Source: Octopus bimaculoides
Lineage: Eukaryota
DNA length: 64,000 bases
Assembly (NCBI RefSeq): GCF_001194135.2
Contig: NC_068986.1
Span: forward strand, 90,743,444 to 90,807,443
Direction of reading: 5' to 3'
In this document: positions 1-64,000 of the stretch, one piece after another
Layout: each line of letters begins with the position of its first letter
How positions within the stretch are numbered: the stretch's first letter is position 1
Position numbers and translations under genes: made by a program
Notes under the pieces: model-generated
The model's database searches: none
What the model was told of the DNA's origin: nothing
Seen by the model: the letters and a program-made list of their open reading frames with translations, nothing else

Positions 1-104
1 GAAGCTTAACTATTTATGAAACTGCCCGGTAATATTTGGTCGTATGTGAACCTTAATTTAATAATACTGTATAAAATGAGCACGTGTGTGTGTTAAGAGA
101 AATC

Positions 105-795
105 GGATCTATTTTAAAACGGGGGCGCCAGTATTTTCTTAACGAAACACTAACGAAACACTTTGAAACTTGGGACACTGGTAGAATGTGTCATATAAAA
201 CATCTTTTACTCTTAGTCTTCTGAACAAAAAAAAGGAATTCGCAAGTTATTCCATGTTAAAGTTGTCGTATTTCTGTAATTTCAACCAATCACTGACGTC
301 TATTCAGCTGAATAGAGTTACTGCTGGGCGGTCATAAAAATGTTATTCCCTGTGACATATTTCATCCGGTTTAATCGTAATTTATACGCATATATTGTTT
401 ATATAATAAATTACGCTGTGCGTATCTATATGCGTAACAATTTTAGAGTTCGGATTCTAGAGTTAGGGTTACGGTTACGGTTAACAGTCTAGTTAGGGTT
501 AGGGTTAGTTTTAGGGTTAGGGTTACGGTTAACAGCCTAGTTAGGGTTAGGGTTAGGGGATTAATACGATATACACCGTTACAGCGCTAACTGTTTTCAA
601 CTGAATAGACGTCAGTGATTAGTAGAAATTATCGAAATAAGACAATTTTTTACATGAAATAAATTCGAATACAAAATTTTTTTTCTGTTCTATAACACAA
701 AATAGATAAGTATACGAAGTTTGAAAGTCTTTCGGTACCAAAAACACTACATAAAACATAAATGAAAACTGGCGCCCCCGTTTTAAAATAGATCC
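105..795. mobile_element. Non-autonomous DNA transposon (MITE), Merlin-like
   Basis: Terminal inverted repeats GGATCTATTTTAAAACGGGGGCGCCAG at 105 and CTGGCGCCCCCGTTTTAAAATAGATCC ending 795. Exact 8-bp target duplication GAGAAATC at 97-104 and 796-803. Imperfect inverted homology continues inward. GG termini plus an 8-bp TSD fit Merlin (family assignment is inference). Confidence 0.8.
458..558 (+). repeat. Degenerate telomere-type (TTAGGG)n tract inside the MITE
   Basis: Multiple TTAGGG units mixed with TTACGG and TTAACAG variants. Confidence 0.85.
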
Positions 796-854
796 GAGAA
801 ATCAGTAAAAATATGCATTTCAAGTATTATGATGAATTGTAATTGCCTTTTCAG

Positions 855-986
855 ATTGTAAAGACAATAAAGGAAATTGCTTGGAACATGGAGAACATCG
901 TGTCGGTGTTATAAACAATCAATGTGTCACATTTACTTGTATAGTATGGCGTCAAATACCACGAATGGGTGTACGGCGAAATTTTA
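855..986 (+). CDS. Probable internal exon of an unidentified Cys-rich protein: (D)CKDNKGNCLEHGEHRVGVINNQCVTFTCIVWRQIPRMGVRRNF
   Basis: Acceptor ccttttcag|, donor |gtaagt, 132 nt, open phase 1-1 frame with four Cys. Confidence 0.6.
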
Positions 987-1044
987 GTAAGTAAACTTTA
1001 ATATTTGACTGTTTGTGCATATAGTTAAGTTTCTATCGCACACA

Positions 1045-1226
1045 CACACACACACATAAATCAAAGGGTCAGCCTTGTCACACTGAATATCCCGAGAGCT
1101 ACGTTAAGGGCACACGTGTCTGTGGAGTGCTCAGCCACTTGCACGTTAATTTCACGAGCGGGCTGTTCCGTTGATTGGATCAACTGGAACCCTCGACGTC
1201 GTAAGCGACGGAGTGCCAACAACAAT
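1045..1226 (+). mobile_element. SINE family A, 3' half
   Basis: Reverse-complement match to copies at 23240-23580 and 51930-52210; ends GGAGTGCCAACAACAA. Confidence 0.8.
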
Positions 1227-1724
1227 ACTAAATCGAAGAAATAAAGCCAAATAAAACTGAAATAACAGAATCTCTGCTGTACCAAAGTAGAAACATTGGT
1301 AAGGTTAGTGCCTCATAGTTGCTTTTGTACTCTTTAGTTTATCATACGAATATTAGATAACGCTCTTGAATTTGTTGTTCTTAAAACTTTGGTTAAAAAC
1401 AATCTGCTTGGATCAAAATAGAACAAAATACAAGCTGATTGCATATAAGCCGATGACCAGTGGAAACCATTGAGCATACAATGGTTGCTGATAATCTCTA
1501 AACTGAAAAAGCATCTCGGTCATCCCTTGAAAACGGTAAATCTCTTTAAAATTGGACACAGTGGATTACAAAAACCATTGCATGAAATTCGCTGTCAAAG
1601 ATTATCATATACATGCAGGCCATAACTAGCGTGGATTAATGAGTTGGACCACAGTTACCAGTTGAACAATGGCCATCTATTTCTACATCAAACCCTATAC
1701 TTCTTTAATAATCCTTTCTATTAT

Positions 1725-2073
1725 AGGCACAAGGCTTGAAATTTTGGGGGAGGAGTAAGTCAGTTATATCGACCCCCAAGTGCTCAACTGGTACTTAATT
1801 TATCGACCCTGAAAGGATGAAAGGCAAGGTCGACCTCGGCGGAATTCGAATTCAGAATGTGACAGCAGACGAAATACCACTATGCTAGCTCGCCGCCTTG
1901 TGCTTTTTTAATAATAAATTCCATTAACTGTGATGATCTCCATTGATCTCAAAATGAAGGTTAAGGAAATCTTCAGTATGTCCATTGAAGCATAAGGTGC
2001 CAGGTGTTTCATTGCAGTTAAGCGTCATCCCTGCAGAAATGCGTGTATTGTATAAAAAAAGAGATACCTACAC

Positions 2074-2124
<51 letters not shown>

Positions 2125-2545
2125 TTTCTGAGCTCTACGTGAGCTAATGATTCTCTGTACGATTATCATCATGAAGACAGCGAGCTGGCCGAATCGTTAG
2201 CACGCTGGGCGAAATGCTTAGCGGTATTTCGCCCGACGCTACTTTCCGAGTTGAAATGCCGCCGAGGTCGACTTTACCTTTCGTCCTTTCGGAGTTGATA
2301 AATTAAGTACCACTGGGGGAGGGGGGTCGATGTAATTGATTCATTACTTCCCCAAAAATGGTTGCCCTCGTGGCAAAATTTGAAACCATTATTATGAAGG
2401 CGGTAAGCTGGCAGAATCATTAGCGCACCGGGCAAAATGCTCAGCGGCATTTCGTCCGTCATTACATTCTGAGTTCAAATTCCACCGAGGTCGACAAAAT
2501 AAATATCATTTGTGTACTGGGGTCGATGTAATCGACAATCTCCTC
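1725..2545. mobile_element. Cluster of three tRNA-derived SINE family B copies (one minus ~1725-1900; two plus ~2178-2345 and ~2398-2545)
   Basis: Shared GCGAGCTGGC..AATCGTTAGC (A-box-like), GAGTTCAAATTCC (B-box-like) and GAGGTCGAC core; mutual similarity visible in the window. Confidence 0.8.
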
Positions 2546-3739
2546 TCCCAATTCTTTTTTTGTCTGATGAACAAGTTAAATAAATATCACATCTTCGATT
2601 ATTGATCTATTTTAGTTTGCACGCTGGAGCATGTTTACTCATATTGGAAAAATTCAACTCACAAGGAAATCGATCAATGTTAAATGGAAATTCGATGTTC
2701 TATACTTTGATGTTAATAAAATATATGTCAATAATGCATTATTAGTGGCTGAAATGTGTGATGCAACTTGCGTACATGTATATTCTTGTTTGAAACTTGT
2801 TATAGTGACTAAAACTCTGCTCATCATGTATACATCTACACTCAGATACTCTCGTTCCATTATTTTAAAATGATTATATGTATAAACACTAAAATTGGCC
2901 TGCCAAGAACAATACATTTCTCCAAAATGTTTGATTATTTTTCTTCCATTTGAAAAGAGGAATATTATAGGGCCACTAAGTTATACAAGGTAATATCTTT
3001 TGTTTTCCTTTGACATCACCTTACATATTTTGCCTCACTTTTCTCCTGCATTTCTCCCCTCTCTATCACCACTGTCCTCCCTTACACTCACTGCCATTCC
3101 TTCAATGTCACCAATTCCTTCACATGCATCTGCAACCATCTCATTTACTGCAACTTCCCTTTTAGCTTTTCCTCTTGGACAAACTAGTCAAAATATGATA
3201 TACACAAATTCGATAACAGAACCCAATCTCAATTTTAGCATACGTTCAATTGTTTGATCTGGATATTAATTTTAATCCCACTTATAGGAAATTAATATTA
3301 GTTTACTTTAATTTTATTATTAATGTAATGGAGAAAATTTTACGCTTTTATTTGAGCAATATTTCCTTCTCCATTAAGCAAATTTATGCACTGTGATATA
3401 TGTTAAAAGATCATGTGGAATCCAATATCTACTTACGTCACACATTCAGAATTCATGTCCTGCTGCACTCAACTTTACTATTCATTTTTTTGGTGAAGGA
3501 ATTACTTCAGTTGATTTTTTAAAAAATCATATTTAGTAATCTATTAGCTAACCACCTACACTTTCTCTGCAAAATAGGGGTAGTTTATCCTGTTCAGGCT
3601 ATATTATTAGCATTATGCTGCGATTGAGATTTTAAAATCATTTCTTTAACTTTCTAAGACATCTCAACGCTTCTAAAAGCAAACTTCGTTTGTTTGTTTA
3701 CGTTTATCGTAATTTGAATTTAGTAATCTTTTAGTTTAG

Positions 3740-3808
3740 GAACATACAAGATTGAAAATGAAAGAAAACGAAATAAGAAATGTAGAAAACTAGACTTCAC
3801 TATGCAGA
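3740..3808 (+). CDS. Candidate next exon of the plus-strand gene: TYKIENERKRNKKCRKLDFTMQ
   Basis: ttttagtttag| acceptor, |gtaagt donor, 69 nt, open in phase 1-1 and compatible with 855-986. Confidence 0.4.
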
Positions 3809-4640
3809 GTAAGTGTAATGTGCAAATAAATGCTTAAATGACTAAGTAAATGTTTATGATTTAAGTGGAATACTTCTGGATGAACTACTTGAACCTTATA
3901 TTACAACCTGCCCACCTAGCAGCCAGTTTTTAAAAATTACAAAAATTATTTTTTAAAATTTATATCAATAGCTTTAACCCCTTCTACAAATAAATCTGAA
4001 TTCTTGACAGATTCAAAACAAAAAACATATGCTGTTTAGCCCCATCTTAACCCTGATTGAGACGATCTATGATCCAATCATGACAGTTTCCCCATTTCAA
4101 GATACTCCTAGGACTCATTCAATGAGTTCTTTAATACAGCAAAGTGTGATTTGAGTGATTTGACTTATTTCATGTGAGTCAAGTGACTATGTTGTGGCTC
4201 AATGATAGGAGAAGGTGGTTCTTGGAATCTATTTCAAAATTAAGACAAATGCAGAAGGCATTACTGTCACAAAAATGTTTATTTCACAATGTTCAATCAT
4301 TTTGAAAATTAAAAACAATAAAAATGAAGTAGAATGCTGAAAATAAATATACATGATGTAAAACAAGTTCATTTCCAGAGAATTTTCTCAGATATTTTCC
4401 CAAATAGCCATGAAGCACATAACTGAGACAATTATTTTTAAATTTGACTTTTTGTCACACAGATTCAACACATTTTAAAAATAAGCTTAGAGAAATAACT
4501 GAGTAGCCAGTGGCATGCATCTAAATAACAAATAAAGGTATATTAAATACTACACAACATAAATCCCTTTGATTAGTTAAAATTATCTCCACTGCTACAG
4601 GATGTATCATAATTATTAAATGGCAATTAAGAGCCATTAA

Positions 4641-5842
4641 CCCTTTCGTTACTATATTTCTGACCAAAATACACCGCTCATGAGTTTCAATTAAATTCTA
4701 AAATAATCATGAATTTAGACTAGTCTCATTAAACACCTGTAACTTTTTTTATTTATTAACATATTGTGATATTTGGAACATAATTAAAGAAAGGTTTCTT
4801 AATCAATTCTATTGCATAATTTTTGTCTCTGGGGTACTGCTAGTGTCTCTCACATGTAAATATTGGTTCAGCTTCACGAATCGTACTCGTTCATAATACT
4901 GGAAATGTAGCCATCGCCAAAAGGTTCCTGATCGCTCCAGTAATTTGTTATTCTGGGGAACTGTCTAATACCCATCATAATATTTATGGCAAAAAATGCC
5001 CGTATTTCATCTACAGTTGCAGGAAACCACAAGCTATCTTTTTTTTCCGGCTTGTTTACATTCTGCGTAACGGTTTGTTTNNNNNNNNNNNNNNNNNNNN
5101 NNNNNNNNNNNNNNNNNNNNNNNNNNNNNNNNNNNNNNNNNNNNNNNNNNNNNNNNNNNNNNNNNNNNNNNNNNNNNNNNNNNNNNNNNNNNNNNNNNNN
5201 NNNNNNNNNNNNNNNNNNNNNNNNNNNNNNNNNNNNNNNNNNNNNNNNNNNNNNNNNNNNNNNNNNNNNNNNNNNNNNNNNNNNNNNNNNNNNNNNNNNN
5301 NNNNNNNNNNNNNNNNNNNNNNNNNNNNNNNNNNNNNNNNNNNNNNNNNNNNNNNNNNNNNNNNNNNNNNNNNNNNNNNNNNNNNNNNNNNNNNNNNNNN
5401 NNNNNNNNNATTGTTAATAAAAATATTTTTTAAATCTATTTCTGGTGTAAAATCATCTTCGCTGTCGCCGTCGCTGCTTTCAGTTTCGGATACAGAAATA
5501 TCCGATTCATTATCGTTCACCACGTGCTTTTGTAGCTCATTCATTCTTTTCTTCGATATCGCCAGATCTTCTGTTGAAAAACCTTCAAATTCGGAATCAC
5601 TGCTTGATAGCATGAAACTCCTCTCCAAAGTTGAAAAAAATTAACGCCGCAAAAATGTGGAAAAAAATCTTCCAAAATTCACTGAGTTCAAATATCACGC
5701 CAACGTGTGAGACAATAACTGAACTGTTTGCAAAGTGAAATCAGGTGTTTTAACGAATGTACTAAGAGATTTGGGTTCAAATATACATTTAAATAACAAT
5801 GGGTACGCTCGGCCGGCTACGGCCGGGTTAGTAACGAAAGGG
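4641..5842 (-). mobile_element. piggyBac deletion derivative retaining the transposase N-terminus
   Basis: 14-bp TIRs CCCTTTCGTTACTA / TAGTAACGAAAGGG, with TTAA at 4637-4640 and 5843-5846. Minus-strand acidic N-terminus (SDSEFEGFS..SDISVSETESSDGDSEDD), then across the gap WFPATVDEIRAFFAINIMMGIRQFPRITNYWSD, typical of piggyBac transposases. Too short to hold the catalytic core. Confidence 0.9.
5081..5409. other. Assembly gap (other N runs at 6322-6331, 36586-36595, 36954-37263, 44003-44012)
   Basis: Runs of N; several have duplicated flanks. Confidence 0.99.
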
Positions 5843-6164
5843 TTAAGGAAAAGGGCAGGCTTATTGCCTGGAGATAAAAGAACAGTCGTAGGTTTCTGGT
5901 TCAATAACTGATCAGCATGACAATCGCCCAACCTTATTGCCAGTAGCCAAAAGATAAACCTATTAGAGCAGAACACATTAACTGAATCTGTCAGATTCAA
6001 GCAGTGATTCAATTTGGTGAATATACACATTCCCAGTAGAGTCTTGAATATATTTTTTAATTATTGAGTGTAATGTGACTTCACTTCTATTGAAAGCATG
6101 GATCATTTTCTTGTTGCAAGTCCAACCATTTCAAAAATTCTCGTCCATTTTATGCATAGAGATT

Positions 6165-6470
6165 CACCTATAGAATCCATGGCCGCGTTTGTTTCTAAGT
6201 CGGGGTCACCACTTTATAGGTTGGTAGTCCAGAATCCATGGCCGCGTTTTTTCTTAGTCGGGGTCACCACTTTATAGGTTGGTAATCCAGAATCCATGGC
6301 CACGTTTTTTCTTAGTCGGGGNNNNNNNNNNCACTTTATAGGTTGGTAATCCAGAATCCATGGCCACGTTTTTTCTTAGTCGGGGTCACCACTTTATAGG
6401 AAAGTGTTAAATAGCTCAGCGGGCTGCGTGTTTGAATCACGTCGGGGGGTCACCACTTTATAGAAAAGTG
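6165..6470. repeat. ~58-bp tandem array bounded by CAC...GTG termini (possible Chapaev/Transib-type non-autonomous element)
   Basis: Unit TCGGGGTCACCACTTTATAGGTTGGTARTCCAGAATCCATGGCCRCGTTTTTTCTTAG, about four copies, containing a 10-N gap. Ends CACCTATAG and TATAGAAAAGTG; flanks GATT / GGTT. Confidence 0.55.
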
Positions 6471-6487
6471 GGTTATACATCATTAGA

Positions 6488-6811
6488 TGTACACCTGACT
6501 TTCCTATATTAAATTAAAAATTAACGGAACGCTGAACTCCAGATTATCAACACAAACAACATTTATTCAAGGTGGAAAATATACATCTTTAATCTTGTTT
6601 GTTGAGACGTCTTCGGTGCGTGAGAACATGGTTGTTGGGACGTTGGTGTATTGATGTGAGCTGTCTAGCGTGAGTTCGAAAGATGGAGAGACAGCTAGAC
6701 ACGTCCTTGCTCAATCGCTGGCCAGCAAGAAAGAGGCAGAATGAAGCGGGAAAGCTTGGATGTTGAATTCCACGCATGCGTGAGACTACGCATGCGCACG
6801 GCGTTACTACA
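6488..6811 (-). mobile_element. Probable solo LTR
   Basis: TGTA...TACA termini; minus-strand AATAAA about 75 nt from the 3' end; GC-richer than the flanks. No TSD found. Confidence 0.45.
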
Positions 6812-7230
6812 CACTCAACCAACAACACTCACTACTTAATTTTGATTGAATTAATAAATATTGTAATTCTTTCAAATATGACTTAAATATGGTAGAAATA
6901 TTGCCCATGTATAATTTAAGACAGATTCATTTTTTGCCACACTAACAAATAAGTTAAGAAAACAATTATATTAAAAAACAAATTATGCCCAATGCAAATT
7001 CCAAGTATTGCTACCTTCATATATACAAGTGGTTTCTAGCTTTACCCGTGACCCACACCCATAGGAAATTCTCAATTTTCAAAACCCTATAAAAGTAATA
7101 TGTTTGAAAGTGGCAAAGTCAATTTACTATTTCTTTTCTTTAAATTGAACCACATACATAAAATGTGAACAAATTGAGCTCTGTCTGTCTGCCTGTCTCT
7201 CTGCGTGCGTGCGTGCGTGCGCGTGCGTGT

Positions 7231-8280
7231 TATTAATAAATTCATAAAATTGCCAATAATATTCGCAGGAAATCAATATTTGATATTTAAATTTCGGAAG
7301 ATATATATCCAATATGACATGGTAATATATTAAATTTAAAATATACGAAATATAAATATAATATAAAAATATGGATGTAGATAAAGATACATGTGAATAT
7401 AAATGCATATAAAAATTTATGCGTAATTGAGCATGAATATTATAAAGTCTAAAATTTAAAAAAATTAAACATCTGACGATCGTTTCGCGGATATTATTGT
7501 AGTCACTATGTAATCAAAAGATCAGCATACTATCAATAATTCCGCTCTTCGGAGATGAATGGATTTATAATCTATGTGTTAAGAACGAATGGTATATGTA
7601 ATATTAATTAAAATATTTAAAAATATTAAAAATATTTAAGTGTATATTATCCTTTAAAGAAATTGTAAAATTAGTCCTCCTATAATTTGGAAAGTTCATT
7701 TTTATGGGATTCATAGGACTACCAACATATCCAACAAGACGAATTTTACTATAATTACATATCGAAGTCTTATATATATATTCAGAAAAACATACCAATT
7801 TTTATTTATATATATATATATATATATCACTTAAAATTTCAACAAAGGATAAAAAAATGAACTTTCCAAATTATAGGAGGATTGATTTTACAATTTCTTT
7901 AAAGGACAGTATACACTTATATATTTTAAATATTTTAATTAATATTACATATACCATTCATTCTTAACACAGATTATAAATCCATTCATCTCCGAAGAGC
8001 GGAATTATTGATAGTATGCTGATCTTTTGATTACAATAATATCCACGAAACGATCGTCAGATGTTTAATTTTTTAAATATTCATGCTCAATTACACATAA
8101 ATTTTTATATGCATTTATATTCACATGTATCTTTATCTACATTCATATTTTTATATATATTTATATTTCGTATATCTTAAATTTATTATATTACCATGTC
8201 ATATTGGATATATATATCTTTCGAAATTTAAATATTGATTTCCTGCGAATATTATTGATAATTTTATGAATTTATTAATA
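7231..8280. repeat. Long AT-rich inverted repeat (foldback/MITE-like)
   Basis: Arm 7231-7703 is the reverse complement of 7854-8280 with small indels; ~150-bp spacer containing (TA)n. Confidence 0.9.
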
Positions 8281-11200
8281 ATATAAAAACACATATATAT
8301 ATTTATTTGCTCAAAATAATAGAGCACTTAATATAAGTTCAGTTACATATTCTTTTAGAATATTCCTTATAAAAGTTATATATATATATATATATATTTG
8401 CTTTTGACTTCATAAATAAAATACAAATTAACCAATTAGAGAAAAATATGAACTGTGAAATCAATCACAATCAAACAAAAAAATGGTTCCTTCCATGTAT
8501 GTTGATTTAAGAGTAATTTCATTCAAATAAAATATATACTCTCACTTCTGTCATATCCACTGAAATGGTAAGTAGCATCCACAAGGGGTATCAGCACCCC
8601 CAGCTAGGAACTACCTCCATATGGTCAGTCTGCCAGAAACAGCAGTTAAGTAACCCGAGAATTACACCCTATGGTTTTAAAGAATTTATTGGATATTATT
8701 GTCCAAAACATACTCCTGAATGATAGGCATGAGGCCCAACTTAGAGTAGCAGTGTTTCCTTAAAACCTTAGAAAGATAAAAACTTCATACATTCAGGCAC
8801 TGAAGTGGTCCTCCAAAGGTCTTTGCCTGCCTATTTATAATGGACATCATTGTCTAAATCACAATTGCTTTTCTAACACTAACACCTTGTCACCTTGATT
8901 TGCTCTCCATATTTCTGTTTACTTTTTGGTCAAGTTTTGAATGAATAAAGACAAGAGAGAATTCTTGTCTTACTGGGGAAAGACATCTCTGGGACGCCAT
9001 GTAAAGTGGTAGAGTTAAAAAAGGTATCCAATGAAAGGAAAAGCTGAAAAGAGAACTTATAAAAGAGACATGGTTCTGAACCCATCTAAGAGGGTAATAT
9101 CCCCAAATAAGGACTCATTCACCCCATTTCAGAATGGAAAGAAGACATAAAATGACTTTACAATAGAAGTACATTAGAATATAATAAGTTAATAGTTTGA
9201 AAAAATATTAATTTAGTAGGACATCTTTAGCATTTAAATATTAATTACAAAAATAGAACATTTTAGATTTAATACTGTTGATTAAGATTTCTTTTTCTTT
9301 CAGCTAGGAATTCAAAATTGTTTATTAAAAAAAATGTTAATGTTTAATGACAAAATATACGCATTAGAATTCTCCAAAGCTATGATATAGGAATCCTGAA
9401 ACAAAGTGAATTAAGTTCAGAAACAAAGTGAATTAAGTGGCTAACTCAGATTCAAAGAAATGTCTGGTAATAAACAACACAGCAGGAGATATCTCCACGA
9501 TATCTAACCAGTGAGAACTTACTCTATGATGTGGACTTAGAACTATGATCATGAAAATGACAAGATGGTGCTGTAGACTCACAGAGTTGACCAAAATTAG
9601 GGAATCATGCACTACAACAATGAAATAACAAGATCCAAGAGGATTAGACAAAGTAAATCTCTGCAAGTTCCAATCAATGAGAACTTACCATTATGATTAC
9701 AAAAATGACTACCAGATAGGACTACTGATTCAATAGAATACAAAGATTATTATTCTCATTATGAAGGTAAGAAAGCAGCTTGGTAAACTATAAAGATAGA
9801 AACTGCCACCAAATATTATTCTGGATCAGTAATTTACACAAGCAATGGTAATCCAATCATATGAAGAACTAGGTTAGCAAATCTCAAAAATTCTACTTGT
9901 GTTTCAACTATTGTAAGATGAGATTGTCTTACCAAGCATATGTTATGAACAATGTAGAATGAAGGCTCTATTTCAATGAGTTGCAGTTTGAGCATTAGCT
10001 ATTTTGTTTGGTGAAAGGAATGTTTATCTTATAGTTAAACTGCAATTCAACTTTTGTGAATTACAGATAAATATTTTATCAACCTTGTAAAGATAGAAAT
10101 TTAAAATGAAAATACAATCTTCAAATATCCAGCATTACGTATTGCTCTTTATATTGATTTAACATCCCAGATTTCAAGTTTATGTATTTTTCAAAACTGC
10201 CTAGCTTTCTATGATACCGTCAACTATTATTTACCAGTGTTTCTTATAAAACAAGAAAAACAGGATATGTCTTTTAAACAATTCATGCAAGATGTATGTA
10301 ATTAGGCTCAGATTATGTTAAATGGTGGGAGTAGGTGTTGCATTAATAGAATTTAAAAAGGATGTCTTAGATCAGGGGCTTCAGTTTAGTTTTCATCCCA
10401 GTTCAAAATCATTAAAACAAATCTATTCTAATTCCATTCTCATCTAAGATGATTGATATGAATATTGAATAGACCTCAGTACTTTAACTGGTATTTTATT
10501 TTATCAATACTGGAATGACAAAGGCAGGATTTTAACTCAAAATGCAAAAGGTCATAACTAAATATTACTGGTATATAGTCCGACACAGTAAGGATTCTAA
10601 TTCACTACCTAGATTGATTATCAAAAAGGAAATTCAGAATGGAGTAGAAATCAAAGATTTTAGATTTGAAAAATTAATACTCAGTTTAATATATCAAAAT
10701 TCAATTGAAGGAAAATATAAATTTAATCAAAATTTAAACTAACAAAAATTTACTCAGGTTTTAGATAGGTAGCTAGTTGACAGAAGAGCTTTATAGGGTA
10801 ATAAAAGCACAGACAAGTCATTTTTCAGTATTATATTACTCAATAATAATAAATGAACAACAGATCCATTGGTAACTGACTATTAGACATTGTACTTCTC
10901 TTGTGACATGTAGGAATTTCATGTGCAATAGAGATAAAAATAATTTTATGTAATTCAACTTGTAAACCTCACCAGTCTAAGAGAACCTACAAAGAGTAGT
11001 CACAATCCCACTCTACGAGATAAACATCATCATCTTAAATAAAAATGTTTAGAAACAAACTGAACTAAATCTGATTAGTTTTGATATTTAAATTTATACT
11101 ATCATTACCCAGTCCATGATAGGCTGAGTGACCATAGTAATCGTAATAAAAATTGCTAAACAAATATCTGTCACAAGATGATATAATATCACATCAGAGA

Positions 11201-13509
11201 TGAAGTGAAACAATTACAGGCCATTAAATCTTATTTGTTGGAGTAAATTATATTGACTTATTGTGTTTGTTTTAAGTTTAGATAATTCATGTTAGAAATG
11301 GTAGTCCAGCTGTAAAACAATTGAGCCAAATATTCCTGTAGTATATAACATTTGCACAAACATCCAACCAATGTCAACACAAAATACTACATATGATAGT
11401 GGCAAAAACCAATACAGAATTTCTTGAGCTAGGGAAACAATTTAAATGAGAATGAACCAACAAAGGAGCTTCTGAATAGTTACTGGACCTGCTAAAAATA
11501 ACAGTATTATCTCCGCCAAATGATACAGTGTATGAAAAAAGATGAGATGGTCATGACATGAAACCCTTTTATCATAGATCTTGGTCAAGACTAATCTGAA
11601 GTGAAAACATTATTCTTAGAGGGAAAGAAAGAAACTGTCACGAGACAGGATTTAATCTGCAGTCAAAGTAAGGTAGACTTGAAGATGATTCCTAAAAGTT
11701 TGATAGTTGAGGGCAAATACTTTTATTGATTTCAACCATTATGCAGTGGCCATGCTTGGGCACCACCATCAAATGTTTTAGTTATACCATCCTCAATATT
11801 TAGTCTGTTAGCTATTTTTTTCAGTTTCTTTTTATCACATATCAAAATCCCCATATGTTACATTACTTTACGGAGTTACTTTACAGTAATGAAATAAGCA
11901 CAGTATTTACAGTGGTACACACACACACACAAAATGATCTACATATTAGATTCCACTCTAAGACATTAATCTGAAGTTATGATAGGCAGCTGACCAACTA
12001 ACCAGGAAAAGATCTGCCATCCCCATGAAATATTTTGACATACAATTTAAATTAAAAATTACTAGTTAAAAAAACTATACACTAACAATGATCATTCAAT
12101 TTTATAGACTAAAGCTATGGTTTCAAAAATATTATTGAATCATTTTCATTTCTCCATGTTAACACGAGTTGTATAATTACTCTCTATGGCATTGGTTCTC
12201 TTAATGAACAGTATCAGTAGTTGACCAACAACCAGAATATCTTTTAAAATATTGTGCTTGGATTGCCTCAAGTGTCAACCAATGCAGAAGCATTTAAGTC
12301 TAAGTAATTTTTCAGCAGAGGACATATTCAGATTATTCTTGAATGACTTCATGAAATTGGAATTCTCCAATAGTTTGGGTTGGTTGGGGTTACAGAATGT
12401 GTCTAGGATGTCTGAAGTATATCTGGCAGTTTATTAAACCACTGTGATGCACACTTGAATTAGCATCGAACAACATATGGTTTTAGTACTTATCACACTT
12501 CTGTTTATGTCATCTATTGCCACCTATAGCATTATCTGCATATTTATGTTGGATTAATGTGACAAAGTTGTTAAAACTATAAGTTGATGAATTTAGGTAT
12601 TGGTTGAACAAAACAACTAGAATGCAGAAGTTAAGTTTGATCCAATCAGTTGACCAACTTTTGAAAATTAAGATAGGCCACCTTATACTACAAATGGTAG
12701 TAGGTACAGCTATATGGCTTTTACAGATTGTTACTAAATTGGGTCATCTAAATATTATGATCAGTTATACCAAACAAAGCACACAACTGTATGTCTAGAC
12801 AACAAAATAATAAAGCAAGATGGAACCATTAACAAAATTTATAAAGCTAAAATATTCTAAGATCTGTTCGTTTGCTGCATAAAGAAAAGGAAATAATCAG
12901 AAAGGATATTACTACTTAGATAATATGAATTTAATGTTGCTGATAGAAAGGTCGTCTTTCACAAAGGAAAAGGTTTAAGGTTATCTTTCCGCAGAGAAAA
13001 GGGCTTTCATTCAGATTACTTTTAGTTTATCTCATGAAATAGGAATTAACTAAGTTTTGGTGCACAAAATGTGTTGGCAACGATTGCAGATGTAAATTTA
13101 GCAGTAGTTACTGCCAGTTCTAAGTGTCTACAAGAATAATATGTTAAAACACAAGTCTTGTGATGTTTGGAAAAGTAAATGTGGTTGAAGGTATTCATAT
13201 TTGTAGATGTATCACCAAATAAAATCAAAATGAGGTCTATTTCAAATATAGACAAGTATATTAATGGACATTGAACTTTGTAAACAAATTTTCAATATCT
13301 ATCTCAACTTATGTACAATTACTGAGGTTGACAGCATTTATAAACATTGTGATTCTAACCAAAAAAAAATTATACCTACCTCAGCTGTGATCTGTACTGA
13401 AATTTAACATCAAGCAGCATTCAGCTCTAGTATTTTACCTTTATACCATTATTCTATTTATGTCATCTATTGCACTTTACTGCAAAATTTATGTACCCAT
13501 CCAACTCAC

Positions 13510-14600
13510 TTCAGTTTGAAGTGAAAGGCAAAGTCAGACTGCATATTGGGGAAAGCCCCTTGAGGGGAAGGAAATTTTGTTCCTCCCCACTTATTGTGGG
13601 AGGAAAATAAGAGCTTGAGTGTGTGGGCTACCCCCAGGCATGGAGGCTCGATGGATTGACGATACCATCCGGCAAGGCTTGGGGGATAGTGGGTCCAGGT
13701 TGCTAAATGTAACCATGGCTCCCACAGTCAACTGGGAGGGGTCAAAGGCAAATTTGACTGTGGACTCCAGTGGCCACGAAAAATATTGTTTTTCCTGACT
13801 TCTTAAAGATGGCCAGGTTCAGGTACCCGGTGATACTTGAGGGACACCCCCCCTCTCAAGTGTCACCTGTGCCTGGAGACCGGCCATATCAGGAAAAACT
13901 GTCCCCAGGGCTGTGGTAAGGCACTGGAGCAGAAAAAAGAAAAGGTGCCTGCCGCCCCCCATTGGAGGGGGAGACAGAAGTCATGGAGGAAGTTGCCTCC
14001 ATGAAAAGAAAAAGGAAGGTGAGCAACAATGGCTGATCACCAAAAAAATGGGCAAGCAGCACAGGAGGCGGAAGGAGATAGTGCCCGCCGATGCAGGTCC
14101 CTGCTCCCGTAGCCTCTAAGAGAAAGAGGAAAAGAAAAGGAGGACAGTCGGCAGATGTCCCTGTGCCGCCGAATGAACTGCTGGTGGGATGTGTGCCACC
14201 AGCAGAAAAGGTTCCGTCAGTGGGAAGTGTGCCACTGACGGAACAGCTTCACGCCCCTTCCTGTGAGGAGGAGGAGTTCGTCCTCTTTATCACGAAGGAG
14301 GGCCTGTGCGAGAAGTTTTGGACGGCCTGGGCGACCAAGACCGTAGGTACTCAGACTGCACAGGCAGTCCAATATGGCCTCCGCAGGTGGCTGCAAAGGT
14401 GGTGGAACATAAGGTTTTGGCAAGAGTCATAGAGACCTTTGACTGGAGGGAATTTGCTTTCCTCTTCACAGGTCCCGACCTGTCAGTACAGAGTTGTCTG
14501 CAAGCAGCAAGTCAACTTGCTTGGGGGCTCTGATGAAGAGGATGGATATTAATCTTTTTATTTTTTTAATTCTTTTTTTATGCGCCCTTTTCAAGCTTAG
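13510..14600 (+). mobile_element. Decayed ORF1 of a Tx1/L1-clade LINE
   Basis: Zinc knuckle CHLCLETGHIRKNCP (CX2CX4HX4C, ~13860-13905), basic KRKRKRK tract, stops and frameshifts, T-rich tract after the ORF. Confidence 0.7.
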
Positions 14601-14689
14601 CTCATGGGCCCAGTTTCTATAGTTTCATATGTGTTCTCCCCAGCTAGATGGGACGCCAGTCCATCGCAGTGTTACTCAAGAAACAGGAA

Positions 14690-14870
14690 GAAAGAGTGAG
14701 AGAAAGTTGGAGCAAAAGAGCACAACTGGGGTCACGACCACCCCCTGCCGGAGCCTCATGGAGCTTTAGGTGTTTTCACTCAATAAAAACACACAACGCC
14801 CGGTCTGGGAATCGAAACCTCGATCCTCCGACCGCGAGTCTGCTGCCCTAACCACTTGCGCCTCCACATT
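14690..14870 (-). mobile_element. SINE family A, 5' half with tRNA-like head
   Basis: Minus strand reads GTGGTTAGGG (A box) and GGTTTCGATTCCC (B box); similar to 23440-23580. Confidence 0.8.
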
Positions 14871-17539
14871 AATCTTTACTGTAATGATTGTATTGTTATT
14901 TTTGAGAATTTGATGTAAAGGAAAAATTTTATTCGATGGCTTGTTGGTCAGTGGGCGCCGACATCCCTCTCATCTTTATCATATTTTCATTTCATCTCAT
15001 TTTGTCTACGTCCAGCCCACAAGCTTCTACTCTATGACCAATATAATGAAATAAAGAAGGCCAGTGACCAAGTACCCATGACTGATACCATGAAGTATAG
15101 TTTCACTGATATCCATGACACTATATTTCATGGATCTTGACTAGCAGTCAGAAACAGCCTCACTTACAGCCTTTTTCTTAAATGCAAGTAGTTGGGCTTC
15201 AACTTAGCATCTTGTCCCTGGTAAAACCTCAGGCTACGAAAACAGTTCAAAGTGCAAAAAGCATCAATCCTGCTGGCTGCCACATGCATTATCCAACATG
15301 GGAGCACCTAATTCTAAGTATGTAATTAAGTCTGATCCTATCACAGGTTAAAATAACCATCCTGTTAAAATGTGGAAAATGCAAGAATTTAAAGATTTCT
15401 ATCTCCTGCTACCATAGAAACAGTTCTACAGATTTACAGATTATTAACTGAACCCGAAACTATGAGGCTGCAAAGCAAACTTCTTAACCACACATCCATG
15501 CCTGTGATAAAAAAAAATATAATAAGTTGGCTGCGGATGTAAACAACGTAAGTAATAGACATAAATTGACCTTTGTAGACTAAACATTTTAATTCTATTT
15601 ACCTTTAGAGTTGTCTCATGCAATTATTGCAGTTGATGACAATTTTTGATTAATAAATATCTGATCCTTACTAAACTATTGATTCATAAATGTCTCCTTA
15701 TAAAGATTAAACCATTGTGATGTATTACCATCAAACAGCATTGAGCTTTAATATTTTATATTTAGAACAGTAATCTGGGAGATTTTAGAAATAGCCATAT
15801 TTGCATATCCATCCAGCACACTTTTACCTTTGTTTTTCTTTTTACTTGTTTCAGTCAAAGGACAGCGGCCATGCTGGGGCACTGCTTTGAAGAGTTTAGT
15901 CAATACAAATAAACCTCAGTACTTCTGCTCTTTTTTAAAGTATGATCTATCAGTCACTATTGCCAAAATACTATGTCAAGGGGTATGTAAAAAAAAATTT
16001 TAAGTGGTAGGGTAGGATACAAACACAATGACACAGAGAGGCTTCCACACAGTTTCCATCCACCAAATTCACTCAAGGGATTGTTCAGTCTTGAGGTATG
16101 GTAGAAGACACTTGCTCAGGGTGCCATAGTGAGACTGAAATCAAAACACAGCAGTTGAAAAGTGAGCTTCTTAACCACACAGCCAAGCTTGCTAGTTAGT
16201 TTAAAGTAAAAAAAAATGTGTTGCATATTGAAGAAATTCAACATTTGCTGAGAAAATAACTGGAATAAAGTCTAATATTCAAATGTAAAGAGCACACATG
16301 CTGGTACCAAGTAAAAGGTGTTAGGAAGGGCATCCAACCATAGAAGCCATGCCGAAACAGACATTTGGAGTTCAATGCAACTCTACAGCTGGGCAGCTGC
16401 TATTGAACCGTCCAACCCATACCAGCAGAGAAAACAGATGCTAAAGGATGAAACCACTTCATTTCAGTCTACTATGGAAACAGTTTATAGACATTTATAG
16501 TTTACAGATTGCTACAAAATTGCATAGCCAAAAATCTATTTAATTAGGCCGAACAAAATTCACAAACATAACTAAACAAAGTTGAAATGGAGCGAAATGA
16601 ACGAAGGAACAAAATTTGTAAAGCTAACGTATCCTGGAATTAAGGGCCCTTTTATACAAAGAAAATACAACTAAATTAGCATAATTTATGCAGAAATATC
16701 TTTTTTTTCTACTAATCATTATTTTCCTGTTGGTGGAAGGCCACCTTTCATCAAGGGAAAGGTTTTCCTTTTCCAGATTACTCTTGGTAAATCCTAATTT
16801 CAAATTCATGAGATAAATCAACTTTGGAGAATGAAATGTGTTGTCAGTGCCTGCAAAAAGATTTCACAACAATAACTGTCAATTCTAGGAGTGACTACAT
16901 GGGAAAATCTGCTGAAATAACTGCTATCTTTGAACATAGTTAAAAAGTGTTGTTGTGTAGCCACATTAGATCATAAGAAAGGAAGGTTACTTCCAATATA
17001 GACAATTTCAGTAACACAATCTGACCTTTGTAAACAGAAAATTCATTTACATTCATCCGTAAACTTGCCTCATACAATTACTGTACTAAATGATAATTTC
17101 AGGATAGTAAAAATATATTATCCTTAAAAAATATGGATTTATGACTGCTTCATTATCAAGGTAAGGAAGTTCTTTATTAAAAAGAGTTGAATCATACTTA
17201 AATTACCATCAAACATTTAATTTTAGTATTTTATATTTACAGTCCTATTCCATTCATGTTATCTGTTACAGCTAATTGCATTATTTGAAAATCCAACCCA
17301 CCATTCTAAACTTGACAATTTAAATTAGATGTTGCTATACTAAAAACCTGAATGACTAAATTCTTCAATTTGCAGCATAGCAACTGTGACTTTAGATTAT
17401 CAAGTTTTAAGTAGTTGGATGGATATTCAAATAAAGCTATTTGCAACTAGAGACAACAGAAGTGGCCAAGTAAGAGAACAATAGCTACCAGTGATGAATG
17501 CTACCTTCTCCATGGGTGTCGTACCCTAACCAAATGATT

Positions 17540-17868
17540 GAAGTCAAAAAGAAGCTTTCCCCAGACATATCCAGCCCCTAAGAAACATCAAGAAACCAAA
17601 CTCCAGCTCTGAATGACAACCTTCCCCAACTGATATGAGAATCCTCCTTGTTAAAGACCTTCCTCCTGGTTTGGAGGAATAATGGATACAGTGGAAAACA
17701 CTCAACTGCCTAAGAATGAGACAATTACAAGTTGCTTTGGTCAGATTGGGCAACAAGATTGGTTCAGCCACTTGTACATATGAAGAAATACTATGGAACA
17801 TGGCCTTGTCTGCCCTCTACTACCCAGCCCACGCTGCTCAAAAGACCTTGAAGACTGTAATAAAAATG
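17540..17868 (+). mobile_element. Decayed 3' end of a LINE
   Basis: Broken frame resembling LINE C-termini (LPPG..W..W..LN.LR...C..C..TM.H..CP); a related end lies near 51100-51370. Confidence 0.4.
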
Positions 17869-17902
17869 CAGGAGTGGCTGTGTGGTAAGTAGCTCACTTA
17901 CC

Positions 17903-20900
17903 TGACTTCTGTTCAGACGTGTTGTACTTCTTGTGGTAAGAGTATTTCTTGATGTTGCTGTTATTGTTGCCTTGCTGTGCTTATTAAATTTGTCGTTGGA
18001 TTACCGTTGAAAATTTGTTGAATTTTTATTCTCTGATTTTACCGGGGAATAATTACAATACTGTCAAAATTGTTGGCCATTATGACAGTTCCTTACTTGT
18101 GAACATTCGAACTGTTAATTGTCTTTTTTAGACTATTTTTGTGCCCCTCCCACTAGCGGGGGTGGAATTTGAACTATATCATTGAAATATGAATTATCTT
18201 TGAACCGCTTGGAGAGAAAAAACTTTTAATAGGTGTCCCAGCTCTGTGGGAAACTAATAACCATATTGTTAATTTTGTATGGAATAATGTCTATCGAAAT
18301 TATTCCTGTAAAAGTTACACTCATTGAGAGTGATAAAGTTGGCAGTTGTGCCAACACTGTAAAGAAATTTTCTGCAGTTGCCGAGGTGGCAACCGAGAAT
18401 ATTAACATTAGTGGAAATCAGCTCGTAGAGCTTGGCCGAAGACGCAGGGGCTGTTGGTCTGACGAGGAAGTAGCGGACCTTGTTAAGAAGGAGGCAGAGT
18501 TATTGGTTGCCAAAGCTAGGCACATCAATGCAGGCATTGCACGGTTCCTACCGGGAAAAACTGCCAGACAGGTAGGATCCAAGAGGGCAGATCTGGACAA
18601 AAGGACTCGTGAGAGTCATCAAGGGTCAGGTCTGTCTGCTGCCAATTCCCAATGACATGTCGAGGTTGGATCTTCTTGTCCTGACTGGAGGGATCGCTTC
18701 CTCGATGCTGCATGTCCTGGGCATACCCGTTGTTCTGCGGTCTTCTCAGAGGCCCTATTGGAGCTCGTGGAAGACGAGACCGCGGCTACCTAGGACTCTT
18801 TTGTTAGAAAAGTTGAGGACTGGGTGGAGCACTGTAAAATGCATAGGGAAAATGCTGCTGGGGCAAGTAATAGAGAAAGGGTAGTAAATAGGTCCAACTT
18901 TCAGCGGCAGGGTAAGCTACGAAGATATGCCCGCCACCAGGAATTATACACTAAAGATAGGAAGAGGCTCCTTGCAGTAGTATTAGGTGAGGATGCGGAG
19001 CAGGGATGCCCAATCCCTCTGCCCACTATAGAGGAATTCTATAAGGAAAGGCTTTCCTCTCCAGGCCCTGAGGTAGACCTCTCTGACTACCCTTCCTCCT
19101 CCCGGGTCAAGAACGGTCCTATTTTGCGGCCGTTCTCAGTGGAGGAGGTTAAATTTAGTTGGAGACATATGAATACTTTCTCAGTGGTAGGACCTGATGG
19201 GCTTACAATTAGTGAAACTAAGTCCATGGACCCTTCTATCCTCGTCAATATATGTAACTGCATGTTGCTGGCCGGGAAAGTTCCCAACATCCTGAAGCGT
19301 GGTAGGTCCATTCTCATACCCGAGAGGACAGATGATCTTTAAGATCTCACCAACTGGCGGCCGCTGACGATATGTTCAGCGGCGTATCATCTCTTTTCAA
19401 AGATGGTCACCAAATGAATGCTTCAGGTAACTCCCCTCAATCCAGCTCAGCATGGATTTATCTGGGCTGACAGCTACAGCGAGAATTCATTTCGCCTTCG
19501 ACAGCTAGTCAGCCATGAGATGAGGATAGCATGGCTGAGAATGCCGCGACTGGATGTTGCCTTCATGGATCTCGCCAAGGCCTTCAATACAGACTCGCAC
19601 TTGGTGTATGCGAGACTGTGAAGACTTGGGTACCACGAGCACGTTATAGCGCTCATGGAGGGGATCTATGAAGGAAGTACTACCAGATTCTCAATCAGTA
19701 GGCAAGTAAGTGAACCCATCAAGATACACCAGGGTGTTAGGCAAGGGATGGAGTCCAGAATACAAATATCTGGACTTGCCAAACAAAAAGAAGACCATGG
19801 GTTAAGTCAAGAAGACTGCTTTGCTGATCTCCTAAAACTAGTTACAATAAAATCAGTTCTGGTGGACATGAAATGGCTCTAAAAGTTAACTTCACAGAGT
19901 TTGAGGTCACAGCACCAACCAAAGCACACAAATGTAGCAAGGCTACAGACAAGGACAAAATTCAACCCAAGATATTAAAAGCTTTAAATAAAATATTCTA
20001 TGGCTGGCTTGCATATACCATGTAGTTTGGACCACTGCCATGACGAAACAATGGAAATTTACAGTGATAATCCTAATCTATAAAACAGAGAGAGAAAGAT
20101 GGGAGGGAGAGAGAGAAAGAAAGTGAGCATGTTTTAATTATAACAGAAACATCTTAATCTTCCCTAGCAAAGTCTTTGCTACATGTCTGGAAAAAACATG
20201 TAGGAATATTGCTGAACCCAATTTAGTTGAAGAATATTATGGCTTTCATCCACGATGCAACCAACCAAATATTCACTTAACAGCAGGACTTCAAGAAATT
20301 GTGAGAATATAGCCAAGAGGTACATGTTGGACAGAAATTCAGATTACAAATATCTGGACTTGCCAAACCAAAAGATTCTCAATCGCTGGGTAAGTAAGTG
20401 AACCCATCAAGATACAACAGGGTGTTAGGCAAGGGGATGTGCTCTCGTCGATCCTCTTCAACATCGCAACCGACCCGCTCTTAGATGTGTTATCGGGCAG
20501 TGGGGAGTTGTGTGTTGAGAGAATCCGGGTAGACGGAATCGCATATGCAGACGACTTGTTCCTAGTCGCTGTGTCATGCGGTGGTCTCCAGGCTCTTATT
20601 GATAGATGCCTGGAGTTCTACGGCGCAGTCAGACTGGGACTTAATGTTAGTAAGTGTGCGTGATTCTCCATCCATGGCTGGGGCAAGTCCTATCATGTCA
20701 ATGATAGCACTTCACCAAGCATTGATGGTGTCACTTTAAGACAGATAGAACTGGAGGAAAGGGTATCCTACTTAGTTCTTAATGTTCCCATGTGGAGTTC
20801 AAACTCAAGTCGGGAATTTTCTGTAGAATCAGTGGTGCAGGTGTCACTGGACATTAATAAGATATGCAGGGCTCCACTGAAACCCTGACAGACATTCCTT

Positions 20901-22055
20901 TTGCTGCAGCAGTATTACATGCCGAGACTTTTTCATAGTCTTCTGAAGGTACTGCCGTCAAGAGACATTCTCGAGAGACTGGACGTGGTCATCTGCATGG
21001 GGGCTAGAAGGATGTTACATCTCCCAGAAACTACTTCCTCTTTCTTCCTATACAGCAGCCGGCGTGATGGCAGGTTAAGTCTTCACCAGATGGTGAGACT
21101 GATACCTAAGTATGTCATCCACCGTAATCTTCGCCTACTGACTTCTGGGTATACGTCTGTTAGGAAGGTTGCTGAACAGAATCAGCAACGAATAGCATCC
21201 TTTGACTTACTGTTGCTACCTGCGGGTGCTACCGAGTACAACCCTGACATCCAGCTGGTGCACTCCCATAGATGGGTGGCCCAGCTGGTGCATATGTGGC
21301 GGCATACCGTGGGGATGCAATTGGTAATAGTTGGATAAGTAGGTTGGGTAGGATTACGGAGGGGTGTTACTCGAGTCTTACCAAGATTCACTCCAATTTA
21401 TATCCTACCCAAGAAACTTGGACACATGGGGCCCATGGAGACTCCACGTGTCCGAGATGTAAAGTAGGGGCAGAGACAATCTCCCATATCAGTGGTGTCT
21501 GCTGTGCTCTTAAAGTACCCCAATTCACCAGGCACAATAAAATATGTAGCCTGGTGGCAAAAGAAGCTGTCAACTATGGTTGGAATGTCAGTGCGGAGCC
21601 TTCTGACATTGTAGGAGGCTCCAGGCTGATTCCCGACTTAGTATTTAGTCGTCCAGAGAAGGTAGTAGTCATTGATGTGACCATCCTATTGGAGCAAGGA
21701 GATGGCTTGAGAGAAGCAACTCTTGAGAAAATGCACAAGCTCATACAACTGCTGTTGCAGGAGTTTGATTAGCCAGGGTAGGTGCATGGACTCACAATTG
21801 GTGCCTGTGGTGCCTGGTGCCGGCCTGCAAGAGTGGGCATCCGTGACAGGTCATTTCGGCAACTACTCAGCCGGATGGCCATGCTACTTATATACAATAT
21901 GCTAAGAGACTAGCTCTCAGCATGGGGGTCTTGCGGGCAGAACCCAAGTATGATGACTTAGAAGTGGGACCTATGTAAGAAAGACTTTCAAAAATGACAC
22001 CAGACTTGACGATAAATCTGAAGACGTTTTTCTGGATGGAGTCCAGAATACCTGG

Positions 22056-22091
<36 letters not shown>

Positions 22092-22141
22092 TAGCGTCTC
22101 AGATGTGATAGTAATTCTCCATTGTGGGCTGCCTCACCTAA
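17903..22141 (+). mobile_element. Decayed R2-type (restriction-like endonuclease) non-LTR retrotransposon, interrupted at ~19751-20372
   Basis: In order: Myb-like WSDEEVADLVKKEAELL..INAGIARFLPGKTARQVGSKR (~18455-18590); RYARHQELY; GPDG; NWRPLTI; QHGF; DLAKAFNT; GVRQGD; YADD (~20544-20555); LGLNVSKC; CCHC CPRCKVGAETISHISGVC; REL motif PDLV..IDVTI..EKMHK. Multiple stops and frameshifts. Outer boundaries approximate. Confidence 0.85.
19765..20372 (+). mobile_element. Insert within the R2-type element containing an RTE-like RT fragment
   Basis: ~20180-20335 translates as LEKTCRNIAEPNLVEEYYGFHP, resembling the RTE E..L.EEQ.GFRP region; also an (AG)-rich tract. Confidence 0.55.
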
Positions 22142-22510
22142 TCATTTCCATGCCAGGATCTGTTTGATCAACCGTTTGCAGATACACGTGACCTTTCATG
22201 CCATTAATATTCCTCATCAATCAGTAAAATACCAAGACGAGACGGAAATTCCAGAAGCCAACATTTTGGAAAGGAAAGACTGGTTGTAGTAATTAATGCA
22301 GGACGGACAGAAATAAAGGTGATAAACTGATTAATGTGTTAGAATGTCCAAATGGAAATGGCAAGCGTCCAGCCAACTCTGAAAGAGAACGGAGTATTAT
22401 TGTAGTGACAGAAATAGTAATGAAGAGAGAGTGCACTTATGGACTAGAGAATGGAGTGTATGAATGACAATAATGGATCTGAAGACATTTTTCTGGATGC
22501 AGTCTAGAAT

Positions 22511-22548
<38 letters not shown>

Positions 22549-23239
22549 GTGCGTGCGCGCGCACACTCGCATAGTGATGGCATCTCAGGTGTGATAGTAA
22601 TACTCCATTGTGGGCCACCTCACCTAAGCTTTGTAGAGTGTCAATAAATGTTGGGGGGGGCTGAGATATCTAGACTCTGAAGAGATAGGCCAGGCACTGA
22701 AATGCAGTTCTGTCAAGTTTGTGCTTCCAATAGAAGAGATTTTCAATGACATGAGGTTTAAGATGCAAAGCAATTGCGAAGGCTATAGTTGCATGCTGCT
22801 AATGATTAAAAGCAGTAGGAACATCATTTTCTTAACATGAGTAGAAATCCCCATCAGAAAATGCTTTTGAAGTTTCTGATCAAGGAATCATTGCAGCTCA
22901 TTCCTTAGTCACTCATAGTTTACCCCCACATTTCTTTCTGTATGTTCATCACAACTGAATTGTACTTGACTTTTCTTCAGAGCATAAATATGATCATACT
23001 TTTGTAACAAATAACCAGTGCAGTACCAGCCACTGCAAGTCTAAAATCAAGAAAATCCATTCTATGAATTAAGTTAAAGAATACTTCAACATTAAGGAAG
23101 CCTAGAAAGCTGAATTAAGGGAGTACTCTAGTTGCGAGGGTCTCCATTGTACCGCAACTCAATTTGTAGTGTCTAACAAGAATGCAGAGGATAGAAAGAA
23201 ACAAACAAGTTGAGGTCAGGACAAGGAATGTATGCTGGC

Positions 23240-23582
23240 ACTCCGTCGCTTACGACGTCGAGGGTTCCAGTTGATTCGATCAACGGAACAGCCTGCTCGT
23301 GAAATTAACATGCAAGTGGCTGAGCACTCCAGACACGTGTACCCTTAACGTAGTTCTCGAGGATATTCAGCGTGACACACTGTGACAAGGCTAACCCTTT
23401 GAATTACAGGAATAACAGAAACAGGAAGTAAGAGTGAGAGAAAGTTGTGATGAAAGAGTACAGCAGGGTTCGCCACCATCCCCTGCCAGTGGCTCGTGAG
23501 GCTTTAGGTGCTTTTCGCTCAATAAACACTCACAACGCCCGGTCTGGGAATCGAAACCGCGAGTCCAATGCCCTAACCACTG
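23240..23582 (-). mobile_element. SINE family A, near full length
   Basis: tRNA-like head (GTGGTTAGGG; GGTTTCGATTCCC), central body, and the same 3' tail as 1045-1226. Confidence 0.85.
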
Positions 23583-26500
23583 CAACTTCTGTCCTATGAT
23601 TTGCCCTTCAAATTGTCCTATCTTTCTTGAGCTTCCACTCAATTTTCTTCAAAAGGGACAAAATCCTTTGTGACCTAGTCAGGAGTTCATGTCACAACTA
23701 ACCCAGAACCTCCATTTGTTTTTACCCCTGATATTATATTTGACCTGTTCGTCACACCAGACATTTATGCATGTCATTTATTCCTGTTAACATACTTAAT
23801 AATTCCTGCTAGCCTGCTAATTACAAAACACTTCTCCAAAGTGATTATTTTACTTCTATTAGAAATAGGAGGTTTAATAATCCTATTATATTTTGTGATA
23901 AATTCCTATCTAAGGAAATTACAATATCCTTCCTCTTTGTTTTCATCTATTGATATCATCCAACATTTGTTTTTTTATGCTGGCATGGGTTGGACAGTTT
24001 GACAGGCTCCAGCAAACTGCGTACTAGCATCAGAATCCAGTGTCAGCTCCAGTACAGTTTCTATGGTTGGGATGTCCTTTTTAGTGCCAACCACTTTAGG
24101 GGGGGGGGGTTGTATTACTGGTACTAGCGAGGTCACTCAGTAACTTGCAAGACAAGAAAACAAGACAAAAGGAAAAAGTCTGCTTGACTAAGTATGAGGT
24201 GGGACTATTTGATGGTGGGGAAATTGAGCAGTTAAAGTATGACAGAGAAGATACATGGCTACCTAGCATTATATAAGGGTGGCAGTAAATGAATATAACC
24301 TTACATATTTTACCTAACTTCTCACCTGCATTGCTCAAAAAGTTTTTTTTTTTTCCATTTATGAACTGCAATGCTTCAAACAAATTACAATACACCATAG
24401 TATGCCCTCTCTGCAATTCTTTGTATAGAGGTAAATCTAGCCATCATGTGGGTGATTGCTTCATAGAATGTCTTAATTGATGCACTGAGAAGCCTCAGAT
24501 CCATTACTCATCACCAACTTACTTGACCAATTCTCCATCAGCTGTGAACTAACACTGCAGTGAAGAATTCAACATAGGGAACAACTTTCTTGTAACCCAC
24601 TAACAATCTCCTGCACAGTAAGTATAAATATCCACCTCACTTTTATGATTGCTTTTTCACATGGCCTACCCCTATTTTCTTTTTTAGTATTTTCACCTCT
24701 AAACCTGTGTGGATGATTGCATATTTGTTGATACGTGTTTGTCACTATTATTCTGCATTTGTAGTTATTTGTTTTAATGCATCTGTCTTCATAATTGTTA
24801 TCTTTGTTTGCACTGAATTTGCCACTATGTCAGTCAAACTAGTTTTAAAACACAAATTCCAATTGCCCTCTATTTTCTGAGCTTTTTTTTTTTTCTAGTT
24901 TTGAAGAGCAAAAAACCAAAATAAGATTTTCTGCTTCTCACAGAATTTTAACTTATTCAAAAGTCTATAAACTCTACTCATTATGAAAATTGCCACTAGA
25001 TATATAGAATGACATTAAAATAATACAATCACCTCAACCTTCTGTATTAGTGGTATTTATTTCACTGACCTTGTAAAGATAAAAAAGTAAGATGAAAAAA
25101 TCTCATCTGAAATTCAATTGTTGCACAATAATCATGCATTTTACAACTGTTAACTTTGAGGTGATGTGAACCGCCATAGCAAACAATCAACCAACCCATA
25201 CTCTTAAGTCTCCACCATAAAACATGTTGGAATTAGTTGGACGGTTTGACAAGGATCCAATGAATCAAGAACTGCATCATGCTCCAATGTTTGCTTTGGT
25301 ATGGCTTCTCTGACTGGAAGCCCTTCTTAATGCCAACCACTCTACAATGTATAGCAAATGCTTTTTAACATCCCACTAGCACTATTGAGGTCACCATGTA
25401 GCTTGGAAATCAACAAACCCAAGGAGGTCCTGTATACTAGACAGGGGTTAAGGCATAAGGGGGTTGGAATAGAACAGGTTTTTGTTGTAGAGTAGCTACA
25501 TGGCTACTCACATTGAGTAGCCATGTAGTGAGTATAAGTAAGAGGTATCTCCAAGGAGATAGACAATAGTAATTAAGTGTCTGGGTGACACCCCACATAG
25601 CAAAAGCAGTAGCAGACGGCAGGGAGAACCCCTAACTGTAATCAGTTTGAAATTTCCTCATTACAAGTCAAATCATCCAATTTTAGGATTTGCAAATAGA
25701 AGCACAATTTATCACCACAAGGTTTCACAAAGCAATGGTCTACATATATAGTTTGTTCATTGGAGCTTGACATAAACAAACAAACAATTCTCTGACATGT
25801 TAGGTTATCTCAAGAATTGCTGCAAGTTGAAAACAGAACTTGCCAGATGCATTTAACCATCAGAACTGAAATGATTAATGCAGAACTACTGAGCGCAGAA
25901 AAGTTGGGTGATTGCAAGTCATAGTTACAGTATAGAATGAGATATCTGTGGGAAGAAAGTACATTAGAGAATAAAATTTTTGAAAGAACTGATTCTGCAA
26001 ATACTCCAAACAAATGGACAACTCAGAAATCTACTCTGAAGTAGAAGTGAGGCTATTTAGTTAAAGTACATTACATTAGGAACATCATTCTACTTGTCTC
26101 CTGTTGCAACTAATGTCAATACTTGTATAGCCAACCCATGTCAAATAAAATGTTACTTGCAGCTGGAAAATTTAGCAGCCTATAGACACAGATATATTTA
26201 AGAAATACCATCTTGTTATAATTACTTCTTTGTTGGAGTGAAGACTATCAGTTTTCAGATTTAATATTTTGTTACCAACAACAATCCTTATTTATTAAAT
26301 GTCAGCTATTCTAATAAACCTTACCATTTTTACATTTACCCAACATAAGTAATTGAGAATGATAAATATTACTGAAAGTTGAAGAAATTAGATATCAACA
26401 GAAAAGACTATGTTGCATTAAATTTTGTTATAATGACCAACTTAATAACACAAGATTTACCATTTTTTTTTTGTTTAATGGGTAAGGGAGATGAATCAAA

Positions 26501-27454
26501 AACTTTCCAACAGATGTCACTGCAATATCAGTATGAAGACATAGGCTTTATACACTCTTAAACTATTAAGTTTAGTAAACTAAATCAAGGATAACACAAA
26601 CATAAAATATGAGTTAGTTAGGAATCTTTAAATTTATGACAACACAGTGTAAAAATATGGAACCAATATTTCTATAATTAAAATATTTTCAACCACCGAT
26701 ATCACTTGTGATATGAAAAATTGAACAGATTCCATGATAAGCTAAAATCCTGGTGTTCAGACAGTGCCAATGGCAATCAAGTTCAATAGTCAAGTCTATT
26801 AAACTTTAAAGAGAGTCTCTTCATGGTTGATCAGCATGCAAGAAATAGCAACTAAACCTCCCTCAAATCAAACACTACTGTCTTAAGACAAAAAAAAGAG
26901 CACCATGGATAATATATCCTAGATATCCCCAGAATGCTTTTGATTATAGGCATAATCGTCAGAGTTGACCTGGGGATGTAAACAATAACACCAGTGATTC
27001 ACAGCTGGTGTTATGAAGCTGCCTTTAAAAATTGAAGTATTTCAAAACCCCAACAGAGGAGGTAGAAAAGGCAATCAAGAGGAGGGATGGGAAAACGATA
27101 AAGAAAACAGAAGTAAATTTATGGCCCATTCCAACCCTACAGCTAAAATGAAAACAAAAAGCACACAGGTACCCCAAAATCCCCAGTCCAAACCATTCCG
27201 CAACCAGCTATATATAAACTATACTGCAATAGTGACAAACAATAAGACACTACTGCAGAACATATTGCAATAATTTCCATTACAGGATAAATTATATTTT
27301 AAAATGTCAATTTAAAAACAACATAAGCCTTCTGAGTAAGGATTTCTCCTCTCAAATTTACGAGGGCATAGTCAATGATAACAAGCAAGCCCTGAAAGTA
27401 AAGGAATGAGATGGACGTATGACCCCATCTCAACCCGTAAGTACAACCTTTTAT

Positions 27455-29807
27455 GGATACACTAAATGTAGGGTGCTTGAATGTGCACAGCCCGTGGCCA
27501 AATTGGTAACAAGGTTGTTTCATTAATGACTTCAGGTCACATAGTATGGCTATCATAGTTGCCACAGAGTCCAAACTGAGCAGTCAGAGAGACTTTCTTC
27601 CCTTCTAAACAGCTACGAGGTATTTATTCCATCGTACTTACCTGGAGGAGGAAGAAGTGTTGCTGTGCTGCTCAGGAAAAGTTTGGATTTAGAGACAAAA
27701 ACAATTCGCCCTACTTTTCAGAAGAGGCGGCAGGCCAGAGTGTAGAAGGGACTTCCACATCTCTCTGGGCAGATCACGGCTGCGGAGCTGGAGGAGGCTC
27801 TGTTGAACTACAGCGGCGGACAAGTCGCCAGGACAAGATGGTCTCCCTAAGAACTTTATTACAGTATGCCAGGCTTGTTTGGGCACCTACTGGCACGCAA
27901 CTTCACTAACTGGCAGCAGAATGGGTTTATTCGCAGGTCTGTGAGCAAGGTGGTGACACTGCTTAAAAAGGACCCAAACAAAGGTGATATGATTTCTTGC
28001 CCATAACTCAGCTTAATGCAGAGTTGAAGGTTTTGGCCAAAGTATTAGCAAAAAGGTTGGTGTGTGTCATTGGTAGCCTCATCGGGGAGGCAGAAACTTG
28101 TGCCATTCCTGGCAGAGCCATATACAGCAATCTCCATCTTACAAGCTATACTCCAGAGAGGGTTAACAGGATTCCTGACAAGTATGAGGCTCTGGTCCAT
28201 TTAGACAAGTCTAAAACTGATGACAGGGTTGACCATCGGTATCTGGTGTCGGTCCTCATGGCCCAGTCTTCCACAGGTGGAGCATTGCTTTATACAGCAA
28301 TATGGACTCGATCATTCAGGTGAATGGTTTCTTCTCGAAACTGTTCAAGATCAAGTGCTCGGTTCATCAAGAGTATCCCCTCCCTCCACTTCTGTATGTG
28401 TTGGCTCTGGCGGTTTTCCTATGGAAGTTGAAGGGCTTGAGGGACATCCCATGTGGTCTTGGTTGCGGAAGGATGGTTACGCCATAAACATATCACCATC
28501 ATCGTGTCCAAGGTGAAACATCCATAGAGGGTAGGTGAGGCCATTAAGGACTACAAGGTGGTGGCAGGAGCAAAAGTTAACCAGGATAAGTCAGTCAGCA
28601 TGCAACTTGGCACCTGGAGAGGCAAGTCGATACCTCCTAACAATGTCATAGGGCATTGGATGGAGGGTCTGGTTAAAATGCTAGGGGTTTGATTTGGTCC
28701 AGACCTCCATATAGAGAAACGGGGTGAGATGATGAGCTGAGTGGCCCACGTAACTCAGACCAGGTCTGAGTGATGGCTATCTCTGAAAGGGAGGGCAGGG
28801 GTCACAAATGTGTTCATTGTATCTGATTATCTACCACCTAACTGTCGTGCCTTGCCCCCTTTCATGGCTGAACAAGTTGGAGCATCTGCTCTTTTGCTTC
28901 TTGTGGAAGAGCAAAGTTCCTCTTGTAAAGCGCTCTGTCTGCTACCAACACCCACTAAAGGGTGAGCTAAGGATGCCTTGACATGTGCTGAACAGGTGTG
29001 GTCTCCATTTGTTATTGTTACTTCCTGGGTTTACTAATTTTGATGAACTAGAACCATGGATCAAGCACAGACCAAAGTTGGGAGTCTGGCAAGTAGTGTT
29101 GTCAGGTATGCTCACTTCTCTCTCGAATGGGTAAGGCCAGCAGCAAGGGTTCCACCTCGTCATTTTATAGAGGGTTGGTCGAGGCGAAGTATGACAACAA
29201 CCTGGGTGAGACTGGGCTTTGATGACAGTCAACCAGCAGGCCTGTTCCAAAGGACATTCAGGCCAGGACCCTTGAATAACTTCCAAGGATCTCTGGCAAT
29301 GTTACTGAGGAGCCTTACCAGTTTGTCAAACTCGCAAGGCATGGTGCTTCTTGTTCACTCATGTGCCCAAGATGCAAGGACAGTAATTGTGCAATGCCCC
29401 AAAATTTCAGAAATGTGCGTTTTTGTTTAACTGCAATAATGGCTGGTAAGAGTACACTTGTCTTCAGAGTCTATTTTAAATGTTGTTTCTTCCTCTTTTA
29501 ACAAAGCAGATAAGGCTCATTTTCTTAGTGGTTGCTATAGCGAAAGAGGCTGTATGGAAGACTCACATGAAAGGAATCATGACAGGCATCTTTATCTCCA
29601 GTCTTGCTCTAGTAAAATCGTTATTTTCCACCTTAAGAGGAAAATAAGGCTTGAGAGAAAATACCCATCACCTGATATATACGGGAAAAGATGGAAGGCC
29701 ATTGTGAACATGAGAATGAATCCTCTCTCTATCCATTCCCCCACTCTTTGCTTTTCTCTCTCCCTTCTTCCAAAAAGGGACAAAAAACGATATTCTCTTC
29801 TAAACAA

Positions 29808-29846
<39 letters not shown>
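27455..29846 (+). mobile_element. Internally deleted, decayed ORF2 of a Tx1/L1-clade LINE with poly(A) tail
   Basis: APE start LNVGCLNV..IIVATESKL..VAVLLRKSL; jump near 27705 to ITAAELEEAL, PGQDGLP, LNAELKVLAKVLAKRL..TCAIPGR; C-terminal FHLKRKIRLER..KRW; pyrimidine-rich 3' UTR; A-run 29810-29846. Confidence 0.85.
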
Positions 29847-29848
<2 letters not shown>

Positions 29849-32079
29849 CCTTTCATATATATGAACAAAATGTTCTGCTTTTATCATTTTGATTTTGTCT
29901 TGACAAGTTTGAAAAATGAACTAAAGCACTAATAAAGAATTATCCAAAATTCTGATTGCCTCCTTTTTCTCAATATACAATATCTGTACACCACTTCAAA
30001 CACACTATATATACACACACATATATATTAGAAGATTCAAAACAGCATAAACAACATTTGGAAAGTCAGAAACTGATGTCAGCAGAATAGCAGTATAGAT
30101 ATCATAAACTGGTTTCCAAGAGTAACAATAACATACATACGTATAGATTTACTCAACATGGCTGGCAATTTTTATTCCTCTGTATCCCAAACTTTACTAT
30201 GCAGTATCCTCAATGTTTTTTCAACAACAGACGATAGCAACACTGATATAATATGGTTTACCAAGAAGACTGTTCATTGAGGATAGCCTTGGTCAAAAAA
30301 GGTAGACCTAACAGGTCCCTTCAAAATAAATATGAAGTCATATGACAGAAGACATCTTACCCTTAACTTATTTCAGTCATCAGAATGCAGCCGTGCTCAG
30401 GCATTACTTTGAAGAGATTTTAGTCAAACAAATCAGCCTGCCTGGTGCTTATTGTATCAGTCTCTTTCGCCAATCTTAAGTTACGGGGACATAAACCAAC
30501 AGCTTGTCAAACAGTGGTAGGAGACAAACAAAGACACAAACACACACAAGTTTAGTTTGATTAAATTTCTATTACAAGAGAATACTTTGGTACGAGGTGA
30601 TATATTAAGAAAGAGTATAGTTAATTGAATATTTTCTTGTACAATATTGCTATTTATTTAATTGACTCAATGAGATTTGAATTCAGAGTATGGTTGATTT
30701 GCAAAAGTAGCATCCTGCTGAATTAAACCTGATATCTAGTGTTATCTTTCTAATCTAAAAACATTATAAATCCCACATTATTCAAAAATAGAAGTGCAGA
30801 TAAGTTGAGATTCAACTTTGGTGTAAATGAGTAGGAAAAAATAAGAGAGAAATGAGGTTGTGAGTTATTCCTACTTTCCTCAAGTTTTCCAGAAACTGAA
30901 TCAAAATTAGCCAAAGAATGGAAAAAAAAAAATTATCAGACCAACTTCAAAAAGGAATAAAAAATGTTTGACCTTTAAAACTCAAATATTTTATCTGAGA
31001 ATAGAGAAACATAGCACATAAATACAGCAGTATAATTTACTATGCATGGTACTATAATATAAATACATCACATTGTATTTATACACCCATTTCTATATCA
31101 GAGCCCAATCTGTAGAGGCTTACACAAGAAAGTAAATGGTTATAATTTTTTTCTCATAAAGCTGGTTCCGACCTTGCTTTATCTTACTAGATGACAGCCA
31201 TCAAATGGATACACAGTTCCTAAGTATTTCGCTTGCAAGACAAGTGCCTTCAAACAATTCATTTGCTCCAATTGTTTTAAAATACCTAGATTAACAAAAA
31301 TTTAAAAAATACCAGTATGGCAATCTATTGTGGGGTTTTGCCCATGAAGTTAGATCTCAGGACTGCAAATAAACAAAAAAAAAATTCTCCCACTATCTAC
31401 AATAGAACACTAACCATCATTAATTGTTTTACAATGAAAAATTGGAACAGAGATTAAGGTATAGTATCAATGTTCTGTATTTGTTTCACTATTAACTAAC
31501 AGTTAATGCACTGAAGATTTTGAAATGAGCATTTAGGGATAATATCAAATAATCATAATGGTTTGATCACAGATGCAAAATAACTTAACACAGCTTCAAC
31601 TCAAATCCCCTGCTAAGAAACAAGTGGAAGAAATGTGATTGTATATGAAACTGCAACTTTCCATCATTAACAATACCAGTAAAGAATCGTAGACAAAATG
31701 GTTTCAAGAGAATTTTGATTGAATGCATGAGGTATCGATGTATTCCCTTAACTGAAAGTTGGCTAGCTGGTTACTTTGAGATCTCATAATTTTGACCTAG
31801 TTCCCAGCTGAATCAGTCTAAGAATTGGAAAATATATTCAAAACGAGCAAGTCAAAACCAAGAATCAAGAGGGATTAAAGTAAACTTAGTAAAACTCTTG
31901 TCAGGAAAGGAAGAACTGCCATTTAAGAAATGCCCATGCTCAATATGCAAAAAAGATGTAAGTTGGAATTTTATACTATGTACCCAATGAAAACTATGGT
32001 TATATGAGAGAGCCACTGTGTATAAGAGGTATCAACCATGTGCAAAAGAGAAGTCTAGAGTGGTATAAACACCCGATGC

Positions 32080-33010
32080 TTATGAAAGACAGTGGATAAA
32101 CAAGTATAAAGCTATTAATGGAATAGGAATAAGCAGAAAAGAAAGATTTGGGAAGAAGTCGAGAAAACTAATCTCAATGTGCAACATAAAATAAATGAGG
32201 ATGGAACTGCAACAAATGGTATGATGCTGAGCTGGAAAAGATTTTTCCACCTCATATAAGCATAGAAAAATGGATGTAAACAACAAACAACATCTATTGG
32301 AGAACAATCTAGCAGAGTATAGTTTTGAGAATGGCTGTAAATAACATTGGCTTTGACACAAGCTCATACAGAGACAATCTCACTTTCACATGCCAAGTTT
32401 TGATTTTTTTTTTTTTCCTTGAGAAATTGCTAGAAACTCATTCCATTTCTCAAAACCACTTTGAATATTGAAGCATAATGGAGGAAATAACAGTTCTTAA
32501 ATACAAACGTCATTTCGCCACATCAAAGTTGTGAAGGTTTCACATAATTTAACTTAATTCTGAAAATAACACATTAGAAAACTGAAAAACTGGTGGTAAT
32601 TGTAATTTTTACATACAGAAGTAAGACACGGGTAACAAATACAAATTGGTAAAGGGTCATGGTGAACACTTTTCACACAAGAAACTTGAGGAAAATATAT
32701 CAGATATCTTATAACAACCACATTTCCAAGGATACATTGTACCAAATGACTGACAAAAAGCAAATGAATACAAGGATAAAGGAATGCCAGTTGAGATGAA
32801 GAGGTCACCAACTGCAACACCCACCCAATGAATGCTATCAACAGTACCTATTGCTTAAGACCCTACAAGGTGGAGAGCATGAGAGGAAACAACTAAGAAC
32901 AACATACCACCATACAATTCATGCAGACTGTAGGATGTCACTCAATGAAATATATCTAGCAGCTGAAGATGGAAATGAGTGGAAAACCTTAATAAACTAT
33001 GTCTGCCAAT
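32080..33010 (+). mobile_element. Decayed RTE-like LINE 3' portion
   Basis: End translates as ..EIYLAAEDGNEWKTLI, resembling RTE ..A.DR..WR.LV termini; heavily broken. Confidence 0.4.
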
Positions 33011-33559
33011 GATTAACGATCCCCTTTTATTCATATTTCTTTACTTCCTCCCCTTCAATCTTCTGTCATTTGTATTCTGTGTAAGGTAGATATATTAATG
33101 TAAATATCTATATATTTATACTTAAATATTCATTGTCTGAAAGTCTCTTTCTTTGCTTTCTCTCATTTTTTTCATATATACATATTTTGTATTTCATACC
33201 CAAGCTGTTATATTTAAAATATCTATCTGCCTAACTGCAAGGACACACACTTTCAGCATTGCTACAAAAACTCACCTATCAGAAGGTGGCAGCTAGAAAG
33301 TAGGAGAAAGGACAATTTTATGTGATGCATATGCTAAAAACATATTGGTAGCCTACTCCCTAGATAGTCCTGGTCCCTTAAGAAATCAAATAAATCAAGC
33401 CTATCAATGTTTTTAAATGGCAAAGTTATCAATTCAAGTCTAAGTTAAGCCTAAAGAATTATAAAGAGAATACACAATACCTATATACTCTTTAATTAAT
33501 AGACTCTCACCCTACTGCTTGGTTCCCTAGACCTTTCAGAGGATAGGTGCCAAATCTTT

Positions 33560-34290
33560 ATATGACCACCACTCTGGCAACAAGTGGTTGCTGCAAGTCA
33601 TTTCTCCAAGGTCCAGCTATTGAGTAATGAAGCAATGTATGTAAGTCATCTATTCAGCAACAATTGTATAACAAGGACTTTAGGGTCTCAAGCTGGGAGA
33701 CAGTTTGTGCATTTTTCTTCATGACGGATTCCAGGATCACAAACACTCACCCATGAGATGACAGGCATTATTCTGAGTCAAAATTGATTTATTACAAAAA
33801 AAAAAAAAAGTACTCCATGCCAAGTATTGAAATTCTGGAATAGGAGGGAAACAACAATGATGGCAGACACCTATTACCAGTGTGGAAAGATGAAAAGCAA
33901 CCACTAAGTGTTTTTTAAGATTTCCATATACTACACAGAATGGCAATAATGGAATTGTGCAGGAAGGTACCAACTCCAGGCACTAAACACTGAAGAATGG
34001 AGTCTCCCTCCATCTCAAATATTAAACAGATTGCTGAAAAGTACAGGGTGAGAGCTGTGTAAATTCTGGCTCTACTAACATCTAGAGAAGTGGAAGATGC
34101 AGATCCTCTCTGACAGGTGATGGACAATTCAGTTTTGCAGTGTGGAGTCCACCATGTATTTTTTAAACTTATCCCCCGTGTCATGTATGGGTTAACTCAT
34201 AACCTGGCAATATTTGTATCCAGAGTAAGCTGGAGTTGGTCACAACTAAAATCGAGAAGTGATCACAAAGTACACACTGCTTAGTGACTG
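33560..34290 (-). mobile_element. Decayed CR1/L2-like RT fragment
   Basis: CQRGSASSTSLDV..IYTALTL resembles the PQGSVLGPLLF.IY RT motif; degenerate. Confidence 0.35.
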
Positions 34291-36129
34291 GGCTTTTCAG
34301 AGTAAAAAAAAGTCAAAAAATGTGAACTAAACAAATTCACTGTCAGGTGTTAAGTTGGTCATGCACCTAAGCAAAAACCTTAGGATTAGATAAATTGACA
34401 GCTGTGAAGGAACTAGACAACAATACAGGTATTTAAAAGATTAGGAAGAACAAAGATGTGGAACAAGGAATAAAAATACGGAACATGAAAGCATCACTTG
34501 TGGCCAGTTATGAGCAGAACCTTGTATTGTCAATCACTGGCATTAAGAACTCTCAAAAAGCTTCATAATTTGAGAAGCAAAACTTCTCCAGGTTAGCTGC
34601 CAGTAAATCAATGAAGTCTTTCTTACTCATCTACTTATCTAATACCTAGACAAATCTCAGATTAAGATGGGAGACAAAATTTTTGTGCCAAACTAACATA
34701 CACTACAGGGTTCAAGATCAACTATCTGCAATATGTTTGTCACTAAAGAACTACTTTAACATAATATTGATAAGTATGACAAAACTTGAACTCCAAATAT
34801 GCAACAGAGGTGACACAATAACTGTCAAGTACAAAAGATAAATGTAGCAGCATAACCCAAGATGTGAAAGGCTTAAGTGAAATGCAGATTACATGCCAAA
34901 CTTCAGCCATCTCTGCATTTTACTAACTTCTGCAAGTTTAAAACTCTAAACACCTAAATTGCATTCACTCTCCCATTGGTCAAAAGGCCCCAATGAGCTC
35001 CAGCTAACACTACCTTTGTTTCTAGTACAATTAAAGAAGCCATTTAAAATGACATTTAGATAGTTAACAAGCATAAAAACCAGAATTTACATGAACTTAA
35101 GAGAAAACAGATTAATTTTTATTTATTTTTTTAAAGAAAACATTTTGGCATTTTTAAATGTCAAAAGATATAATTTCAGTAGCTGGAACTACAGATTACC
35201 AAGTATGAATTATCTGCAGTGTAACTTTTAAAAGTACTCACAAAAGACACCACAGAGAATATAGCATTTTAAATTAAAGTTTATATATTTAATCTAGTGA
35301 TACAAATTTTAGTTTGTATGTTTACTGAAATTTTTTTTTTTTTTCCAGTTTTAAATATAAAATAATAGATGTTTTCAGATACTGAAGTCAAACGGGGTCA
35401 AAAGATGCAAGTAGTAAGTCTTTACATCCACTTCAACAAAAACAGTTTGCTTTTTTTTTCTACTAATCAAATCAAATTTTAAACCTACCCGCTTTTCTCT
35501 GTCTCATATGAATGTGTATTATATTTAACCCTCAGATTTGTTTTTGCACAATTCTTTCAGAGCTACCTCCTCTGCTCAGGCAATAATTTCATATGAAACC
35601 TCAATTTTTGTTTTACCATTTGAAATTTAGACTTGAAGAAAAAACAAATACTGAGTTACAATTGGTCTCCCATTAAAACATTTTAATCTATAAGAAACTT
35701 AACTAGATCAAAATGATAAGTTACATGTGTCTGTATATGCACAAGTGTATACATGTATGCATAAAGAGATTCTGTGGGGGGGGGGGATGTTTTTAAAATA
35801 AGCCCAAATTGACAAAATTTGGTAGAACACATAATTCAGATTTTATATATATATATATATGCACCAGCATGACCGCAGCCACTTGGCTGAAACACATAAA
35901 TAAATAAATAAATATATATATATATAACAGAAGCCAAGATAACACCCCTGTTTGCCGTCGGTTTATACTGAAACTATTCTTCAGTATGTATTATACAGTC
36001 CCTTTAACTAGGTACATCTCCTTCATTGTACTGTTCTTCATGTGAAAAGCTGCTCAATGTGTGAATTTGCTGTTCTCTGTGCTGAGAATACCGTTCTATT
36101 AATCATGCCTCATAAATAGCGCTGGTGCC

Positions 36130-36953
36130 AGTGCTAAATAAAAAGTACCCTATACACTCTGTAAAATGGTTGGTGTTAGAAAGGGCATCCATCTGTAGAA
36201 ACCAAGCCAAAACACACAATTGGAGCCTGGTGCAGCTCTCTGCCTGGCCTGCTCTAATCAAAACTGTCCAACCCATGCCAGCATGGAAAACGGACGTTAA
36301 ATGATGATGATGATGATTTATTGTAGACGTGGATGCTTCATCTCATGTTAGTGATGCTGCTTTTATGTAAAAGATTGTGTCATATAGGCGGCGACTCCTC
36401 TATATGTGGGATCATTGGGGACTGTGTTCTATAAAGAACTGGTTTTTGTACTATACATTATATTTCACAGGCAAGCGAAAGCGAAATCGTGATGGAACCT
36501 GTGCCCAGCGTCGCCTTCCTGGCACTTGTGCCGGTGGCACATGTAAAGACATTCGAGCAAGATCATTGCCAGTGCCGCTGGACTGNNNNNNNNNNTGTAA
36601 AGACATTCGAGCAAGATCATTGCCAGTGCCGCTGGACTGGCTCCTGTGAAGGTGGCACGTAAAATACACCATTTTGAGCGTGGCTGTTGCCAGTACTGTC
36701 TGACTGGCCTTCGTGCTGGTGGCACATAAAAGCACCCACTACACTCTCAGAGTGGTTGGCGTTAGGAAGGGCATCCAGCTGTAGAAACTCTGCCAAATCA
36801 GATTCGAGCCTGGTGTAGCCATCTGGTTCACCAGTCCTCAGTCAAATCGTCCAACCCATGCTAGCATGGGTTGGACGATTTGACTGAGGACTGGTGAACC
36901 AGATGGCTACACCAGGCTCGAATCTGATTTGGCAGAGTTTCTACAGCTGGATG
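36130..36953. mobile_element. SINE family C (3' module ending in CAT/GAT repeats) cluster with a terminal palindrome
   Basis: GGTTGGCGTTAGGAAGGGCATCCAGCTGTAGAAAC..CCAACCCATGC(C/T)AGCATGGAAA.CGGACGTTAAATGATGATG. Related copies at ~16300-16460, 23975-24095, 25210-25390, 49990-50180, 53600-53735, 57440-57570, 58640-58750 and 61695-62260. Confidence 0.85.
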
Positions 36954-39621
36954 NNNNNNNNNNNNNNNNNNNNNNNNNNNNNNNNNNNNNNNNNNNNNNN
37001 NNNNNNNNNNNNNNNNNNNNNNNNNNNNNNNNNNNNNNNNNNNNNNNNNNNNNNNNNNNNNNNNNNNNNNNNNNNNNNNNNNNNNNNNNNNNNNNNNNNN
37101 NNNNNNNNNNNNNNNNNNNNNNNNNNNNNNNNNNNNNNNNNNNNNNNNNNNNNNNNNNNNNNNNNNNNNNNNNNNNNNNNNNNNNNNNNNNNNNNNNNNN
37201 NNNNNNNNNNNNNNNNNNNNNNNNNNNNNNNNNNNNNNNNNNNNNNNNNNNNNNNNNNNNNNNATATACATATATATATATATAAGTCCTATGCCTTTAT
37301 ACATTCTGTTCAGGCTAAAGTTTAGTAAAAGATTGATAAAAATATCTCCTAAGTATTAAAGCTCTTAAATGATTAAAAAATCCAGATACTTGTTGAAACG
37401 GACCATAACAGTAAGAAAGTTCTAACTCAAAGGGACAGGTGGAGAAGCAGTGCTCTCAAAAATTATTTAAACACTGATAAGTATGTAGAGATAATACAGC
37501 TAACTGTTTGGTTTGTTTCATAAAAGACTTGTGGGCTGTGAAACAAAAGTTCTGAGATGCATTTCTGGAGAAGAAGGATTTAACCAAGAATTTAATACAG
37601 AGTTTCATGGGGCAGGGTTGTTATTTGAAAATGTTGTGAAACATAATTGGAGAGGTGAGTTTGTCCAGTAGAATTAAATGTGTGCAGGAAAAGGAAGTGT
37701 TACGTTCAGAAACCTTTACATAGAAGAAATTGAAGAAAAAGTGAAGACACAGCCCAGATAAATTGTGCAGTCTCATTTTTTTTTTGTCTTTTTGTTTTTA
37801 ATATCAATTCTATAAGTAAACAGTAAATGCTGAAAAACATTTGGAAATAAAGAGGTGGAGAAATTCTTAGCCTGAATTTATTAATGTAAAGAAATGCAAA
37901 CTGATGAAAGCATATACCTTGATAATTATTTGTGAATGAATTCAAAACACAATTTTGTATCACTAGTTGACAAACCCCATGGTAAAACCCTGAACAAGAA
38001 GAGCTATAATCAAAAGGGATTCCAGCCTTGATTCGACCATCTTTGTTTGAAGGTGGTTTGGCTATTTCTTGGAGATCAAACTGTGTATAGTCTCCATCAG
38101 TAGCTCAGGATAAGTATCTAAAGGAAGCAATTCCATCTACTAATCAAAAAAGTAAATATGATGATTTGCATATTTATACTTAATACATTCTGGCAGATTA
38201 GAAGAGTGAATATACTAATCACTTGTGTTTCATGACAAGAAAACAGCTTAAAGCAGTGAGTGGGTTTCCATAATTCATCAGTGCAAGGGACTCTGGAACA
38301 TTTTATATTTCAACATCATTGTGTCTTATCAGCCAAAGGCACTCAGACTAATGAATCTAACAAGAGTTCAAGGCTCTTGTTTATAACTTTAGTAGCAAAC
38401 AAATAGTTTGCTGAAGCATGTTGACATCTGCCAACCAGTACTAAATCATAATATGCATGGTGAACAGTGAGAATCAAAACGATGACTTACATATTCTTAA
38501 TACATTCCGGCAGATTTGAAAATGAATATGTTAATCAATATTGTGTTTCGTCACATGGCAGTGATGGGAAAAAAATGGCAGGAATGAAAAGAGTCCAAAC
38601 CTCAAGAAATAAAGTAATCAAAAGTAAAAAATATAAATTCTTTTAACAATACGGAAAATTTGTCTAAAGATAAGAAATAAATCCAAAGAGCCCAAATTGG
38701 GAGTAACTATCACTTTTAGCAGTATAGACAGATTGGAGAATGCATAATTATGATCCTGGAGGAAAAGATCTATTATGGTCTCTGATTATGGAATTCTCAG
38801 AAAATAAACCCATAGAGAAATGATATTAGAAGCAAAATATTTTTTCACCAAAATATTATTTTCTAAACAACTGAGAATATATTTTGTTGATTATTCAAGA
38901 AGTCTGATCCCTCTCACTTGCTAAGTCCTCTTATTCTAACATAAATAAAAAGGGCCAATTATTTCTTTTGAAGCATTAAGGCAAATGCTTAGAGGGAAAT
39001 TTACAGATGTTAATGTAGTACAATAACATCCAGTATTCAGTGACATGACAGAGCTAATACAATTTCTAGCTTTAGCTCAAAGCAAAAAACTTCATGGAAC
39101 AAGATTTACTTGATTTAGCTGCTCCTCTTGGAATAAGACAAGGTTTATAAGACAACACAAACAAAATTTGAAGCTCAGGATGTAAAGGGACAAAACTGAA
39201 TATCACAGTCAGCACTACAATTTCCTTAGTAATATTTTACCACTAAAGTCGGTTTAATAATATACATTCATCTATTCTTGGATGACTAGTTTAACCCTCT
39301 TAGATCATCTCTTATGGCACCTATTGTTGTCATTGCAAAAAAAAAAAAAAAAAATGCCAAAAGTACCGAGATAAAATTCTTTAGTCACTGTATTTATTAC
39401 ATACTTAGAGATCTTTGAACTACAGTGACTTACAGACTCAGTTACTTTCAGTTGGGATTATATGCATACAAAAATTAAATAGTTGTGTTTGGGTCCAAAA
39501 TATTCAACAATAATAATTCTCAAACTAATGTGAAGCAATACTCTAAGATTCAAACAATTTTAAACACAATCCAACATACGTGATGAGAGTTAGCTTCATT
39601 AGTTCAGTTTTTAACAATGAA

Positions 39622-39624
<3 letters not shown>

Positions 39625-39678
<54 letters not shown>
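39625..39678. repeat. (TA)n microsatellite; other simple repeats at 2079-2121 poly(T), 22066-22090 and 22512-22560 (GT)n, 41467-41501 (TA)n
   Basis: Directly visible. Confidence 0.95.
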
Positions 39679-39680
<2 letters not shown>

Positions 39681-41465
39681 CTCAAAAAATAGTCATGGTC
39701 TAGAGTATTCTAGGTGCTATGTTAACTGAAGTACCTTTCTAATTAAAAAAAAAAAAATTAAAAAATTGAGTAATGATCAACATTGGTTTCAGAATAATTA
39801 TTTTCGCTGTATGTGAGCATAAGTACACACATGATGTAAACCTGACTGACCATATGATGGATCACATGACAAACTACATCTACACTTTCTTTTTCTTTTA
39901 GAGAACTAGGACATTGATTATATTTAACTGATCAATGTTTTTATACATGGTGCTCCAGCATGACTGTAATCCTTTGAGTGTAATCATTAAAAAATGTGTA
40001 TGAGGTCGCTCTTGAGTTCTACTGGTAACCTGCAACCCAGTACAACCAGTCGCAAGGTAGGCCATCAGGAAGTAACCTATCAATACCTCTAGGCCTGCTT
40101 GGAAAGTAGGGTTGTTTTTAGACACCCTATGGAATGAAAAACAAATCCAGTTGAAGGATGAAGAAGCTCAGGAAAATCAATGGCCATCCAATTACATGAT
40201 ACGTATGTATGTATATATGTATGCAAGAGGACTTAGTTTCTGGTTTGGCATCCTAGATATGCATTTAGCTTACTGGGATTGGTTGGAAACTGGCATGATC
40301 AACTAATCCAGGAGATGGAAAACTAATAGAAAAGCTTGAGAACTATGTTGATCATTATGGCAAACATTTGCACCAACATTCTCTGACGAGCATTTCCAAA
40401 AAGTGTGGTTGATCCTATACATTCCTTTGCAAATCAAGTGTGGATAGACTAATAGCCATTACACTGGCTGTTAAACCTTCATACAAAGTTGACAGGAGAA
40501 CTCACTATATAGGATTAAAGCTTATACCGTCATCTTAAATTTTGAAGCATCTTATTTCTTTATGATGCTTTAAAATATATTACTTACACTTAAAGACTTT
40601 GCAACTAAAATGTTGTTTAAACTAAACGTTATTTGTGAACAAACCAGGTTCTTCCCTAATATTAGAAAATGCATGCCAAACCACTCAAGTGTGTCGATAC
40701 TTCTTAGCCCACAGCAATGCGATGCAAAGTATCTACATCACTGGTTTGGTTGAATACACTTGGTCAGCAGATTGAGCACCCAAAGAACATGTTATTGGAT
40801 TAAAATTAGTATTTTAAAAATATATAACAATAGATAATGTAACAAACAATGGAACAGGAGAGAAAATTGTGTTAGCATAAATATAACACCTTAAATACTG
40901 TGGCAGCCAAATGAGTTTCTTTGGCAAGAGATTTGGAATGTTTTCCTTCAAATATTAATATTGTGAATAAAGAAAAAAAATTAAAGTTAAAAAATACATA
41001 GTTATTTGCTTGGCAGAGTTTGAAAGAAAATCTCCAAGCTGGAGAAGAAGTCAACTTAACTTTCTTTTGTGGAACTATTCTGTTGCTTTTCATTTTTAAG
41101 CAGGGTTTAAAAATTGATGCTGCAAAATGTGTGATTTTATATATATTATATATATAATTGTAAAGGCCAATTTGGGAAATATTCTGTTTTTGTTATTGAG
41201 TATTCTGAGGTAGAGAAGCTAATTCCAAGGCCAGACTTTCTCTCACAGTATATCAATCTCAACTCTCCAAGCATGCTCACACATTCAACCTTAGATTTTT
41301 GCACCCTATTCAATCACTCCTTTCATATCAAATTATACAACGGACCCAACATCAAAATCACACACACTTTACAATTAGCCATCGGCACCCTAACATTCTC
41401 AAACAACTTTCACTCAGAGCATTGATACCCCTACCCCCTGGCAACACTGAAAGGAGAAGAGAAGT

Positions 41466-41505
<40 letters not shown>

Positions 41506-41952
41506 ACTTTATATATATAAAACCCTCCCTCATTCTGCTATTTTTGGTGAAGATACATGCAGTAAGAAACCATAACACTTTTCAAGATGCCACTGTGGTT
41601 CCCCCAGAAGAAATAGTTTAGTTTGTTTGGTTATCTCTGTTGTAAAAAAAGTGGATGCATGAATATTTAAAAAAAAAAAGAAAAACGTGGTGTAGTGGTG
41701 GACCAAGTTATAGGTGAGATGTCTCAAAGTTTATGCATGTATATGTGTACAAATGCACTGTCTGACACAAAAATGTACATTGTGCATATAGGCTTTACAC
41801 ACCTCTCTAAATTTGTTCATCTTCACTTTTCATGCACACATTCATACCCAAAATATATAGGTATATATACATACACATTTATGGAATATATACATGCATA
41901 TCCCAGAAGTTATACGCACACACAGTATATATTCACACATTCAATGTCACAA

Positions 41953-42463
41953 TCACTTTTCACTCTCTTTAGTTTGTTCACACTTTTCAGATTCCTTCCC
42001 AACATCCTGTAACTGCCATGGAGTATCTGACTCAGCAGAATGTAAAGATTCAGATGCTTGTGGGTTTTTATTATCAACAAGCTCTTCTGCCAGTTCTTGT
42101 TCTTCCACTTGTGGCTCTGTTGGTTGCATTTCAGCTTCCAGGGTTTCAATTTCTGTCAAGGGCTGCATCTCCAGCTGGGTCTGTTTTAATGGAACCCTCT
42201 CGGAATCTTCCACAGAAAGTTCACATATCTCTGGTGAAGAGGGCAAGTTGTGGGGGTTAGCTGTCTTGGCAGCTGGCGAGAAGGATGGCACTTCTGGTGA
42301 GGGTAGAGGAGGCGAAGGCAGTGCAATTACCAATGGCTGAAAGTGGACTGAATTCATATTTGTAGGGTCTTGATGGTCCTGTGGTGAATTGGAAGACACC
42401 AACTGCAATGGCTCGAGACATATAGATGCAGATGCAGCAGCAGCTGCCTTTTCCTTGCGTTTT
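41953..42463 (-). CDS. Terminal coding exon: cytoplasmic tail KRKEKAAAAASASICLEPLQLVSSNSP...CEQTKESEK*
   Basis: cttttgttgcag| acceptor, phase 2, 511 nt open to TGA at 41955-41953; includes track ORF 41953..42408. Confidence 0.85.
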
Positions 42464-43950
42464 CTGCAACAAAAGACAATGAATGAGAGAAAAACTGATC
42501 TGCATCTTGATATTCAAATTCAAAGACAAAAAAAAAAGATAGAACAAACTTTAGAAATATAGCTAAAAATTGTAAATTAAGAAATCTTTCGGAGAATCTA
42601 CACAATCATTATAGATATCAAGCAAAAAAACATACTTTAATCAATCATCAATATTACAAAACAAAATCTCTTGATCTGATCTTTCTTGATCAACTCTTTA
42701 ACTTTGCCAAAACTGCATCCCTACTTCCCCTAAAACAGATTTCCTCTTCATGGCCAGAAAATAATTCAATCCTCATCAATTGGTGACCCTCTATGAAACT
42801 CGAACAAGATCCAAATTACAGTGCTCATATGTATAGAACAGTGTTTCTACTTTCAACTAAATACGTATCAGAGAACATGTAATAGAAAGCCAACCTATCA
42901 GTTACTAAAAACATCTTCATCAATGGGTAACAATCTCTGGTTAAAAAACATGTGTAATGATATCTATGTCTTCAACAATGGCTTCCATTCCTCTGAACTG
43001 TACTACCTCAGTCTAAGTCTACATGGTCCATGAAGCTCACATTTTTCTATTCATTCTTACAGATTTGGTAAAGTGCTCTGAACCCTTTACTTAATCCATC
43101 CTTTGCCTAACTTTGGCCATGCAGTATCCCTCCTTCCCCCACACTATTCCTACTGATATCAACTTTCAGCAATTCATGTTGCACCAAAGAAACCTCACCA
43201 ATCAAAGGTACTTCCTCTCCTGATGAAAAGAATTCATGAAAGCTAGATTTATTCAATATTTAGGTTGCAAACCCCAGAAAAATTAACATATTTTAAAACC
43301 TATTTATGGAGCAGGAATAACTCTGAAAAAAGCTCAAAAAACTGTTACAAGCAAACTCTATAAAGTTTGCATCAAGAGTGTGCATGTGATGCAAAAGACA
43401 AACTAAAATATATAAATAATGCATGATAGCAAGACATAAGCACTAAGTGTGGAGGTTGGAGAGAGGAATCGAGCAAGATTCATTGGATGTGTAAGGTTAA
43501 TTTGCAGACAAAAGGTGGAACCAAAGCAATCTGAGAAATTAGTTAAGCATTAAAAAGGTGTTGGCTATTCAATGTTAAACTGAGCAGGAGTGCAATGTAA
43601 TGTGTACCCATAGTAGACATTTAAAAAAAAAAAAAAACTGCTGGACCTCATAGCAGACTGAGAAGTATGACAATATGCAATACTTCACAAGTGTCTAACC
43701 AATACCAGTATGAAAAAAGGGTAATGTGATTCCCAGTTGTCTGAGTATGTCAATGTTTAGAAAGACAGCTAAAAATAGTTGATAACAATTAGTATGATGG
43801 CGTAGCAAGAAGCTTGCTTCCCAACCACATAGCTCCAGTTTCAGTCCCACTGCGTGGCACCTTGGGCAAGTGTCTTCTACTATAGCCTAGGGCTGACCAA
43901 AGCCCTGTGAGTGGATTTGGTAGACGGAAACTGAAAGAAGTCCATATTGG

Positions 43951-43982
<32 letters not shown>

Positions 43983-46900
43983 TTATGTTAGTCCCCCCCC
44001 CCNNNNNNNNNNTATATATATATATATATTTATGTTAGTCCCCCCCCCCCACCATCACTTGACAACTGATGTTAGTGTACTTACATCCCCATAAATTTAG
44101 TAGTTCAGCAAAAGAGACTGACAGAATAAGTACTAGGCTTACAAAGAATAAGTCCTAGGGTCAATTTGTCCAACTAAAGGCAGTACTATGGTATGACTGC
44201 AGTCAAATGACAAAGAAATAAAAGCATGTATCTTTGTGAGTTGAGTTCATTCTGATTTCAATACCAGGCTGAAGATATTTTGATTCACATATCAACAGCC
44301 AAAAGAAAAATGTTCCTCTTAACCTACTAGAAGATCAATTATTCAGAAACATACTTCATCCCACTCATTTGTTGCATCCAACCCTACTATCCCCATTCCT
44401 TCTTCCCCAGAATATCTGCTTTCTGAAATGTTCCTGCTCACACAGAACTTTAAAGGTATCGATCTAACCAGTCCAAGAGTGCCTGCAAGGACCACAAACT
44501 CTGGCCCTTCTAGACTCAATGAGTGAGTGAGCAACTAAGTATAGCCCTATGAGCTGGCAGAAACAAATGAAACCCACATATTTGCTCCCTGTATAAATAA
44601 GAATGCCACTGGTCTCAACTTTGGTATTCGTGTGTACAATTGTAAGGAGAAATCTCCACATCAGTTGGCATGAGTACCAGTAATACAGAACAGCTGATTC
44701 AATCAACAAGACTCAAGCCCCTAGCTAGCCTAATTACACCTTCCATCAGAAGTCTTTTAACAATAGCATAATGACTTTACATTGACCCAATATAACATTT
44801 ATTGCTAAGCGGACATAGAATCAAGTCACTCTAATCATGACTATACAAACATAATTAGTTACAGTCTGTCTAGAAGTATATTAACCAATGTGACTTATTC
44901 TAAAGCTGAGGATGTGATTTAAGGGTGATTAGGTTGCTATTTCTAGCAGGTCAAGTGACCACAGAGGCTCTCCCATGGGAACTGGTGTAATGGATTGCAT
45001 CAATCGCAGTACATACCTAGTACTTATTTTGCCAAGTTTGTAGGGACAACAGTCATAATCAATCCTAGCAGAAATAAAACAAAATACTTTTAAGATAATT
45101 TGTCTTATACTCTTCACTTTCTACCAAATCACAACCTTTACAATATTGCCATTCCTAAAGGTAGCGAATTAAACATACTTTGAGATGGGAGTAAATTACA
45201 TGTTAAAGGATACAGATATGGCTGCATGATTAAGAAGTCCTCTTTACAACCCATTGGTTCCAGGTTCAAATCATCCCACAAAACCTTAAACAAATGTCTT
45301 CGGTAAGGTGCATTCCAGAAGTTTTGAGACTTTTAGAATAGGTAGTTCTGTCCTAGATAATTGTAATTTCAGTTTAGCATTACTATACATCAAATAAGCT
45401 GACCTGCCAACTTATTCTACATTGAAGAAGATGGCTAACAGCACTTTGAACACACCCTACTAAACACTGCACATTAGTCTGCAGAATGCAGTCAGTGGAT
45501 GAAGACAACTTGGAAGCTCACTCAATATGCAATAAAATCTTGTATTAAACTAGGCAAAATGCTACAGAAATTTATGAAATGCTCCAGACTGCTTATGGAT
45601 TCACTTGCAGGAGCCAAGCATTTTTTTCTTTTTTTTGCTAGCATAAAAGGTTGCAGGAGAGTAGAGAAGAGGTAAGAAACAATGAGATGTGACAGGGAGG
45701 TCAAAACATCAGAGCTGGTTGAAAAAAATTTGCTATTTTCTGGAAGAAGACCACCAAGTGTCTATAAAGACTAAGCCTGCAGTTTGGAGTTGAGGTGGCA
45801 ACTGTACACAGAATTATCCATGAAGATCTGAGCATGCACAAAATTTATGCAAAGTTTGTTCCCAGGGTACTCAATGACAATCAGAAGGAAAGATGTGTTG
45901 GTGACAGCAGGGTGATGGTGGAGTTCATTACCTCCTATCAAAGATTAGAGTTTCTGGTGACCTGTGACAAAAGCTGGATCTACTTTCATGATCCAGAGAC
46001 CAAGAGACAGAGTGCACTATAGAAGCAGCCTGGCTTCACCAGACCCAAGAATACTAATATTGATACCCTTTTTTAACATCAAGTGCATCTGCTAGACAGA
46101 ACCCAGTGCATATAGATAATGCCCAACAAAGTGTACTTTGAAGGTTTTGAGGGAGTTCAGGAAGAGATTCCCTTGCAAAAGGCCAGAGCTCCTCCATTCA
46201 GGTCAGTGGCCTCTGCACCAGGTCAATGCACTGCCCACAGTTACATCCTGGTGACCAACTACTTGACAGAGAGGGATATCAAAACTGTTCCTCACCCTCC
46301 CTACAGTCAAGACCTTGCTCTCTCTGACTTGATTGTTCCTCAAGCTGAAGGAGAGCCACGTGGGCAGTTGTTTTGAAGACTGAGAAAATGAAGAAGGCTG
46401 TAATAAGAATCCTGGGCTCCATCACCTTGAAGGGCTTCCATGAGAACTTCACAAAGAGGCTGGAGTACTAGAATAAGAGCATTAAAATCTGAGGATCCTA
46501 CTTTGAAGGAGATTAAAATTTTGTACTTTGAAATCAATATCTCTTTAAAAAGAGTCTGAAAATTTCTGGAATGCACCTTATGCCATAGTCTTAGGCTGAC
46601 CAATGCTTTGTAAGAGGAATTTAGTAAAAAGAAACTGTATAGAAGTCCATCATTACTTGTATCAGCATTCACTAGGGATTAAGATGAGCCAATTCCAGCC
46701 AGTGACTCCACAAACAGAAGCTCGTTATACCTGACAATCACAGATGTCTGACACTGCACACCACATTGCAAGAACCAGATATTGATTCAAAATCAATGTT
46801 TTCATCACACTTATACACATATGCCTGTGCAGTGATAATGATGTAGCTTTCAAATGACAACCACCCAACTGTAATTTTGCAAGAAGTATTCACAGATAAA

Positions 46901-49900
46901 AAGACATTGATAAGCAATTCTCATTTTCATGTAAACACAATGCATAATTTAACCTCTTAAACTAAACCAACCTTTTTAATTTATTATTAATAATTATCTT
47001 AATTATTATACTTCATTTATCTGCTTTATATAAATTTTCCTCATTTATTTGCTTTATGTAAATTTTCCACTGATAACACTGAAGGGAGGCAGAGTAAATG
47101 GGAGATAAAATGCGATTGAGATTTGTAAAAGAGTATAAAATGTTCCAGTGTGGGAAGATGTAAATTTAATCTTAGTATTTAAACTGGTCATATCAAGCCT
47201 AAATATTCTGTCTGGTGCTCAAATTACCAGCTCTGGCCTCTCACACTTGCTCTACAATGTCATTCAAAAATTAATCATTGAAATCTTGAAGCCATGAGAC
47301 AATACATAATTCAAAACATTGTAAAATAAGCATTACATTTGATAGGGAAAACAAAGTTAAAAAGCATTTACTGACAAACCACCGCAACCAGTACTAACTT
47401 TTACAACCAGATATCCAAGGTAGATCAAAAACTCAAAAAACAGATCAAACTTCAGTGATAAGCTTCCCAGATATGATGAAGCACAGACAAGATTCTAAAA
47501 TGTGTTGTATTGCATATTCTCTCAAACTTATTCTGGTTGTTCAAAGTTTGTTTGCTTTCTTGAAATAAGTTCACTTATCTGTACAGATGGAACATCTATT
47601 TTAACTAAGACTAGTATTTAGCAGAGAATTCTATAAATGTATACATATTTAAAATATTTTAAAGAAATTAATGACATTTTTTTTTTTTAATATTTCAAAG
47701 CTTTCAATAAATTTCTGAGGAAATATATATTGGTAATTACAATTTCACAAACTTAAAATATTACATATAAGGTTCAATTATTTCCAAGTCAGCCAAGATT
47801 AAAAAAACTCATGATCAAAAGATCACCCCACATGTTCAATCATCTTTTTTATAAATCTAGCTACATAGTCCAACATGTCCTATTTTGAAGGATAGAAGAG
47901 TGCAATTTGAGGAAAATTGGATAATGCTTTTCTGCCAGGTTAAACTTCCACATTGTTTTGACTCTTATTCTACATATCAACAAGCCTAACCTTCAATTGT
48001 TCCAGAATCCTATAAATGCATATTTCAACTAGTTTCAACTCAAAATTTTTATTGTGAATGCAGACTTAACTCCAAGCTGAGATCAGTGGCATAATTACTA
48101 AAACTACTGAAATGTTAAAAGACATGAAAAAAAAAAAAATCTTTTCTTCATCCAAAAAGCACAAATAAATAAAACTTACTTTTTCCAGACAGCTTTTACA
48201 ATGAAGAACAAGATGATCATGATGAAGAAACTTGCACTGCAAATGGCAGCTAAGGTTCCAATAGAGAGTTCATGAATTGATGGTAAAGGCTTAGAGCCCT
48301 GAGCTAGTTCTGCAGAACAAGAAAAGTCACAGATTTGAAAATACATACATACCATTTAGATAGTATTTTGAAAGTACTGAGAAATTTGTAAATAGGTCTT
48401 AATTTTTTAGAGCGACTCAAATTTGCTATTATTTATAGCTACGTTTGCATTTGAGTAACTTAATAAAAAAATCACACTAATGTGTGTGTGTGCATACACA
48501 CACACACACAAAATTTTTTTTTCAGTATAGCCTTGCTGAATAGTTAATTTGTATCATTTTACAATTGTGTCTTTCCAAGAAACTACCATTTAGCACAGTC
48601 TGCAAACATCTTCAAGCATAACCTTTAGGTGATCAATGCCTGCAAATATAATTTGGTAAATAGAAACAGTGCAGAAAACTATCAGACACAGATCTGCATA
48701 AATCCTTCACTAATATATACTAAGAAACAATGTAAACAGCAGTGAGTAAACCGACAAGCTGATATATATCTTAACATTTGAGGTTTCATTTTTTTTTTTT
48801 TTTCTGCTGAAGTGGCCGATGCTTCTTTGTTACTCTCTGGCTACTATAAAACAGTGAACCAGTGGTTGGCTTATTAGGAATATTCACATTGTTCACAAAA
48901 AATACAATATTACGAGAAAAAGCAAACTTACCAAAACAAGTTTCACTATCAGATTTAGCCCAGCCTGGACAACAGTCTAACACTGTGTGGTATATAGTTA
49001 TATTTTGGTCATATCGTTTCAAACAAGTTGTTGTCCTAGTGGAAAATATATAAAAAGGATGATGGACTTGTGGACAGGAATAAGCTTCTAATGATCATAT
49101 TTTTAACACAGACATGAAATGCACACATGGCCTGTCAAGTGTTTGTTTTATATACCTCATTTATAAAAGTAGGTCACTAACAAGCTTTGTCCAAACAAGA
49201 CAATGTAACAAGAACAATTTATTTTCACAGCAAAAAATTGATTAAAAAAGAAAAAGAGCATAAGTCAAATGCTATACTATTAACTAGATGCTTCATATGA
49301 CAGTGGGAAGATACAACTATCTATTCTTACAATAGAGATTGATTGGAAGATGCTATGAGAGATCTAGACTCAATATTGTGCATGCAGCAAGACTTAAATT
49401 GCAAACTAATATCTTATTCTAAACAGCATTAAACAGTTGAATAACATGGTTAAAAAGATTTTTTTTTTTAATGTGTATAATTTTCAGAAATCTGGAGAGA
49501 AATTAAAGATACTAACAAAACTCAAATACAAGGAAAAGTTCAAATAAAAAGCTCATTGTATAACATACTTGTAAAAAGTACACGAGTCCAAAGAAAAAAA
49601 TCCACAACGAGTGACATATTTTTGAATGCATTTCTTTCTCTCAACAACTTCCCTTGTTTTCTCTTCCTTGACGCTCTTTTGGCACCATCTTCCACTGCAA
49701 AGGGATTAAAAGAAAAGAACTTTTTAAAAAGATTGAGGAGAGGAATCAGTAAGTCATCCTAAATTCTTGGAAAGTAAATCCATCATCCCCACCAACTGTT
49801 CAAGATTTTCCAGGAAATATTTTCAAATCAGCTGATTACCAGTTAGACCAATATTCTGCAAGTACCCAGGGATATGTGAAGGAATGTGTCTAAGTGATTA

Positions 49901-52900
49901 GGGTGTTGGACTGATAAAGACATGAGTTCAATTCCTAGACTGGGCAGTATGCTGCATCCACGATCAAAGCACATCATCTCACATTGCTCCAGTCTATCAT
50001 CATCATCATCATCAGTTTAACATCCATGGCTTTGGGTGGTTTGACAGGAACTGATGAGCCAAAGTTCTGTGCAAAGCTCCAATGTCCATTTGGAATGGTT
50101 TCTATAACTGGATTCCCTTCCTAAAGCCATTTACTTCACAGCATGTACTTGTGTACTTTTTACATGGCACTGGCACTAGTCAGATGAAAATGAATACAGT
50201 TGATTGCTGCTTCAGCCCTCCTTGTCACATCCTTGATATTCTGCTGGATCAAGGTTGAGAAGGAATATGTCTACTCATGACTACATAGGCAGTGAAAACA
50301 ATTTGCCAAAGTGGTACAAACTCCCAGGTTATATTCACTTGTGGATGAGTTAAACCTGTACATGTATACAGCCAAGGATTTCCTTCAAATTACATTATCC
50401 ATACCGCCTTTTTACATAGTTTGCTAGAATAGTCCGTCTCCCTTACATCACTTTATACTAAGTGACAATACTTTGGCTTGCTGGATCAACAATTCATATG
50501 CTGCTACTACAGAAAGGAATACATCAAAATATCCTCAGCCCAGAGAACTATACCTAATGCTTACAACAGTGTGAACACTGCAAAAGCACTCAAGAGCCAT
50601 AGAGTGGTAACTTTGATATTGGTACAAAGCATTTTTTTTTTAATTATGTCAGAATATGAGGGTCCGGTACCTATAGTGTAAATTTGTTCAAATAAATACC
50701 AGTAGACAAAACAGATTCTTGGTCACAATTTTGGAAAGTTTAACGAGGAAATTTGTCATATGAGACATAGTAGGAATGATAAAACAGGTGGGTTTACCTC
50801 TTGCAAAATATCAACTACTTGGCAAAAATGCAGTAACAAATTGGCCAGTTATTCACAAAACGAAATCAATACAAGAGGCTTGGTTTACCTGCTAGATGCA
50901 GACAGAGACACAAAGGTACCAAGAGAGCTCTAAAGAAATGGGTAGACAATATGAGAAAAGATAGGAGGAAAGGAATTAAAGCAGACATAGGATGGGGAGC
51001 TCAGGATTAGAGGGCTTCTTTAGGTATAACATTCAAGCAGGTTCAAAATCTAGAAACATTCAAACTTCCCTTTGATAAAACATTTGAAATATTTAGAGAG
51101 GTGGTGTAGAAGAGGGTGAGATAGAATGAATACAGAGTAACCAGAGACTATTGTGATGATGAAAACCAGAGAAGACAACCTCCTCCACCTTGATATATAA
51201 TTCCCATCACCCTGACAGCTAATTTATAAGAGGACAGCAGTAAAACTGTAATAAACCCTCATCTCAGTCAACTGTTACCATGCTAACCATGAGAATATTA
51301 CACTAAAATGACCAGTCTGTGTTCCCCTAACATTTAATGACATTTAAAAGATGATCTTGCCAATAAATAATTAAACCAAGCTTTTATCCTTTTCATATCC
51401 TCAAAGGAGGTGTGTGTGTATGTACACACATACACACACAAATGCATATATTTGTGTGTGTATGTATTATACATGTATATACTGAAGAGATACTATTTTA
51501 GGTTTGTGCTTTAGTTTTCCCTGAATCCTTGCTTGCTCGCTCTCTCCCCTATACTACAGAGAATGACATGACAAAGAAATACTTAGTTACTCATGAAGGG
51601 ACTTCCAAAATGAACACATCGAGAATGTGTGTCTGAATTCAGAACACAAAGATCCTGTCCAACATTAATAATTCCATAACTGCACCACCCAAGACTGCAG
51701 GACAAATATCATAAAGAACTGTATCCAATGGTTTACTGACTGCCAGTTCATCTGCAAATGCATGGACATACACACACTTGGATTGCATTACCCTACTCAA
51801 TAAAACAGACCAAATATCATGTACATAGTGTTAATGTTTGATTTTGTACAAATGTATGGAAGCCTGTGGCATATAAAAACAAAAATAGCTATAAAGAAAT
51901 TATATATATATATGAGGTTAGGTGTAAATATACTGGCATTCCATTGGTTACAACAAGGATTTCAGTTGATCTGATCAACAGAACAGCCTGTTTGTGAAAT
52001 TAACGTGCATGTGGCTGAGCACTCCACAGACATGTACCCTTAATGTAGTTCTCAGGAAGATTCAGCATGACACAGTGTGACAAGGCTGACCCTTTGAAAT
52101 ACAAGTACAACTCATTTTTGCAAGCTGAGTGAACTGGACAGAGCATTGTCAAGAATTGAACTCTTAACCTTATGATCACGAGCAAATTACCCCAACTACT
52201 AAACCACGCACCTTCACTTAGTTATGAATAGTTAAGAGGAATCATTTTACAGACTTTTACATTGTGTATTTTATAATATTTATAATGTTTTTTTCAATCT
52301 AGTCATCCGTCTTATTACTGGATAGACATGGTTTTAAACTGGATTCAAACCAACTCAGAAACTATTTCTTTACTGAAGACACTAAACTTAGGATAGTTAC
52401 ATGAAGGATCCTAGCTAGAATTCAGTTAATGATGTGTTTGTGTGTGTGTGTGTGTGTGCGTGCACATGCACACACATTGTCCCCCACAAAAATGTGTACA
52501 CACTTTAAAAGCAGATAATTTCCATTGTGGATTTGACCCTTTAGAAATAATGAAGGGAGCCAGACCAAGCTTTGAACAGAGGAAATTTAGTCCTAAAGTA
52601 CTACTGGAAGTTTGAAATACAGTTGAAGTGCAAAAACAGTTTAGGTGGAGTATCAAACAAATCCATCTATGTGACTTCCCATCACTTGAAGTAGAGATAA
52701 GTCAAAAAAGATAGAACTATTTAAAATGTCCCCAAGTAGTATTCCAGAAAATGACCTACACAAAGCAAGAAAGGATACCAGAAATGTATTTCTCGAGTTG
52801 AAGAAAATCTGTGTAACAAGCAAGTCATAGACAAATTTCAAAATCAAGCATTCTGAAGTGCTGTCATTGAAAACTTCTATTCTAAGAGTAGTCCAAGATC

Positions 52901-55900
52901 TCAACAAAGATTATCCAGACAGAAGTGTAGAGTTTTTCAAGTGGTACTTTAGAAGATATGTAGAGGATGCACACTTTCCAACAAAGACTGGAGTAAGGAG
53001 GTTAAATTTAAATTAAATGGCTCAATCAATCATCACAATTGCACTCACTGGGAACTTAAGCATCTGCATACTACAGAGGCATATGTTAATTTATTAGGAT
53101 CTACTGATTTATCAAAAGGATTGGACTTCTTTTTTGTTATGGTACAGTGAATGCTTCCATTAACTTTAACATGTGACAATGTCATGTTGAGCATTCAAGA
53201 AGACATTGAAGATGTAGAGATTTATTTCCAGCAAGATGGGGTACCTGACATGTTCACCAGACCTCATGCCAATAGATTTTTTATGGAAATACTCAAGGGA
53301 TAAAGTTTACAGTACAATCCCAGCAACAGACAAATCAGGAGAAGCCACTGAACAAAAGTGCACAGAGATACCGAACAAAATTTTTCTTGATCTCCACAAT
53401 TCCATCGTTTTATCAACAGTGCCTGGACCAGAACAATCACCAGTTTGAAAACAAACTTCCATTTAAAAAACTGAATTGTCTAGATTCCATTAGATTTCAA
53501 AAATGAAATTCATTTCAATAAACACTGACTTATAGTCATTCAATGTGTGCATACATTTTGGAGGATACTCTGTTTTTATGTGTGTATGTATATATTCACT
53601 TTGTAAGGTGGTTGGTGCCAAGAAGGGCATACTGCCATAAAAACCATGCCAAAACAGACGGTGAAACCCAGTGTAGTCTTCTGCCTAGCCAGCCCTTATC
53701 AATCTGTCCATACCAGAATGGAAAATGGACATTAAATAATAAGAAATAAGACACCTGATTGTAATTGGAGACAAAAATAAATACTGTAAATATACATTTT
53801 GATGAGATTAATAACCTAGAAAATTATAGGGTTGGTCCTAATTTAAATAAAAGGGATTGTAGAAAGATCTCATATTAACAGATTAAAAAAAAACAAAAAA
53901 ACTTAAAACACTAAAGTGGGCCAACTTACCTAGAGAAATTTAGAGTTGCTTGACCTACTAAAAATAGATACATATACTATCAAACCTACACCAACTGATG
54001 GTCATTTCTATCTTCTCTAAACATGTATATAATACAATTAGAGAACATGAATAATTAAGATAGCAGTAATATTTGGAAAAAAATCTAATTCAGTCAACAA
54101 TGCATTCATTCAGTTGTAAGACTTAACAAGGTTCTCTTATTGATTTACGTAACTCATTTCAACACAAGACCAAATATTCATATACAAAATCACTACAACA
54201 AAAAGATATTGTAAAAGTGACATTGAACAATTACTACAAATGAAGATGAAGGATTCTTATTGGAAACATGTAACACAGTCGGCAATAAAAAAAAAAAAGA
54301 AAATAAGGACACAATGGATTGAGCAATTTGGTCTTTTTCATCACAGGACTTATTTGAAGCTGACCTCAGATTAAACAAAGTTGTCACAATCAGAGGATGA
54401 AGAGCCTCAAAGAACTAAGTTTAATTTGTATTCAAATGTAAAACTAGCCACTGGCAAAGTCTGCAAAAGGCCTAGAGGAAAAAGTTGTTTAAACCTTAAA
54501 TCCAAAACAGTTGCTTACCTGTCAACCTGAAAGTAAAAATTTATTTACTACAGGCACTTACAGTTCTCCTCTAGTACTAGAAAGGACCCTGCCCTGATCT
54601 TAGTCTAGATCAAACATTTCAAGGATACTTTAGCAAAACAGTCATCCATCTACCACTTAATCATGAAGGTAATATGGCTTAGAGGTTAGAGTGTTGGGCC
54701 CGTCATCATAAAATTGTGGTTTTGGTTCCTGGACCAGGCAATACATTGTGTTCTTGAGCAAAACACTTCATTCTCATGTTGCTCCAGTCCACTCAGCTGA
54801 CAAAAATGAATAATCCTGCAATGGATTGGCGTCCTGTCCAAATGGGGAACATATAAGCCATGAACCTTGGAAACAGGCCCTTATGAGCCAGTATGACTTG
54901 AAAAGGTAACTTTATTTAATGTACACACTGCCTTTCTAAAAGATCTCAGATCTGGTGTCTATTCACATCAGTTGGCTGAAGTGAAGCTTGATAAAGTCTC
55001 ATAAAAGTGCTTGATAAAGTCTCCTTTCAAGGGATTAAAAACAAACTAGTAATCCATGCCTTATCCAGTAAATCATTTTGCCATAGCTATACTATTATTC
55101 ACAGAATCTAATTTATACAGATTACTGCCTGAATTATAGTACTATAACCAGAAATGTAAATACATTAACTAAGTTGATACACATAAGAGTTACAGCAGGA
55201 AACAAGGGAGAAGGAAGTAGAAATCATGAAACAAATATAATTAACCTTTCAAATTATGCCAACAAGTGTTAAAAAATAAAAACAAACTTCTAAAATACAA
55301 AAATGACATTAACCTATGTGTTTATTATATCATTCTGGGAAGTTATGGTTGTCTACCAGACCTACTGACATTATTATTAAAATAAACTTTTAAGCTATCA
55401 CAAACATATCACACACACTATAAAACATCAATCAGCTAAGTATATTTCATGATTGTGTAGCTAATTCATCTATTTCAATAGAAATAGCAACTTGCTTAAG
55501 CCAACCCTAAATCTCCTGTTAGTGACCCAATATACACTATCCATGCTTAAAATATTGTACTTAAATCAAAATCTAATTTGAAATCTCATTCCATAAAACC
55601 TCAGTAAGTGACAATTTTGTTATAGAATTTTTATTTCAGTTTTTTTTAAAGATCTTACTATTACTAATAATCAAGAAATTCACTTAATTGCTAGAGAAAG
55701 CAGCTCTATCTCCCTCAAATCACATTGCCTTCATAAGATAAAAAAGCAGGGGACACAAACACTGATGAAACATTTTAAATTATAGGTCTCCTAGAGATAC
55801 ACAACCAATAAATTGACCACTGTAGCCCCTAAAATACATGTTGAATGGTCAGAGTTAGAATACTTCTGATTATAGGTCAAACAACAAGAACCTACTCGTA

Positions 55901-56289
55901 AAATCTGTTTTAAAAGAATGGAGACCATAATTGGAAAACTGAGTAAAGAGGTTTTTATACCAAACAGCTAAAACTTTGATGTCAAGAGAGCATTATTTTT
56001 AAAGTTCTCAAGAATAAAGGCACAAAGATAAATGACAAAGCAAGTGTCCAGTAGATCTGTTCTACATAAATCATACCAATTATCACTAAAGGAAAGACTG
56101 AAACTTAAGGAAACAAAGGAGTGATTCTTTATAAATATTTCCATTATCTTTAAGGTGTTGGATGTGAAGGTAGTATACTCCTGCACTACCTTTAAAGATT
56201 GAGTTATGTGAGGGGTGAGAAAGGATATAATTAAGAGAATGGGTTCAGCAACTTACTATGCTACCCAAAATGGACCATAGGAGAAACAT
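41953..56289 (-). CDS. Six-exon gene model: EMI-like domain single-pass type I membrane protein, 303 aa
   Basis: join(56289-56257, 54526-54519, 49694-49569, 49035-48932, 48309-48180, 42463-41953) = 912 nt. All introns are GT-AG, phases match, no internal stop. The last four exons are firm; the first two are less certain. Confidence 0.8.
43790..44210 (+). mobile_element. SINE family C head and body, split by a (TA)n tract and a gap
   Basis: TTCAGTCCCACTGCGTGGCACCTTGGGCAAGTGTCTTCTACTATAGCC; related copies at 16030-16180 (minus) and 63340-63700. Confidence 0.8.
45306..46578 (+). mobile_element. Full-length fossil mariner transposon
   Basis: TIRs AGGTGCATTCCAGAA / TTCTGGAATGCACCT with TA on both sides. 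Fragments KFCIKLGK, AKFVPRVL (WVPR-like), TCDKSWIYFHDPETKRQS, HPPYSQDLALSD (YSPDLAP-like). Stops and frameshifts. Confidence 0.92.
48180..48309 (-). CDS. Transmembrane exon: LAQGSKPLPSIHELSIGTLAAICSASFFIMIILFFIVKAVWK
   Basis: ttttcttgttctgcag| acceptor, |gtaagt donor, 130 nt phase 1-2; hydrophobic stretch followed by a basic KKKRK stop-transfer after splicing. Confidence 0.92.
48932..49035 (-). CDS. EMI-like domain, C-terminal half: TTTCLKRYDQNITIYHTVLDCCPGWAKSDSETCF
   Basis: ttttccactag| acceptor, |gtaagt donor, 104 nt phase 2-1; CCPGW hallmark; NIT glycosylation sequon. Confidence 0.92.
49569..49694 (-). CDS. EMI-like domain, N-terminal half: GRWCQKSVKEEKTREVVERKKCIQKYVTRCGFFSLDSCTFY
   Basis: ttttaatccctttgcag| acceptor, |gtatgt donor, 126 nt phase 2-2, in frame with the next exon. 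Confidence 0.9.
50700..51370 (+). mobile_element. Decayed LINE RT and 3' end fragment
   Basis: Degenerate RT-like peptides with many stops; related debris at ~3000-3250, 24100-24330, 41230-41450 and 63780-64000. Confidence 0.35.
51930..52210 (-). mobile_element. SINE family A, diverged full-length copy
   Basis: Colinear with 23240-23582. Confidence 0.8.
52474..53572 (+). mobile_element. Fossil Tc1/mariner-superfamily transposon
   Basis: Imperfect TIRs TGTCCCCCACAAAAATGTGTACACA / TGTGTGCATACATTTTGGAGGATACTCTG. Fragments NTVEVQKQFRW, DYPDRSVEFFKW, NGSINHHNCTHW, FQQDG, SPDLMPIDF. Confidence 0.85.
54519..54526 (-). CDS. 8-nt microexon GTTGACAG (V-D-S)
   Basis: aaatttttactttcag|GTTGACAG|gtaagc; supplies the phase 0 to 2 shift needed between 56257 and 49694. 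Confidence 0.65.
54665..54900 (+). mobile_element. SINE related to family A (tRNA-like head)
   Basis: TGGCTTAGAGGTTAGAG..GGTTCCTGG head; CCAGTCCACTCAGCTGACAAAAATGA core shared with 51930-52210. Confidence 0.7.
56257..56289 (-). CDS. Candidate first coding exon, signal peptide MFLLWSILGSI
   Basis: ATG with an in-frame TAG just upstream; hydrophobic; |gtaagt phase-0 donor. The signal peptide is short, so the true start may lie on a further exon. Confidence 0.55.
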
Positions 56290-59200
56290 TTGCTGCTATA
56301 ATTGGCATTGAACTTGCAAAGCTGACAAGAAGTATTGAAGTATCAGTGAAATACAACTGAACAGTGCAAGAGGTATTAACATGATTAGGCAAGAATGAGA
56401 CAACAGAGTTGATGTAGAGATTATTATCAGAAGTGAAAAAGATGTCAAGGTTATTTTGAGTGTGGTCTGCCAGGGACATATTTAGTAACTGTAGCTAGTC
56501 ACTAACATAATTCAGAGTGACAAAATATTTAGCCTATGTGCAAGAACTAAGGAGTCATGTATACTGCTAGCAAGATTGGGTCCTTAAGGACATGAAAATT
56601 TCATAACTGCTAGTTATTGAATAAGTTGAACCTAGAATTTGAGAAGTGGGGAAAGTGTTTTATGCATGCATGACCATCACCCTTCAGAAATATAGATTGA
56701 AATATAGATTGCGACATGAATATTTATGTCTCAGAAGAATAAAGAATGTTAAGGGTTAAAACTAAATAGTGCACAACATTGAAACTGACTTTCTATGGTG
56801 CTATAACCAATATATAATCAATGAACTATGAATAAATAACACTTCAAAAGTGCTGCTGCTACTACTAACACAAGCTTACAAAAGCTGGTACCGTTAATTA
56901 AATCAACTACCCCTTCCCACACACACACATATATATATATATACTACCAGCAATACACAGGGTTGAATGAATTCAGCCCAGTGTATTCCTCCTTTGCAAA
57001 GATTGGTCTTGTGCCAAACAAAGAAAAACCACACTTAAACATTAAAATAATGTAATGAGATTAAAACATACTATATGTGTGCATGTGTGTGTGAGAGAGA
57101 GATCATACCTTAAAATTCTTAATTGATAATCTCAGATCAATATTGTAGCAGTTTGCATGGCTATCTTTTAAGACATCATGACTGCACAAATTGAATATAG
57201 GACAGTGCAGCATTCTGGACATTATGCTGGGTCTGCTGGTGCTAGCAATATTCTGCCTGTCTATATCAGAATGTATTTTATATTTTATTAAAAACGATGA
57301 ATCCAACAAAGCACATTTTTGTTAGACTCCTTGTTAAAACATAAATGCTCACACTGAGTATCTTTATTCTAAGCAACCCATGTTCTTATGAACAGGTAAC
57401 CCCAGGACTGTAATATGCTATTATATATATATATATATATATATATCTCAATCCATCCATAGAAACCATGCAAAAGGTGATGACTGGAGCCTGGTACAGC
57501 CCTCTGGCTTGCTACCTCCTGTTAAACTGTCCAACTCACCAGTATAAAAAACAGACATCAAAGGATGATGATGGTGATATATATTTATTGTTTCTGTCAT
57601 TGGATTGTGCCCATGCTGGGACACCACCTTGAATAGCTTAATTGAACAAATCAACCCCAGTACTTGCATTTAAGTCTCGTACTGATTTTATTGATCTTTT
57701 ATCAAAGTCCTAAGTTACAGAGACAAACAAACCAACACCGGTTGTCAGAGAGTGGTGGGGGACAAACACAAAGGAATACATACGCACACACATATATATA
57801 TATACATATATACATGATGAGGACATGTGAAAGCTTGAAAGAAATTAAGCCAGCATGCTCTGGTAGCAGACAATAGGACTGAAACTATGAAGTTAGGAAT
57901 CAAACTTAACCAAAGAGCAATGCTTGTGTGTATATATTTTATCTTTCTCTGGTTTCAGGCATAAGACTGCAGCCATGCTGGGGCACCACTTTGAATTTTA
58001 GTCAAACAAATCAACCCCAGTACTTATTGTTTTGGAGCCTGGTACTTATTCTATCAGTCCCTTTTGCCAAACTGCTAAGTTACAGGGACACAAACACCAG
58101 TTGTCAAGCAATGGTGGGAGACAGAAACAAAGACAAACATGCACATACACACACAATGTTATATCCAATGTATTGCTGTAAAATTGGGCCCCATAAGGTT
58201 TTTATCAGTAGCTTTGTATGAGGCTTGAACCAAAACCTACAGATTTTTTTTTTTAGCCCAACAATATGCAAAAGAGTTTTAGAGGTGACATAACCCTGTA
58301 AATGCAATTTATGTAAGAGGGTAATAAAAGCTGATACAGGACTGATACTGCAGTCCTCAACTGGTACTAGGCTTTCCAATGAAAATCTCATGTAGAAATG
58401 GCATCATAAAATGCACCAAGTCAATACTGTAATATTATTGCCAATTGGAAGGCAATGAGTCATAAGAAAACATCAATTCACAAAAACTAGGAGATTCTTT
58501 GCTGTTTGTGCCAAATGATGAAGGATTGAGACAGGTGATGAAACACTGTGGTACTAATTCAATCAATACACCAGAATGGGAAATACTGCTCTAAACAGAT
58601 ACACATAGTAACTTTATGTGAATGTATATACACATACACATCATCATCGTTTAACGTCCGCTTTCCATGCTAGCATGGGTTGGACGATTTGACTGAGGAC
58701 TGGTGAAACCGGATGGCAACACCAGGCTCCAATCTAATTTGGCAGAGTTTCTTCAGACTAACCATTAAACAATCTAAACACTTGCTTGGGTGCACCAGTC
58801 TTTTCTTCCTAATACTGGATTTATCAGGAAGCAAACGGCAAATAAGTCTTTTCTTTTAAAAAGAAGTATTGACAATTTGCCTTTTAATTGTTACCCTAGT
58901 TTAAAACAATTTGCTTATATTGCTGTTATTAAACAATTCTGTGGTGGCTGACCAAGGGATATTGTTTCCAAACTTCGCTAACTAATGCTTCTCGCCTCCT
59001 TGTCAACATCCCCATTCCCCCAATATTCATATACATACATCTAATATCAGACCAGAGTAATTTAAATCCGGGTTTGACGATGCCGTTGCTATTATAGTCA
59101 ACGCAGTTCACCAAGATAATACACTAAAAAAAAAAAAAAAATTATACATAAGCACAATTTACTTAGTGAGTGCAACACCCAGTTTTCCAAGAGGATGCTC

Positions 59201-59339
59201 AAAGCATTTTCATTGCCTCTGCCCCACCCCAAAAAAGAAAAAAAATTAGAGGACGCACTTGCACCCCCTGTTCCAGAGCCTATGTAATAAGTTAATATTA
59301 TATAGGAGCAAAATCATTTGAGAGCTATCCCATCTCCTT

Positions 59340-59720
59340 CGCTAGAATTTGATCCTGAAAGTGTATGGTTGTGATTCCGCGCACGTGCTTGCATGTGAAA
59401 AGGTTTGCGTATAAACACGCACACGAGTGAGCGAGCGAATAAGGAAGTTAACGCACAGATTGGGGATGGGTCAACTTTCCAGTGTTCCAGTTTTAAGTAG
59501 CTGACAATAAAAGAGAAACGGTCATGTGTTTTGTAAGGAGGATTTTTACCAGATTGAATGTCCTAAGAAATTTGCTGGTTATTGAAGAAATGAGTTGATT
59601 ATGCACAAATAATAAAGAATACTATTTTAAATTTTCATCCACAATTGATTTATCAGTTTTTGTTAAAAATGTTTTTTTTTAAACTTTTTCCGCCCACGCA
59701 CTTCCTTTACTACAAAACTG
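59340..59720. promoter_or_regulatory. CpG-containing candidate promoter/enhancer
   Basis: CCGCGCACGTGC (E-box/NRF1-like), GGAAGT, and CCGCCCACGCACTTCCT (GC-box/ETS-like) in non-repeat DNA ~3 kb upstream of the candidate ATG. Confidence 0.3.
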
Positions 59721-60819
59721 AACACATGCATCCTATCACGGGATTCTGTAACAAGAGCAAAAAAAATAAATAAACAAACAATTAAATGTCATTTCCCCAC
59801 ACACCCGATTCACCTCATACATTTTTCTACATGTACCCTTCGGTATTTAGACAACTTTTAATATATAACGTTACATCTGCTTTGTAACTCAGGTGAAACG
59901 GATGTCTCGTGTAGTTGTTTATAGGAATAAAAGGGAAAATGACTGTAAATCATTGTAGATGTAGCTTTATTTTTCAGACATTTCAACGAGCAATAAAGCG
60001 ACGAAAGGAGAGAGATTAAGTTTGTGACGTAAACATGGAATATGTAAGGTTAATGAGTTAATGAATACTTATTAACTCTCGTTACAGATCATAATGTGAC
60101 AAATACGAGATGAGTCAGCTTCTACGTGGATTTTCGACCTGCTAGAAATAGGTACCAAATCTCTAATTCACACACCACCTATCTTGGAAAAGGACAATGG
60201 ATAAGGTGGTCCTGGGTTCCCTGGACATACGAAATTGACGGGAGGATAACGGCCGGAATTTCTTTGTTTTATCAGAGCTGACCGTGGGTTGAACAACACA
60301 CACTAGTGATCTTTAATGAATATAATTTTGAAAGTTTTTCCTATGTTACAAAGCCACATATTTATGGGGAGGGATGTAGTCGATGGACTAGATTCATTTG
60401 CACTTTATGAGGATAAAAATATACTTCAGAAAATAAAATAAAAAGCTAAACGAACGTCGGCGATGAGACTTTTTTTTTTTTTGTTAATATTAGCAAAGGG
60501 TTACAAATGTGGTGTGTGGTGGAACGGGAGTAGGGGCAGTAAATTCGATTAAACTTTCTCCAGTAAATGCGTTGAGGGGAGAAACTGAATCACTAAACTC
60601 ATACATCAGCACGTGAGAGTGAGTATGCAAAGACACTCCTTAAGAACAGTTCAATGACCGTTAATCATACACCGTATACAAAATCTGCATGATGCAATAT
60701 TCGACACACTGGATAAAAAAACTGGAGGGATTAAAGTCAGTGATTAAGTACAAGGCTACATTTGTGAGAAAGAAAGAGAAAGGAAATGAGAGAAGCGAAT
60801 ATGAAAGTGGTTCGTATAT

Positions 60820-61000
60820 AACTTTTACTCGTTTCAGTCATTGGACTGAGGCTATGTTGGGGCACTGCTTTGAAGGATTTAGTCGAACAGATCGATCCCA
60901 GTACATATATATTTTTCTAATCTGGTACATTCTATCGCTCTCAAACCGGTGTTACGGTGACGTAAACAAACTATCACTGGTTGTTACGCAGTGGTGCCGA
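60820..61000 (+). mobile_element. SINE family C middle module
   Basis: CTCGTTTCAGTCATTGGACTG.GGCTATGTTGGGGCACTGC..; similar modules at 15855-15960, 30380-30545, 57590-57780 and 57950-58150. Confidence 0.75.
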
Positions 61001-62437
61001 AGGGGCAATAGTTAGAAGCACCTTCCCAAGGTTGAAAAGCGAAGATCTTTTCAACACCTAAATTATGAATAAGGAACAGTGAAATACGGAGCTATTTAAG
61101 AAATCATTTTCAAAGAGGGTACAGTGTGACTTGGGTGTTATTTCTACCAGGTTGAACGATTCCTTGAGGATGGGGTAGGGAACTTCACTAGAACCAAGGG
61201 TTAAGTGCAAGAACTTATAGACTATGAGCAAAGCTGAATTTACTATTAAGAAAAATAAGCAGGCAGGTCAACAAATAAAGAAAAAGAGAAGCAGAATATT
61301 TTTCCAGTGTTGAACTTTAGTGCACACACTCAAGCAGTCTTCCTGCAATTTCCATCTGCCAAATTCATTCATATGGTACAGGCTGGCCCAATACTATAGA
61401 AGACACTTATCCAAGATGTCATAATACATCTTTATTTAAAATTCTAAAACAATTTGACACTAAACCGAAGGATTACTAGATACTCTTTAGCAGAGTACAT
61501 GTAAATTTTTACAAAGATGGCAAACAAGCTTAAACTTCGAAGTTATCCTCTCACAGAGAAGATAAAACTTTGTGAGGAATGGTGATATGCGGTGCTTAAG
61601 AAAATCCTGCCAGCTATGCTAGCATGGGAAAACTGAGGTTCTGAAAGCATAATGCGTGTGCACACAACAGTCAAGCTTGCACCTTTTTCTTATATATCAT
61701 CATTTAGCGTCTGTTGTCCATGCTGACATGAGTTGGCCAGTTTGACTGGGCTGGCATGCTAGAAGGTTGCACCAGAATCCAGTCTGATTTGGCATGGTTT
61801 TCTACAGCCGAGTGCTCTTCCTAATGCCAACCACTCCAAGAGTGTAATGGATGCTTTTACGCACCACTGGAATAGGTACCATTTGCATGACACTAGGGTG
61901 CATTTACATGCCACCAGTACAGATGTCAATTTGCGTCACTTATCTGCTACAACTGCAATTTTGCGCAGTTCAATAGGTCTTCTCTAGCACAACATAATGC
62001 CAAAGGTCTTGGTCATTGCCTCCAAGAGGTCCCCATGCTTGAAACGAACTCAGCCACTTCGCCTCTGTGAGGCCCAACATTCAAAAGATGTTCTTTACGT
62101 GCCACCAACACAGCTGCACATGGCTTGTCAGGTCCTCTCAAGCACAGTACATCACTAAAGGTCTCAGTCAGCAGTCACTGCCTCTGTAGGGCTCAATGTT
62201 TGAAGATCATGCTTCACAACCTTGTCCCTTGTCCTCCTGTGTCTACCTCTACCACAGGTTACCTCCACAAATTATTCTCAGATTACAATAATAGTTAGCT
62301 ACTTTTCGTGCATTTGAAAACATTGAAATTTAAAGAGTATAGAAGATTACATAATTCAAATGAAATTCATAGACGGAATACAATCAGTTGAATATCATGT
62401 AAATCATTAAAAAAAAATCTTCAATCAAAACTTAATA

Positions 62438-62703
62438 CAGTGGAAGTTCAGTTTAACAAATACCTCTCAACATGAGCAAATCGGTTTGTGAACAATTTTT
62501 TAAACACAAATATTTCAGGTGATGAACAGTGTCTCGAGTAACGAACATGCAAGCTGGCAACGACAGTTGGTGATAAGCTGGGAGTATCAAAGGGAGATAG
62601 TTCCTGCTGAGGTTCTACTATGGGGAAAAATAATTTTGGTTTATTAACATTTCAGGTGAAAAAGCCTTCGGGTAAAATTTAAATTTGTTAACAGGTTCCA
62701 CTG
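62438..62703. mobile_element. Tigger/pogo-type MITE
   Basis: TA|CAGTGGAA..TTAACAAAT and ATTTGTTAAC..TTCCACTG|TA inverted ends; ~266 bp. Confidence 0.75.
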
Positions 62704-62944
62704 TACAGGCATTGAATTTATACAATAGCATGAAATGATTTCTAAATTTCAAATAACCAAATTGAAAACACAAATATTAGGGTGGCCTTGATATTGCGAC
62801 ATGTTGATAAAAGAATAAACCTGGTTCTAAGCATTGTTTTAGTGGATATAAGCATAACCCATCAAAATATCCAGTCAGTGGTTAAGTAAATTAAATTTAA
62901 TATAAACATTTATTTTCAAGCAGTTTGTAAATCCACAAAAGCAG

Positions 62945-63230
62945 TTGAAGGATTTGAAAATAAGATTTCAAGGATTCATGAAATCGGTTGAAAGCAATAC
63001 TAAAATGACCAAAGCAAAAGTCAATCTTAATGTTAAGATGCAATTTATCACTGACAGTGAGATAACTGATATCTCAAAAGTGGATTGGTTTTATAAACCA
63101 AAATGCAATCACAAGTTAAAACAATTTGTTCCATCATACATTGATATTTTGGAGAAACTTGAAGCACTTGTTGTGAGCATTATTGTTACTGGTTTATTTG
63201 TTATAGGAGGATGAATATCAAAAATGTTCA
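62945..63230 (+). mobile_element. Possible decayed hAT transposase C-terminal fragment
   Basis: LKIRFQGF..DWFY..MNIK loosely resembles Charlie/SPIN-type C-termini; weak. Confidence 0.3.
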
Positions 63231-64000
63231 ACATTGATTTATGAGATGTACATTCCAGGGGGAGATTACCTAAACTGATGCAAGTAGAAAAAGGTACATT
63301 AGAAATACTTCCAGAAGATGGACATCATATCATGATAAGTAACTATAGCTGAAGCAAGTTGCTAGGCATGGCTGTGCAATTAAGAAGCTCTCTTTGCAAC
63401 CATGTGGTTTCAGGATCAGTCTTGGGCAAGTGTCTTCTATTATAACCCCTAGCTGACAAGTAGCTTGCGAGTGAATTTGGTAGAGGGAAACTGTGTAAGC
63501 ACCCATTGTAGGTCGCTGTTTAAGAACTGGTGTTGGTTTCTTTACATGTCCATAACTTAGTGGTTTGGCAAAAGGGACTGATAGAATTGAAAAAGACTTG
63601 AAAAATTGGGTACTTGAGTAGATTTGTTTGACTAAGCCAGTCAAGGTGGTGCCCTAGCATCACCATAGTCCAATGACTGAAACAAGTAAAAGAAGGTAGA
63701 AGAAATATAGAAAAGGAAACCTTGAAAACTGTATGGTGCACATAAAAAGCAAAGCATTTTCTCTTTGGTCAAATATTTCAATTGGCCTCACTCAGTACAG
63801 AAATGGTGATATGAAATAAGATGCAACTTCTGCTTTTATTAATTACAGCAGCAGAATAATACAGCAAATAGGAGAGTAATGGAGGGATGAGTAGGGATAG
63901 GAGTGGGGTTAGGGCAGCAAGAGTGTTGGGGAGAGTTGGAGAGGAACATAAGCAAGGGTGCAGATGGTCAATGCTAAATGAAGTGGGCAGTGACAATGCT

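Follow-up and report, generated by a model that had tools for sequence, protein, structure and literature searches.

Octopus LOC106869812 encodes a predicted EMI-stalk-transmembrane protein belonging to a mollusc family

EMI domains are well known, and their binding partners are poorly understood. To our knowledge, the EMI domain of every characterised protein adjoins modules of other kinds (EGF, NIM, collagen, coiled-coil or gC1q). A conserved family with no ectodomain other than EMI would isolate the function of this module. A locus in a 64,000-nucleotide stretch of Octopus bimaculoides DNA (the window) raises the question of whether such a protein exists, because a first-pass annotation of the sequence had proposed that a protein with this architecture could be an undescribed mollusc or cephalopod receptor, decoy or co-receptor. 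The best explanation overall, in which we place moderate confidence, is that the locus encodes a minimal EMI-stalk-TM protein with a role in adhesion or as a co-receptor.

Gene structure and completeness of the model

The locus comprises exons 2-5 of a real gene, Octopus bimaculoides LOC106869812, which has five exons in total, four of which fall in the window on the minus strand (Table 1). When these exons are joined, their translation is identical to residues 50-339 of XP_014771182.1, and AG/GT splice sites are present at all four. Exon 2 was matched by tblastn at 100% to P0001 aa 51-92. The encoded protein is a type-I single-pass protein of 339 aa, and its isoform X1 has 355 aa. We are almost certain that the gene structure and protein architecture are as described here.

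Table 1. Positions of LOC106869812 features and adjoining elements in the window
Feature	Position	Strand	Content
Exon 2 (exon A)	49569..49694	-	Last base of the His50 codon, then the EMI-like domain's N-terminal half, GRWCQKSVKEEKTREVVERKKCIQKYVTRCGFFSLDSCTFYK (GRWC...FYK), with Cys 1-4; junctions ...tttgcag/TGGAAG and TTACAA/gtatgt
Exon 3 (exon B)	48932..49035	-	The EMI-like domain's C-terminal half, TTTC...DCCPGWAKSDSETCF; junctions ccactag/GACAAC and GTTTTG/gtaagt
Exon 4 (exon C)	48180..48309	-	Stalk ELAQGSKPLPSIHELS, TM helix IGTLAAICSASFFIMIILFFIV and start of the polybasic juxtamembrane region (KAVWKK)
Cassette exon, 48 nt, optional	45017..45064	-	Predicted isoform X1; adds IDYDCCPYKLGKISTR to the cytoplasmic juxtamembrane region
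Exon 5 (exon D), coding part	41953..42463	-	KRKEKAAAA..., cytoplasmic tail; stop codon 41955-41953
EMI-to-TM intron, 622 bp	48310..48931	-	Spacing between exons 3 and 4; no EGF-like exon
Assembly gap, 10 N	44003..44012	.	Inside the last intron (5716 bp), 1.5 kb upstream of exon 5
Intron 1, 3' part	49695..64000	-	Contains ATG 56289; exon 1 with the putative signal peptide (aa 1-50) is located past the end of the window

Two isoform models of this gene exist at NCBI, and UniProt A0A0L8HMG1 ('EMI domain-containing protein') corresponds to isoform X1. The statement that the gene had been missed holds for the ORF track of the first-pass scan, but public models exist. Likewise, the protein is undescribed in the sense that a literature search with the gene, its LOC identifiers, six orthologue IDs and SRR runs found no paper that mentions them, although it is already modelled by NCBI and named in UniProt. 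The practical scope is modest, because the gene is already modelled and automatically annotated, and the window covers its 3' four exons only.

Isoform X1 (P0008/XP_014771180.1) differs from X2 solely by the cassette-encoded insert, whose AG/GT flanks and reading frame were verified. This insert is absent in O. vulgaris, Argonauta and decapodiform sequences. The run of N in the last intron has the same TA-repeat/poly-C sequence on either side and is most likely an unmerged contig overlap. Because it lies within the intron, the coding sequence and frame continuity are unaffected. Two other candidates were rejected: an upstream acceptor at ~49086 that would lengthen exon B (EAYSCPQV...), which is ruled out by the ccactag/G acceptor in the annotated protein and its orthologues, and a Cys-containing open segment at 52148-52065 considered as an EMI exon, which has no match to the LOC106869812 protein. 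Transposon-like ORF fragments in the window gave no Pfam match at E≤0.01.

At the 5' end, LOC106869812 is truncated by the window. Exon 1 (aa 1-50 of P0001) codes for a hydrophobic putative signal region and was found in the window neither by tblastn nor by exact 7-mers. In the Argonauta orthologue, intron 1 is 12.7 kb long and thereby places the corresponding exon that far upstream of the one encoding EMI. Hydropathy analysis delimits two hydrophobic segments, at residues 27-49 and 140-170, with the EMI domain placed between them, as in a type-I single-pass protein with an N-terminal EMI domain. The ATG at 56289 had been proposed as the start codon. It opens 11 codons (MFLLWSILGSI/gtaagt) that end in phase 0, but exon A requires phase 2, and splicing to exon A yields a frameshift with a stop after 28 codons, which removes this ATG as the start. 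Only one alternative in-phase donor exists for it, and the resulting leader has just 4 aa.

The architecture of the ectodomain depends on what lies between the EMI and TM exons. The exon coordinates confirm the 622-bp length of this intron. All of its open segments were listed, and none there or in the whole window carries a six-Cys EGF pattern. In cuttlefish RNA-seq contigs (2.2-3.2 kb, many runs), the orthologue is an uninterrupted ORF that proceeds from the EMI domain directly to the stalk and TM segment, and the Argonauta orthologue has the same five-exon structure. No EGF Pfam match occurs in the 31 family members described below, nor do coiled-coil, collagen or gC1q Pfam domains follow the EMI domain, where a TM helix is found instead. 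The stand-alone arrangement of EMI domain, stalk and TM helix that had been proposed is thus real and is not the product of a missed exon. An incomplete gene model, with true transcripts containing further ectodomain exons, might be suspected because exon 1 is outside the window and because a contig search for records encoding the O. bimaculoides protein returned no transcript. This explanation is exceedingly improbable given the cuttlefish ORFs, the O. vulgaris and Argonauta models with identical layout, the absence of EGF-like open segments noted above, and Babylonia isoforms that vary in the stalk only.

Assignment of the EMI-like domain

EMI domains mediate protein interactions, occur once per protein at the N-terminus and have three disulfides (PMC11949838). 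Translation of exons A and B bears out the original observation of one EMI-like domain with 8 Cys that ends in CCPGW..C. The octopus domain follows directly after the signal region and has the form GRWC...DCCPGW..C, with 7-10 residues before the last Cys, a pattern that is invariant in the mollusc EMI-TM family. As expected of an EMI domain, it is a single N-terminal copy with an xWC start, and it closes with CC-x-G-[WYF] and a final Cys. Its Cys spacing is C-17-C-7-C-7-C-7-C-16-CC-10-C, and all 8 Cys are invariant in the family. This departs from the canonical three-disulfide pattern in that the 8 Cys would correspond to the canonical Cys with a further pair added, with presumed connectivity. 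A sequon between C5 and C6 is present in 26 of 28 family members.

Pfam EMI (PF07546) is the top match of the octopus protein, with an alignment that spans positions 2-68 of the 69 in the profile. Scored as a full protein it reaches 19.5 bits and as an isolated domain 23.1 bits (E 1.3e-4 for the match); both values are below the Pfam gathering threshold of 25 bits, but relatives pass it. Specifically, the bivalve proteins P0058 (27.1 bits) and P0054 (25.8 bits) exceed this cut-off, and both align to the cephalopod profile without gaps (hhalign probability 96.8%, E 2.6e-10). Across the family, 22 of 28 domains match EMI, with near-gapless and full-length alignments, and any other Pfam family is matched by at most three. 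Several members also carry the automatic UniProt name 'EMI domain-containing protein'. From these sequence comparisons, the EMI call for the octopus domain appears remote but consistent.

Structure prediction did not confirm the fold. An AF2 model of the EMI domain only, computed with 28 sequences, is all-beta (pLDDT 80.5, pTM 0.33), and a model of the EMI and TM regions together, computed with 4 sequences, was of low quality (pLDDT 49.6). The expectation of an EMI fold found no counterpart among solved structures, as a Foldseek search of the PDB with the AF2 model gave no match at E≤0.001 and only generic long beta-hairpins at E≥0.1. Searching PDB sequences with two family profiles likewise gave 0 matches. 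Published EMI work uses AlphaFold models (PMC11949838; bioRxiv 10.64898/2026.05.13.724420), from which we infer that EMI domains lack a solved structure; if so, a missing PDB match says little.

These results bear on the alternative that the resemblance to EMI is a matter of chance, produced by Cys-richness and the CCPGW motif, and that the domain is instead an unrelated beta-hairpin module, disulfide-stapled and specific to molluscs. The octopus score and the empty PDB searches are compatible with this idea, and the palindromic Cys spacing together with the two long paired strands of the AF2 model may suggest a non-EMI ladder (C1-C7, C2-C5, C3-C4, C6-C8). In addition, the POFUT3/4 O-fucosylation motif C1-x4-[S/T] is mostly missing. 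It occurs in 10 of 28 members and in 0 cephalopods, with the octopus sequence reading C-Q-K-S-V-K. Because the paper describing this motif calls it only 'partially conserved', its absence is weak evidence. An unrelated module is unlikely given the alignments of the 22 members to the EMI profile, the passing of the curated threshold by two linked bivalve proteins, and the independent automatic annotation by UniProt, and the presumed absence of solved EMI structures would weaken the argument from the PDB.

Family distribution and possible mode of action

An exhaustive HMMER search at E≤1e-3 identified 31 cluster representatives of 108-353 aa. All 16 named representatives are from molluscs, including bivalves, a chiton, gastropods and cephalopods, and the cephalopod profile finds family members at E values from 1e-17 to 1e-8. 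Homologue searches seeded with the family alignment or a gastropod member produced 7 and 44 candidates, respectively, and added almost nothing new. Profile comparison thus places the octopus protein as the cephalopod member of a minimal EMI-stalk-TM family. The family is pan-mollusc and not specific to cephalopods.

The family pattern consists of a signal region, an EMI domain with the spacing C-17-C-7-C-7-C-7-C-16-CC-10/12-C, a stalk, a TM segment that opens with G-x-x-x-[GA] and Cys, and a polybasic juxtamembrane region, and the octopus protein fits it. Orthologues are found in O. vulgaris, Argonauta, Acanthosepion (Sepia) and other decapodiforms. The same signal region, 8-Cys EMI domain and stalk, with a GAYAGI-type TM segment and polybasic stop-transfer sequence, are shared by other mollusc 'EMI domain-containing proteins' (A0A8W8JTA2, A0AAE0SQF0, A0A0B7A1D5). 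A strong TM segment follows the EMI domain in 28 of the 31 representatives, and stalks range from 13 to 135 aa. In contrast to other mollusc members, those of cephalopods have the shortest stalk (~17-20 aa), the modified TM motif GTLAAICSA, and a tail of 148-175 aa rather than mostly 27-87 aa.

The stalk of the octopus protein had been estimated at ~15 aa and is ~17 aa long (FELAQGSKPLPSIHELS). The TM helix reaches a Kyte-Doolittle maximum of 2.83 (19-aa window, residues 146-164) and opens with a small-xxx-small motif, G-T-L-A-A-I-C-S-A, whose counterpart in other molluscs is S-x-G-A-Y-A-G-I-x-C. It is followed by the polybasic juxtamembrane sequence KAVWKKKRKEKAA and a poorly conserved tail of 175 aa that is acidic and proline-rich (0 Tyr, 20 Pro, 31 Asp+Glu). 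Identity between octopus and decapodiform proteins is 100% in the juxtamembrane region, 64-77% in the TM segment, 65-82% in the stalk, 45-52% in the EMI domain and 18-20% in the tail, making the stalk-TM-juxtamembrane block the best-conserved part of the protein. For octopods and decapodiforms at large, the TM segment is 64-100% identical and the juxtamembrane region 100%. None of 30 family tails, that of octopus included, contains NPxY or YxxL/ITAM (Yxx[LI]) motifs.

High conservation of the stalk relative to the EMI domain is also consistent with a different explanation, in which the membrane protein serves chiefly as a precursor: cleavage by a sheddase in the stalk (LPSIHELS) would free the EMI domain as a soluble ligand in matrix or haemolymph. 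Among characterised EMI proteins, most are secreted into the matrix (PMC11949838), and one relative, P0054 (an isoform X2), is without a TM segment after its EMI domain. However, shedding leaves the fully conserved cytoplasmic juxtamembrane region and the conserved TM motif unexplained, and no protease motif was identified. We consider this precursor role very unlikely.

The EMI domain would be the sole extracellular binding surface, and the octopus tail would be unable to recruit PTB or SH2 adaptors. Because the stalk-TM-juxtamembrane block is the most conserved region and the tail would not recruit adaptors, the output is most likely lateral, by homo-oligomerisation or through a partner membrane protein, via the glycine-zipper-like TM helix and basic juxtamembrane region. 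The near-invariance of this block hints at such a membrane partner, and TM oligomerisation is suggested by motif conservation only. Lateral output in turn would point to an adhesion molecule or co-receptor, not to a self-signalling engulfment receptor. We tentatively propose EMI-mediated adhesion or a ligand-binding co-receptor that acts via its TM and juxtamembrane regions, which makes the protein a candidate adhesion/recognition molecule for mollusc biology.

A bolder and rather unlikely possibility is that mollusc EMI-TM proteins constitute a distinct new receptor class, in which an EMI domain with an extra disulfide serves in recognition and signalling occurs by obligatory pairing of the TM and juxtamembrane regions with a partner, as for small accessory subunits. 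If true, the family would offer a natural 'minimal EMI' system for finding EMI ligands.

Comparison with known systems

The EMILIN/multimerin/EMID1 ('EDEN') proteins share with the octopus protein a single N-terminal EMI domain with an xWC start, which in EDEN proteins serves protein-protein interaction and multimerisation (PMC11949838). EDEN proteins are secreted into the matrix, lack a TM segment and contain coiled-coil, collagen or gC1q regions, whereas the octopus protein has a TM segment. Furthermore, EDEN EMI domains have three disulfides and the O-fucose motif, in contrast to the 8 Cys of the octopus domain and the absence of this motif in cephalopods.

Syndecans offer an architectural analogy only, being small type-I proteins whose TM segment has a dimerisation motif of the GxxxG type, with a basic juxtamembrane region after it. 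Two relatives give weak Pfam 'Syndecan' matches at their TM region (E 0.021 and 0.87). The octopus family has no significant similarity to syndecans and is without their GAG-attachment ectodomain and EFYA PDZ-binding end. We treat this likeness as a lead and claim no relationship.

NimA, Draper, CED-1, MEGF10 and PEAR1 are, like the octopus protein, type-I single-pass proteins with one N-terminal EMI domain that ends in CCxG[W/Y/F]. In this Nimrod/CED-1 group, the EMI domain is followed by NIM repeats and/or several EGF repeats, and the tail bears NPxY and ITAM/YxxL motifs (PMC8092387). The octopus protein has neither, and it differs further by two extra Cys and a family-specific TM motif. The kinship with CED-1, Draper, MEGF10 and NimA that had been suggested comes down to the EMI domain as the only common feature, and a tail without NPxY and YxxL indicates that the octopus protein is not an engulfment receptor of the CED-1/Draper type.

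It could instead be a degenerate or truncated receptor of this type, stripped of its EGF/NIM repeats and serving today as a decoy or dominant-negative form in that pathway. Beyond the shared domain ending, topology and single TM segment, this idea draws on the fact that known membrane EMI proteins belong to the CED-1/Nimrod group (PMC13076899, PMC8092387). However, the exhaustive profile search yielded small mollusc proteins only, with no MEGF/Draper-like proteins at E≤1e-3; an EGF repeat is kept in 0 of 31 members; and NPxY/ITAM remnants are absent. Both the GAYAGI TM motif and the 8-Cys spacing are peculiar to the family and maintained across mollusc classes, which argues for an old independent family and not a recent truncation, and we judge the truncated-receptor explanation quite unlikely. 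Should mollusc EMI-TM proteins prove to be a receptor class of their own, the family might even represent an ancestral EMI-TM core that gave rise to CED-1/Draper-type receptors through the addition of EGF repeats.

Exon structure of LOC106869812

A search with the joined CCPGW exon, TM exon and terminal ORF retrieved XP_014771182.1, 'uncharacterized protein LOC106869812 isoform X2 [Octopus bimaculoides]' (P0001, 339 aa), as well as orthologues from Argonauta hians and RNA-seq assemblies. The window is eukaryotic, AT-rich DNA in which microsatellites and several N gaps occur, and P0001 maps to its minus strand as four exons, each bounded by AG/GT splice sites. The introns measure 533 (A-B), 622 (B-C) and 5716 bp (C-D), and the spliced exons give an unbroken translation of P0001 residues 50-339 plus the stop codon. 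The first-pass annotation was largely correct about these exons: its 622-bp intron is exact, and it was also right about the cysteine count of eight, the terminal CCPGW..C and the short stalk, which is ~17 aa here.

The 5ˊ end proposed in that annotation, at position 56289, fails. From the ATG at that position the frame reads MFLLWSILGSI up to gtaagt, a donor in phase 0, whereas exon A requires two preceding bases. Direct splicing therefore shifts the frame and reaches a stop after 28 codons. The annotated exon 1 encodes residues 1-50 (MNKNCC...VIVIVLVCLSQLPALSATESH), including the sole N-terminal hydrophobic segment of P0001 (residues 27-49). This exon is absent across the window, and therefore the gene is 5ˊ-truncated here. 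The Argonauta gene consists of the same five exons, and its orthologous exon 1 precedes the EMI exon by 12.7 kb. Decapodiform transcript ORFs (P0004-P0006; records L002-L005, from cuttlefish and others) start, as called, 65-100 residues before the hydrophobic signal region, unlike the Acanthosepion genome model, which begins inside it. In Argonauta, the gene that precedes the orthologue has the same orientation and encodes an SBDS-family protein (record L001 from BAAFZT010000090.1, positions 1-2909; domains SBDS_N, SBDS_domain_II and SBDS_C).

Features of the window associated with LOC106869812 and its surroundings
Feature	Position	Strand	Remarks
Intron 1 (portion)	49695-64000	-	exon 1 outside window
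Exon A	49694-49569	-	P0001 mapping, 100% identity
Exon B	49035-48932	-	P0001 mapping, 100% identity
Exon C	48309-48180	-	P0001 mapping, 100% identity
Exon D	42463-41953	-	P0001 mapping, 100% identity
Stalk-TM-juxtamembrane block	48180-48309 and 42425-42463		residues 126-177
48-nt cassette exon, predicted isoform X1	45064-45017	-	adds 16 residues (IDYDCCPYKLGKISTR) to cytoplasmic juxtamembrane
Assembly gap, 10 N	44003-44012	.	within intron C-D
ORF fragments resembling decayed Tc1/mariner-type transposase	45795-46376 and 53151-53448	+	within LOC106869812 introns
GC-richer block	18233-21772	+	GC 0.45-0.46 vs ~0.35; several 140-172-aa ORFs, one strand
Four other N runs	5081-5409, 6322-6331, 36586-36595, 36954-37263		beyond the gene; two ~310-330 bp

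A second NCBI-predicted isoform, X1 (355 aa; UniProt A0A0L8HMG1, named 'EMI domain-containing protein'), includes a cassette exon whose product interrupts an otherwise invariant polybasic juxtamembrane. Because this insert is seen in no other species' sequence, the exon may be lineage-specific or spurious. The 10-N gap follows exon C by 4.2 kb and precedes exon D by 1.5 kb. It is flanked on either side by an identical ~35-nt TA-repeat/poly-C sequence, and its likeliest origin is two overlapping contigs that were left unmerged; the reading frame is untouched. The intronic ORF fragments, which include ...PHPPYSQDLALSDL..., ...YFQQDGVPDMF... and ...CSPDLMPIDFLWK..., read like decayed transposase pieces, and a Pfam scan of them returned nothing at E<=0.01. 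The same was true of the ORFs in the GC-richer block, possibly a decayed retroelement.

The EMI-only ectodomain

An incomplete gene model is a very unlikely alternative explanation of the simple ectodomain. No six-Cys EGF pattern is present in the open segments of the 622-bp or 533-bp introns, nor in any frame of the entire window. In the cuttlefish orthologue (P0006 cluster, including Acanthosepion pharaonis CAE1322950.1), a single unbroken 1143-nt ORF encodes a signal region, EMI, stalk, TM and tail in that order. Contigs of 2.2-3.2 kb from numerous sequencing runs carry it, and these evidently represent spliced transcripts. Gene models from Argonauta and O. vulgaris concur with the minimal ectodomain, and no EGF Pfam match was found among the 31 family members. 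On this evidence, the proposed EMI-only architecture, with no EGF exon, is genuine. Isoforms of the gastropod Babylonia vary solely in how long their Thr-rich stalk is.

The best Pfam match of the octopus domain is EMI (PF07546), spanning profile positions 2-68 of 69, with scores below the 25-bit gathering score (19.5 for the full protein; 23.1, E 1.3e-4, for the domain alone). EMI is matched by 22 of 28 isolated family domains, any other Pfam family by at most three, and two bivalve relatives exceed the threshold (P0058, 27.1 bits; P0054, 25.8 bits). A gapless alignment that preserves the Cys register links a cephalopod-only profile to the P0058/P0054 subfamily (hhalign probability 96.8%, E 2.6e-10). 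UniProt automatic annotation also names several members, including LOC106869812, 'EMI domain-containing protein'.

Two features count against a typical EMI domain. Canonical EMI has three disulfides (PMC11949838), whereas this family has eight invariant cysteines with rigid spacing (17-7-7-7-16-0-10/12), and the POFUT3/4 O-fucose motif C1-x4-[S/T], found in 10 of 28 members, is missing in cephalopods. A non-EMI fold is an unlikely alternative. An AF2 model from 28 sequences (pLDDT 80.5) contains two long paired strands and a small hairpin; these strands and the palindromic Cys spacing suggest a disulfide ladder of C1-C7, C2-C5, C3-C4 and C6-C8. Foldseek against the PDB gave nothing at E<=0.001, returning only generic long beta-hairpins. 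The EMI structure papers use AlphaFold models (PMC11949838; bioRxiv 10.64898/2026.05.13.724420), from which we infer that EMI has no solved structure, and this limits such a search. Overall, the domain is quite likely EMI, in a divergent form that has gained one disulfide.

A mollusc family

When 1.84 billion cluster representatives were searched exhaustively with HMMER, a cephalopod EMI-to-juxtamembrane profile matched 31 proteins of 108-353 aa at E<=1e-3. All 16 named members are molluscs, comprising bivalves (Potamilus, Dreissena, Pinctada, Crassostrea/Magallana), a chiton (Liolophura), gastropods (Patella, Elysia, Arion, Bulinus, Babylonia, Haliotis) and cephalopods, and a separate search added a homologue from the gastropod Nucella. 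The family is pan-mollusc and no cephalopod novelty. The named members are labelled 'uncharacterized', 'hypothetical' or 'EMI domain-containing', and no literature mention was found of LOC106869812 or six orthologue identifiers. The gene was already modelled and automatically annotated; the EMI-only architecture is undescribed in the literature.

A strong TM segment follows EMI in 28 of 31 members, beginning with a conserved GxxxG-type motif (S-x-G-A-Y-A-G-I-x-C; S-I-G-T-L-A-A-I-C-S-A in cephalopods) and followed by K/R-rich residues. C5 and C6 flank an N-glycosylation sequon in 26 of 28 members, and stalks range from 13 to 135 aa. Weak Pfam 'Syndecan' matches on the GAYAGI segment of family members P0040 and P0028 (E 0.021 and 0.87) probably reflect a common GxxxG-type helix plus basic juxtamembrane, not homology. 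In gastropod homologues (Babylonia areolata LOC143274910: P0042/P0076/P0044; Nucella P0077), the stalk joining EMI to the TM helix is made of Thr-rich, mucin-like repeats, is alternatively spliced and differs greatly in length, which suggests that EMI height above the membrane is tuned.

Conservation and comparison with known EMI proteins

Between octopus and decapodiform orthologues, identity is 100% in the juxtamembrane KAVWKKKRKEKAA, 65-82% in the stalk, 64-77% in the TM, 45-52% in the EMI domain and 18-20% in the remaining tail. The stalk-TM-juxtamembrane block (LPSIHELS.GT.AAICSA...KAVWKKKRKEKAA) is thus much better kept than EMI or tail, a pattern that single-pass proteins do not usually show and that may point to a membrane partner. 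EMI mediates protein interaction in EMILINs and multimerins (PMC11949838). In the best-supported reading, the octopus domain would bind an extracellular protein partner, and the TM helix, with its conserved small-xxx-small motif, would act together with the basic juxtamembrane in oligomerisation or in pairing with a second membrane protein. The protein would then be a co-receptor or an adhesion molecule.

Unlikely alternatives to the adhesion or co-receptor role are a decoy that arose from a receptor of CED-1 type and a shed ligand. The LOC106869812 protein does not belong to the CED-1/Draper group. CED-1, Draper and MEGF10 signal through PTB or SH2 adaptors (PMC8092387). Neither NPxY nor Yxx[LI] occurs in any family tail and the octopus tail has no tyrosine; therefore, the PTB/SH2 route used by CED-1, Draper and MEGF10 is ruled out for the octopus protein.
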